A DNA stretch of 64,000 bases, from assembly GCF_006345805.1 (NCBI RefSeq), contig NC_042999.1:166036001-166100000 (forward strand). The letters are read 5' to 3'. Positions 1-64,000 of this stretch are shown here, piece by piece; positions within the stretch are counted from its first letter, which is position 1, and every line of letters starts with the position of its first letter. The notes under the pieces were generated by a model that worked only from the letters and a program-made list of their open reading frames with translations, was not told the origin of the DNA and searched no databases. This DNA comes from Octopus sinensis. Taxonomy: Eukaryota. The translations under genes were made by a program, and so were the position numbers.

Positions 1-760
1 TTACAGTTCCAAGACCAGGCCTGTCAACAAGGTCAAGCAGAGACAGAACAAGGGTCAATGAAAAAACCACCAGCAATCTAATTCCATAGACCCTGAGTTG
101 AAGTGTTACAGATGTGGAACAGCCTATAAAGTGACATATTGCCCCTACAAAGAAATCAGATGCCACTTTTGTGACAAGGAAAGACATTTGGAAACTGCTC
201 ATAAGAAGAAGCAATGACAGCAACAGGAACATTGTTCCCAACTGTCTGTGAAGAGAATCATGAAAGCAGAGCTTGTCAAAACAATTCTTGGTGAAGTTCC
301 CGATGATACTTCTAGGCTAGTTGTGCTAATCACAATCCCTGACCGACAGTTCATGATGGAACTGGACACTGCAACTACAGGAAATTTCATTCCTTTGCTT
401 GTCTGGAAACTAGGAAAACCGAAGCTTGATGATGTCAGACTTCGCTAGGAGTCTGCCAGCAAGCGCATGCTGGGAACTTTTATGAGCCAAACCAAGGATC
501 CAATGAATGGTAAACAAAGCTCAATAATTTACATAGTCACCAAAGTTGCTGGGATGAAATGCTATCCAAACACTGGGAATCTCTGCGGACATTGCTCTCG
601 GACTTAGATGCATATATTCAAATATTCTGCAAGAACATGTCTGGACATGGGGAAATATTGCTTGGAAACGGGTAAGTGTTGACAACAGGAAAGGCATCTG
701 ACCATAGAAAGTCTGTCTCAATAAACTCTGTCCAATCTATGCATGGAATAGTGGACGTTA
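1..760 (+). mobile_element. Degenerate Ty3/Gypsy LTR-retrotransposon gag-protease remnant
   Basis: Reads CYRCG..Y....CPYKEIRCHFCDKERH (decayed tandem zinc knuckles, about 107-200), then MMELDTATTGNFI (aspartic protease DT[G/A] motif, ORF 248-448). Many stops and frameshifts. Confidence 0.7.
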
Positions 761-809
761 ACAGCATGCATACCCAACTTTTGTTTTCTCATCACTTTCC
801 CGCAAAAAA

Positions 810-1165
810 GGCAAAATGGCTGGGTGGTAAGAAGTTTGCTTCCCAACTACATGGTTCCAGGTTCAGTCCCACTATGTGGCACCTTGGGCATGCGGCTTCT
901 ACTATAGCCTTGGGCCAACCAATGTCTTGTGAGTGGATTTGGTAGATGGAAACATACGTGTTCCCCCCACCATCGCTTGACAGCCGGTGTTGGTGTGTTT
1001 ACGTCCCCATATTCTAGAGGTTCGACAAAGAGACCAATAGAATAAATACTAGGCTTAAAAAAGAAAATAATACTGGGATCGATTCATTCGACTAAAAGTT
1101 CCTCAAGCCATTGCCCCAGTATGGCTGCAGTCTAATAACTGAAACTAGTAGAAAATAAAAGATAA
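810..1165 (+). mobile_element. tRNA-derived SINE, family A (head + TA/TG linker + tail)
   Basis: Head TGGCTGGGTGGTAAGAAG...GGTTCAGTCCCAC with A/B-box-like motifs. Tail ...ATGGCTGCAGTCTAATAACTGAAAC. Same family recurs more than 15 times in the window. Confidence 0.85.
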
Positions 1166-1608
1166 ATACTTTTCAGTTAGTGCAGACGACCATTATATTG
1201 GAATTTAATGTAAAAAATAAAATTGTTGGACACACATACAAATATATTGACACATCACAATTTTTTACGATATTTCATGTTTCATTTTATAGATATTGTC
1301 GTGTAGGAGCCCACCATTTTTTTTTCATATTAAATTGCAATACTAATCTCCACCATCTGAAAAGTAGTTGTAGAAAATTCATTAAAAATACTTATTTGTC
1401 GGAAAGTTATGAGGAAAGAAAGCCGAATCGTATGAATTTTCTGAATCCCCTCTCCCTACCCTCGGGAATATTTTTCATAACAGATTCTATTGTAATCAGA
1501 ATTTACATCATCTGAAGCGTATTTATAGAAAATTTCATTAAAGAATATCCATTTTTCTGGAAGTTATGAGGAAACTAAGTGAAGAGGGACAGACTTGTGT
1601 AGGTTTAC

Positions 1609-1812
1609 CGATGATAACACGAATTGTCAAACAGCCACCCACTCCCAAGAATATTAGGATCGGAGCGGCGGATATAGTTCTCCTCTATTCTTTTATGTTC
1701 TGGGTTCAAATCCCGACAACTTCGATATAGCAACACTAGAGCAAGCTCTGTGCTCGTGTCCCGCCCTGGATCGCAACTGGCGCGGTTCGTCGCTTTTGCT
1801 GCAGCTTTCACA
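1609..1812 (-). other. Candidate first exon of a - strand transcript running out of the left edge
   Basis: CpG-rich segment next to the promoter motifs, ending in the donor-like CG|GTAAAC (exon end 1609). No downstream exon identified. Confidence 0.35.
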
Positions 1813-1860
1813 GAGCGGAAGTGAAGCGTTAGTTAAACGGAAGCGGTATACCACGTGATA
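1812..1860. promoter_or_regulatory. CpG-rich core promoter, possibly bidirectional
   Basis: ETS-type GCGGAAGTG (about 1816-1824), CGGAAGC (about 1838) and E-box CACGTG (about 1852-1857), in a CpG-rich island within AT-rich DNA and between divergent donor sites. Confidence 0.55.
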
Positions 1861-1920
1861 AGTACTTGATGTTGGTCCGTTGATACTACTTCAATTTGGT
1901 AATTTACCGGAGCGATGGGG
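1850..1920 (+). other. Probable first (5' UTR) exon of the DUF1647 gene
   Basis: Consensus donor GGG|GTAAGT at 1920/1921 just downstream of the promoter motifs. The link to the 23661 acceptor is inferred. Confidence 0.5.
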
Positions 1921-2543
1921 GTAAGTGCGAACGATTTTCACCTGCATACTGGCCGTGTAGAAGAGAAAGGGAGTGAGAAAGGCTTCTGATGGATCAACGT
2001 GCACCTCTCTTTTAATAACACATTCCAATAGCGATCCGCTTGTTGCTCTGTCTCTCCATATATATGTGAGTCTCTCCCTTTATGTGTGTGTGGCTATCTG
2101 TTTGTATGTGTGTGTGGCTGTCTGTATGTGTGTACATGTATACACACACACACACACTCACAACTCCTATGTATGTGTTTAGGTAGAGAAACATGTTTTG
2201 TGTAAACGATTGCAGGCGAGTGTTCCTTCCTCCGACCACTTCCATCCTCTTCATTCTCTCCTTCTAATCCGTTGCTTTTCCTCTTTTCCACTCATCATAC
2301 GCAGTTATTATCGCCACACACTTTTCATTCTCTCTCTCTCTTGCCTCCACCACAAACATCCATTCGCCTTCATATTAATAAATTTTGCTAAGTGTTTCCT
2401 TTCCGATTCATCCACCCAGGATCGATAAATCAAGTACTCCTAATTTACCGAGATCGAATTACACAACTATTTCTGTGCTTTTTATAACAGAAATTCTTAA
2501 TTCAAATCTCGTTTATGTTGTCTCCAAGCTTTTATTTCCCCAG

Positions 2544-2751
2544 GCTCAATAAAACCTAACACCAGACATGTATCGGAGTCAAATCAATAGAATATAGTCC
2601 TTCCTTTACAAATCCGTAGCTTTATGGTCAGAATGTATGAGATACCAATCTCATACCTTTCTGTTGCTCTTGAGAAATTCGTGAATCTCTCTCAATCACA
2701 TTTTCTCTTTGACATTGACTTATTGTTAAACGGAGTAGCGAATATTTAAAG
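2544..2751 (+). other. Possible additional non-coding exon
   Basis: Acceptor TTTTATTTCCCCAG| at 2543 and donor AAAG|GTATGA at 2751/2752, with no ORF between. Confidence 0.25.
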
Positions 2752-4272
2752 GTATGATTTATTTGAATTATTATCGATTTGCAGCATGCCCACTTCATGC
2801 TCAGTCCTTACTAAATCAACACAAATTATGATTCTGCTTCATCCAGAGCAAAATTTGTAACAACCCCACACCCCCTTCTTTTTGTTTCTCAAGTTAAAAC
2901 AAAATAGATATTCGTCTGAATACCCTTCCCCCTCATACATACTACTTTGATACATCAATCTTTTTTCTCTCTACCTTTCTGCTTCCATTCGTTTAATAAT
3001 GACTTTGGTCATCGATATACCTTATGTAAACAACCACACTCGTTCATATCCTTGACACAACTCCAAACACACCGCACACACGCACTGCGTCTATATGTTG
3101 ATGGCATTTTGCACCTTGCCAACCATCCTCATTTGCTGCCTCGCACCAACCACACCTTTTGCAGGTTTGCACTGATTAATCGTTACCTACAATCTTATCC
3201 TACCAGAAATCTTCTCATGGCTTTATAGGATTTGTTTTTAAATATTGCACTAGTTAATCTGGACGCTATTGAACGGTCTGACTGTATTTAATAGAGTTAG
3301 GGTAAAATATTTACTCTATCGATTTGTGTTTCGCTTTATTTTCCGAACTGGTTTGGTGAGATATTTTAGAAATTCTTTCACAATTCTTGGCTCGCCATTC
3401 ACCTGGAGATATTAATGGAATTGTTTTTCTAATGATTGTCTCCCTTCCTATGTCTTCCACTGACTGGCGGCAACTCCGCAGCTTGGACACAACCAAGCTT
3501 CATATTTTGCACCGCTCTGCTTTTCTGATTTTCTTTTGTTGATTACCTTTTTTTGTTCTCAATATTTCAATTTCAAAAAAGTTATTGTGACACCCACGTG
3601 ACAGTTATAAACGTTATTCATGACACAGAAGACCATTTTAAATGCGGTATCAATCAACAGTAAAGAAAGTTCTTTTTCTTCACAGAAGTACATAATATAA
3701 ATAACAATTTTAATTAAAAAAAAGAAAGATATAAATTAACAATAATAACCTCTCATACAACTCATAATATTTAGAAACTCAATAACAGTTATAACATCAT
3801 ATTACTCGAATAAGTGGAAAGTTTTTGGGGCAAGGTGATTTCCAAAATAAGATACTCAGTAACTCTAAAGCTGCCTACAGTTTAGATCCATGGACTGAGA
3901 ATGACAGCTTTAGGTTCTAAATACACAAAAAGACAGATTAGATTAGATCTCAATTTGTCTTATTTGTGAAAACTATTATTTTTTAATATTTATTTCAAAG
4001 TTATAAATTTAGAGATGTACTTCTAAAAGGAATCTTGTTTAATTGTACCATTAAGTTGGAATTGTTGAAGTTTCATTTTTGTATTAATTAACAGCTCGAA
4101 TGCATCATCAGATGGTAACATAACAACATAGTCTTTTTTCAGTTGAACAAAGGAAATACTTTTGCACTTCAGCCTTTCAGTGGTTGATTACAAAAGCAAG
4201 GTCTCACAATCTCTCGTGGTGACCTCACATTATACCATTGGCAATATTGCATCCCAAAGACTATACTTTACA

Positions 4273-4655
4273 TAGGTGCAGGAGTGGCTGTGTGGTAAGT
4301 AGCTTGCTTATGAACTACATGGTTCCGGGTTCAGTCCCACTGCGTGGCATCTTGGGCAAATGTCTTATACTATAGCATCGGGCCGACCAAAGCCTTGTGA
4401 GTGGATTTGGTAGACAGAAACTGAAAGAAGCCTGTCATATGTATGTATATATATGTATGTGTCTGTATTTGTCACTCTAGCATTGCTTGACAACCGATGC
4501 TGGTGTGTTTATGTCCCCGTCACTTCGCGGTTCAGCAAAAAGAGACCGATAGAATAAGTACTGGGCTTACAAAGAATAAGTCCCGGGGTCAATTTGCTTG
4601 ACTAAAGGCGGTGCTCCAGCATGGCCGCAGTCAAATGACTGAAACAAGTAAAATG
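4273..4655 (+). mobile_element. SINE family A, near full length
   Basis: Complete head (GGTGCAGGAGTGGCTGTGTGGTAAG...), TA/TG linker and tail (GGCGGTGCTCCAGCATGGCCGCAGTCAAATGACTGAAACAAG). Confidence 0.9.
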
Positions 4656-5330
4656 TAACTACCTTAGCCGTGATCAGTTGTGGACCCTCTACAAAGTTCA
4701 TGCAAGTCCCATATTAGAGTAATGCTCTACATACATTACTTTTATCATTGGCATCCATTTCCCCTCTATTGTGTATAAGAAAAGTGTGCCTACTCATTTA
4801 AACTATTTGTAATTAAATGATCTGATCCAAAGAGAAATAGTTTTGTTAGCAATACAGTGCAACAGAAGTAACTAGCTATAAATTGCCAAGCCTACAATCT
4901 GTTGTCTGTTCAAATAATATAATAGTATAGCCAGTTGTTTTTAAAGGAGTCCGTGTATAGCCATCATCATCATTTAACTTCTGTTGTCCATGCTGGTATG
5001 GATTGAACAGTTTGACCAGAGCTGGTAAGGCCAGGGGCTGCACCAAACTCCATTGTCTGTTCTGGCATGGTTTCTACAGCTGGATGCCCTTCTAATGCCA
5101 ATCACTCCAAGAGTGTAGTGGATGCTTTTTATGTGGCATTAGCACCAGTGCCTTTAATGTAGCCTGAACACCAGTATCAGTTCTGCTGTGGTGGACAGGT
5201 CTTCTTGAGTACAGCAAGGGGCCAGATATCGCGGCCCTTTGTTATGTCCTTCATAAGGTTCAGTGTTTTGAAATCAGCCTTCAGTAATTTGTCTGCATCT
5301 TCCTGGGTCTCCCTCTTCCACAAGTTATAT

Positions 5331-5600
5331 CACGTGACTGACCAGACCATCAGATGTTGTTACACATCGCTGGTCACAATGCTTTCGCATTGTTTTAGCC
5401 TTCAAATGACGCCACCCCGCTGGCTAAGCGAGCAGATCAACAGAAGAAAGAGTGGTGAAAGAGTACAGCAGGGACCCCCCCCCTGCCGGAGCCTCGTGGA
5501 GATTTTAGGTGTTTTCGCTCGATAAACACTCACAACGCCCGGTCTGGGAATCGCGACCGCGAGTCCGCTGCCCTAACTACTAGGCCATTGCGCCTCCACA
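5331..5600 (-). mobile_element. Young CpG-rich tRNA-derived SINE with 10-bp TSD
   Basis: - strand head TGTGGAGGCGCAATGGCCTAGTAGTTAGG. Direct repeat CAAGTTATAT at 5321-5330 and 5601-5610. Confidence 0.85.
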
Positions 5601-5869
5601 CAAGTTATATATCTTAACATATTACCATTACAGAAGAAAATATAATTAATCTTCAGAGAGAATATTATTCTTGCTTCAATATTCTGAATTTGTAACTACT
5701 CTTAATTTCTCTTCTTATGGTTAACATTTAATCATATAATACTTGTGTCTATGGCTCTGTTTGATTGAAAAATATTAAAAAAAGTAAATTTTTTCCTGCT
5801 CCTTTTGTGTAAAACTGTGTTAGAAGGCATTTTAAAGCCATAAATCTTCCATTCTTTTAGTAATTAGAA

Positions 5870-6065
5870 ATATTGGTTTCAAATTTTGGCACAAGGTCAG
5901 CAAGTTTTGATGCAAGGCATAAGTCACTTACATCAACCCCAGTCCTCAACTAGTACTTATTTTATTGACATGAAAAGGATGAAAGTTTAAGTTGACCTCA
6001 GCAGAATTTGAACTCAGAGCATAAAGATGGACGAAATGCCACTAAGCATTTTACTTGGCATCCCT
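5870..6065 (-). mobile_element. SINE family B with TTGTGCCAAAATTTGAA-type tail
   Basis: Reverse complement of the GTTCTGAGTTCAAAT..GAGGTCAACTT..CCTTTCATCC body also seen at 10015-10240 and 17838-18063. Confidence 0.7.
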
Positions 6066-6444
6066 TGGTAATTAGAAATATTGATATTATTTTAAACTTC
6101 TTATTTGGCAGTAATGGCTCTGACACCTTGTATTATCATGTGCACTACTTTGATTCACTTGATAAACACTAGTTTGCACTCTGACACTCTAACAAACTGC
6201 AAACTGTCATTAGCTATCCTAAAGTTGTTTTTGTTTTTATAAAATATAGCTGTGAATAATATGTTAAATCTTCATCAGATATTTAATATTAAACAAAAAA
6301 AGTATTCCCTTTATGAATCCACTATAAACTTGTGACTGAAACAGAAAAAGTGTTCGGTAATCTTGGACCCCGAGTCACTTTTATGGTACAGCAGAAGCAT
6401 CTACTACCCAAGACCTGATATGAAAACATTAAAAGAAGTGTTAA

Positions 6445-6663
6445 CCCTTTAGTATTTAAACCGGCAATATCCGGCCAAAATATTTAATCTGTTTTATGTT
6501 CAAACTGACCAGATCCAGGCTCTCACACCTACCCTACAATGTTATTCTACATTAAGTAATTACACCATCAAGATCTTGAAGATATGAGATAATGCATGAT
6601 TAATTCAAATCAATGGGAATCAATAGGCATTATGTTTGATAGAATAATCTGAACACTAAAGGG
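6445..6663. mobile_element. piggyBac-type MITE (219 bp)
   Basis: TTAA|CCCTTTAGT...ACTAAAGGG|TTAA: TTAA target duplication and CCC/GGG-ended TIRs. Homologous copies at 59659-59879 and 57483-58032. Confidence 0.85.
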
Positions 6664-6714
6664 TTAAGAACCATTTAAACCAAGATTTAGACATGAAATC
6701 TGAAAATAAATATG

Positions 6715-7110
6715 TATGAGGTGCAGGTGTGGCTGTGTGGTAAGAAGTTTGCTTCCTAACCACTTAGTTCTGGGTTCAGTCCCACTGCGTGGCACTTTGG
6801 GCAAGGGACTTCTACTATAGCATCAGGCTGACCAAAGCCTTGTCAGTGGATTTGGTAGATGGAAACTGAAAGTTCATCATAATATATATATATATAAATA
6901 TATAATGTGTGTTTGTGTCTCACCACTGCTTGCCAATGGGTGTTGTGTTTACATCCCTGTAACTTAGCAGTTCAGGAAAAAAAACTGATGGAATAAATAC
7001 CAGGTTTAGCCAAAAAATTAAGTACTGGCATCAGTTCATTTGACTAAATGTTCTTCAAGGTGGTGCTCCAGTATGGCTACAGTCTAATGACTGAATCAAG
7101 CAAAAGATAT
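6715..7110 (+). mobile_element. SINE family A
   Basis: Head, TA linker and tail match the 4273-4655 copy. Confidence 0.85.
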
Positions 7111-7809
7111 GTATATAATCTCCACTATTCCTCACTGTTGGGATTACAATTCCTTATTTATTAGATATGATGATTACTCAAGATTTAGTAATTTTTTTTT
7201 TGGCTAAGAGTCTTACTGTGATAGAAAATATGTTATTTCTTGTTATTATTGTAAACATTGTGAAGCAGTGTAATGGTCCTACTCAGTCCAAAATGTTGAA
7301 CTATTTTATTTGTAGGAGGTAAGTTCTTTCAGTTTGTAGTTCATTGAACCAAAACACTGACAACTTGTTGTTTAACCCCAGGTTAAGCAGACTTATAATT
7401 ATGGATTTTCCAGCCATGACCATTGTGTTTCCTTCCAAATATAGCGTCTCTAAGACAACATTATTGTGTTCTGTCAGTTTACACACCACTGTAATCAAAT
7501 CACATTCATTAACTATAATAAAAGCATTTTTGTTCTTGTCATCAGTAACAAGCTTTTTCTGACTCACATTCTATCAACTGTAGCATGCCTCTGAGTTCTG
7601 TCTTACATTTATTTCATATCTTAGTGACATGTGTCACTTTCCACATACACACACTGGTAAATGCACTTCCTTAACATTCTGCAAACAGTCAACATTCACT
7701 TGCAACCTAAGCATTTCATGGGCATAATAACCTATTCCCATTCAACTGCACTGAAAGGCAGTCACTATACATATACCACAGAAACAATTTTGAAGCTCTA
7801 TGCTCTCCT

Positions 7810-9175
7810 AACTCATGAAGTTAAAACTCCTTAAGTTGCTACACATAACTGGCACATAAAAAGAGCACTGTACGAACGTTGGGCCTCACGGAGGTGATGA
7901 CAAGTGACTGAGACTGTTGGGGCTGTCAAGCCAGGTGAAATTGTAGTTGTGGTCGATGCCTGTGTCATGTAATTGGCATCCAGTTACTGGCAACAGTAGC
8001 ACATAAAATGCACCCGTTACACTCTTGGAGTGGTTGGCATTAGGAAGGACATCCAGCCATAGAAACCATTGCCAAATCAGACTGGAACCTGGTGCAGCTC
8101 TCCAGCTTATCAGTTCCAGTCAACTGTCTAATCTATGCCTGCATGGAAAGCAGACACTAAACGATGATGATGATGATGATGCATCCTCATTTCTCTTGAC
8201 AATTTCATATGTATAACATTGCCATACCATCATCATCATGATGATTGTTTAATGTCCACTTCTCCATTTTTGCATAGGTTGGGCAGAATTTGTTGAGGTG
8301 GATTTTGGTGCAGCTGGATGCCCTTCCTGTTACCAACCCTCACCTGTTTCCATGTTGGTAATTTTACCCATAACCAGACATGTTTACATGGGAGATTGGA
8401 ATGGAAGGACACTGACTGCATGATAGTAACACTCATTTACAATTCTCACTGACAGTCAAGGCAAGGATATAGTAACACACACACACATGTATATATGACA
8501 CGTTTCTATCAGTTCCCATCTACCAAATCCACTCAGGACTTTCATCAACTTGGGGCTATAGTAGAAGACACTTGTCCAAGGGGCCTTACAGTGGGACTAA
8601 ACCTGAGACTAAACCACACAGCCACACCTGTGTCTATCCAAAAGAAATTTATATATACACATATTGCGCTTACGAAGACCTGTTGAGTGAAGTGAAGTCA
8701 TTGTCATGGCTGATGCCAGTACTGCCATGGATTGCCACCCATGCCGGTGGCACATAAAAAAGTACCACTCGAGTGTGGTCATTACTAATGCTGCCTGACC
8801 AGCACGGGTGCCAGTAGCATGTAAAAGGCACCATTCGAGTGTGGTCGATGCCAGTGGTACGTAAAAAGCACCACTTGAATGTAGTTGTTACCAGTGATGC
8901 CTGACCGGCTCCTGTGCCGGTAGCATGTAAAAAGCACTATTCAAGCATGGTCGATACCAGTACCGTTGGACTAGCCCTCGTGCTGGTGGCACATAAAAAG
9001 CACCAAACTATTAGAGTAGTTGGTGTTAGGAAGAACATCCAGCTGTAGAAACTCTGCCAGATCAGATTGGAGCCTGGTGCAGCCTTCTGGCTTTGCCAGC
9101 CGTCAGTCAAATTGTCCAACACATGCCAGCATGGAAAGCAGATGTTAAACGCCGATGATGATGATGATGATATAT
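7810..9175. mobile_element. Cluster of RTE 3'-UTR-derived repeats (7810-8185 +, 8230-8460 -, 8660-9175 +) and a SINE A head (8500-8630 -)
   Basis: Match the 3' UTR of the RTE LINE at 27000-27606 (GGAGTGGTTGGCGTTAGGAAGGGCATCCAGC...(GAT)n), including its internal tandem repeats. Confidence 0.8.
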
Positions 9176-10014
9176 ATATATATATATATATATCAGTTAC
9201 ATCCCAAACAATAAGTTAGCTAGGCATTTGTAAACCACAACTCAAATAACACTTTCACTGCCCATAATAGATACCTTATACAATAACCACTTAAAATAAG
9301 ACAACACACACATACTCAACACAGCAAATGTCCAATAAAATAACAATGCACACTATTGTATAATTGATACCTATCATTACAATACTAATAATTTATGTAG
9401 TTCACATTCTACATTGCTCCAATTCTTTAATGCTAGGTAGAATATACTGAAACACAAAACACCAGCTTCACACCACATACAAAGCCTATTCACCACTCAA
9501 CAAATAGCACAACTCACATAGGACATATTTTGCATAACAAAAGCAACAAAATAACTCCAGCAACAACAAACCAAACACCATAGCAAAGGAAAGCTAACAG
9601 GTCTACTCTCTCAAAAGCAATACTACACACACACGTAAAGAGCATAGAGATACGTCTCGTGAAGAAGTGGAAACTCATATAAAACTATTATAAAACATAA
9701 CTAGCAGCACCCCTTGGAAATTCCACTGTTTGTTTGAAGACTAAGATGGGCAGAAGTTTATGGAGAAGCATGAACTAAGATTTCTTTTGACATTGTTTTT
9801 CTTTTTTAAACATTTGATTCTTTAGGTGGTGTAAAATTCCATATAAGGTAGTATGAATGTATAGTCTAAGGAGAAAGCTATACTCCTTGTTACATATTTG
9901 TCACCTCCTCTATCTTGAGAGTTGTTATCTACTATTATTTTTTCACTTTATGTTGAGAAGTAAACACTCCTAACTATGGAAAAAATTGAAGATATAATAT
10001 GTCTCTGCTACTGT

Positions 10015-10240
10015 AAGGCAGTGAGCTGGTAGAATTGTTAGCATGTTGGGCAAAATGCTTAGCAACATTTTATCTGTCTTTTAATGTTCTGAGTTCAAAT
10101 ACTGCTGAGGTCAACTTTGCCTTTCATCTTCTTGGGGTTGGTAAAATAAGCACCAGTTGAGTACTGGGATTGATGTAACCAATTTACCCCCTCCTGGAAA
10201 TTCCCGACCTTGTGCCAAAATTTGAAGACAATGTTATTCT
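10015..10240 (+). mobile_element. SINE family B
   Basis: tRNA-like head GGCAGTGAGCTGGTAGAA...GTTCTGAGTTCAAAT and tail TTGTGCCAAAATTTGAA. Confidence 0.75.
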
Positions 10241-11045
10241 GTTACTGTATGAGAACATTGGTAAAGAAAAATTGTTATATACTCTATTCCATTCTCATTT
10301 TCATATCAGAGAAAAATTGATAAGGCTTGAACCGAAAGACCCAGTGAAGGAAGTATAATAACTGCACCACTGAGCTAAAAGAACATAATCTAAGTACAGG
10401 TATGGCTCATCACCATCATTATCGTTTGAGGTCCATTTTGGGTTGGATGTTTGACTGAATCTGTCACACTGCAAAGTTGCATTGAGCTCCAGTCTCAGAT
10501 TTGGTATGGCTTCTATGGGTGGGTACTCTTTTCTTCTTTTTTTTTTTAACAGAAAAAGAATGGGGAAAAAGAAAAAAACTCCCACTACTAAGGGGACTAT
10601 TCGGGTGGGGAAGGTGGAAGTGGATGGCTTTATGCCAGTTGTTGAAAGGCTAAATAAAGGAACAAGGGCAGGTGTTTTACTATAGAGCAGATACATGAGC
10701 ATAGGAGAGGATGCAAACAGTTGCTATGGGGAGAGAAGAGCAACAGAAGACAAGTGGAGGTGAATATAGTGTGTGATAGACAAGGGTGGAAGTGCTTTTG
10801 AAAAGGAATAGCTGTATGGAGAGGAGTCAGGTGAAAGATATAGGAGTGACTGTGGAAGGAGAATAGGTTGGAATGTGGTGGGATGATGTGCAAGGTTTAG
10901 GAACAGTGGAGAGGGTGATAGAGAGGTACACAGAGGATTTAGTAAGTGGGGCATGATGATAGATATGTGATATGGTCCCACATTATGATGACGTCCTTTT
11001 GTCGTCGTCTGCGTGACTGGCCTGAACAGCGTACCTCTCTGACCG

Positions 11046-12561
11046 TATTTCTTTATTTGGCCATTCAGGGCCTAACATAGACGGGACAAACAAGGACAGA
11101 TAAAATAACAAAGTAGGGAAAAATCAAATCAAATGAAAAGAATGGTAATGGTAAATGAAAAGGTGGAACAACATCAACTCAAAACCCCACACTCTAGATA
11201 ACATCATTGAACATTTTTAGAAAGAGTTTTGAAGAGTTGTTCTATTTTTGTCTGTTTGTCCTTGCTGTGTGTTGCTTGTGTTGTATATTCAGTGTCCTTT
11301 TTTGGAGTTTCTTTTTCCTCTTTACTGTCTGTGTTTGTAATGTATATTGTCTGCGATTGTATCTGTTCTTGTGCATTCGTTTTTAAGCTTTTTGTGTTTG
11401 TTGAAGGAAGAGAAAGAGAACTTGTTTTTTCCTTTGTCCTCCCTGCAACTGACCATTCCTCTTCACTTACCTTGGTAGTTGTGGACGGTCCAACTTCCTC
11501 TGGCACGCAATTCTCCCTCTCCGTTGTCTTCTCTTCCTCTTCACCTGGAGCCTCCTCATTCAGCTTCTCTTGCTGTTCCCTTGGTTCATCTTGTCTTTTT
11601 CCTTGTGCTTCAGGTTTGAAGGGCTTGGGAGCACGGTTTCCTTATGTGCCCCTTTAGTCTGTACTCGAAACATCTTGGGATTCTGCCCTGTATTGAGACT
11701 CTCAGTTTTGTCTCATCTGGCAGAATTATAAATTCTGGAATTTCCTCCAGTTCTGCTGGTGTGGCTTGAAGTGTCACTGAAAGACTCCCACCACACCAGT
11801 TCTGCACTTTTTCTCCTTGAATTCCAGCAGTGTCACCTCCTTGATATTGGAGCAAACAGCTGCCAGAAGCCACACCGATCTAATTTCAGGTGGATAACCT
11901 ATTGCAATTTTTGTGGTTCTTTTACCAAGGTATGACGGTAAAAGAGCCAGCTCCTTTGTCTGCAGGATGATCATGGAATCATCCCTAGTGTCGTATTCTG
12001 ACATGGATTATACCTCCACAGTACTGAATTTCTTTCTTCTTTTCATGAATGCCACGTTGGCTTTAGGGCCTTTCCAGTTTCTTCGGTAGATGCTACCTCT
12101 ATTTTCTTTGCTTTAAGAGATAGTGTTCTATGAATTATTGTTCTTTTTTCTGTTTCCTGTGTGGCTTCCTTGTGAGGGGAGTTAATCTCATGTTTGCTCC
12201 CTCTCTCCGCAGAATTGGTTGAAATTTTTCCATGGCCTTTGGCCTGATGTTGTATCTTCTTTGCTTTTTACTGACCACTGCTGCATAATCATCCACACTT
12301 TCTTCTGAGTCGCTTTGTACTCTGAGTCGACACTCTTCAGTAGCTCCAGCACTTCATACAAATCACTAGTCATTTTGTGCAGATGCAATTCCCACAAAAA
12401 ATGCAAACAATTCACCCCTAACAGGGTTACAACAGGAGAACTAAGGTTGTTCAGGTGAGCAATGTGCCGAAAGACACTGACCAGTTTTAAACACGAGGTA
12501 GTCCCAAAGAGAACAACATCAAACAATAAATAACCATTCACAACTCAAAGGTGTAGCTTGG
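11046..12561 (-). mobile_element. ORF1-only non-LTR retroelement, copy B (about 1.5 kb)
   Basis: 5' UTR, decayed ORF about 12373-11204 (LLPSYLGKR..PPEI..WLLAAV..IPEFIILPDETKLRVSIQGRIPRCFEYRLKGHIRKPC, a degenerate CCHC knuckle), 3' UTR with stem-loop and AATAAA. No EN/RT sequence. Confidence 0.75.
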
Positions 12562-12567
12562 TGACTG

Positions 12568-14839
12568 TAATTCTTTTTATTTGGCACCTAGGCCATGACA
12601 CAGAGGGGACAGCACAAGGACAGACAGAACACCACAGTGGGGACAAAAAACATAAAAATGAATGGAAAATGGAAAAATGTACAATGAAATCAATGGTGAT
12701 GAAATGGCTGCATGGGCCCCACTCACATTGCACCCCTACCATTTGAATGGTCTTACTTTCAGTTTGTAATCTTTTTCTTTCTTTCCTTATTTTTTCACTA
12801 TTAGCATCATTTTGTTTACTCTTGTTTTCTTCTTTTTTTTTAAAGCCATTTTACTCTTTTTATTTAATATCGGATGTAAGTATCTAGTTCACTTAGTTCT
12901 ACTAGCGGTGGTTTGTCGGACTCCACCACGAATCCCGGCTGCTTGATTTCACACTTTTCCTTCAACTTTTTATATTTTTCTTTATCGATTAGAATAGCTT
13001 TTACATTTATACTGTACATCTCCTTGGGCAACCTAACCCTTATAACAGATTTAAGCTTGGTTATCACTCTTTCGGTATATATACTTTTAGCATATGTCAC
13101 GAAATTCCAGCTATATTTTCTTTGTCTTCTTGCTTGTTTATCATGTTCCACCCTTGGCACCACCTCCTCTATTCTGGTTAGTGTCACTGTTTCTTCTCTT
13201 TGCTGTCCAAAAAGGTTCTCTAGTATGCTTGCTTCTCTCTCCTCCTCCTCCTCCATGACCTTCTTAACCTCCTTTTCTACCTCTTTCTCGACCTCCTTTT
13301 CAACCACTTTTACGACTTCCTTCTCCACCTCTTTTTCTGTCTCTCTGGCAGAGAGCCAATTCTTTCTTTCCTTTTTCATTTTTTCACCACTTCAAATTCC
13401 TCCTCTATTCCTGTTGTCTCCTCATCTTCCTGGACCACATAGTTCACTTTCTCCTGTTCCTCAGCCTGTTCTATTTGTTGCTCTTTCTCTTCTCTCTAGG
13501 GGCACCTTGCCTTCATGTGGACTTTCTCACCACACAAGTAGCATATGGGAGACCTGCTCTCCACCACCATCTCAATCTCATATCTTCAGGTAATATTTCT
13601 TCTGGAATCTTATTCATGTCACTCACAGTTGACTGGACTGCCATCTTGATTCTGTATCCCCCAAAATTCACTCTTTTTGTTCTCATAACTCTCAGGATTT
13701 TCGCATCCTCCTCCATGTTGTACATTACTGCAGCAACCAACCATGTTTCATCCAATTCTGGTGGCACTTTTCCCACCCTTACTCTGATAACTCGCTTGCC
13801 ACAGTATATTGGTAGGAGCACTCACTCTTCTATCTTTATGGCATCAGTGGAGTGCTTTATTGCTTCTTCTTAGCTTATGAATTGCACCTCCACTGTGCCA
13901 TATCTTCTTCCTTTTGTTATAAATGTGGTGACCTTTTGACCTCTTTTAAACACTTCTCAATGTCTTCTATCATAGCTATATCGATTTTCCTTGTCGATAC
14001 CTTCAGTGTTTTGTATATCACTGTTTGTTTTTTAAACTCCATTTGTTAAGTCAACCTGGGGGGTGTCAGTTTAAGGCTGTGGCCTTTTCTAATAGCTTGC
14101 TACTTTCTTTCAGCTTTCTGGGTTCATTTTTAACTTCTCAAACCTCCAAAGCTTCTACTATTCCTCTGCCAATTTCAGCCGCATAACTGTGGCTGAACCA
14201 ATTCTACTATATGGCTCAGAAACCTTGACGTTATCAAAGAAGCTTGAGGAGTGGTTGGATGGAACTTACACTCACCTCCTTATGAGAGCTCAAAATGTCT
14301 CGTGGAAGCGTCATCCAACCAAAATACAAATATATGGAAAACTACCACCTGTATCATCTCTTGTGAAAGGTAGGAGAGTCCAGTTTGCTGGACATTGTTG
14401 TAGAGCTGAAAACAAGGCAATTTTTACTCTTCTCCTCTGGAAGCCATCTACTCGTGATACCAGAGGGCGCACACTCTCCTACCCTGATGTAATCTCCAGA
14501 GATACAGGCATCCAGCAACAGGACCTCCGTAATGCTATGATGGACCGTGAAGTCTGGCGTAGCATAGTAAATTCCATTGTCTTGACCACGGTCGAACAAT
14601 GATGATGATGTGGCTATTTTCTGGTCAAGTTTCCATTTCACTTCTCTCTAGCTCTCCCATAAATGGGAATAAAAAAAACAATTCAGCAAAAACTCATTAT
14701 TAAAACAGTAATTTCAACAAGTAACTAACGTAGTACAACCATGAGGGGAGACCTTTAACAATTATAACAATATCACACTTACTTCAACAGAATCGTAAAG
14801 ATTTCAAAAAACACTGTCACAACCCAAAAATTGAGTCAG
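12568..14839 (-). mobile_element. ORF1-only non-LTR retroelement, copy A (about 1.85 kb without the nested RTE)
   Basis: Decayed ORF about 14636-12864 (LLPIYCGKR..VPPELDETWLVAAV..IPEEILP..RSPICYLCGEKVHMKARCP, CX2CX4HX4C, then a Glu/Lys-rich region). Own 3' tail at 12624-12568, homologous to that of copy B. No EN/RT. Confidence 0.75.
14195..14608 (+). mobile_element. 5'-truncated RTE-type LINE (RT C-terminus + (TGA)n tail)
   Basis: ORF 14189-14602 (ILLYGSET...LLMRAQNVSWKRHPT...DREVWR). 7-bp TSD TGTGGCT at 14188-14194 and 14609-14615. Closely similar copy at 46483-46875. Confidence 0.9.
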
Positions 14840-15039
14840 TGACTGACACTGCTTGCTGTGTCTGTCAGTAGTGGAACAGCCCACCTCTCACTTGGGGGTG
14901 TCCGCCACAATACCTCCCCACTTTGAAATTTTTTCTCTCAACACAACATTATATATATATTTTCATTTCTTTTTCTTCTAACCAGAATTATTTTTCTCTT
15001 AGATTTTTTTCTTGTTTCACACAGAATTATATTTTTGTT

Positions 15040-15660
15040 CCACATAGAACCATATTTTTTTCTTCAAAATGCTGCAGGTAGTACCAGTCTACATTATTTA
15101 TTAGTAACGCTACTACATATAGTGACCGGACTTAAATCCTTCACATGGACTTATTCGTTTTTTGTTTCACACAGAAACATTTTTTGTTTCTTCAAAATGC
15201 TGCAGGTAGTACCAGTCTACATTATTTATTAGTAACGCTACTACACATAGTGACCTGACCTGACTTAAATTGTTTGCACGGACTTATTATTTGTTTTTTG
15301 TTCCTCACAGAACCATATTTTTTTTCTTCACAATGCTGCAGGTAGTTGCAGTCTACATTATTTACTGGTAGTGCTACTACATATAGCAACCTGACTGAAG
15401 TCCTTTGAATGAACTTATATTATTTTTCACTGTGTGTAGTTCAGTTCTATGTTAGAGTTCCAATTTTATAATTTTTTTCTTCAGAATCTTTTTTTATATA
15501 TTTTTCACTGTGTGTATATTACTTTTCATTGTGTAAAGTTCAAATCCCACCTCAGGATTTTTAACATTTTCCCACTGCTTTTCGCTGTTTGTATATTACG
15601 TTCCACTATGTGAAGTTCAAATCCTACCATGGGATTTTTAACATTTTCCCACTGTGTGAG
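15040..15660. repeat. Tandem repeats inside the TRIM-like element (3 x about 135 bp, then 3 shorter units)
   Basis: AATGCTGCAGGTAGT..CAGTCTACATTATTTA recurs near 15068, 15196 and 15332. TTTTTCACTGTGTGTA-type units follow at 15421-15660. Confidence 0.85.
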
Positions 15661-15829
15661 CTCCGGATCCTCTTTGCCATGGATATGTCCCACATTATGA
15701 TGATGAAAGGACGTGACTGGCCTGAACAGCGTACCTCACTGACTGACACTGCTTGCTGTGTTTGTCCACTATTTATCAGTAGTGGTACAACCCACCTCTT
15801 ACTTGGTCCGCCACAACAATACGAAAGAG

Positions 15830-16110
15830 CATTGAGGAAGAAAGCCAGTAAGAGAGGTGTTAAGAAAGGAGTATAGCAGAAAGAAGAGAGCAGTGGCTGA
15901 AGGCATAGCAAAAAGGTGATTGGTAAAAATAGTATGAACCGGGATGATAATGAGGAACAGAAGTGATTCCAGAGGAAGAAGCAGGGAGGTAGCCAGAAGT
16001 GGGGTGGGCATACAATGTGTGTCTTGTGCTAATTCAGCTCTCAGATGATTACAGCAGTTGGATTCAATCCTACTGAATAGTACCCAGGGCAAGTGTCATC
16101 AACTAATGCT
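15830..16110 (-). mobile_element. Old CR1/L2-type LINE 3' remnant (host of the TRIM-like element; flank continues at about 10960-10570)
   Basis: Degenerate translation resembles the RT C-terminal thumb region. Similar purine-rich remnants at 42390-43080 and 62440-63010. Confidence 0.4.
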
Positions 16111-16357
16111 GAGAGTAAATATATGTAAGTTTATGATTATGCCACTTAAAACTGGTTATGTTGATATATGATGAAATGGTGGTTTGACCTACACATCAAT
16201 TGAGTAAGCACCAAACCAGCCAAAGTGGTAAGAAGATTGCTTCCCAACCACGGGTTCAGTCTGTCTGTGTGTGACAAGTGTCTTCTGCTATAGCTTTGGG
16301 CAACCAAAGCCTTGTGGATAGATTTGGTGGATGGAAACTGAAAGGAGCGTATTGGGT

Positions 16358-17602
16358 ATGTGTGTAAAAACCCATGAAATTTATGCACTTTTTTCTTAAA
16401 ATTAAAAATAAACTTTATTGGGTGCATAAATTACATGAGTAGATTGCTTCCAGAATTATTTTTTTTTTTTGTTGCGAAAAGACATACAAAACGTAAACAT
16501 TCACACCAAAAGTTGACTCATTTAATGTCAGAATAGGTTTTTACAGAAAAAAATAATGGCTTAAATATGAAGTTGACTTTTATTTATGCTGGATGGTATA
16601 ATGCTTACTGTTTCTGTATAAATTTACTAAAACCATTAAATGGTTGACTAGTTTTTGAAGTCTGACGATCAAGCTGGTAAACACAGTCCAGGCCATATTC
16701 TACATTGCTTGGAGTATCACAGTGGAGTATCACAATGGAGCACTATTGATATACGTAATAATTTGGATATTCCCGACTGAAAAAAATGTAAAGATATGGA
16801 TAATCTTGATTGTATGTTTTTATTTTTGTCTGATTATTACTAGGCACAGTTTTAAGTTTGTCATACTGTTTACGCCAATTTTGGACATTGGCTCTATTGC
16901 CACCGTTCAAATACATATTCAACATATTTAATATCTCCTTTGCAGCAAACTATTCATAAGTTCTGTCCATACTGACGATAATGGTAATGACAAATTTTTA
17001 AGTTTGCTTGACATTTTATAAGTGTGAATGGGATTAAAATTTCAATACTCCATATCAAAGGTTCCGACAAGAATGGGCGGAAAAGAATTCTGTTACATAA
17101 TCAATCTGATCGGTCACCTTCCTTTGTCGGTTGTGTAAAGTGTCAACCAAGCTGATGTTTAATGGTAATTAAACTTAATTTGCAACACCTGTGCGTATTT
17201 ATCAGCTTTGGTTTTGTTGGTAATTCTTATCAACAACTTTTCCTGTGATCGTGATTTGAGAAGATATACAGAAGTATGCTAAAGATTGGACATAATCTCT
17301 TTTGGGCAGAAGTTTATTATAAACAACACAAACACTTTGTAATATAATAGCTTTCAACGTTGATACCTGTTAAACAGAAATTATTTTTATTTAATGAAAA
17401 TTTAATAAAATCTAATCATAAGTAAGTGAAATTATGCTAAATACAACTAAATTGGAAACCTTTTACCCCTGGCTATATTAGCAATTATGAAAATTTTGGG
17501 GTGCGAATTTTACATGAGTTGAAGCTTTTTTTAACAAATTTTACCCTGAAAATCACGTGTGTAAATTGCACAGGTGTGCAATTTATATGGGTTTATATGG
17601 AA
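16358..17602 (-). mobile_element. Degenerate pogo/Tigger-like DNA transposon
   Basis: - strand reads KEIL..GNRANVQNWRKQYDKL (N-terminal HTH of pogo-like transposases). Imperfect inverted ends AAACCCATGAAATTTATGCAC / AAACCCATATAAATTGCAC. Confidence 0.45.
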
Positions 17603-17625
17603 TATATATATATATATATATATTG

Positions 17626-18238
17626 TTTTTGTTTTTTACTTGTTTCAGTTATTTGACAGTGGCCATACTGGAGCACTGCCTTTAGTCAAACAAATCAACC
17701 CCAGGACTTAATCTTTGTAAGCATAGTACTTATTTCTATTGATCTCTTTTGCCGAACTGCTAAGTTATGGGGACATAATGACACCAACATTGGTTGCCAA
17801 GAGATGGTGGACACACACACACACACATATATATATGCGAGCTGGCAGAAATGTTAGCACGCCGGGCGAAATGCGTAGCCGTATTTCGTCTGCCGTTACG
17901 TTCTGAGTTCAAATTCCGCCGAGGTCGACTTTGCCTTTCATCCTTTCAGGGTCGATAAATTAAGTACCAGTTATGCACTGGGGTCGATGTAATCGACTTA
18001 ATCCGTTTGTCTGTCCTTGTTTATCCCCTCTGTGTTTAGCCCCTTGTGGGTAGTAAAGAAATATATATATATATGACAGGCTTTTTCCAGTTTCTGTCTA
18101 CCAAATCCACTCACAAGGCTTTGGTTGGCCTGAGGCTATAGTAGAAGACACTTGCCCAAGGTGCCATGCAGTAGGACTGAACCTGGAACCATGTGGTTAG
18201 GAAGTAAGATTCTTAACACACAACCACCCCTGCACCTA
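17626..18238 (-). mobile_element. SINE family A split at its microsatellite linker by a family B SINE
   Basis: Tail half at 17626-17815 and head half at 18073-18238, both on the - strand, with the insert between them. Confidence 0.85.
17838..18063 (+). mobile_element. SINE family B, young copy with TCTGTCCTTG...GTAAAGAAATA tail
   Basis: CpG-intact tRNA-like head. Tail 18010-18063 is homologous to the 3' ends of the ORF1-only elements. Confidence 0.9.
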
Positions 18239-18842
18239 CATACATACATACATATATAACAAAATAGGAAGCTGGAAAATTTATTGGTTTTATGTATTCA
18301 CCATTACATATGTTTCATTTGCTAATAGGAATTACAGAGTTTTACTTGTTAGATATGTAAGGAATGTCCTGCATGAAGTTCTTCAGACAGAGAAATTAAA
18401 TAACACAAATATTGTACATTTGGCTGAAACATATTTAGTTAGTAACCAAGAGCAGTGTAGATAGTTGGAGTGAAGGAAGGAAGAGCAAATTTACTATTAC
18501 AAAAAAGAAGTCATAAATACATAGATATACACACACATACATATAATGGCTATGTATAATAAAAATCCTACACATGTACAGAATTAGATGGCTATAAACA
18601 AGGTTATATATGTAAATCTTTACAAACATATATATACAAGTATGAACTATTAATCCCCACATATTTTTCCCTCTCTCTGGTTTGTTTTTTTTGTTCTCTC
18701 TCCATTTGTTTTCAGTCAAAGAGTGTAGGCTCAAAATGTCAAAGACTTTTCCATTCTTCTCAAGCGACAAACTAATACACCTGCTTGTTGTTCCCTCACC
18801 TGTCTTCGACTTTTATTTTCTGTAAATTTGAACATCTGAATA

Positions 18843-19085
18843 GACAATAGCTTGGTAGATAAAGCCATGAAGGATATAAAGACAGAGAAAGCCCCTGACC
18901 CATGTGCTTAAAATATCTGGTGGTGTGGGTTATGGTCTCATCACCTGTATAGTCAATCAGGTGGTAGTCCATGAGGGAATCATACCCAATGACTGGTGTA
19001 GCAACACTATAGTCAACTGCTACTAAACGAAGGTGACACCTTAGGCAGAAATGATTACAGAATTATCAAACTGTTGGATCAGGTC
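18843..19085 (+). mobile_element. RTE LINE RT fragment
   Basis: Diverged match to 25315-25570 (KAPGP...IPNDW..S.IVNCYK). Confidence 0.75.
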
Positions 19086-19229
19086 TTTCATCCCTTTGGC
19101 GTACCAGTTGAACACTGGGGGTGATGTAATCGACTTATCCCCTCTTCAAAATTGCTGGCTTTGTGCCAAAATTTGAAATCAACATTGATAATATCTGTTA
19201 GTTAGTAAGGTTAGTAACAATTTTGAGAA

Positions 19230-19880
19230 ATTTTGAAATGTGCTAAATTTTTTATGAAAGTATCGGTTAAGTGATTCTTTGTGCTTGTTAATATGGTTTT
19301 TACAGTTTAATATTTCTATACTTTGTATTAAACAAATTTACAAAATTTATTTCCCGTTTTATAGGGAGTAACATTTGTAACAATTAACCAAGATAGTGCA
19401 TATTTTATATTTTTATTTTTTAACTCCCAAATAAAAGATTTATGTTTGAATGAAGAAATGGGATTGTAATACAGTAATTTAAATTTTGTAGATGTAGCAC
19501 CGATATATTGGTATGTTTTGTGATGAGTATGGAGGGAGCATTTATAAATTGTTTTCCATAAGACATTATTTAAAGACATATTTATTCAAAAATTACATTT
19601 ATTATCTCTGTTAATTATATACTTATTAGTAGTGTTGTAGTAATTATTAAAATTATATTTATTGTTATTAAGTTTATTACTGTGGTCCTTATTATTTGAT
19701 TTATGGGTTTGGTCATTGTTATTTTGTTTAGTTTTAGATTTATAAATTTTTTGACATTCTATGTTAATGAAACTGTTTTTTTAGTTTATTGAGTGGTTTG
19801 TTATTTGTAGTGCCCACAAACACATGCTTATCATTTATATTATTTGTATACTCTAGTTTATCTTTATATCCAGCTCTAGA
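19230..19880 (-). mobile_element. Penelope-like element remnant (GIY-YIG endonuclease)
   Basis: ORF 19328-19579: IYKC...KTYQYIGATSTKFKLLYYNPISSFKH...IWELKNKNIKY..SW.IV....PY..GNKFC, typical of the PLE GIY-YIG domain. Confidence 0.75.
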
Positions 19881-22800
19881 AAGAACTAAATCATAGTAGT
19901 TAGTATGACTGGAAAAAAGCTGAAATTTTAGAAATACGATGTGAAATGCCTTTTATATTTGAATTTATAATTTGAGACATCCTGTTTTCTTATGCAATAT
20001 CTCTGCAAATAATATTTCCAGAATTTTCAACTTTAATATGTATTTTTGCACCTAGACAGCAACTACGCAAACTACATATTGGATTGTAATAAGTAGATGC
20101 ACTTCAAGAGGAAACAGCTGGGATTTTACCCTGCCTACTACATTATATATGTACATGTGTTTGTGTTTGCTCCCACCACTGCTTGACAACTGGTGTTGGT
20201 TTGTTTTCATCCACATAGCTTAGCAGTTCAACAAAGAAACTGATAGAATAAGTGCAAGGCTTTAAAAAAAAAGATAAGTACTAGAGTTGTTTCATTTGAC
20301 TGAAACCCTTTAAGATGATGTCCCAGCATGGCCACAGTTATACTCAGCTGAACTGTTGAATGTGGTGCCCCAACATGACAGCAGTCTAATAACTTGAATG
20401 AAAGAATATATTTCTTTTTAATGACCAGACTATCAGATATCCCTCTGCATCACTGGGCACAATGGGTTTCCATTCTTTCCTAGATTGCATCCGTCATTGC
20501 CATTTGAGCTCAAATTGTTCCCTCTTCCATGCACATGTCCACCTATTATTTGGAACCTTTTGTGTTTTCAGTACTTGGCAGTTACATCATTCACTCCATT
20601 CTCTTCTTGGAGTACTTTGTTTTGGGTATGCTCCTGCAATGATATTCCTTGATAAAGAGCACTTCATAAGAGGTTCATTAAGGCTTATTTTCATATTTGC
20701 CATAAACTCCTATATCTGGAGGCCATTCTCCTATCTGACACCTGGGTACTTGTCAGGTAAGAAATCTCTCTCCCAATCCAATTTGTGTTAGGATTTCACA
20801 TTGAATGAAGACCCTAAAATCTAATAATAATAATGTCTCTAAATTTGTATTTAAAAAAAAAATTTCTAGGTAACTACAATCAGTTTGCCATTAATTAATT
20901 TATGATCTTGAAATGGCTGTGATTGCATTTCATGCTCAGTCAGCTGTTCAATGTAGTAGGAAATTGCAGTTTTACTGACTCGTTTATAAATCACCAATCT
21001 GTTAGATTTAGAAAAAACACTATTGATTATATTTAGAGACCCACTACCATCACCATGCATTTCTATTTTCTACCATTTAATTAATTATATTTGCCAACTA
21101 TCAATCAAGTAAAGAAAAGAAGAAACCCTTCCTTACTCCAGCTCTCTTTGCTTTTATCTACCTGTACCAATCTATTTAGAGCTACTGGTGGCATCTGGAG
21201 TGTTTGTAATTAGCTTCAAATTTTATTGACAAATTCCAAACCAAACCTCTTGGTGTAGTTGGGAATATTATATTTGTCAGTACTTTTTAGCTTTAATGTT
21301 CTTTTTGTAGACATGTTTGTGTGTGTGCATAAATAGGTATAGGCATGGCTGTGTAGTAAGAAGTTTGCTTTCTAACCATGTAGTTCCAGGTTCAGTCCCA
21401 CTTGGGCAAGTGTTGAATCTTTTCTGTTTGGCTGCTACTTTTCAATTTCTTCAATTTTGTTCCAATTGATTTCATATTTGGTATGTTGATGTACTTTTTG
21501 TATGGTAATTATTGACATGAAATTCATTTTCACCATAAATCAATAAATAAATAGTTAATAGCTTTTAAAGTTTGGAAATTTTGGGTAATTTTGGTCAATT
21601 GAAAACTACAGGCATATAGGTGCCTGTTTCCATAGTAACAAGTCAGGCATTACAAAAAACGTGTGTTTATAAACTAATATTTTATGCTAAACCACATGTT
21701 TCGAACTGGATTATAGTTTGTTGTTTGATAAATATTTTGATAAGTTTGATATTTTGATAAATATTTCATTTCTATACTCTTTTTTTTTTTTTTTTTTTTT
21801 GCATTAAATGCTTAACACAAGAAATAAAGTAGTTGTAAGATGTGCTAAAAATAACAGCTATAGAAGCCTTAAATCACACACTGAAAAATTCTGTTATGGT
21901 TTTTGCATAATTGTATGAATTCTTGTTAATAGAATACAAATTTGTAAAAGTTTTCTGAAAATTTCAAAAAATAAAGTTATGAATACCCAAATTGTGAAGT
22001 CATGTAATAACATGGAATTACTTACCTGATAGTAAGAATTCAAATAAAGTATCCCCGAAAAGGGCTTTAATGTGTTCCCCGAGTATATAGAACATAGGAG
22101 GAAATACTAGTAAGGTATGTATACTAAAATCGTAAAGCATGTTATATAATAACAGGCTAATCAGATATGAGATAATAACAATTCAAAGTAAATAACTCTG
22201 AAAAGAGCTTTTGTGCATTCCCAGAGAATATTGCCCTCAGCAGCGCTAGTGTTGGTATTTTTCATGAATAAGTCACTAACCGAAATAAGTGGACCTATTG
22301 TTTAGGAAAATACTATTTACTTGTTTAAGGGTTGTACTGGATAAATTGTGACAATAACTCTAACAGTTCAAATACAAAGAAATAAGCATATTCAATTTGA
22401 TTTATACCAAATGATTTAGGAAAATGAATGGGTTATGGCTGTTAAAGTGAAATATATTAGATATATATAAGGATCCTTTCCAGGGGCCCTAGTATTGATT
22501 TTTTTTTCAACAATCTGAGTATGTCATGAGGTTTCCAAACATGAGTTCTACTCGCGTGTCAAGTTTCACCAAAATCGATAAAACGTTGTAAGAGTTAGCT
22601 AACAACTCCACAAACACACCCACAGATAGAATTTCCTACATATGCAGTAGATATATGTACGTATACGTGACGACAAACCCCTTCACTCTCTCTCTCTTTC
22701 ACACTCACACATATACATTACATACATCTTTCACTTTCTCCTCTCTTTCTCTTTAAAACAAAAATAAATAAAATTTTTTTACTGAAATTAACGAACTCTG

Positions 22801-23660
22801 GATGATAAGCAAAAGATTGCCATGCACTTGAAAATAGTTTTAAAAAAGCATTAAAAGATTGTCTGTTTAAGGAGAACTAAAATATAAATACTTACTGTGA
22901 ATATTCCTTTTTTCATTTTATGTGCGGGTGGCACGTAAAAAGCACCCACTACACTCTCGGAGTGGTTGGCGTTAGGAAGGGCATCCAGCCGTAGAAACAC
23001 TGCCAGATCTGACTGGGCCTGATGAAGCCTTCTGGCTTCACAGACCCCAGTAGAACCGTCCAACCCATGCTAGCATGGAAAGCGGACGTTAAATGATGAT
23101 GATGATGATGTACAAACAACTTACGTTTTTGAAATCACATTCAGTTAAAATATTTCTAATGATTAAAATATTGTGTGCGTCAAAAAGTCAAAGTTTTTTT
23201 TTCTTAGAGAGTGCAAAGACTATATGTGTGTATACGTCACAGATAACAGCTGTGTGTTTGTATTGACAGACATGCCGTAACATTCATTATATATGTGTGT
23301 TGACATCACAACAGTGATGTTTTTTTTTTGTCAAGAAATAAACAAACAAAAATTGTGTTTAATCATTTTCCTTAATAAATAGTCCCAAATATCACAAAAA
23401 TTTGTACTGCACTACTGAAGGTATGAAAATAAATATGCAAAAAAAAATTAAGATGAAATATACTATTTCTTAGATATTTCAGGTACACACAAACATCTCT
23501 AGAATTTTAGTATTATCAAAATATACGGGCGAAATGCTTAGCAGTATTTCGTCTGCCGCTACGTTCTGAGTTCAAATTCCGCCAACCATACAGCCATACT
23601 TCATCTGTTAATATCAAAATAAATATTGATTTTGTATTGATATTTTCTTTTCCTTTTCAG

Positions 23661-26600
23661 CTGATCATTTCTACGACAAAAATATGAATTCTCTTCAACA
23701 CTGAACTGGCTCTTTTTCTCCTTTTTGGATTACTGAATGCACTCATGAAATTTCCATTATCTGATAGCCTTCATGCAAAAAAGGGAAGTTTCCTTTTGGA
23801 TCCCATGAAGACGAAAAATTTCTATCTTGTAATTCTTTTTGCTGCTTCTACTATAGTGGCCATTTGGCTGCTGAGTAACCCAACACCTAATTTTCAAACC
23901 ATTGTTAAAGAAACTAACAAACACATCAACAGCATCAAGAATTTACCTTCAAGCATCAAACATGCAAAAGAGTTGGATGATGTTGATCCTGAGTATTTAG
24001 AGTTACTTGGCTTTCGAGATGGCAGCAGCAGTCGACGAGAAGACGATGAACGATTTCCTAGCAAGGAGAATGTTAATTTACCTGTCATTGCTAGCGGTGT
24101 TGAGCCTGGTCAATATAAACAAGTCATAGACTTGCTGGAGTCAGTACATCGTTATTTACCTCATAGTCTATTGATTTTATATGACCTGGATATAGATTCT
24201 TCAGAAAATGTCATGGTGAGTTTTTGAAACTACTTAATATTTGGTCTCTTTGTATGTTTATCGTATGTTTATCATTTTGTGTGTTTATCTTTATCTTTGT
24301 ATGCGTATCTCTTTCTCATTTTTAATTTTTAACTTAAAAAAAAAAAATACAAACTTCACTTAACTTCATCAAGCACCATAACAAATGTTTCAAATCTTTT
24401 ATTGGACAACTTAAAGTATATAAAGGTTAAAAAATTAGTATTTTTTTTGTAAAGAGATATCTTGTCATTCAAGAAACTCATGAAAGGCATGTAGAGTGAG
24501 TGATGGAGTTAGGACTCTAATAGTGTGACATTTTTGATATGTGAATGATTTTGACATAAAGTGGACATAAATAACCTTGGTTAGTATATGCCTAGTGGGT
24601 TTTTCTTACTAATTTCTGTTGTTTTTAAGGACTAGCCTGAAATCCTGAAAGCGTATAAGGATAGGAAAATTAAAACTTGTTGAATCCTCTGTGGACTGAA
24701 TTTGTTGGCATATAAGGCCCACTTTTCCTATTTAAAAAAAATATCTGACAATAATCTCAGGTTTTATATGCAAAATTGAGCTATTGGTGAAGGCCAAAGC
24801 TGTGTGGTAAGAAGATTGTTTCCCCACCACATGGTTCCTGGTTCAGTCCTACTGAGTGGCGCCTTGGGCAAATGTTTTTACTATAGCCTCAGGGTCAACC
24901 AAAACCTTGTGAATGGATTTAGTAGATAGAAACAGAAAGAAGTTCATCACATGGTAGTGTGTGAATAATATTTTTAAGGTCAACATTTACTCACTTGCAA
25001 CCACCTCTAGGCTTTGTCACTAATTCAGTTTTTGAACAAATTTCATGATGTTTATATGTTTTTGGATTGGTCATCTCTTAAGCTACATTTTGAGCTACAA
25101 AATTTGAAATTTGGTTCAGTAGAAAAAAAGTTGAGATTTCAAATATGTAAGAGAAATGTGTTCGCATGGATGATGGTTCGCTTGCGCTAAATGAGGATGC
25201 AAAGAGAGAGGTTTGGAGACGCCACTATGAAAGGTTGCTGAATAAAGAAAATGAATGGGATAAAGAGAGTCTGCCGAATGTGGACCCAACAGAGAGACCA
25301 GCTATCTGAATTGACAGTACCTTGGTAGTTAAGGCAATTAGAAGCATGAAGACAGGGAAAGCCCCCGGCCCATCAGGAATTACTGCAGAGATGCTCAAAA
25401 TATCTGATAGTGTCGGCTATAGCCTAGTCACCCGTATAGTTAACCAGGTGATACACAAAGGAGTCATACCCAATGACTGGTATAGCAGCATAATAGTCAA
25501 CTGCTACAAAGGTAAAGGTGACACCCTAGATACAAATAACTACAGGGGTATCAAGCTGTTGGATCAGGTCATGAAGGTTACGGAGAGGGTCATAGCCCAA
25601 CTAATTAGAGAGAGAGTTAGTTTAGATGAGATGCAGTTTGGGTTCGTGCCAGGGAAAAGTACCACTGATGCTATATTCCTGGTAAGACAGCTGCAGGAGA
25701 AATACCTAGCCAAAGATAAGCCCCTGTACCTGGCTTTTGTTGACATGGAGAAAGCCTTCAACAGGGTCCCCCAATCCCTTATCTGGTGGTCAATGAGGAA
25801 ACTAGGGATAGATGAATGGTTAGTGAAAGCTGTGCAAGCCATGTAAAGGGACACTAAGTAAGGTGAAGGTTGGCAACGAATACAGTGAAGAATTCAGGGT
25901 AGTGGTAGGGGTCCACCAAAGTTCAGTCCTCAGCTTCTTCCTATTTATCATAGTCCTCCAGGCAATAGCGGAGGAATTCAAGACTGGATGCCCCTGGGAG
26001 CTCCTCAATGCTGATGACCTTGCTCTAATAGCTGAGTCACTATCAGAACTAGAAGAGAAGTTTCAGGTGTGGAAATAAGGATTAGAATCAAAGGGCCTTA
26101 GAGTCAATCTAGCTAAAACCAAAGTCTTATTAAGTAGAAAGGCAGACAAATCACAAACGCCTTCAGGTAGACGGCCCTACTCAATCTGTAGAAAAGGTGT
26201 AGGTAGAAACTCCGTAAGATGTACCCAGTATAAGCCATGGACACATAAGAGGGGCAGCAATATCAAAGGAAGGCTAACTGGGCAGATAGTTTTTGTATGT
26301 GGCAAACGCTCAGGAGCAATAAACACTGAAAATGTGCAGAGAACATCTTCCGTCACTTTCCAGGGGGAAAAACTAGAAGTAGTCGATAGCTTCCGTTACC
26401 TAGGTGACCAAGTCAGTAGCAGGGGAGGGTGCCCTGAAAGTGTAGGTGCTAGAATAAGAATAGTCCGGGCAAAGTTCAGAGAGCTCTTACCGCTGCTGGT
26501 GACAAAGGGCCTCTCGCTCAGAGTAAAAGGCAGACTGTATGACGCTTGTGTACAAACAGCCATGCTACATGGCAGTGAAACATGGGCTGTGACTGCTGAG

Positions 26601-29600
26601 GACATGCATTAGCTCACAAAGAATGAAGCCAGTATGATCCGATGGATGTGTAATGTCAGTGTGCATATTCAACAGTGTAAGTACCTCGAGAGAAAATTTG
26701 GACCTAAGAAGCATCAGATGTGGTGTGCAAGAGAGACAACTGTGCTGGTATGGTCATGTGGCGAGAATGGATGAGGATAGCTGTGGGAAAAAGTGCCACA
26801 CCCTAGCAGTTGAGGGAACCTGTGGAAGAGGTAGACCCAGGAAGACCTGGGATGAAGTGGTGAAGCACGACCTTCAAACATTAGGCCTCACCAAGGAAAT
26901 GACTAGCAATCCAGACTTTTGGAAATATGCTGTGCTTGAGAAGACCCGGCAAGCCAAATGAGACCATAACTCATGGCCTATGCCAGGAGCGTAACCAGTC
27001 TGCCTATGCGTACCTTTTCCTTCTTTGGACACTAAACTCTGCTTGCGAAGACCTGTTGAGGCAAGTGAAATCAAAATCAAAATTGATGCCTGGCATCCGT
27101 GCTAGCAGGGTACAAAGAGCACCATACGAGTGTGATCGTTGACAGAGCAGCTAACCGGCTTCCATGCCAGTGGCATATAAAAGGCACCATTCAAGTGCGA
27201 TCGTTACCAGTGTCGTCTTACTGGCACTTGTGCCCGTGCTAGTAGGGTGCCAAGAGCAACATCCGAGCGTGATCGTTGCCAGAGCAGCCAACTGGCTTCC
27301 GTGCCGGTGGCATGTAAAAGAGCACAATTCGAGCGTGATTGTTACCAACGTCGCATTACTGGCACCTGTGCCGGTGGCATGTGTAAAAAGATTCGAGCGA
27401 GGCCATTGCCAGTACTGCCTAACTGGCATGTACAAAGCACCCACTACACTCTCGGAGTGGTTGGCGTTAGGAAGGGCATCCAGCTGTAGAAACTCTGCCA
27501 GATCAAGATTGGAGCCTGGTGCAGCCATCTGGTTTGCCAGCCCTCAGTCAAAATTGTCCAATCCATGCTAGCATGGAAAGCAGACGTTAAATGATGATGA
27601 TGATGAATGTCAAAAAGGGGAGAATAGCTCCTGGAATCAACTTGAGGCATATTCACACAACGCTGCATACATACTTTCATAAATACACATTCAAGCAATG
27701 CACACACACAAACAAACAAACAATGCACATTCACACACATACATATACATAAGTAACTTTTAAAATGCCCATGAAGGGAAACAAAGGTTGAGTGTGATGA
27801 GTACGTAGATTTAAGGGGGTAAGTTGACTACAATTGATGACAAATGGACTCTTTTCTGCTGTCTATCGTAAATAAACACACGCACACACACACACACTTA
27901 TTGCAGAAAAATGTTACTGAGGTTTAAAGCTTAATCATTTTTGCCAAATCAGAAAACAGGATTTAGAAGCTGGCATTTTCTGCGTGGTAGTTGTCTATCA
28001 CAAAATGAAAGCAAAATCCTTATATGAGGAGGAATTTTTATTAAGCAAAAGCCAAGCAATATGATGACCAAAGTTAGCTTTTTTTTGTGAATATTCTTTT
28101 TGGGATTGTGTTTTGGCATTTCATCTCTATCCAACCAATGTGCAGAATGCTTGCTATTGTTGAAAAGAATCCATTTTCCATCACACGTAACAATAAAACT
28201 TAGATAAACTTAGATATGTTTCGACCAAAGATTGGTCCAGGCCTTGTCTAACTTAATAGCACCACCTGATAGGATTATTTGAATCCTGTTTAAGTCAAGT
28301 TTTGTTTATGGTCCATTCAAGTAGTGAGTTCTTGTTGGTCGAGTTGCATCCAATTATGGGTGGCTTATCTGGTATTCTTTGAAGGAATCTATCCAGACTC
28401 CGTTTAAAGTTGATGGGATCCTTTTCCTCTTTGATCTCTTTCGGGACAATGTTAAATAGGGCAGGGCCTGTTGAGGAAAAGAAATTATGTTGCAGTGTAC
28501 ATGTATGCTGTGATCTTGAATTGAATATGATGCAAGAACGGTTTGCTTTTATACCATGACAGCAAGTTTCAAGATGATATGTCATTTGATGCTTGTCCAG
28601 TCTGCGTGATACCCATTTGTCCAGCTTCTTTATTTTGCTGATTTGTTTCAGATGGTCCAATACAATTGGAATCAAAACATTAAACCTTACTGCTAACTAA
28701 TGTGTAGTTTGAGATGTATCCGCTTCCACTACAGTTTCCAGTTCACCATTATCCACCTTGGTCTTAGGTCTACCATGGGGTAGATTTTCAAGAGTAAAGT
28801 CACCAGACCGGAACTTCTCAAACCTTCAATGTACATTGCGCTCATTTGCCACATCTTCACCAAACTGATGTTTTTAGTTGTCTGGGATGCATTGGTTCCA
28901 CGACAGAACTCATATTCATTAACAACACAAATTTTTGATCTCTCTATAGGTTCACAAAAATTGATTTACAAGAGAAAACTCACAATATAATCAGACACCA
29001 TTGAACTGTATTTCGAAAAGTGATGATGTAACTCTTTCAATGTTGTAAAACAAAGAATTGTCAGAATAAAACATTAGAATTAACGACTGTCAAACTGGGT
29101 ACAGAAGAAAATCAGACATTCCATTCTTAATGACCTGATAGTATTTTTTTAAACATCAAATGGCTAGGAAAGTCCACCTGAGTAAAATAGGAATCAAAGG
29201 AGCCCATAGGTAAAAAAAAAAAAACAGTTGAGAAACACTGGTCTGAAGTCTTTATTTTATTCTTCATTTCATTTGAACTTGTCACCTTTATCTGTAATTC
29301 AGAAGTTTTTTAACACCAATATTAAAATAAATTCAAATGTCTTATATATACATACACACACACCAAGCTGATTTTAGATTAACAGTCCATCTGCTTTGAT
29401 GTGCTTTGTGCTATAGGTTAATGATTAGTAGATCTCAAAATTTGTAGAATGTTTCAAATGCAAGTGATTTATATTCAGCTAACATGTTGCATATTGGCCA
29501 TAGAAACAAAATAATGTTTACATTTTCATATGTTTTCAAAAGACCATGAAACTATTTATGGTTCATCCTATTGGAGTTTATCTCTGTCTTATTATCTCCT

Positions 29601-32600
29601 GTCATCTTATTTGAGTTGATTTCATATTCAGCTAAACTGATAATGCTACTTAATCCTTGCTGATTTCATAATGATGTATTGTTTAAAAGAGTTGAAATGG
29701 AAAATTTTAAACTTTAATCCTTTAACTGTGAAATTAAATTTCATGGTTATTCCAGTAATGATAAATATCTACAAAAAACAGAGTTGGTATTTTCAGCGAG
29801 TCATGTTGTCCCAGTAAATTCGACATTTCTCAACTGAAAATAGTTTCAGACATGACATTTCTCAACTAAAGAAGATCGTATATAAAACTACTTTCTACAG
29901 TTAAGGGTGAGGACATTTGGAGTGGATATATCTGCTTTCCACAATGAAGTAGGAACTTAGTGTCTTTTCAAGTTTGATTTTCTCAACCATCTTCCTCTTA
30001 TCATCCTTACTGTATATCAGCTTTGAAAGCTCCATATGTTTCCTCTCTTCATAGCTGAAAATCCTTGGAAACATCCTCTCCTGACCATTATTTTGCTGTA
30101 GACATTCTTTTATAAGAATTCAAAGAAAACATCAATCTCAACAATTTGATAGTTCCTGCAAATATTACATTGTGTAACAAAATTTTAATTATTTTTTTGT
30201 CTTTGGTCAGTAAGTGTTATTTCCTATTCACTTCTATTTAGAAATCAAAGGAAATGACTACCGTTCCCTTCAAACTTTGTTTTTATGACCTGTTTTAAAA
30301 CTGACCTATTTTCCATTACATTTCAGACAGATTCAGTGCTGAGTTGCTGAAGCAGAAATATTGTTATAGTAAATATTCTGCTCAATACCACAGATTTGCT
30401 TGTCAGTTGCTTGACCTTAACCACTAAGGTGTAAAATACAAAAATTATTTTAAGCAAATAAAATTTCAAGTGTTTAAACCAGAAACTTTAATTACACTTC
30501 CTCTTCTTTTTAGACAACATAATGATTTTGGGAACAGTTATCTAAGTGAGATACTTCTATCTTAAGACAATTGTATTTAACTTGTTCGAGATGTTTTATC
30601 TTAGCCATGTTATTCATTTCATCTACTTAAATACCCTTTTTTCATTTGTGTGTTTTCTTCTAGCTAAAGAAACATTGTAACAACACCAAATCGTGTATTC
30701 TGACTCCTTTTGACTTCAAGCGTTACCCCTCACATTTAAAAGATTTGTCTACTAAAAGTTATCGACCGCTCTGTATTCAGGTAAGTGGTAACACATCACT
30801 AAATTCCAAGCCACTTTTACAATTTATTAAAACCTCATCTACTTTTCAAAATTACAGGTATGTCTCATCACTTAACAACACTCACAACGTAACGAGGGAG
30901 CTTGTATGTGGTTGCCCGACCTGTTAGAAATAGTAAGCTAGATCATCCAAATATTGTTCCCTATTGTCTTAAAAAGAGATGCACATTGAATAACGTAGGC
31001 CTAAATCCACTACATCTACACTATTAGGATGCTTTTCACCTTAGGTCTGATTGGTCAGAGTTGACCTGGGGTTAAACAATCATCACACTCCTGATGCCTT
31101 CTCTCTTCCTGCGAGAATCTTCACCACAAGAACATGCTTATTAATCAGAACCTATTCTACTGTAACTCATTACCTTTTCCTGTCAGAGTCCATTCTATGA
31201 CACATTACCGCTTCTTGTTTGAACTCATATCTTACTCAAATCCCTTGGCCGTGTGATTAAGAAATTTACTTTCTGACTCTATGGTTTTGGGTTCAGCCCT
31301 ACTGTACAGCCCCTTGGGCCAACCAAAGCTTTGTGAATAGATTCGATTGAAAGATACTGAATGATGAGGGTCTGTTTATCTGTTTGTCACTCTATATGAT
31401 TGGATTTGGTATACGGAAACTAAAAGAAGCTTGTTGTATATACATGTGTGCGTGTGTCAATGTTGGTTTATTTACATCCCTGTAACTTAATGGTTCAGCA
31501 AAAAGAGACTAATAGAATAAGTACCAGGCTTAAGAGAAAATAGTATTGATTGATTCAACTTTTAGTTCTTCAAGGTGGTGCCCCAGCAGGGTCGCAGTCT
31601 AATGACTGAAACAGATAAAAGATATATGTGAAGCTTGCTTCCCAACTACATGATTCTGGGTTCAGTTCCACTGTGTGGCACCTTAGGCAAGTGTTTTCTA
31701 CTATAGCCCTGGGCCAACCAAGCCCTGTGAGTGGTTTTGGTAGACAGAAACTGAAAGAAACCTGTTGTATATACACTGAACTGCAAAAGAGATAAATTTT
31801 GATAAATCTGATAAAGTCAATTTCTTGGATGTACTTCGACTATAGTCTATGAGTCATTGTCGTGTTCTGGTAGTGGGTTGTGTATACCTTCCCTGGGTGT
31901 TCAAAACGTCCATACACCATTGGTACAAGGAGTGCATGAGGAAGTTCACAAAAGCCATTGGCACCCATGCCCACACACTGAGGAAAGCTGCCTCCAGTTC
32001 TACACGTGTGGTCGACCTGTTTCAGATGTCCCTGGATTTCATCCCACAGGTGTTCAGTTGGGTTCAAATCCAGGCTGAGAGCCAACCACAGCATGGTTCT
32101 GATGTTGTGCTAATGCAGGAAGTTCATAGTGACCCTGGCTATGTGGGAGGGAGCATTGTCCTGCTGGAACACGTGGCTCTGGTGACATGCAAAGATGGGC
32201 ATGATATGAGGTCTTAGGATCTGGTCAACAAGTGCTGTGATGCCATTCCCTCTGCCTGCACCAACATTTTGGAACACATGGGGCCCAGTTCCCTGATTCA
32301 AGCCTATAACACCCCAAACATGATGTATTAGCCACTCCATTCATTTCTGTAGCGTTCACCCCCTCCTACGCCACACCCTCACCCTGCCATCTGAGGTGGA
32401 AACACAGTACCGGCTCTCATCAGAGAAGACTATTCAACACCCATTGTCGATGCCACCAATGTCATGCAATGTAGCCCAGTGTAGTCATGCCTGACAGTGG
32501 TGGGCAGTGAGGACAGACCCTCGAGCAGTCAAGGACAACACAGGTTGTTGGCGGCCAGTTGACATCGTACTGTGTTGTCACTGTCCAGTGCTAATGGTCT

Positions 32601-35600
32601 TGCAAGCTGTCCTGCTGGCCATTCTGAAGCAATCACGGAGGTGTTGCAGGTAGATGAAGCAGTCCTACTTGGATGTGGTCACTTGGGGCTGCCCTCTGCG
32701 AGCACGTTCTGCAGTTCTGTTGGTGGTGTTGTATTGCTGTTGCAGGCAATAGATGGTGCTGACATGGACATTGTAAGCTTTCGCAACAACCAAGGCACAC
32801 TACCCTGCTTGCAATCGGCCAATAGCTTCTTCTCTCTGTGCTGCTGACAGTCGGGTCATACCTGATGTGTCCAAATTACGAATGCCAGGAACGCAGTTCA
32901 AGTTGATTTTTATATCCATAACCTCCCCAAGATGCACATGCATTTCAGTTTTCATGACAATTGTTTGTGATTGCCACCCACAGCATTCAACACAGCTGCA
33001 TTTTGACATCTCATTTCAGGATAAGTTGAAAGGTTACCTGCAATTTGGGTCTCAGCTGTGAACCAGCATGTCTTGGTTTATTTATGTCCCTGTGTCTTGA
33101 TGATTCAGCAAAATGGGACAGATAAAATTATCAAACTTAAAATGAGTCCTGGGTTCAATTTGATCAACTAAATCCTTTGAGGCTTAAATCCCCAGTGGAA
33201 TCCATTGACTGAAACAAGTCCAAGAATAGTATAATTGTCACTACACTATACATCCCTGAAATAGTATAATTGTCACTGAAATAAATTTTCAGAATTTACC
33301 ATATAGAAATGACATTTGAAAAAACTATGTTTCTTTTGCGGTTCAGTGTATATCTATGTGTATACATCTTTGTGTTTGTCCCTCTCACTACTGCTTGACA
33401 AACGGTGTTGGTGTGTTTACGTCACTGTAACTTAGCAGTTCAGCAAAAGACATCAACAGAATAAGTAGCAGGCTTAAAAAAGAAGTACTGGGTTAAATTC
33501 ATATGGCTAAAAATTCTTCAAAGCAGTGCCCCAACATGGCCACAGTTTAAAAACTGAAACAAGTAAAAGATAAAAGATATATAACATGTGTGTATTTAAT
33601 CTCTTCTTGACTTCAACTGAGTGTCACCATCATACAAGTGATGCTGTTTGATTCCAACCTTCTAAAAAAAACAATTTTTGGCTATGGGAAATTTTACTTT
33701 GCTTGGTAACAGGTAAGGCTTAGTGACAGGAATGACACCCAACCATAGAAAATTTGCTTTAAATAATTCCATCTGTCTGATGCATGCATGGAAAAGTGAA
33801 CATTAAAAACAATGATGATCTCTTTTTGACATCTTACCAGTAAATACCAATTTGCAATAGTCCAATCTGTGTTAACTTCTAATTAAAAGTCAAGGAGGAA
33901 ACCTGTGTCATTGCTAGAAATGGCTTTGGTTTAGAAATTCATTTTGCAACCATGAAGTTTTCAGTTTACCCCTACTGCATGATGCCTTGAGCAAATGTCT
34001 TCTACAGATCTCAGCTGACCAATGTTTTGTGAGAGAATTCGGAAGACAATATCTGTCAAAGCCCATCATATTTACTTGTTTGCCTGTGCATCTTTGTGTT
34101 TGTTGGTTTATTTATGTCCCTGTGTCTTGATGATTCAGCAAAATGAGACTGATAAAATTATCAAACTTAAAATGAGTCCTGGGTTCAATTTGATCAACTA
34201 AATCCTTTGAGGCTTAAATCCCCAGTGGAATCCATTGACTGAAACAAGTCCAAGAATAGTATAATTGTCACTACACTATACATTCTGTAGGCTGTGATTT
34301 GATGGAGATTTTGGAGTGACATCTGGCATTGACTTGCAACAACTTGGTTTATTTGATTGTCACAGACTAAACGCACATTGGGTTTGTACTGACAATATTA
34401 TTCTCTGCTAATGTTTGCAATGGTTTCACGGTACAGTTTGTGGAAGATTTAGGCTATTGAGGGCACAGTCATGTCTGTGCAGTTAAGAAGGTTATTTTAC
34501 AACCATATGGTCCAAGCTTTGTCCTCACTGTGTACGAACTTGGTTGTCTTGTAATTTGGTGGTTTGACAATTACTAGTAGACTGAAATAAGTATTGAGAT
34601 TGATATGATGCACTGAACCTTTAAAGGTGGTGACCTAACATGGCTGCAGTTTAATGACTGCAATGTATTGGGCTGCACCCATGGACAGTCCAGTGACCAT
34701 GGAGCCAGTAAAAGAATGGCAGTTACAAATGTAGTTTTTACTGTCTATTTCTGTTTAAACAATAGCAAAAAGAAATGGTTTGATAAGCATTTGAAAATAC
34801 ATGAACTGATGTTTATATTTTAAAATACTGGACTATATGGCCAGAAATTTAGATCTGGCTTTAACCATTGCATTTTATGGATATGCAAGGCTCTAACACA
34901 CCAATGAGAGAGCCTCTGCATGGATTTCTCAGATTCTGAGAAATAGCTACAAAATCTTGTTAAATTACACCCTTTTTAAGAAGGAAGGATGCTTTACACG
35001 AGGGAGTCCGATGCATAATGGAGAAATACATGTAAAATGATAGTGGCCCAGGACACACAAAATCTGAAAATTAGTTTTTAATTTATAATTCATAGATTTA
35101 CTCAGATGAAGCTTGTTAAAATAAAACCATTTTCAAAATATTTTCTTCAATCCTCGAAAGCTTTGTCTTGAATAATGTAATATTTTCTTTTACTGTTTCA
35201 GGAAATACTGAATCGCTATGGTGGAGTTATTTGGGCTGACAGCTCAGAGCATTTCATAACTAACAAGATGAACCAGAGTGTGACGCAGGCCCAAACTATA
35301 GGTCTTGTTGCTTGGACTATTAAAGAACCAACATCGTCATTAACTCACCCTAAAATGTTTCAGTATTTTAAAACAAAGCCAGAAAATTATTATTTCCATC
35401 GAGCAGTTGAGTCATCTCACCTAATTGTATTCAACCTGGATCGCATCCACCATGAATTGATGTTACCATGGGTACGGTGTGCACTGACACAAGAGTGTAT
35501 TAGTCCGACAGGGGCTCAGAATGTTGGTTGCAATTACCAGCGTAAACCTTTGTTCCGTTATTCAGGTTGTCATCGTTATGACATGTCTGCTTTGAATGTT

Positions 35601-35738
35601 ATCCTCGGACTTTTGTTTAACTTTAACACAAAACATTACACTGCCCGACAACAAGTTTTTGGTGTGTTGAATAAAGAGAGAATATCAGGAAAAAATTTGA
35701 CTGCACCATTATATATTTCCAAACTGAGATATTTGTAA
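23661..35738 (+). CDS. DUF1647-family type II membrane protein (putative glycosyltransferase), 3 coding exons, about 374 aa (354 aa from the second Met at 23805)
   Basis: join(23745..24215,30664..30780,35202..35738), both introns phase-0 GT-AG. N-terminal TM FYLVILFAASTIVAIWLL, YRPLCIQEILNRYGGVIWADSS and C-terminal GCHRYDMSAL motifs recalled from DUF1647 proteins. Confidence 0.85.
23745..24215 (+). CDS. DUF1647 gene, coding exon 1 (exon starts at 23661)
   Basis: Acceptor TTCCTTTTCAG| at 23660, 157 codons, donor ATG|GTGAGT at 24216. Confidence 0.9.
25150..27606 (+). mobile_element. 5'-truncated RTE LINE with disrupted RT and intact 3' UTR
   Basis: ORFs 25322-25846, 25863-26078, 26334-26612 and 26653-26961 give KAPGPSGITAEML, QFGFVPGKSTTDAIF, AFVDMEKAFNRV, LNADDL, FRYLG, GRGRPRKTW. 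3' UTR has tandem repeats and a (TGA)n tail. Confidence 0.95.
28200..28510 (-). mobile_element. CR1/L2-group LINE 3' end
   Basis: HNFFSSTGPALFNIVPKEIKEEKDPINFKRSLDRFLQRIPDKP...NSLLEW (RT C-terminus) followed by a short 3' UTR. Confidence 0.75.
28520..28990 (-). mobile_element. mariner transposase 5' fragment (pseudogenised)
   Basis: YEFCRGTNASQTTKNI..FGEDVANER...FEKFRSGDFTLENLPHGRP...VLDHLKQISKIKKLDKWVSRRL (WVPHEL-like motif). Confidence 0.85.
30664..30780 (+). CDS. DUF1647 gene, coding exon 2
   Basis: TTTTCTTCTAG| acceptor, 117 nt encoding LKKHCNNTKSCILTPFDFKRYPSHLKDLSTKSYRPLCIQ, donor CAG|GTAAGT. Confidence 0.9.
31774..33348 (-). mobile_element. Full-length degenerate Tc1 transposon inserted into a SINE A linker
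   Basis: TA|CACTGAACTGCAAAAGA ... TCTTTTGCGGTTCAGTG|TA (17-bp TIR, 1 mismatch, TA TSD). Transposase from ATG 32859 (MTRLSAAQREEAIGRLQAG) with FQQDNAP and SLDLNPTEHLW motifs. SINE head at 31634-31773, tail at 33349-33580. Confidence 0.95.
35202..35738 (+). CDS. DUF1647 gene, coding exon 3 (stop TAA)
   Basis: TTTTACTGTTTCAG| acceptor. EILNRYGGVIWADSSEHF...PWVRCAL..ECISP.GA...GC...RKPLFRYSGCHRYDMSALNVILGL. Confidence 0.9.
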   Translation, partial: EILNRYGGVIWADSSEHFITNKMNQSVTQAQTIGLVAWTIKEPTSSLTHPKMFQYFKTKPENYYFHRAVESSHLIVFNLDRIHHELMLPWVRCALTQECISPTGAQNVGCNYQRKPLFRYSGCHRYDMSALNVILGLLFNFNTKHYTARQQVFGVLNKERISGKNLTAPLYISKLRYL

Positions 35739-37107
35739 TGCTTGTTATTAAGATATGGAGAATTGAAAGGAAATGTAAAGTAAAAAGCAACATGGAAAAT
35801 CTGTAATGACATATCTTTAGCAATGTGGTAAAATATTGTGTGAAGGTGTGGCAAAAAAAAAAGACGTCTCTTTTATTCAGGTAAACTGGGTATCACCAGT
35901 GGTTCACTTCTGTCCCGCTTGGTTCATATGTTTGTTTTATCAAGGGTAAGAAGACATGTGTTGAATGTATTCCTTCAGTCATGCTGACTTCTTGAGGCAG
36001 TTTGAAAGCATTGTTTTGCCCTGTCATCTAACTAACATTGGGGATGATATTGATGGTGGTTTCTGCTAACAACTTCTCCTTTATTTCTTTTATTAAATTT
36101 TTCATTGTCTATTTGCTGCTGTCATTCAGTGAGATAGCAGCTATAAATATTAATTATTAATTTACTTATATTAATAGCAGCTATCACTCCATTTCAAGGT
36201 GACAGTTCAGACGAAAAGCTTTCACTTATTTAAATGAAAACCTCTACTGTATTACTTTAATGTTCCAAAGGAAGAAAGATTCCTCTTTATTTACAATTCA
36301 TAGCCTGACTTAATCTTTTTTTTCTCTAAGAGTAAGAAATTGAAAAAAAAAAAAAAAAAAAAGAATCCTATAAATTGATTGGCTTGAATTGGTTTTATTT
36401 TGAAGATGAATCTTTTTGTTTCTTTCATATGTATTCATTTTTTTTATTTATATATTTAATTATTTTAACATTTGGCGTTTGCTCTGTTAAATACAAAGTT
36501 TTAGTTTCTAACTTATTTACTGAATGCTTATTAAAGTTGCCTTTTTTTCCATTTTTTCGAGTCTTTGAGAGATTAAAAAAAAATTAATATAACTAATTGG
36601 GTTTTATTAAAACTAAGAGTTTTAAACTGAATAACTGGTGATTAAAGTTTGAGATGTGGCAGAACCATACTCTATAAAGAGGCATGATAAAACTACAATG
36701 CTTTTTGTTGGAAGGGATGAGTTTAAGAGTGCACATTGTGTTATGACAATACTCTGATTTTCTCAAATATTTGAGAATAAGGGAGAATGGCTGTGAAATA
36801 TTAAAAAGAAAAAAATTTGAAAAAGATGATGGAAAATGAATATTTTTTTGTTTTTTATATTCACTTTTGTTTTGCTGTAAAATATTTTTCATTGATAAAA
36901 TGTTGAAGTCAAGTTATTATCACACAATAAACACAAAATTGAATCTGTTATCTTTCACTGATTTAAAATCATATGTAATAGTTAACATATACACTTAGTA
37001 CATAACTAAAATAGTACAATAAAGCTTTTTGTTTTTTTAAATTTCTACTGAACACTTAGTGTTAAGGTATTTTGTCAGAGAAACACAAATATGTATTTAT
37101 GTAATCA

Positions 37108-37138
<31 letters not shown>

Positions 37139-38939
37139 CAGAATATTCATATTTTAATGAATGGGTTAAAGTAAAGAACCCATTTAAATAGTGTTAAATT
37201 AGTCTGTGAATTGTATTTAATTTATATTAACCTAGGCTACTGAAATTACTGAAGTGAATGATGTTTAATCTATAGTAATGAAATCATGTTGAGGCATCCA
37301 TAATTTCATAATAATAATTTTATAATAATAACAAATGCTATTTGTCTTACAAATCAATTATCTTCAGTTTTTAACTTCTGAAATATCTACTTATAAATTT
37401 ATTGGAATGATAAAACTGTTATCAAGTAACATAAGTATTGTTAGAAATATTTAGCCCTGCTAAGTTGTATAAAAATTTCTTCTCAAACTTATCCCAGTAA
37501 AACTTCTCAAAGCTTTCAATTTAAAGTTCACTGAGAAAAAAATAAGTCAAAAATAATAAAATGAAATGTAAGATTTGTTAATTCACCAAAAATTATAGAA
37601 GTAAAAATAAATCAAAGAGTAATAGGAAAAATGTTTGAAATGTTGACTTTGGCTTTTAGTTGGAACATTTAATTTGATCATTTTACTTGAGTTGTTGAGC
37701 CAATGTAATTCTTGTTCCTTTGTTTCTCTGATGGGATAATGTTTTTCTGAATTTTGAACAAAAATATTATAAAATCTTGTTCTTGCTATTTATAATTTTT
37801 GATCTGAAAACAAGAAGAAAAACATGACCATATTCCTGAAACAGAACCAATAGGTTTAATCATAAATTTCCCCTCATTTTTATTCTTCATCCATGTACAA
37901 AGCTAAAATTTCAGTATCATTGGAATTAGTCATCAGTGTTTAATCTCCATGGCATTTTAATAACCTGAGAATAAAAGAATTCAGTACAGTTCTTGTTTGG
38001 TTGCTTTGGTTCAAATTTCTAGTCTTTAAAGACTTTATCTGAAAAACAACAAAACACCATTCTCTCTGCTGCTGCTTAAATTCTAAAACCTCAGCATCTA
38101 TTTGCTATTGTATCCCGTCCATTTTGCTATTATATCAACACTATACTTTAGTAGAGGTTTCTTATAATAACCATCTATTGTAAATGATGAATTTGAGGAG
38201 AATTTGATATCAAATAGTATTGGATAATATAGTATAGATAATTAATATAATAGCAATAGAAAGACTGCCAAATACAAGCAGTGATAATTAATGTGCAGAG
38301 TTGACAAATCGCCAACTCAGAACTGTTGTTGAAATCAACAGCTTGGTGAAACAAGTTCTTATTTTATGCCATAGATGTCACACAGCCTACTAGTTTTTCT
38401 CCATTCATTTTCATATTTTAATTAAATAATCCTAAAATTTTGACCTCTTAATGTATATTATTTGGGTTCCTCCCTCATCCTATAGATAATGTTTCTTTAT
38501 ATTTTAGTTTCAAATAAAAGTCATCCTGTATATTGCATATGTGCATATCACTTCATAAGTCTGAGCAGTTTTCTTCCAAACTAAGCATTAGAGGCATTGG
38601 CATATCCAAATAACAAGGTGTCTGACTCCGGAGCAGATTAAACAACAAGTAAACAACAGTTTAATTTTCCATGTATCTCTGATTTTGATTTCTGGGTTGA
38701 TGTATGAATACATCTTCCAGTATTTATGATGTAGATTCCTTGCTTCAGGCTGACGCTTATGTCAGGCCTCACACTTGCAAGTTTATCCTGCCTCATCAAT
38801 TGAATTTGTATAAAACAATTTTTTTTTAACTGAAATATTATATATCATTTATTTGTGTATAAACAGTATTTTAGTGAGCAAATTTTATATATATATAGTT
38901 TTCTTATATATAGAAAGATAATTTTGCTTTAAAGTATGC

Positions 38940-38995
<56 letters not shown>

Positions 38996-41900
38996 GTATG
39001 TATATAATTAAACCAAAGGTTACATTTAGAAATTTCTTCTCAACAAATGCCATATGAAATGTGATCATGAATCTTAGAACGGATAAAAGCAAATATAAAA
39101 CCTGGAAAATTGAAGTTCTAAATGCATTGTTGCTTTACACACAGTTGCACATGATGTAATTAGTATTTATATATATATTTTTTTTACTTTTCAAGTGTTC
39201 TGTTAATATAATTTGGTTTGGAATAGAATGTGTCTTGCTTCCTCTCTTTACATATATATCTGCACACACACAGAGAATTACCTAAATAGTATATCTTCCC
39301 AATTGTATACAATTCTGAAGAAGCTCATTATAAATTAAATACTTATATAACAAGAAAAGAAAAAAAGAAGAGATTTTAGTTTCCCTGCAGTAATTTTAAC
39401 TTTTTTAATTTTTTTTTTTTTTTTAGCTTTAATGGAAAATATGATGTAAAATGACTTTTATTGATTTTATTGAGAGAGTAAAGTTCAGGTTTTGAAAATT
39501 GGTCTGAATCTTATAGCATATTTCTTTTAATTATTTTTACACAGGCAATGTGTGAAGTTAAAACTAGTAGATATATTTTCTGATGGAGGAAATTTCCCTT
39601 TGTAGATTTCCATCCCTCCTCTCATTGTTTACTAATTTTTGTATTTTTGTACAAAAATTTAATATAAAGAAATTCTATCATTAATTTATATTTATTGATT
39701 TAATTTTTTGTTTGTTTCTGAAGTTTGCTTGAATTAAGAAAAAGACAAATGTAGTTTATTTTCCCAATTAAGAGCAAAAATTGCATTGAAGTTTCAGGGC
39801 TTTTTCCTTTCTGTATTATGGTGTTGCATAAAGAATTTGTAAAAGAAAATCTTATCATTGCTCACCTTTGTGAAATAATTTTAGGGTTTAAGCCATTTCT
39901 TTAAAACTTTGCCAAATTGTTCATTTTGGAAAGAAAAAAAAATATTGTTTAATGTCTTGTCTTTGAACTCTTGCTTTTAGTAAGTGAACAAAATATATTT
40001 ATTTTAAACATAATTATGATTTTAATTGTCGAAATAAAAATTCACTGGCTGAATTAAATATTATTTTCCTGTTATTTGCGTTAAACACTTTTTACCTGTT
40101 TACTCAAACTTTATTTTGGTATATTGCCTCTCAAAAAACAAAAATTGCTCTAAATATTTTGTGTTGATGTTTTCTATCTTTCATCCATTGTTAATTTTGG
40201 CAGCAAACATTTATCCTGTAGTTCTTTATTAAACCAAAAAATGTATCATTTAAATAGTTTAACAAGGTAGATACTAAAGTATCTTACTAGTTTTATAATG
40301 CTAGATGTCAGCTATAAATTTCACTCTCAGTTGTATGCTAAAAGTCCCATTTTGTGTGAGGGAGAAAGAAAGTGCAACCATTTACTGGTTTGCTTCTTCA
40401 TTACCTACAGAATCCACTATACCATGCTATTGAATGCCATAGTATTGAACGCTAAAATATAAAGTTATCTTCCTACTAGTTTTCAGTGTATTTATCAAAC
40501 TTTTCACCGTTATCTTAAATTTAGAGTTTAATTCTGATTAAAACCCTTTCGTCTTCTACCTTCTCTTTTTAACTCTCAGTAGATGTAACTTCACTCTAAA
40601 AAAACCAATACTATCAGTTTTGACAGTTTACTCTTATTATTCCATTACCCAGCCCTTTATCCTTGCATTATTCAATTAGTAAGCCTTGTACATAGAAAAT
40701 TTATTTTATACACAACAGGTAACGTATACCACTAATTTTATTGCTACATACACAATTGGTGATAATAGCAGATAGAGCTGTAAGGCTTTCTCAAAATAAC
40801 AATTCCATACAACACCTCTTTCTACCAATTGCTTTTTGTAAGTTTATTCCAATTATTTTTAACTAACTCAACATGCTACCCTCATTTATATATACTATTT
40901 TAGGTATTGGATATGGTTTTCTGTAAAAATTTCACCTTTTGTCTTGTATAAAACAAGTTAAATACAATAAATACAACTTGTATTAGAAATGTGTAAAGGA
41001 AACATGGATTCCAAACTTGACCAATTTTTTATTTACTGACCTTGTTGATTGATGACTAATCAGCAAATTGGTAAATTACTTAATTGTGCAAATTGTGATT
41101 ATGCAAATGCTGAAGTCAACTGTTATTTATTGTTTTAGAAGGATCCTCTTTGAATCAGGTATATTTTGGCAGATCACAATTGCATGGAAGTATATAATTA
41201 TACCATCTAATTAACAACAGTCAATACATTAGAAAGCTCTGGCGCTGGAGGCTGCTTTAATGTTTTCTTTTGGAAATTTTGGTATATTCTGTCTGGCAAA
41301 ATGTGTTTTCAATAATTTACAGCTTTCTCTACATTACAAAATTACTATAAAGCACTCATGTTGGTGTCACATAAAGGCACCCAACACACTCTGTAAAGTG
41401 GTTGGTATTAGGAAAGACATCCAGCCATAGAAACCATGCCAAAACAGACAAATGGAACCTGGGCAGCTCCTGTCAAACTGTCCAACCCATGCCAGCATGG
41501 AAAAACAGACGTTAAATGATAAAGAAGTCCTTGTAAATGCTAAGTAGAGCTGCATTAGAGTATTTAGATTCTTTTTGTACTGGAACTCTGGTCTCTTAAC
41601 TGATTTCTAAAAATATTTAAATTCATTTCTCAGTTGTATAAAATGGATGACTTAACATGAATTATGTAGGTCAGCTGTTGCAGATTGAGAAATAAAGTTT
41701 GCTCAAGATCAAAATGCTACATGTATGGTAACAATTTTGAACTCCCTCCACTCACTGTCTTAATTCAAATCATGTATAATACTGCAGCATTGATTTTCCA
41801 CTTTAAACTAATCAATAGAAAATAATTTCAATGTTGATTGTATTAATAACTTCTACTGAAAATTATGTAGCTAGGGGTAAGTTGGCAGAGCTGTCAGAGT

Positions 41901-42389
41901 ATCAGATAAAATGTTTTAGGGTATTTGTTCTGATTCTCTATGCTTTTGAGCTAAAGTCCTGCCATGGTCAAATTTGTCTTTCATACTCTTGTGGTTAATA
42001 AAGAATCAGTTCATCATTTCTCTGAAAAAAAATTTGTTGTATTTAGACAAGAAGAGGTTGGACTCCAAGTTCACAATAGCACCCCTATGACTCCATCTGG
42101 ATTTAAGGGCCATCCCATTTCACCCTTAAAGCTGCATTTGTTTCAAACATTCAACTACTGTTTTAAAGTGCCTAAATACTTCTAAGTATTCAGTCCCTAT
42201 TGTTTACATGTCCTATGAGGTATAGCAGTTGTCTTTTAGCTGTTTTGTATACTGTCATGGGCTGGATGGTTTGACAGGAGCTGAGAAGGCAGAGGACTGA
42301 GCCAATTTCCAATGTCTGCTTTGGGATGGTTTCTGTAGCTGGACGCCCTTCCTAATACCAACACTTCAGAGAGGGTATTGACTGCTCTT

Positions 42390-43080
42390 TTTAAATATCG
42401 CTGGTGCTTGAGCGGTCACCAATTAAACTTACAAGACAAGATTCCTCAACTGAGTGGGTTGGCTTCATTTTAACTGATAGAGGAACAGAAATGGATGTCT
42501 TGAGTAAAGGAGATACATGGCTAAAAGATGGTGGTAAAGGGGTATCAGAGGATTGGACAGGGTGAGTTGATAGGTAAGTTTGTAAGAGTGTGAAAGGTGA
42601 GTGACTGAATGACAGAGTGGAGACAGAGGAGAATGCAGAGAATGGCAAACACAGGTGCAGGCTATATCAAAGGGTGAGAAACAGTGGAGGCAGTACAGGT
42701 AATGTGAGGTGTGGTTGGTATGTGAGATGCACAGTGGCAGGGTCATGGTCAGAAGTACATAAGAGTGGAAATAGTGGGAAATGAGCATAAGCAGTTGGGG
42801 CTGCAATTGACAGGAGAGTGTATATGGGGGAAGTGGAGGTGAAAGAAGCATCATTGAAAAATATAGTGGCATGGGAAAATACTGAAAATGTAGGAGACAA
42901 AGGAATTGGTTCTTGGGAGAGTGAATATGAGCACAAAATATTGGAAGATGGAATATGTTAATTTTCATATAATTACAGCAGCTGGGTGAATAGTACCATA
43001 GTAAGAAGACTGATGAAGGGGTGGGTGTTAGAATGATGAGGTGTGAAGAAGACACATCAAGGTTAGATTGAGTGCAAGGG
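42390..43080 (-). mobile_element. Degenerate CR1/L2-type LINE 3' remnant
   Basis: Composition and degenerate translation resemble 62440-63010. Confidence 0.4.
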
Positions 43081-43169
43081 TATGGACGTAAATATTATGC
43101 TTTTAAAGCCTTGATTTTGCAAAAACGAACAGGTCTTCTTGAGCATAGCCAATCTTCATTTCCTTTATG

Positions 43170-43660
43170 AAACTAACTCAACAACCCAAAGGTCATTCTT
43201 TGCTACTTCAGCCCAGATATACTTGGGTCTCACTTTACCACAGGTTCCATCCAGATTTAGCAATCAATATTTCTTCATGCAGTTGTCCCCATCCACACAC
43301 ATCAGATGACCATTCCAGCACCATCTTCTCTCTTGCACACTACATCTGATGCTTCATTCCCAAATTTTCTCTCGACAGATTTGCACTTTGTTGTATATGC
43401 ATGCTGGCATTGCACTTCCAGCAGAGCATGCTAGCTTCATTCCTTTCCAAGTCCTCTGCATTCAGGGCCTATGTCGTACTACTATGTAGCATTGCTGTTC
43501 ATGCATAAACATCATACAATTTGCCTTTTACAGAGTTCTCTAAGCTTTTTCCCTCCTATTCTAATGACTACACTTCCAGAACATCTTCCACAACTAATTA
43601 GGTTACCTAAGCAACTGACACTATCTGCTACCCATAGAAAACCTCCTGGGCATTCAAAAA
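43170..43660 (-). mobile_element. RTE LINE fragment
   Basis: Reverse complement aligns by eye with 26450-26950 (GAGAGAAAATTTGG...AAGCATCAGATGT.GTGTGCAAGAGAG). Confidence 0.75.
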
Positions 43661-43852
43661 AAATCTACTTTCCATGTGTTCTTAGTGTTTATTGCTCCTT
43701 TGCATCTGCCATATGCAAAGTCTACTCTCTCCATAACCTTATTGTGATTTGAAACCAACATTTTTTCCTCCAGACAATGTATGTCTGTCTGTTGAGACAG
43801 ACAGATATATATAGATATATTCAATGTCTGAGTTTATATTATATATATTTAC

Positions 43853-44595
43853 ATATTAGAAAAAATGAGGTACTCAGAAATCTGGATGGTTTTATATTTA
43901 GATATTTATTAGTATGTTACATGTTTTTTGAGAAGTGACATTTTGCCCCCCTTGAAGTGGCCAGCTGAGTTTACCATTTCTAAAAGCCAAGAATCATTTA
44001 CTATTGAAAGACTGACCAGTTGCAAAAATGTAAACACATTTTTTTTCTTTTTTCTCTCCTCCTCCTTGCTTTCATTCCCCTTTCCCATTTAACACATCTT
44101 TCAGATACACAGACACTCACGCACTCTCTCTCACAAGACAATGATAAAAAGGAAATCCAGACAATTTTTTGAAAAGTGCCATTTTGTTCCCCTTGGAGTA
44201 ACCAACTGGATCTGCCATTGCTAAAAGCCAAGAACCGCTTATTATTGACAGACTAGCCAGCTGCAAAGATATCAACAAAAAATTTTTTCTTCTTTCTCTC
44301 CTTTTTCTTTAACACTTCATTCAGATACAAAAACACACACACATGCTCTCTCTCACTTTCTCCCCATTCCTCACCCTATTGTACTATCTTATATCTCTCT
44401 CCACCCCTACACACTCAATAATACTATAAAAAGAGTCAAAATTCCTAAAAAAAGTTTGTTCAATTTGAAAAATCCACTAGAGTGGACGAAAGTGCTAATA
44501 TATGATATATGATTTATAAAAACATGTAACATACTAATAAATATCTGTAAATATAAAACCAACCAGATTTCTGAGTACCTCATTTCTTCTAATAT
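43853..44595. repeat. Fold-back / MITE-like element with about 75-bp terminal inverted repeats
   Basis: 43853-43927 and 44518-44595 are inverted copies (AAATGAGGTACTCAGAAATCTGG...TATTTATTAGTATGTTACATGTTT). Internal direct repeat near 43975 and 44216. Confidence 0.7.
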
Positions 44596-45013
44596 ATTAT
44601 ACCTGTACATCATCTCTAAACCTTATATATATATCAGAGACAAAAAAAAAAAAAAGAGTGATAATTGCACATTACTTTTGATGTCTGAAAAACAGTGAAT
44701 CTGGTGATTAGTCCAAAATAATTTCTACTACAATACACTTAGGGTATTGCAGTATAGGTCTCCATGAGATTGTACTGCTGCCCCCTATATGCCAAGGTTG
44801 AAACATGTTGGAGTAATGATAGTTATGGATTTATTAACAAGGAGTTTTAGTGATTTTTATTATAAATGAACATCAATAAGATGGTACAATTGCAATATGA
44901 AACAGGAACATTTAAGTCAATCATTGAAAGGTATCAACCACTGGTTATTTCAGTTAGATAATGATGATACTGCTATGGTGTTTTCTCTTTGCCAATAGTC
45001 TCCTAAAGGATGG

Positions 45014-45064
45014 TTATTCTCCAAATTTATGTTTACATGCTGTTTTCTTGGCATTTTGGATTAG
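45014..45064 (-). CDS. HDAC6-like: ZnF-UBP gene, last coding exon (LIQNAKKTACKHKFGE*)
   Basis: Acceptor TTTGTTTACTGTAG|. The KFGE end matches the HDAC6 C-terminus. PolyA-signal candidates (AATAAA on the - strand) near 44830-44860. Confidence 0.85.
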   Translation of the reverse strand, partial: LIQNAKKTACKHKFGE

Positions 45065-47689
45065 CTACAGTAAACAAACAAAAAAAAAATAATAATTAAT
45101 CAAGAATCTATAATGAAATGTTTGTGTATGTATGTATTTATTTGTACATATATGTATGTAATAAGAAGTAAAAGGGATTAAAAGATTGAGGCAGATATCA
45201 ATAAAGCTTTCAGTGTTAAAGGAATTTGGTTAGTTATATCTGACTATCAGAAACCAATAAATGCAAGTAGAATAAACATCCCAAGTAATTCCTTGCATAT
45301 GACAAATAGATCCAAATATTATTTAGAAGAATTTCAAGAAATGTGTATATAAAGAGCAAAAAAAAATAAGAATGGAAAAATCACATCTTACACTATACAA
45401 TACTAATGATCGATTCTGTTGTGTCAGCATATTTAGCTACAGAAAATTCAAAGTGAACCAAGAGAATATCTCTCGTGGATGAATTCATATTTAATATGTG
45501 ATGTGAAGGAGGGAAAAGGTGGAAGCAAAGAGAGAATTGTAGTAGTTTTACCTATTGGTTTGGAAATGGGTCGCTTTCAACGTCCATGTGCGCTATCCAT
45601 CGCTGTACAGTCTAACGCATCTCTGATGCACTGTCCACCGCCAACTGGCCACTCACGCCTCGCTGACCCTGCATGCCCACAGGCCCCACTTCCGACAGGA
45701 CATGCCTCCTCCCTCACTTCCAGTCCTTCCCTACAACACAGCCTGGCTCATAACACCACATAATAGATAGATAACTAATTGTTGTAATGTAGAATTTCTA
45801 TGTTTCTAATTGCTGTGACATAGAATATCTGTGTTTATTTTCTACTTTTTCATCATCTATTTATGTCATGAAAAGTTAAATATTAAACCAGCTTTTCTTA
45901 GAATATTAATATTTCTTCTTAACGTTCCTTTTTGTATGCATTCAACTATTAGTAGAGATATTTTCTTAGTTCACTTCAAATTTAATCAATTTTAGATTGC
46001 CTTGATAACTTTGTGTTAACATATAATTGCAGATATATCAATTTGACTGATAATTTCTGTATCTAAATATACTCACAACAGAAATAATTGTCAATATTGT
46101 ATGGTGTAATTAAAGATGTGAATTTTTCAGTCCTTATTATTGTTATATATATGTATACATGTATATTTATATATTCTATTCTTTTACTTGTTTCAGTCAT
46201 TTGACTGTGGCCATGCTGGAGCACCACCTTTAGTTGAACGAATCGACCCCCAGGACTTATTTTTTGTAAGCCTAGTACTTATTCTATCAGTCTCTTTTGC
46301 TGAATTGCTAAGTTACGGGGACATAAACAGACCAACATCGGTTGTCAAGCGATGGTGGACACACACACACACTATTAGTAGCTCATAACTATATACTGTG
46401 TGCTTCAAACAATCTCTCACTGGATGGAGTACTTTTTTTGTTGATCTTAACAGAAAAGTAAACTATGTATGGTGTATATATAGTAGAATTGGACGTTATC
46501 AAAGAAGCTTGAGAGGCGGTTGGATGGAACCTACACTCGCCTCCTTATGAGAGCTCAAAATCTCTCGTGGAAGCGCCATCCAACCAAAATGCAAATATAT
46601 GGGAAACTACCACCTGTGTCATCTCTTGTGAAAGGTAGGAGAGTCCAGTTTGCTGGACATTTTTGTAGAGCTGAAAAAGAGGTAATTTCTACTCTTCTCC
46701 TCTGGAAGCCATCTACTCGCAATACCAGAGGGCGCACACTCTCCTACCCTGATGTAATCTCCAGGGATACAGGCATCCAGCAACAGGACCTCCGTAATGC
46801 CATGATGGACCGTGAAGTCTGGCGTAGCATGGTAAATTCCATTGTCTCGACCACGGTCGAACAATGATGATGATGATGGTGTATATATATAATGTATGTG
46901 TATATGTGTGTGTGTGTGTGAGTTATAGCTCAAATATACAGAAAACAAAAGATAAAGAGAGGTGAAGGAACAACAAGCAGGAGTATCAGTTTGATGCTCG
47001 GAAGAATGGAAAATTTTTTGACATTTCGTGCCTATGCTTTTCAACAGAAAGGATTGAGAAGAAAAACATATATGAGAATTGAGAGAGTTATCAGTGTTTT
47101 ATAGAATACTTTGTAGTATCTATTCTGACTCTCCGGGCTCTGTGTTCAAATCCTGCTGGGGTTAATAAAGAAAAAAATCAGTTCAGAGCTGTGGATTGGA
47201 GAAATTGCTAGTGTTGGATGAGATGACTTGCAATGCCCCCTAATACTTTTGACCTTTAGTATCAGCAATATGAAAAACCTGCGGAAAAATTGTTACCTTA
47301 GTTTGATGAGGAGACTAACTACCAACAAACCCACCCCCACCCAAACGTCCCTGTCCCTTGGCAACAGGAGATTGGGTAGAACAATTGTGGTGTTGATGAT
47401 TACTTATTGAGGCAGAATGACTGTCCTCTTATCTCCAGACAATAAGCCTGTCTTTTTCCTTTATGGCATGGTCAACTTTAGAGAATTCTTGATTCCTTTC
47501 AGATTGTCTCTCTTTTTCATATGGAGTTGTTTTCAATTGCTATTTTGTAACTGTGACATGTTCTATAGAGTTGAAGAGAATTTTTGGGCAATCTTTCAGA
47601 GAAAGTCTATCAAAACTGAAAGTACTTGTCTGACAATCACTTACGTTTACATATTTTTTGTATATGTAATGTTTATGTGTGTGTGTGTA

Positions 47690-47728
<39 letters not shown>

Positions 47729-48623
47729 TTGCACATACATATACTTATATTAAAACATACATATATACAAAAAAAAATTCATGAATATAAGTGATTCAGC
47801 TGGAAACAAAAAAAAAAACCCAGAAAATAATTCTTTTACGGAAATTGCCAAATACTTTCAGTTTTCGATCTCTGAAAGATTGCCTAATTTTAACAAAAGA
47901 GTTTATGTTGTATGGCATTTGATGAACCTGTATTTTGTCTATCATCATCATCATCATCATCGTTTAACGTCCGCTTTCCATGCTAGCATGGGTTGGACGA
48001 TTTTGACTGAGGGCTGGCGAACCAGATGGCTGCACCAGGCTTCAATCTTGATCTGGCAGAGTTTCTACAGCTGGATGCCCTTCCTAATTATTCAAATACC
48101 TGTCACTAAGTTATTTCTTGTAGCTCACTTTTGTTTAATTTATGCAAATCATCTCGGCTATAAATGAGTTTGTCCCTTGGTTACTGGAGATAGTAAAAGA
48201 CAATTATTGTGTTGATGACACCTAAAGAAGCAGCAACACGTATCCACAACTGCCCTCTTATCTCCAGACAATAAGCTAATCGTTTTTCTTAAGAGCATGT
48301 TAACTCTGGAGAATTCTTGGTTCTTGAGACTGTCTCCCCTTGTCTTATGGAGCAGGTCTCAGTATTTGAACAATTTATGCATACACACATATAAATACGT
48401 ATCTATACACACACACATACAAATAAATACACACACACACACACACAAATAAATACACACACACACACACACATATAAATACACACACACACACACACAC
48501 ATAAATACACACACACACACACACACACAAAATACACACACACACACACACACATAAATACACACACACACACACACATAATACACACACACACACACAA
48601 CATAAATACACACACACACATAA

Positions 48624-48659
<36 letters not shown>

Positions 48660-48845
48660 TACACACACACACACACATAAATACACACACACACACACAC
48701 ATAAATACACACACACACACATAAATACACACACACACACACACATATATATACACACACACACACACATATATACACACACACACACACATAAATCACA
48801 CACACACACACACACATAAATACACAACACACACACACAATAAAT

Positions 48846-48876
<31 letters not shown>

Positions 48877-49177
48877 CACATAATACACACACACACACAC
48901 ACATAAATACACACACACACATAAATACACACACACACATAAATACACACACACACATAAATACACACACACACATATACACACACACACATAAATACAC
49001 ACACCACACACATATATATACACACACACACATTATATACACACACACATATATATACACACACACATATATACACACACACACACACATATATATACAC
49101 ACACACATATATATACACACACACATATATTACACACACACACACACATATATATACACACACACACACACATATAT

Positions 49178-49264
<87 letters not shown>

Positions 49265-52200
49265 GCATACACTTTTTAACTGTAATGGCTCTAGTCCTTT
49301 TGAGTTCAGCCATGTGGTAACACCACCTTCAAGAGTTTAGTTGATTATGTCAACCCAGTACTTATTTCTCTCTAGTTCAAGAGGGTAGCCAAGAAGTCAT
49401 GCTACTATACAAGAAATTTAAAATAATTTTGCTAATAATTATATTTTTTCTTATATTTCAGACTTCAGTCCAATGAACTAAAATTGTAGCATTTTATTTT
49501 GAATATGGATGGTTCATTGAGCATACATGCACCATTACAGAGTAAGAAACCTGCCCTTGAACTCAGTAATTATTTGTTTAATTCATTGTTTCCAAAAACA
49601 GGGCTCTGTGGTCAACTTGTAATGAGCTGGGAGGCTGTGTTCCATCCAAACCCTGGGAAAGAGGAATTGTGTTGAAGAAAGCATTCAGCAGGATGCAACA
49701 ACATCCACTAGATGCTGTTCCTGTGAGCTTGATAATCCCAAAACATCCTTACAACAACTTCAAAAGGATTTGCACAGGTACTAAAACAAGGTGCAACTGG
49801 TGCCAGAGATAAAGCTATTATATTAATAGTGACTAGTAGAATTATGCTGTTCATTTTCAAGATATGGCAAGAGACAACAATAAGTAAGGGATTTGCAGCA
49901 TATTAGGAGGTCAGGGTACTTGATTCCATGCAAAAGATTAAAGTTTTTGTTTTTTTCTCAGTGAAAATTGTGCAGGTGTTAATATAGAAATTTACCATAA
50001 TGTTGTTGTTATTTAGCCTCAAATCAACCCTGATACTGCAAACCTATCATCAAAGACATTTCAGCCTTCAGCAAACCGTCTTTTTAGGGGTAATCTAGGA
50101 CATTACAAACAATGGGTAGGGGATACTTTGGCTGCTATTTTTAGCGTGTTGAGCGACCAGGTAGAGGCTCTTTCATTGGTTTGATTGCGTGATGAGATTT
50201 TTTTACACATATATGTAATATGTATAGATATCATCGGCAGAAGTTAGAGAGTAAGTCAAAAGCTGAGATTTTCGTGTATTGGCACTTATCAAACACGAAT
50301 TTGTCCATTGTCACTCTGTAACTTCTGACAAAATAACTTCTAAAATACAAAATTTTGTCAAAAACGTTACAAGTAAACCCTGTTCTCTGTGACACATTCT
50401 ACCAGTATTGGAAGTTTGAAAGTGCTTAGTTAAAAAAATTTAACTAAAGAATCTGTATGCTAAAGTCGACCTCGGCGAAAATTGAACTCAAAATATAAAA
50501 ATAGATGAAATACCGTTAAGCATTTCGCCCAGCATACTAACGTTTCTGCGAACTTGCTGCCTTAGAAAGTAAACATTCATTTTAGAAATATATTCTTTAT
50601 TCTTATTGCTTAAGCGTTACTCCCTTACTTAACATTTTACTTCATAACTCTTTTTCTACTAACTTTTGTTCAATGTGACTAGCAATTCTGAACTCCTCAT
50701 ACATTTTTCTATCAGATAAGCCAAAGAAATGTATACTTTTCTTCCGAGGCTGAAAGAGTGTTAAGCTATTCAGACTGAATGAGATAACACATATCAATCA
50801 TCATCATCATTTAATGTTTTTCATGCTGACATGAATTAGATGGTGTGACTAGAGATGTTGAGCTGGAGAGCTGCATCAGGCTCCACTCAGTTTTGGCCTT
50901 GTTTCTATGGCTGGATGCCCTTCCTAGTGCCAAATAATTCACAGAGTGTACTGAGTGCCTTTTATGTGTCACCAGCATGGGTGTCATTCACACACCACTG
51001 GCACTAGGCCATGACCATAATCTCACTTGGCTTGATGCGTCTCCTTAAGCATGTCAATGAACCAGTGATATGCAATGTATGTATGTGTGTGTGTGAGAGA
51101 GAAAGTTTATCTATCAAACAGTGAGGAACGATTTAGCAGACAAGACACTGGACTATCTACTTATGGGTCATACATAAATTCAAACCTACTTCAGTTTCTG
51201 TGCAAAACACTTTATTCAGCATTACCTCGGCTTCACCTCACTGCCAGGAGTAGGTTACAGATTTTCTGGGCATGCTGCTTACAAAAGACCAGCATTCTGT
51301 CCAAGGAAAAATCTATCTTTCATCTAATCCACCTCATGAAACAGGCTAAACACTAATTCTTAAAAGCCTGATTATGAAGGCATTTATTAAATCACATCAA
51401 ATATGCACTCTGTTTGTTGAATGTATGCATGCATGGAGAATGGGCAGTGCTACATGTCTGAGTTGTGCTTTAACCAGTTCTTTAACTTTAAGGAAACTAG
51501 ATATATTTTCCCATCTCAATCTACATGTTGCAATTTCTACAGTTGTATGAGCCAACAAATCATCTTCAAAGCATATCCTGCCATCTGAAAATGAAGTAGA
51601 GTTACCATAAATGAAGGCAGGATGGTCAGAGAACGCTGATGATAAAAGTCGGAACAACACAGGTTTGTTTGATGAGGGCTGACCAGGGTCACACAACTAC
51701 AGCCCTTGTGGTTTGAAATAGTTAACTTATAAGTTAAACTTTTGACATTCACTTACCTCATGTTCAACATAACTGTTACATCCATAGCACCACACAGAAA
51801 GATCTGCATAGCTTAACACTATATAATGGTCAGGTTCTATTTCATGATGCTTTACCATATGTTCTTGTACATATCGACTACAGAAAACCTGTGAAATCCA
51901 GTAATTAAATATATATATATTAGTGACAATTTATTCATTATAGAGAAAGGCACATCTCTTGAAAATGGTGTCATAGTTATCCTAAGATTTACAATAAATG
52001 ATATTTAGTTGGTGGTAGTAGTGTTATTGTTTCTAAATATTACAAATAATTTCTAACAGGCTAAAGACCATAAATTTGGCAACAACAGATTGCAGGCATT
52101 TATTTTATTGACTCTGGTTAGGTTTGAACTCTGAATTTAAAAATACATAATTGATTACCAAAAGGCATTGAGTCCAGTGTTCACAACAATGAGAGAAAGA

Positions 52201-55200
52201 AACAAGTATTGAATAAGGTTGCCAAGAAGGCAAAGAATAATAAGAAATAATCATTTGAGGAACAGTTAAATGTTATTAAGAAAAATCATCATAATTATTT
52301 AGAATTGAATATATACATGAAAATGAAAAGTTAGTTTCAGAACATCTCTAGAGTTGTATACACCCTGAATTGATTACCTGTGTTATTAAAAAAACTTTTG
52401 TATGTAAATCTGAACAATTATCAGACCACATTTCAATGTCTGTGTTTTGTATAAAAAGGAAATTTTTATGTTAATTCAATTAGAGTTGAAGGGAACCAAC
52501 ATTGGTTGGATAGAAAGATCACTGAGAAATCAATAATAAAAATCTAATTTTACACAATTAAAAATATATATATATATATCTATATTGATATGTACCTTAT
52601 AGCAAGTAAGACAAACCCAATTTTCATTTGTATCCCCGCATGTTTCACATGGGGACGATGTATCAAGACCTTGTGGAGGAACACTGGTTACTTTTTCAAG
52701 ATGTGGGCACCAAGTTAAAGGTTGAACACAGAACATGGATTCCTGCTGAAAGGAGAATCATACACAAAGTATCAAAAAAAATATACTTTCTAAAATATCA
52801 CTTGTACATGTAAAAAGCAGAAAGGAATGTAATTCTTATTAATGGCCTGTAGGGACACCACATTTCATTCTGCAACCATAATATACTACAAAGTATATTA
52901 AATGCTTAAGTGTACTAGGATAGGAAACATGGAAACTAAGTCAGCACTGGCTATAATTTCTATAGAAAATATGTAGCAATAACTTTAACGACTGATGTAA
53001 TTCTTATATATAAATTTTAAAGAAAATTTGGGCAGTGTATTCCCAAACTAATATCTAAGCAAGGCATGACTGCTACACAATCTTGGCTCTCCTTCACTGT
53101 AAATATGGGATCTTGTGCTAATGTAAGTGTTCAAATATTGACATGTTCACACAAGTCTATAAAAATTAATAGAACAGTAAATGATTAAGTTGATAGTGTG
53201 CTAGACAAGTCATTTAGCTGTGAGTACTACTTGTGGGTAGAAACCAAAGAGTGAAATAGTTCGTGACAATGAAGAATGACGGCACCATAAAACTGAAGAA
53301 TTTGCAGTTAGCTTGGAGAGGAATGGACAGCCAGGTTGATATACCTTAGATACATTATGTGAAAACAATGCTTCCAATAGCAACTCTATAAACACAATGA
53401 GTTTTAGAACAATCACTACCTGAAGAACAAACTTGCCAAAGTGACTTCTCAAGTGATGAATCAATGCCACAAATGTGAGGGGTTGTGTGAAATATCTTAA
53501 GAAACAGCATGTAAAACCTTTCTCCAATTACTAACAAGTGAAAGATAATAGTGAAGTGTGTGATGGCACAATTTTTGCAGGTTTAAAGTTGATGGCAGTT
53601 TTGCTTGACTGATTTTTCATTAGAGAGATTGCTATAAGAATGCTGCCAAAGATGTCAGTGAAAGAAGTTTTCCATTCCATAACGAGAGTGATATTATGCA
53701 ATGGAATGCTAAAGTATATTATGTAATAGAAGAAATATTTCACTGCTCTGATGAAAATGGTAATATAGCCAAGAGATGGTTAAAATTTATGCTCAAGGAT
53801 TCTTCAGTTGAACAGCTAGTCAGTACACACACACACACAAAAAAATGAATTGGATAAAACGTTATGCTAGAAAAAGCAGTGCATTGAAAACTTGAATTTT
53901 ATATGATAATTACATAAATACTGACAGAAAATAACCTGTACAAAGAACATAGAAAAAGGGGAAAATATGGGAGCTTTTTCTTCTTTATTTTCCCCTGTTC
54001 TTCTTATGTTTTGCACACTACTTGCAATCTTACTAATGCCAGTGGCATGAGGAAAAAGTACTTGATTCATACTGTAAAGGGGTTGGTATTAGGAATGGCA
54101 TCCATCTGTAGAAACGATGCCAATGCAGACACTGGAGCTTGGCACAGCCCTATGGCTTGCCAGACCCTATCAAAATCATCCAACCCATGACAACAAGGAA
54201 AACATGTTAATGATGACAATAATGTATTCGCGCATTAAATTAAAATAAATTAAACTGCAAAAACCAAATAAGAATGACTTGAGCTGAAAGTTTTAAAATA
54301 CCTGAATTGTTATAGATGTGAAATGTCTAAACACATCTTCATAATTAAAATATAACAATAAGATGTAACCTAAAACCTCAGCCGAATGTGTTTGCATAAT
54401 ATATGTTTTGTAGAATGAATCCAGACTGATTATTCCAAGCAGTGTTTAGGAATTGATTTCTGAGATCAGTAAAATGCTCAAGATTTATAAAAGGAACTCA
54501 AGTTGTGTTGGTTGGCTTTTTCTGGAATATTGATTTGAGAATGAATTAACCCAGATTTAAAATTAATTTCTTGAGGATGTTACAAATGGAATTTGAAGTG
54601 AATAGTTAGAACTAGAAATTAAAACTGAAGAGATGAATTTTGATCTCCAGTGCTTGTTTACAAAGGATTGGAAATCTGAGAAAAAGACGTGGGAAAAATT
54701 TTGTAGGAAAGTGAGTAATCGTTTCAATCGATGTTCACATATTAATATTACTTATTGATTCTTTACGTGTGAGATTTAAGCTTGAGACAAGAGACTTCAA
54801 AATATATTAGCATAAAGTTAAAAGTTCAACTTCCAACAGCTGTTGACACTCTGCATAGCACAATAAAGGAATAAGGATCCACAATGGATTTCACTCTCTT
54901 ATATTGTTGCCATTATATATACACACACATAAAATTCCTAGACCACATGTAAAGGAAGGCCATCCAACTGATTACCAATTACTCATTAACAAGGTCTGGC
55001 CATAATGTCTATTTTATTGTTACAACTATGGTCTCTACTCCCCTCAACTACCCAGATGCATTTGACTGCCAACCACGCCAAACCAACAGCATTCTTCTCT
55101 CACTATATTACTGTATCAATCTTATTAAAGCTCAGCAACCACTTTGGCCAAACTTTCCTCCTGAGATCTCAGCCAATTCCCTTCCTGCTTATGTTTTCAG

Positions 55201-57014
55201 ATGCTGACTTGAAAACATTTAATCTGAATATCAAGTAAATCAATTCCACCATTCTCAGGAGGCCAGTGAAAGCTACAGGTACAACCTATTTTTCGTAGGC
55301 ATTATTGTATGGTTAAGAAGCTTGTTTTCTTACCATGTGATCTTGCATGGCATCCTAGGCAAGTGTCTTCTACTATAGTTCCAGGCCAACCAAAATCTTG
55401 TGAGCAGATTTGGTTAACAGGAACTGAAAGAAGCCCATCATGTATATATATATCTATATATATATCTATATATATATATGACGGGCTTCTTTCAGTTTCC
55501 ATCTACCAAATCCACTCACAAGGCTTTGGTCAGCCTGTGGCCATAGTAGAAGACACTTGCCCAAGGTGCCACGCAGTGGGACTGAACCCGGAACCATGTG
55601 GTTGGTAAGCAAGCTTCTTACCACACAGCCACTTCTGCACCTATATAATTATTTTCCGGATCCAGTAGAATCAAGGTACTTTAATAAAAAAAAAGCACCA
55701 AGGTAGAGTTGGGGATAGCATGATATGGAAAAGCATTCTCTATTTACTCTCATCCAGCACTGAGAAGAGGGTCAATACATAATATAGATACATTTGTATG
55801 AAAAACCATGAATGTTAAATTTTATTTTTAATTCATGTGAAGAAAATGTTTTTTTTACATGATGTAATTCATTTGTTCATCAATAAAAAACATACGAAAC
55901 TGCTATTGTGAGCTTCAACCCATTTGTGTTATTATATATATAAAACTGTAGTTGTGTGAGTGTCTGTCCCCTTCGATTTAGATTCCTAACTCCTCCCACA
56001 TTTTGCGGTGCAGTTTAACCAAATTCGGGTATCTTATAGTCGTGATTAATATCGAGCCCGTCTGGCTATTAGCGCACGTCAACGATGAGTCTACGATTTT
56101 AAAAATAATTTAACATCATTTTTTATTCCATTTTAATGCATAATTTTTCGTGTGTCGATGGCGGCGGAGTTGGCGTCCATGGTCACAGCTGCACCTGTTT
56201 GCTTCTCCCCCTTCTTCCCTCCCTCGTGAAGCTGTGGGGAAGGGAGTGTAAAGAAATCAACGTCGTAATGCGTTGTCAAGGAGACCAGCGTTCTTTTAGA
56301 ACAACGACTTCATGGCTTGAAGACACCAAAACAGAAATGGCTAAGAAAGCCCGAATTGGCATCTATAAGGGAAGTAACTCTCTAAAAATGCTTATATAGT
56401 TATTTCCCTTACAAACCCGAGCAACGCCGGGCGATACTGCTAGTTATATATATGTGTGTGTGTTTGTGTGTACCCTTGTCTAGACATCATGTAATGGTTA
56501 AAAATGAATATCACTATCATACCAGCAAAGCTGTGCATTTTCAGTCTTTCACACACACACAAAAAAAAAAAGGAACTGGCCATAGAGAAATATTACCTCC
56601 TTATTAGGAAACAGGTGAGGGTTGGCAACAGGAAGGGCATCTGACCCTCGAAAATGTGTGTCAATGTATTTCATCTAACCTTTGCAAGTATGGAAAGTGG
56701 ACATTAAATGATAATGATGATGATGTAATACATTACACGTTGCCATTCTGAAACTTAAAACATCAATTAAAATCATTATGTATATTTATCAAATGGCAAC
56801 AGTTGTTCATGATGCAGAAAAATCAATAAATGTCAAAAGCTAAGAGTTTAAGGTAGATGTCAAGTTGTTAAGGTTACCTTTTAGCAAATGAGAAAAAGAG
56901 GTTTCAAATAAATTTTCAATGAAATGTTTATAGGCATACCTTTGACATAAGGTCCATTAAATATTTATCACGCTTATCAGGTGATTTTCCACCACTGGCA
57001 CCAGCTTCAGTCAT
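45014..57014 (-). CDS. HDAC6-like: HDAC6-type ZnF-UBP (BUZ) ubiquitin-binding domain protein, 135 aa, no deacetylase domain within the window
   Basis: complement(join(45014..45064,51757..51888,52596..52745,56940..57014)), all phase-0 GT-AG introns. MTEAGASGGKSPDKRDKYLMDLMSKQESMFCVQPLTWCPHLEKVTSVPPQGLDTSSPCETCGDTNENWVCLTCYKVFCSRYVQEHMVKHHEIEPDHYIVLSYADLSVWCYGCNSYVEHELIQNAKKTACKHKFGE aligns by eye with the HDAC6 C-terminal domain. Confidence 0.85.
46483..46875 (+). mobile_element. 5'-truncated RTE-type LINE, same family as 14195-14608
   Basis: ORF 46520-46867, (TGA)n tail, 14-bp TSD ATGGTGTATATATA at 46469-46482 and 46876-46889. Confidence 0.9.
48375..49270. repeat. About 900-bp compound microsatellite: ATAAAT(AC)n units grading into (AT)n
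   Basis: Directly visible. Source of the spurious CV/VC-rich ORFs. Confidence 0.95.
51757..51888 (-). CDS. HDAC6-like: ZnF-UBP gene exon (VFCSRYVQEHMVKHH...WCYGCNSYVEHE)
   Basis: TTTCACAG| acceptor, 132 nt open, donor GAG|GTAAGT. Confidence 0.92.
52596..52745 (-). CDS. HDAC6-like: ZnF-UBP gene exon (QESMFCVQPLTWCPH...ENWVCLTCYK)
   Basis: Acceptor TTCTCCTTTCAG|CAG|GAA (NAGNAG), 150 nt, donor AAG|GTACAT. Confidence 0.92.
55303..55645. mobile_element. Two SINE A heads in inverted orientation around a TA tract
   Basis: + head at about 55303-55440, TA-rich spacer at 55441-55478, - head at 55479-55645. Confidence 0.85.
55932..56443 (+). mobile_element. Non-autonomous Helitron
   Basis: 5' TTATATATATAAAACTG..TGTCTGTC. 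3' hairpin CCCG-AGCAACGC-CGGG (56416-56431) followed by CTAG|T at 56440-56444. Confidence 0.8.
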
Positions 57015-57021
57015 CTTGAGA
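56940..57021 (-). CDS. HDAC6-like: ZnF-UBP gene, probable start-codon exon (ATG at 57014)
   Basis: Acceptor TTTTTTTTCATTTGTCAG| at 57022, TCTCAAG-ATG, 25 codons, donor AAG|GTATGC, in phase with the 52745 acceptor. Confidence 0.75.
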
Positions 57022-57482
57022 CTGACAAATGAAAAAAAAAAGAGGATAGACTGTTATAATGAATTTATTGTACACAGTGCTCAAGTCCACTACAACTCAA
57101 CAGAAAAAGTAAGCAAAACTACATGAACAGTACATAGAATATACACAGGAAGTGAGCAGTGAATAAGTCTTTAAAAAAAAAAAAAAAAAAAAAACAGAGG
57201 TGGGAGCATCAGGTGCACTGTTGGCAAATTTCAGGAAGCATGGAAGTTTTGAAGGATGTAGTGTCTTGACAGCTAATAACTGAAGCAGATAGTTTATTCC
57301 ATGGTTCAGCAATTCTGACTGAAATATATATAAATGTCTCCCCAGTTTCAAGAAGCTTTTAAAGGTTAGTGCTAAAAATCTCAAATGGATGAGAGGTAAA
57401 TCTTCTAGATAGTATGTCAGTGTATGGCTAAAAAACAAGATGGTCATGGCTAGAACGCCTTTGATCATAGGTTTGCTTAAAA

Positions 57483-58032
57483 CCCTTTAGCATTCAGATT
57501 ACTCTGTTAAACGTAATGTTTGTTTATTCACCTTGTTTAGAAGTTGAGTAAAAGGTAAAGACCCCCTTCAGTCATTAACGACCATGGGATTGCACCTAGA
57601 TGTTTACCCTCCCAAGCACAAGTCCAGGCAAGTAGTTTTATGGAAGACCAGCAGTCACCCATGCATACCAGCCTCCCCTCTCCATGCCAATGTTATCCAA
57701 GGGAAAGGGCAATGCTGATACAGTTTGGCACCAGTAATGTCACAACTCATTTCTACAGCTGAGTGAACGGGAACAATGTGAAGTAAAGTGTCTTGTTCAA
57801 GAACGCAACACACAGCCTGGTTTGGGATTCAAACTCACTACCCCATGATTGTAATCCATTGCTCTAACCATTGAGCCATTTACCTTAGAATTATTCTTGC
57901 ATTATCTTATAGCTTTGAGGTTTCAATATAATTATTTTTTTTATAATGACATTTTAGGGAAGGTGTAAGAGGCCAAATCTGGCCGGTTAGAACATACAAG
58001 AGACAGAATACTTGGACCTGATATGGCTGGTT
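57483..58032 (-). mobile_element. piggyBac-type MITE copy interrupted by a tRNA-derived SINE (about 57545-57880)
   Basis: Right end of the MITE at 57483-57545 and left part at about 57880-58032 match the 6445-6663 family. The SINE has a - strand head GGCTCAATGGTTAGAGC...GAGTTTGAATCCC. Confidence 0.65.
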
Positions 58033-58052
58033 TATATATATATATATATATA

Positions 58053-58291
58053 CTTTATTTAAAGCAGGAGAAAATTCAACAAAACCTGTTACTCTCAGTT
58101 TCCCATTGCCATTCATCGGACAGTTTTTGCTAGAAAAAACTAGCAAAAACTGTCCGATGAACGGCAACGGGAAACTCAGAGTAACAGGTTTTGTTGAATT
58201 TTCTGCTGCTTTAAATAAAGCATATTACTCTACCACTGGTATTTGAGTACTCTTTTTTCCACCTTGTTTCACATTTATGTGTTTACTCCGG
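58053..58291. mobile_element. Palindromic Penelope-type terminal repeat with hammerhead-ribozyme-like motifs
   Basis: 81-bp arms at 58053-58133 and 58140-58220 (4 mismatches, A6 loop), a unique tail to 58291, (TA)n on both sides. + strand 58150-58187 reads CTGT-CCGATGA-ACGGCAACGG-GAA-ACTC-A-GAGT-A-ACAG. Confidence 0.6.
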
Positions 58292-59464
58292 TATATATAT
58301 ATATATATATATAGAGTATGACATGCCACAGTTAATAAGAATGAGCCTCAACTCAATGACTCAGATATGAGAAATGCTAGACTGGAATGCTTTACTGCTC
58401 TAGTCACTATGAAGAAGCTTCTGGATACTAGGATACTAGTAACAAACAAAATTCAGAACAAACACCAAATTTCTTTTTCTGATGAAAAGTCTGTAATAGT
58501 GAAACTCCAAGAATGTAAAGAAATTAAGAATTCTAGTAAAATAAAATCTATGATGATTTTATCAGCTTCTGTCTATCAAATCCACGAACAAGGCTTTGGC
58601 TGACCCAAGGTTGTAGTAGTAAACACTTGCCTGAGGTGCCACACAGTGGGATTGAACCCAGAATCATGTGGTTGGGAAGCAAACTTCGTACCACATAGCC
58701 ACTCCTGTGCCTATACTTGAGTTTTGTATTTTTGTAACATCATCATTTTTTCCCTTTAGCTCAATGTAGTTTTAATATTATGTACTTGAGGTCAGGGATG
58801 CTTTATGAACATATTGAACAAGATAACCTTACGACCATATCTATGTAAGCACAGGAACAGCTGTGTGATAAAGAAGTTCATTTTTCAACCACATGGTTTT
58901 GGGTTCAGTTCCATGGCATAGTACTCCAAGTGTTTTCTACCACTGATCTGGGCAAACCAAACCCTTGTGAATGGATTTGGTTGAAAGAAATTGAAAGAAG
59001 CCCATTGTATATAAATATATGTGTTACTATCATACAAGCAGTGTTCTTTACCAATTTTCCATGAAAACATGTCCAGCGACAGGGACATATAGCCTTACTT
59101 GGAAACAGGTGAAGGTTGGCAACAAGCTGGAGAAAATCTGTGACAACAAATTCTGCCTGCACCATACATGCATGGAAGAGTGGACATTAAAATAATGATG
59201 TTGAGATATATATATATATATCTTTTACTCATTTCAGTCATTAGACTGTGGCCAAGCAGGGGCATCGCTTTCAAGAAGTTTTAATTAAATGAATTGACCC
59301 TAGTGCTTTTTTTTTTTTAAAGCATGGGACTCATTCTATTGGTCTCTTTCACTGAACTGCTAAGTTATAGGGGATGTAAACATACTAACATCAGTTGTCA
59401 AGTGGTGGTGGTGGTGGTGGGGTGGACACAGACACACATAAGTTTCTTTCAGTTTCTGTGAATA

Positions 59465-59650
59465 TTTTTTAACCTGGTAAGAAGAATCTGAGAACTGTAT
59501 ACAATTCTGAAACCCAGGAAAAACAAATTCAACAACTTAAAAGTATATTCCTCAAAAGACAATACCCAGTAACTTTAATCAATAATAGAATAGAATATGC
59601 AAAAACAATAGACATCCAAAAATTACAAAACTCAAGCAACATCTTCTGAT
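59465..59650 (+). mobile_element. Penelope-like element RT C-terminal fragment
   Basis: NLVRRI...NSETQEKQIQQLKSIFLKRQYPVTLINNRIEYAKTIDIQKL resembles the PLE thumb/linker region. Confidence 0.55.
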
Positions 59651-59658
59651 ACACTTAA

Positions 59659-59879
59659 CCCATTAGCATCTAAACTAGCTGTATTTGGCTCAATTATTCT
59701 AACTGTTTTATGTTTAAAGCAGTCAGATCTGGCTTCTCATGCTTACCTACAATGTCATTCTAAAAATAAACAATCATGTTTCTGAAATTTCAAAGCTACA
59801 AGATAATGCAGGATTAATTCAAAACAATGTGTGAATAACTAAACATTATATTTTACAGAGTAATCTGAATGCTAAAGGG
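59659..59879. mobile_element. piggyBac-type MITE (221 bp)
   Basis: TTAA|CCCATTAGCAT...ATGCTAAAGGG|TTAA, internally homologous to 6445-6663. Confidence 0.85.
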
Positions 59880-60175
59880 TTAATGCTTTATTGTATATAG
59901 CAGGACACAATCCAAGAGAAGAAATGTAAAAGCAAGTGATGCTAAAAAGCATTCAACTGACTGGAACATCAGAAAAACAAGTAATGTCTTAAGGGAATCA
60001 ACCAGTCAGAATGGTAGACTACTGTCAGATAAAAACAGTTGACTAGGATATTTGATAGACAAATGACATCCATTGACTGTCAACCAACCAAAGACTGGCC
60101 AATTGCCAGATAATAACAAATGATCAAAGTTGCTCTCTGACAGATTTATAGTTGAGCCTGTGACATTGGAGAACT

Positions 60176-60425
60176 CTGTGGAGGCACATGGCTTAGTGGT
60201 TAGGGTGTTGGATTCATGATCTCAAGATTGTGGTTTCGATCCCTGCACTGTTCAACACATTGTGTTCTTAAGTAAAACACTTCATTTCATGTTGCTTCAG
60301 TCCACTCAGCTGGCAAAAATGAGTAACACTGCAATGGACTGGCATCCTGTCCAGGTGGGGAATTTATACGTCATGAAACCGGCCCTTATGAGTCAGCATG
60401 ACTTGAAGAGGTAACTTTACCTTTT
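60176..60425 (+). mobile_element. tRNA-derived SINE with a V-SINE-like central domain
   Basis: Head GTGGAGGCACATGGCTTAGTGGTTAGG. Central GCAATGGACTGGCATCCTGTCCAGG resembles the conserved V domain. Confidence 0.65.
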
Positions 60426-60993
60426 ATCTTTTAGTGGAAACCTCCACTGTGCTCAGCCCCTGGACCATATCCTTGCTCACTGCTATTGTGGTGGAGATGG
60501 TTGTCAACAAGCGCAAGCCCAGTGGGTCAACAAGCGCAAGCCCAGTGAGTCAAAGTGGCCTGTGAAGTACATCTTCATTACCATCCTCTGGGGAAAAGCC
60601 TTTTCCATTTTGTCTGTTGGGATCATGAGACAATCTGAATTACAGTAAATCAAGAGAATCTAATACCAACTATAATGGATAGCATTAATTCCTATGAGAA
60701 ATATAAAGTGATCAGAATGTATGATAAATAAATGACATCTCGAGGTAGTCATCCAACAAGAATGCTAGGCCACAAGCAGATAAAAGCAAGTGATGTTTTT
60801 GAGTAAGGACTTGTACTTATGTCTCAAAATGTTCAAATACAAGACAATATTAGCTTGAAATATAGTTCAAATTCCACATTTAAACTAGTAAAGAAAACAA
60901 CAAACAATTCTACATCACACAACAAGACAGAGGTTGTAAAAAATATTTTTCATGCATTTGATAATATTCATATCTCCTTGAGGGTAAGTCAAA

Positions 60994-61830
60994 AATTATC
61001 TGCACTATTGTCATAACATACCTTTATAATTGACACACTGCCTTCTGCGCATGCATGTTATAGTTGGTACTATTGTGGTCACGTGATTGAAGTTTGAGCC
61101 TATGGTGCCATTTTTTGTTCTGGCTTTACAGTGTAAGCATGGCTGCTCCATTAGCAATGTGCAACAAAAAAAGAACAAAGAGTAGCAATCTGATTTCTCT
61201 GGTCAAAAGGTGTGTCAGGTGTTGAAAGTCATTGGAGGCGTTTAGCACAATATGGGGACAGTGCACTACTACTATGAGTGAATCAAGAAGTTTAAAAGTG
61301 GCCAGACAAGTGTGATGCACGAAGAGGGAGCAGGACACCCATCAACCTCCATCACTGATGAGAAAATTCAGCAAGCTCAAGAGATGGTAATGGTAAACCA
61401 TTTCACCATTACCATCTCTCAGATCACTGCTTTTTGTTCTTCTTTGGTGCACACTGCTAGTGAAGCGGCCATTCTTATACTGTAAAGCCAGAAAGAAAAA
61501 TAGTGAGATCTGGCTCAAACTTCAATCACGTGACCACAATAGTTCCAACCATGAGCACACCTGTGCAGAAGGCAGTGCGACAATAATAAAGGTATGTTAT
61601 GGTGAAAGTGCAGATAATTTATTGCAATGAAACTTATTCATCATCATCATCGTTTAATGTTCATTTTCCATGCTGGCATGGGTTGGTCAGTTTGACTGGG
61701 GTCTAGGAAGCCAGGAGGCTGCACCAGGCTCCAGTCTGATCTGGCAGTGTTTCCAGCTGCAGAAACACTTTCACCATAACAAATCTTTATTATTGTCACA
61801 CTGCCTGAACTTTCAAACTTCAATCATGTA
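60994..61830. mobile_element. mariner left ends in fold-back arrangement with transposase N-terminus
   Basis: Inverted arms at 60994-61185 and 61420-61619. ATG 61139 gives MAAPLAMCNKKEQRVAI.FLWSKGVSG..(mariner HTH). Third end fragment at 61765-61830. Confidence 0.7.
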
Positions 61831-62439
61831 CTAAGGCTCAGCAAATTGCAGATTTCTTTGACATCGTGATGCAGAAGTGAGCCTTGCAGTGATTTGTCTA
61901 GAGAAGTGGTAGTTGTGGGTGATTTATTGTGGTTTTTATAGGCCTATAAAAACCACAATAGAGTAGGTTCATCTTCAACATGTTTGATTGGCCAAAATAT
62001 AACATCAATTTAAATTAATAGAACATCATGCTGATTACGTATTTATTGCTATGTTAAATATATTTACAAAAGGATGCAATATATTTTGTAGTCAATTATC
62101 ATTTTCATTGAAGTCTAGTTTCTGTGTGTTTTTCCTTGCTAGGCAACATTACAATGTGTGTGTGTGTGTGCAGCAGGAGCAATCAGGTGCCTATTTACAC
62201 AGGTATGGTAGTCAATACTGCTACATATATATAATAATAATAGCTTGCATTTTTATGCTGAGTAAGATTGTTTGATATCGGATTTGGTTGAATAAAGCTC
62301 TGGCTTTAACAGTATATCAGTTCAACATTTTCTTTATTTGCTGAGTTTAGAAGAAGGCATAGGGCCCATGACCTTACAAGCGTTCTGAGACCAGAGAGAC
62401 TGATGTCATTAATGTTTCGTTTAAATGGTGTAAGGTTAA

Positions 62440-63010
62440 CACCTGCAGGAAAGACATGAAAGGGGATGAGATTTCAGAAGGCAATGGTTTAAAGGTTTAG
62501 TATAGGGGTTAGCATGTCCACTCCAAGGGTGAAGAAAGGTGGAAAGAAAAGTGGGATGGGGTGCCTGAGTGTGGATGTAGAAGATCTGTTGGATCTGCAG
62601 GGCAGAAGATAGGAAAGACAAAAAGGGGAGAGAAGGGGAGGGGAGACAGCACACCAGCAGGTCTGTAGTCCAGAGACTGGATGTGTCCTTTAGAGATGTA
62701 GCACTGATCTGTCGAGAGGTCTTTCTCTGGATGCAATTCAGACTGTAATGAGCATAGCAGCAGCACCATTCGAGATATGGGAGCAGTAAACTACTGTGGA
62801 ATTCCGTTGAGGCCTGCAGAGCATTAGCAGTAGTTAGGGGTTGAAATATCCTCTGACTTTAAAGAGAAGGGCTAGTCTTTGGGATGTGGTCTTAACTATG
62901 CCAAGGGTATGCTTTCGTCAGGAGAGATCTTTGGAGATAGTGAGGTGTGGCATTTGGAACGATGGTGAAAGCTTGAGTGCCGTTTAGAGATTAAGTGAGA
63001 GTGGGTGTGG
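62440..63010 (-). mobile_element. CR1/L2-type LINE 3' fragment
   Basis: IVKTTSQRLALLFKVRGYF...YCSHI.NGAAA...CIQRK corresponds to the conserved RT C-terminal region. Confidence 0.7.
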
Positions 63011-63023
63011 TGCAGTGGTGTTT

Positions 63024-63400
63024 TGGAGATATCTTTTATCTTTCACTTGTTTCAGTCATTTGACTGCGGCCATGCGGGGGCACTGCCTTGGTTTTAATCG
63101 AACAAATTACCCCCAGGACTTTTTTTAAGCGTGGGACTTATTCTAGGTCTCTTTTGACGAACAGATAAGTTACGGGGACACACCAGAACCGGCTGTTGAG
63201 CGGTGGTGGGGGACTAACACATACACAAAGATGGATATATACATACATATATGACGGGCTTCTTTCCTTTTCCGTCTATCAAATTCATTCATATAGCTTT
63301 GGTCGACCTGAGGCTATAGCAGAAGGCACTTGTCGAAGGTGCGAGGCAGAATAAACTTGGAACCATCTGGTTGGAAAGCAAGCGTATTACCACGCAACCA
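63024..63400 (-). mobile_element. SINE family A
   Basis: Reverse-complement tail and head with a TA linker. Confidence 0.8.
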
Positions 63401-63882
63401 CGCAAGCGCCTTAAAAGAGACAAATCTATATCTCTGAAAAATAAAAGTGTACCGTTTTTAAGTACATACAACGAAAGATTACCTTAATGTATATATACGA
63501 CACAGTTCTGAAATTGAAATGTGTATATGTTTCCTAAACCAAAGAAAGTAAAGAGGATTTTAGTTTTTTTAAACTCTAAGTCACTACTGAACAAGCAAAC
63601 CACTTCGATATTTTGGAGGTATGGAGAACTACATGATCTAAAGCGCTCTTTCCTTATTTAAGATAGCAAGGTGTTATTTGCGGGAGATTTCATTGGTATG
63701 TCTAGCAAAGCAAGCAAGTGCACAGAGACTCCTTTGTTCGTAGTTTTATACAAATGTGAAACTCGAGGTAATGCACAGCAAAAATTAAAAAAAAAAAAAG
63801 GAACTGTGACATCAATCCCCAAAGTCAATGAATATCTATAAAACTGTATTAAAATAACTGAGTAAAATATCCAGTTACTCAC

Positions 63883-64000
63883 CGTCGATTTAATACAGAA
63901 AACACAATATTTTGCGGCGGCGGCGGCGGCGAAAGCAATGAGACAACCCCAGTGGTTTCCTGTTCTAAGAACGAATCTCACCGGTGACAATTCTCTTGAT
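63883..64000 (-). other. Probable non-coding first exon of the ZnF-UBP transcript (continues beyond the window)
   Basis: Consensus donor ACG|GTGAGT at 63883/63882, CpG-rich with a (GCC)5 tract. Spliced to 57021 it places an in-frame TGA upstream of ATG 57014, with no intervening ATG. Confidence 0.6.

What the first reader, a model, noticed from the sequence alone, without database searches (positions are those of the whole stretch)
45014..64000. Stand-alone HDAC6-type ZnF-UBP ubiquitin-binding protein with no deacetylase domains
Seen: four phase-0 exons give a clean 135-aa ORF made of a 28-aa leader plus one ZnF-UBP domain ending at KFGE*. I found no catalytic HDAC exon between 57021 and the CpG/(GCC)n-rich exon at 63883. 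That exon, spliced to 57021, puts an in-frame stop upstream of the ATG. Established: in HDAC6 this domain binds the free C-terminal Gly-Gly of unanchored ubiquitin and drives aggresome, stress-granule and viral-uncoating functions. The Zn ligands (WCPH, CxxC, CxxC, C, HxxxHH, H, CxxC) and pocket residues equivalent to human W1143, R1155, Y1156, W1182, Y1184 and Y1189 (numbering from memory) all appear conserved. Inference: this is either a separate gene or an alternative-promoter mini-isoform of HDAC6, and could act as a catalysis-free free-ubiquitin sensor, decoy or dominant-negative of HDAC6.
Basis: partly seen in the sequence, partly recalled or inferred. Interest (0 to 1): 0.85.

Follow-up and report, generated by a model that had tools for sequence, protein, structure and literature searches.

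The report
Octopus stand-alone HDAC6-type ubiquitin-binding zinc finger
In octopus, the ubiquitin-tail-binding zinc finger that normally ends the enzyme HDAC6 is encoded by its own small four-exon gene with its own promoter, on a different chromosome from the only HDAC6-like catalytic exons found; databases already list it, misnamed as "histone deacetylase 6".

Summary
Four GT-AG, phase-0 exons on the minus strand (56940-57021, 52596-52745, 51757-51888, 45014-64) give a 135-aa protein. It is letter-for-letter RefSeq XP_029633713.1, "histone deacetylase 6 isoform X4" of Octopus sinensis.

The protein is a 25-aa leader exon plus one HDAC6-type ZnF-UBP. It matches HDAC6 in PDB at 1e-37, against 1e-11 for the best USP. 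All 12 zinc ligands and all 6 Gly-Gly pocket residues are present.

It is a separate gene, not a mini-isoform of HDAC6:
- No catalytic exon lies in the window, in the next 200 kb upstream, or anywhere on this chromosome.
- A CpG island sits at the 5' end.
- A divergent MFS transporter gene lies just beyond that island, and this arrangement is conserved in Argonauta.
- HDAC6 CD1 exons lie on another chromosome (C18). No CD2 was found in the assembly.

Short ZnF-UBP-only "HDAC6-like" entries exist in many invertebrates, but they are mixed in kind. Some are split gene models (Batillaria). Others are real and arose independently (Mya, Mytilus-like cDNAs). The cephalopod copies form one clade.

The gene is already annotated but misnamed, and I found no paper describing it. 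I rate interest as moderate. Binding of free ubiquitin C-termini is inferred, not shown. The decoy or dominant-negative idea lacks a target here.

The parts
63001..64000 (.). CpG island (observed/expected CpG 0.9-1.3). It continues about 2 kb past the window end. Flanking DNA is CpG-depleted (0.1-0.3). Promoter-like and probably bidirectional.
   Evidence: A 70-nt element about 360-425 nt beyond the window end matches the 5' end of the Argonauta MFS gene.
63883..64000 (-). Putative non-coding 5' exon with a (GCC)5 run, ending at a GACG|GTGAGT donor. Its 5' limit is unknown.
   Evidence: It has no ATG, and joining it to exon A leaves the ATG at 57014 as the first start. Not verified by transcripts.
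60430..60468 (-). Alternative 5' coding segment MVQGLSTVEVSTK of RefSeq isoforms X1 and X2.
   Evidence: The implied donor is non-canonical (AG|AT), so this isoform is doubtful.
56940..57021 (-). Exon A: 7 nt of 5'UTR plus residues 1-25 (MTEAGASGGKSPDKRDKYLMDLMSK). It is homologous to the linker just before the ZnF-UBP in full-length HDAC6.
   Evidence: The profile of the short proteins matches the pre-ZnF segment of full-length HDAC6.
52596..52745 (-). Exon B: residues 26-75, the first half of the ZnF-UBP (WCPH, CxxC, ENW, CxxC). A NAGNAG acceptor gives isoforms with or without Q26.
51757..51888 (-). Exon C: residues 76-119, the second half of the ZnF-UBP (C78, R80, Y81, H85, H89, H96, W108, C109, Y110, C112, Y115).
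45014..45064 (-). Exon D coding part: residues 120-135 (LIQNAKKTACKHKFGE) plus the TAA stop.
44830..45013 (-). Minimal 3'UTR with two AATAAA signals, at 44861 and 44835.

Best explanation
This is an independent protein-coding gene of Octopus sinensis on chromosome-scale contig C3, minus strand. It is made of what were the last four coding exons of HDAC6: the pre-ZnF linker exon plus three ZnF-UBP exons. It is transcribed from its own CpG-island promoter, which it shares head-to-head with an MFS transporter gene. The 135-aa product folds as an HDAC6-type ZnF-UBP with three zinc sites. By inference, it binds the free C-terminal RLRGG/Gly-Gly tail of unanchored ubiquitin, and possibly of other proteins ending in -GG, in the conserved aromatic/arginine pocket. 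It has no deacetylase and no known dynein-binding segment. It can therefore act only as a small soluble reader, buffer or adaptor of free ubiquitin ends, alone or in trans with partners. The stand-alone state predates the octopod-cuttlefish split. Shown: gene structure, domain identity, residue conservation, absence of linked catalytic exons, and conserved synteny. Inferred: ubiquitin binding, transcription start and cellular role.
For: Gene model and exact identity to RefSeq short isoforms.
HDAC6-type domain: (E 1e-37 against 1e-11 for USP49); AlphaFold2 mean pLDDT 81. Foldseek top hits are human and zebrafish HDAC6 ZnF-UBP, TM 0.84-0.90 and 50-57% identity.
All 12 zinc ligands and four of the six pocket residues are invariant across 16 short homologues; the Y81 and Y110 positions are not fully invariant, and octopus keeps Tyr at both.
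No HDAC exon in the window plus 200 kb upstream. None on C3 in four whole-genome searches.
HDAC6 CD1 exons (60-79% identical to mollusc CD1) lie at C18:49257063-49282204.
The HDAC6 ZnF region hits only C3.
CpG island at the 5' end.
Argonauta: a 135-aa orthologue with an MFS_1 gene 6.7 kb upstream on the opposite strand. The homologous MFS exon and a conserved 5' element lie just past the window end.
Cuttlefish exon A keeps the same Met, with an in-frame stop 3 codons upstream.
The four cephalopod sequences form one clade, support 98/98.
Against: No octopus transcript data could be read, so the 63883-57021 junction and the start site are unverified.
Exon A keeps a 3' splice acceptor and an open frame upstream of the ATG, as expected of a former internal exon. 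A link to far-away or trans exons is therefore not formally excluded.
The C18 and C3 separation rests on one assembly.
Several look-alike 'short HDAC6' entries in other molluscs are split gene models, which shows that this artefact occurs.
Ubiquitin binding is inferred only from conserved residues.
Confidence: 0.8

Rival explanations
1. It is the 3' end of an ordinary full-length HDAC6 gene. The catalytic exons would have been separated from it by mis-assembly or by incomplete annotation.
For: Exon A is homologous to an internal HDAC6 linker exon and keeps an acceptor site. In Batillaria the short model is exactly such a split: the preceding HDAC6 linker exon lies 10 kb upstream. Elysia, Nucella, Sinanodonta and Pomacea also have HDAC-only and ZnF-only models on one contig. 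The last C18 exon found ends at a splice donor, so that gene continues somewhere.
Against: Nothing catalytic lies within 200 kb upstream or anywhere on C3. An MFS gene on the opposite strand abuts the 5' CpG island in both Octopus and Argonauta. Every cephalopod annotation on record for this gene gives only short proteins: O. sinensis, O. bimaculoides, O. vulgaris, Argonauta and Acanthosepion. CD2 is missing from the whole assembly, which a simple mis-join does not explain.
Confidence: 0.08
2. It is an alternative-promoter mini-isoform of a larger HDAC6 locus, with both long and short transcripts made from one gene.
For: Several alternative 5' exons exist.
Against: It needs catalytic exons upstream on the same strand. 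None were found on the chromosome, and the upstream neighbour is a divergent MFS gene.
Confidence: 0.03
3. It is a decaying relic (unprocessed pseudogene fragment) of HDAC6 with no function of its own.
For: It is derived from a partial gene. The parent gene seems to be eroding in this lineage, since CD2 was not found.
Against: The ORF, splice sites and start codon are intact across Octopus, Argonauta and Acanthosepion, at 79% and 66% identity. Every zinc ligand and pocket residue is kept. The 5' end carries a CpG island.
Confidence: 0.04

Closest known systems
C-terminal ZnF-UBP (BUZ) domain of HDAC6 (human residues about 1108-1215, PDB 3C5K, 3GV4, 3PHD; zebrafish 5G0F)
   Same: 50-57% identical over about 103 residues. 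Same fold (TM 0.84-0.90). Same 12 zinc ligands and same Gly-Gly pocket (W1143, R1155, Y1156, W1182, Y1184, Y1189). Same C-terminal KFGE ending. The leader is homologous to the HDAC6 pre-ZnF linker.
   Different: The octopus protein is not attached to any deacetylase domain. It is a free-standing 135-aa protein from its own gene.
ZnF-UBP domains of USPs (USP5/IsoT, USP49, USP20, USP33, USP16) and BRAP2
   Same: Same Pfam family PF02148. Several of them read the free ubiquitin C-terminus (bioRxiv 10.1101/2025.09.28.679104).
   Different: Much more distant: E 1e-11 or weaker and 16-31% identity. In humans all 14 ZnF-UBPs sit inside multidomain enzymes (same preprint).
Mya arenaria 140-aa 'HDAC6-like protein' and Mytilus-type short ZnF-UBP mRNAs (database entries, uncharacterised)
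   Same: Same four-exon layout and intron positions. Same leader-plus-ZnF content. Unlinked to HDAC6 in Mya, on a different chromosome and 75.5% identical to the Mya HDAC6 tail. The cDNA-like contigs have complete ORFs with upstream in-frame stops.
   Different: They arose independently. They group with HDAC6 of their own lineage, and the AU test rejects a single clade (p 1.7e-6). Mya still has a full-length HDAC6 with its own ZnF-UBP.
Split gene models of HDAC6 in draft mollusc annotations (Batillaria BaRGS_00013208 and others)
   Same: They look identical in a protein database: short, ZnF-UBP only, named HDAC6-like.
   Different: In those cases the preceding HDAC6 exons lie a few kb upstream on the same strand. 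In octopus they do not.

Membership tests
ZnF-UBP domain family (Pfam PF02148), HDAC6 subtype | Profile match above the curated cut-off | tested here: met
   70.8 bits against a cut-off of 22.7, residues 58-119.
ZnF-UBP domain family (Pfam PF02148), HDAC6 subtype | Twelve Cys/His ligands for three zinc ions | tested here: met
   C38, H40, C58, C61, C70, C73, C78, H85, H89, H96, C109 and C112 align to human C1113 through C1186. They are invariant in 16 homologues.
ZnF-UBP domain family (Pfam PF02148), HDAC6 subtype | Pocket residues for the ubiquitin C-terminal Gly-Gly | tested here: met
   W68, R80, Y81, W108, Y110 and Y115 correspond to human W1143, R1155, Y1156, W1182, Y1184 and Y1189.
ZnF-UBP domain family (Pfam PF02148), HDAC6 subtype | Closer to HDAC6 than to USP or BRAP ZnF-UBPs, with the same fold | tested here: met
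   E 1e-37 against 1e-11. Foldseek TM 0.84-0.90 to HDAC6 against 0.70 or less to USPs.
ZnF-UBP domain family (Pfam PF02148), HDAC6 subtype | Binds free, but not C-terminally blocked, ubiquitin | not testable with these tools
   This needs ITC, FP or a pull-down.
HDAC6 (class IIb protein deacetylase), the name the gene carries in RefSeq | Tandem Hist_deacetyl (PF00850) catalytic domains in the same protein | tested here: not met
   None in the protein, in the window plus 200 kb upstream, or on contig C3.
HDAC6 (class IIb protein deacetylase), the name the gene carries in RefSeq | C-terminal ZnF-UBP | tested here: met
   This alone does not make the protein a deacetylase.

The most novel reading that the evidence does not exclude
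Coleoid cephalopods have taken HDAC6 apart. The ubiquitin-reading ZnF-UBP survives as an independent gene under a bidirectional promoter. A CD1-type catalytic gene sits on another chromosome. The CD2 domain, which is the tubulin deacetylase in other animals, has been lost. Ubiquitin sensing and deacetylation would then be uncoupled in this lineage.
Probability: 0.3. Interest if true: 0.65.

Novelty: new variant of a known kind. Interest (0 to 1): 0.45.

Why it matters
In model animals the roles of HDAC6 in aggresomes, stress granules and virus uncoating depend on one polypeptide carrying both a ubiquitin-tail reader and deacetylase domains. That holds even more if the catalytic partner is reduced to one domain on another chromosome. 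It could show what the ZnF-UBP does by itself.

The practical points are modest but real. The RefSeq name "histone deacetylase 6" for this gene is misleading. Counts of "HDAC6" in invertebrate genomes mix true stand-alone ZnF-UBP genes, independent partial duplicates and split gene models.

Tried and rejected
- I first read the 30-plus short ZnF-UBP-only hits as one conserved ancient family. I rejected this. The tree mixes them with full-length HDAC6 along species lines. The AU test rejects a single clade for the best-supported stand-alone genes. The Batillaria entry is a split gene model.
What follows C18:49282204 therefore stays unknown.
Two searches failed on the server.
- Octopus records are withheld from the look-up of encoding contigs, so there was no octopus transcript contig or O. 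bimaculoides locus to read.
- No cephalopod HDAC6 catalytic protein appeared among the best 120 hits of two protein searches. Ranking by summed two-domain score, and the length window of the search, could hide a one-domain protein, so this is only soft evidence.
- tblastx and blastn of the Argonauta upstream region against octopus were swamped by SINE-like repeats. A targeted exon comparison worked.
- Literature searches found no description of a stand-alone HDAC6-type ZnF-UBP.
Full report
**What is there.** The window is Octopus sinensis contig C3:166036001-166100000.
- Four exons on the minus strand are joined by GT-AG, phase-0 introns: 56940-57021 (ATG at 57014), 52596-52745, 51757-51888 and 45014-45064 (TAA stop).
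- AATAAA signals lie 155 and 181 nt after the stop.
- The spliced 135-aa product is identical to RefSeq XP_029633713.1, "histone deacetylase 6 isoform X4 [Octopus sinensis]".
- Every RefSeq isoform of this gene in O. sinensis and O. bimaculoides, and the one O. vulgaris entry, is 134-151 aa.
- The isoforms differ only by short alternative 5' exons and by a NAGNAG acceptor that adds or drops Q26.
The one small correction is that the leader exon encodes 25 residues, not 28.

**Domain identity.**
- Pfam finds one zf-UBP domain, 70.8 bits against a cut-off of 22.7.
- Against PDB sequences the best matches are the HDAC6 ZnF-UBP of zebrafish and human, E 1e-37 to 1e-34. The best USP domain (USP49) reaches only 1e-11.
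- The zinc ligands are C38, H40, C58, C61, C70, C73, C78, H85, H89, H96, C109 and C112.
- The pocket residues are W68, R80, Y81, W108, Y110 and Y115, equivalent to human W1143, R1155, Y1156, W1182, Y1184 and Y1189. All are present.
- All 12 zinc ligands and four of the six pocket residues are invariant in an alignment of 16 short homologues. The Y81 and Y110 positions are not fully invariant there, and octopus has Tyr at both.
- An AlphaFold2 model has mean pLDDT 81, and above 86 through the domain.
- Foldseek's top hits are HDAC6 ZnF-UBP structures at TM 0.84-0.90, including the ubiquitin and RLRGG complexes 3PHD and 3GV4.

**Separate gene or tail of HDAC6?** This was the main open point, and several lines agree.
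- tblastn with two full-length mollusc HDAC6 proteins (Mya, Solemya) finds only the two main ZnF exons (B and C). This covers the window plus 200 kb upstream, C3:166036001-166300000.
- Whole-genome searches with the Hist_deacetyl profile and with three mollusc HDAC6 proteins find no catalytic exon anywhere on C3.
- The 5' end of the gene lies in a CpG island. Observed/expected CpG is 0.9-1.3 from window position 63,000 to about 2 kb past the window end, in DNA that is otherwise CpG-depleted at 0.1-0.3.
- The GCC-rich segment that ends at the GTGAGT donor at 63883 sits in this island. It contains no ATG.
- In Argonauta hians the 135-aa orthologue has an MFS_1 transporter gene 6.7 kb upstream on the opposite strand.
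- In octopus, an exon 61% identical to that MFS gene lies about 8 kb past the window end on the plus strand. A 70-nt element matching the 5' end of the Argonauta MFS gene lies about 0.4 kb past the window end.
- The gene therefore starts at a conserved, probably bidirectional promoter, with another gene immediately upstream.
- In the cuttlefish Acanthosepion, exon A keeps the same initiator Met with a stop three codons upstream.

**Where the rest of HDAC6 is.**
- Exons 60-79% identical to CD1 of mollusc HDAC6 lie at C18:49257063-49282204. They include the N-terminal exon and the linker that follows CD1. The catalytic motifs GHH, DWDVHHG and GGY are intact.
- The last exon found ends at a splice donor, so the gene continues. 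I could not fetch more DNA.
- No CD2-type exon was found anywhere. CD2 queries hit only the HDAC4 locus on C9 and, more weakly, the CD1 exons.
- No zf-UBP hit lies on C18.
- The HDAC6 ZnF region matches only C3.
- No cephalopod protein appears among the best 120 hits of two HDAC6 searches that list dozens of other molluscs.
- Taken together, this assembly holds no canonical CD1-CD2-ZnF HDAC6. That conclusion rests on one assembly and on a search with limited sensitivity.

**Relatives.** Short ZnF-UBP-only proteins named "HDAC6-like" occur in many molluscs, amphioxus, Saccoglossus and crustaceans. They are not one family.
- In a maximum-likelihood tree they interleave with the ZnF-UBP of full-length HDAC6 along species lines. 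Mya short groups with Mya full (99/96), and Batillaria short groups with Babylonia full (99/88).
- An AU test rejects a single clade of the best-supported stand-alone genes, p 1.7e-6. The group was chosen after seeing the tree.
- Some entries are artefacts. In Batillaria the HDAC6 linker exon lies 10 kb upstream of the "short gene".
- Elysia, Nucella, Sinanodonta and Pomacea also have HDAC-only and ZnF-only models on the same contig.
- Others are real. The Mya short gene has the same four exons and intron positions as octopus. It sits on a different chromosome from Mya HDAC6 and is 75.5% identical to that protein's last 139 residues.
- Two intron-free, cDNA-like contigs that group with Mytilus carry complete short ORFs with in-frame stops upstream. 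Mytilus HDAC6 models lack a ZnF-UBP.
- The four cephalopod sequences form one clade (98/98), so the stand-alone state predates the octopod-cuttlefish split.
- The leader exon is homologous to the segment just before the ZnF-UBP in full-length HDAC6. The gene is therefore the detached last four exons of HDAC6.

**Mechanism.**
- Shown: an intact, conserved, independently promoted gene for an HDAC6-type ZnF-UBP.
- Inferred from established HDAC6 structural work (PDB 3GV4, 3PHD) and a recent survey: the protein should bind the unconjugated C-terminal Gly-Gly tail of ubiquitin. That survey found HDAC6's ZnF-UBP to be the tightest binder of the RLRGG peptide among human domains (bioRxiv 10.1101/2025.09.28.679104).
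- With no catalytic or motor-binding part, it can only read, buffer or bridge free ubiquitin ends.
- A dominant-negative role against HDAC6 is unlikely here, because no ZnF-bearing HDAC6 was found to compete with.
- A trans partnership with the C18 CD1 protein is possible but untested.

**Novelty and score.**
- The gene exists in RefSeq under a misleading name. I found no paper describing a stand-alone HDAC6-type ZnF-UBP.
- The same survey lists all human ZnF-UBPs as parts of multidomain enzymes.
- I rate it a new variant of a known kind, interest 0.45.
- The most novel reading not excluded is that coleoids have dismantled HDAC6 and lost CD2 (probability about 0.3).

Noticed in passing
G000:C18:49257063-49282204 (+), loci L010, L041, L044-L047: The only HDAC6-like catalytic exons in the genome match CD1 plus the post-CD1 linker. 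No CD2-type exon was found anywhere in the assembly with three mollusc HDAC6 queries. The last exon found ends at a splice donor.
   Followed up: partly
About 0.4-13 kb beyond the window end (C3:166100356-166112721, + strand; L019:7990-8289, L020:2395-2721): An MFS-type transporter gene is transcribed divergently from the same CpG island. One exon is 61% identical to the Argonauta MFS_1 neighbour. A second ORF gives a weak MFS_1 hit (E 1.4e-4, below the cut-off).
   Followed up: partly
window 60430-60468 (-): The N-terminal extension MVQGLSTVEVSTK of RefSeq isoforms X1 and X2 maps here. Joining it to exon A implies a non-canonical AG|AT donor. The nearby canonical GT donor would bring a TAA into frame.
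   Followed up: partly
window 48359-49330: About 1 kb of (CA)n/(TG)n-rich microsatellite lies inside the 6.7-kb last intron. It gives long spurious Cys/Val and His/Thr open frames.
   Followed up: no
window 14096-14602 (+) and 46487-46867 (+); 25310-26612 (+): Near-identical transposon-derived ORFs (…SWKRHPTKxQIYGKLPPVSSLVKGRRVQFAGH…) occur twice in the window. A LINE reverse-transcriptase fragment (RVT_1, E 7e-12) lies at 25.3-26.6 kb. A SINE-like element of about 95 nt recurs dozens of times in the 264 kb examined, including in the introns of this gene.
   Followed up: partly
window 23688-24227 (+) and 35181-35738 (+): Two long open frames (179 and 185 aa) of ordinary composition have no Pfam match. 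They may be exons of an uncharacterised downstream neighbour gene.
   Followed up: partly
related proteins P0035 (Durinskia dybowskii) and P0037: HDAC6-type ZnF-UBP domains in tandem are fused to a SIR2 (sirtuin) domain in a dinoflagellate. This pairs a different deacetylase class with the same ubiquitin-tail reader. Paratrimastix has a protein of three tandem ZnF-UBPs with no catalytic domain (P0032).
   Followed up: partly
G000:C12467:51487-52090 (+): An apparently intron-free Hist_deacetyl coding stretch sits on a small 520-kb contig. It could be a retrogene or a contaminant, and was not classified.
   Followed up: no
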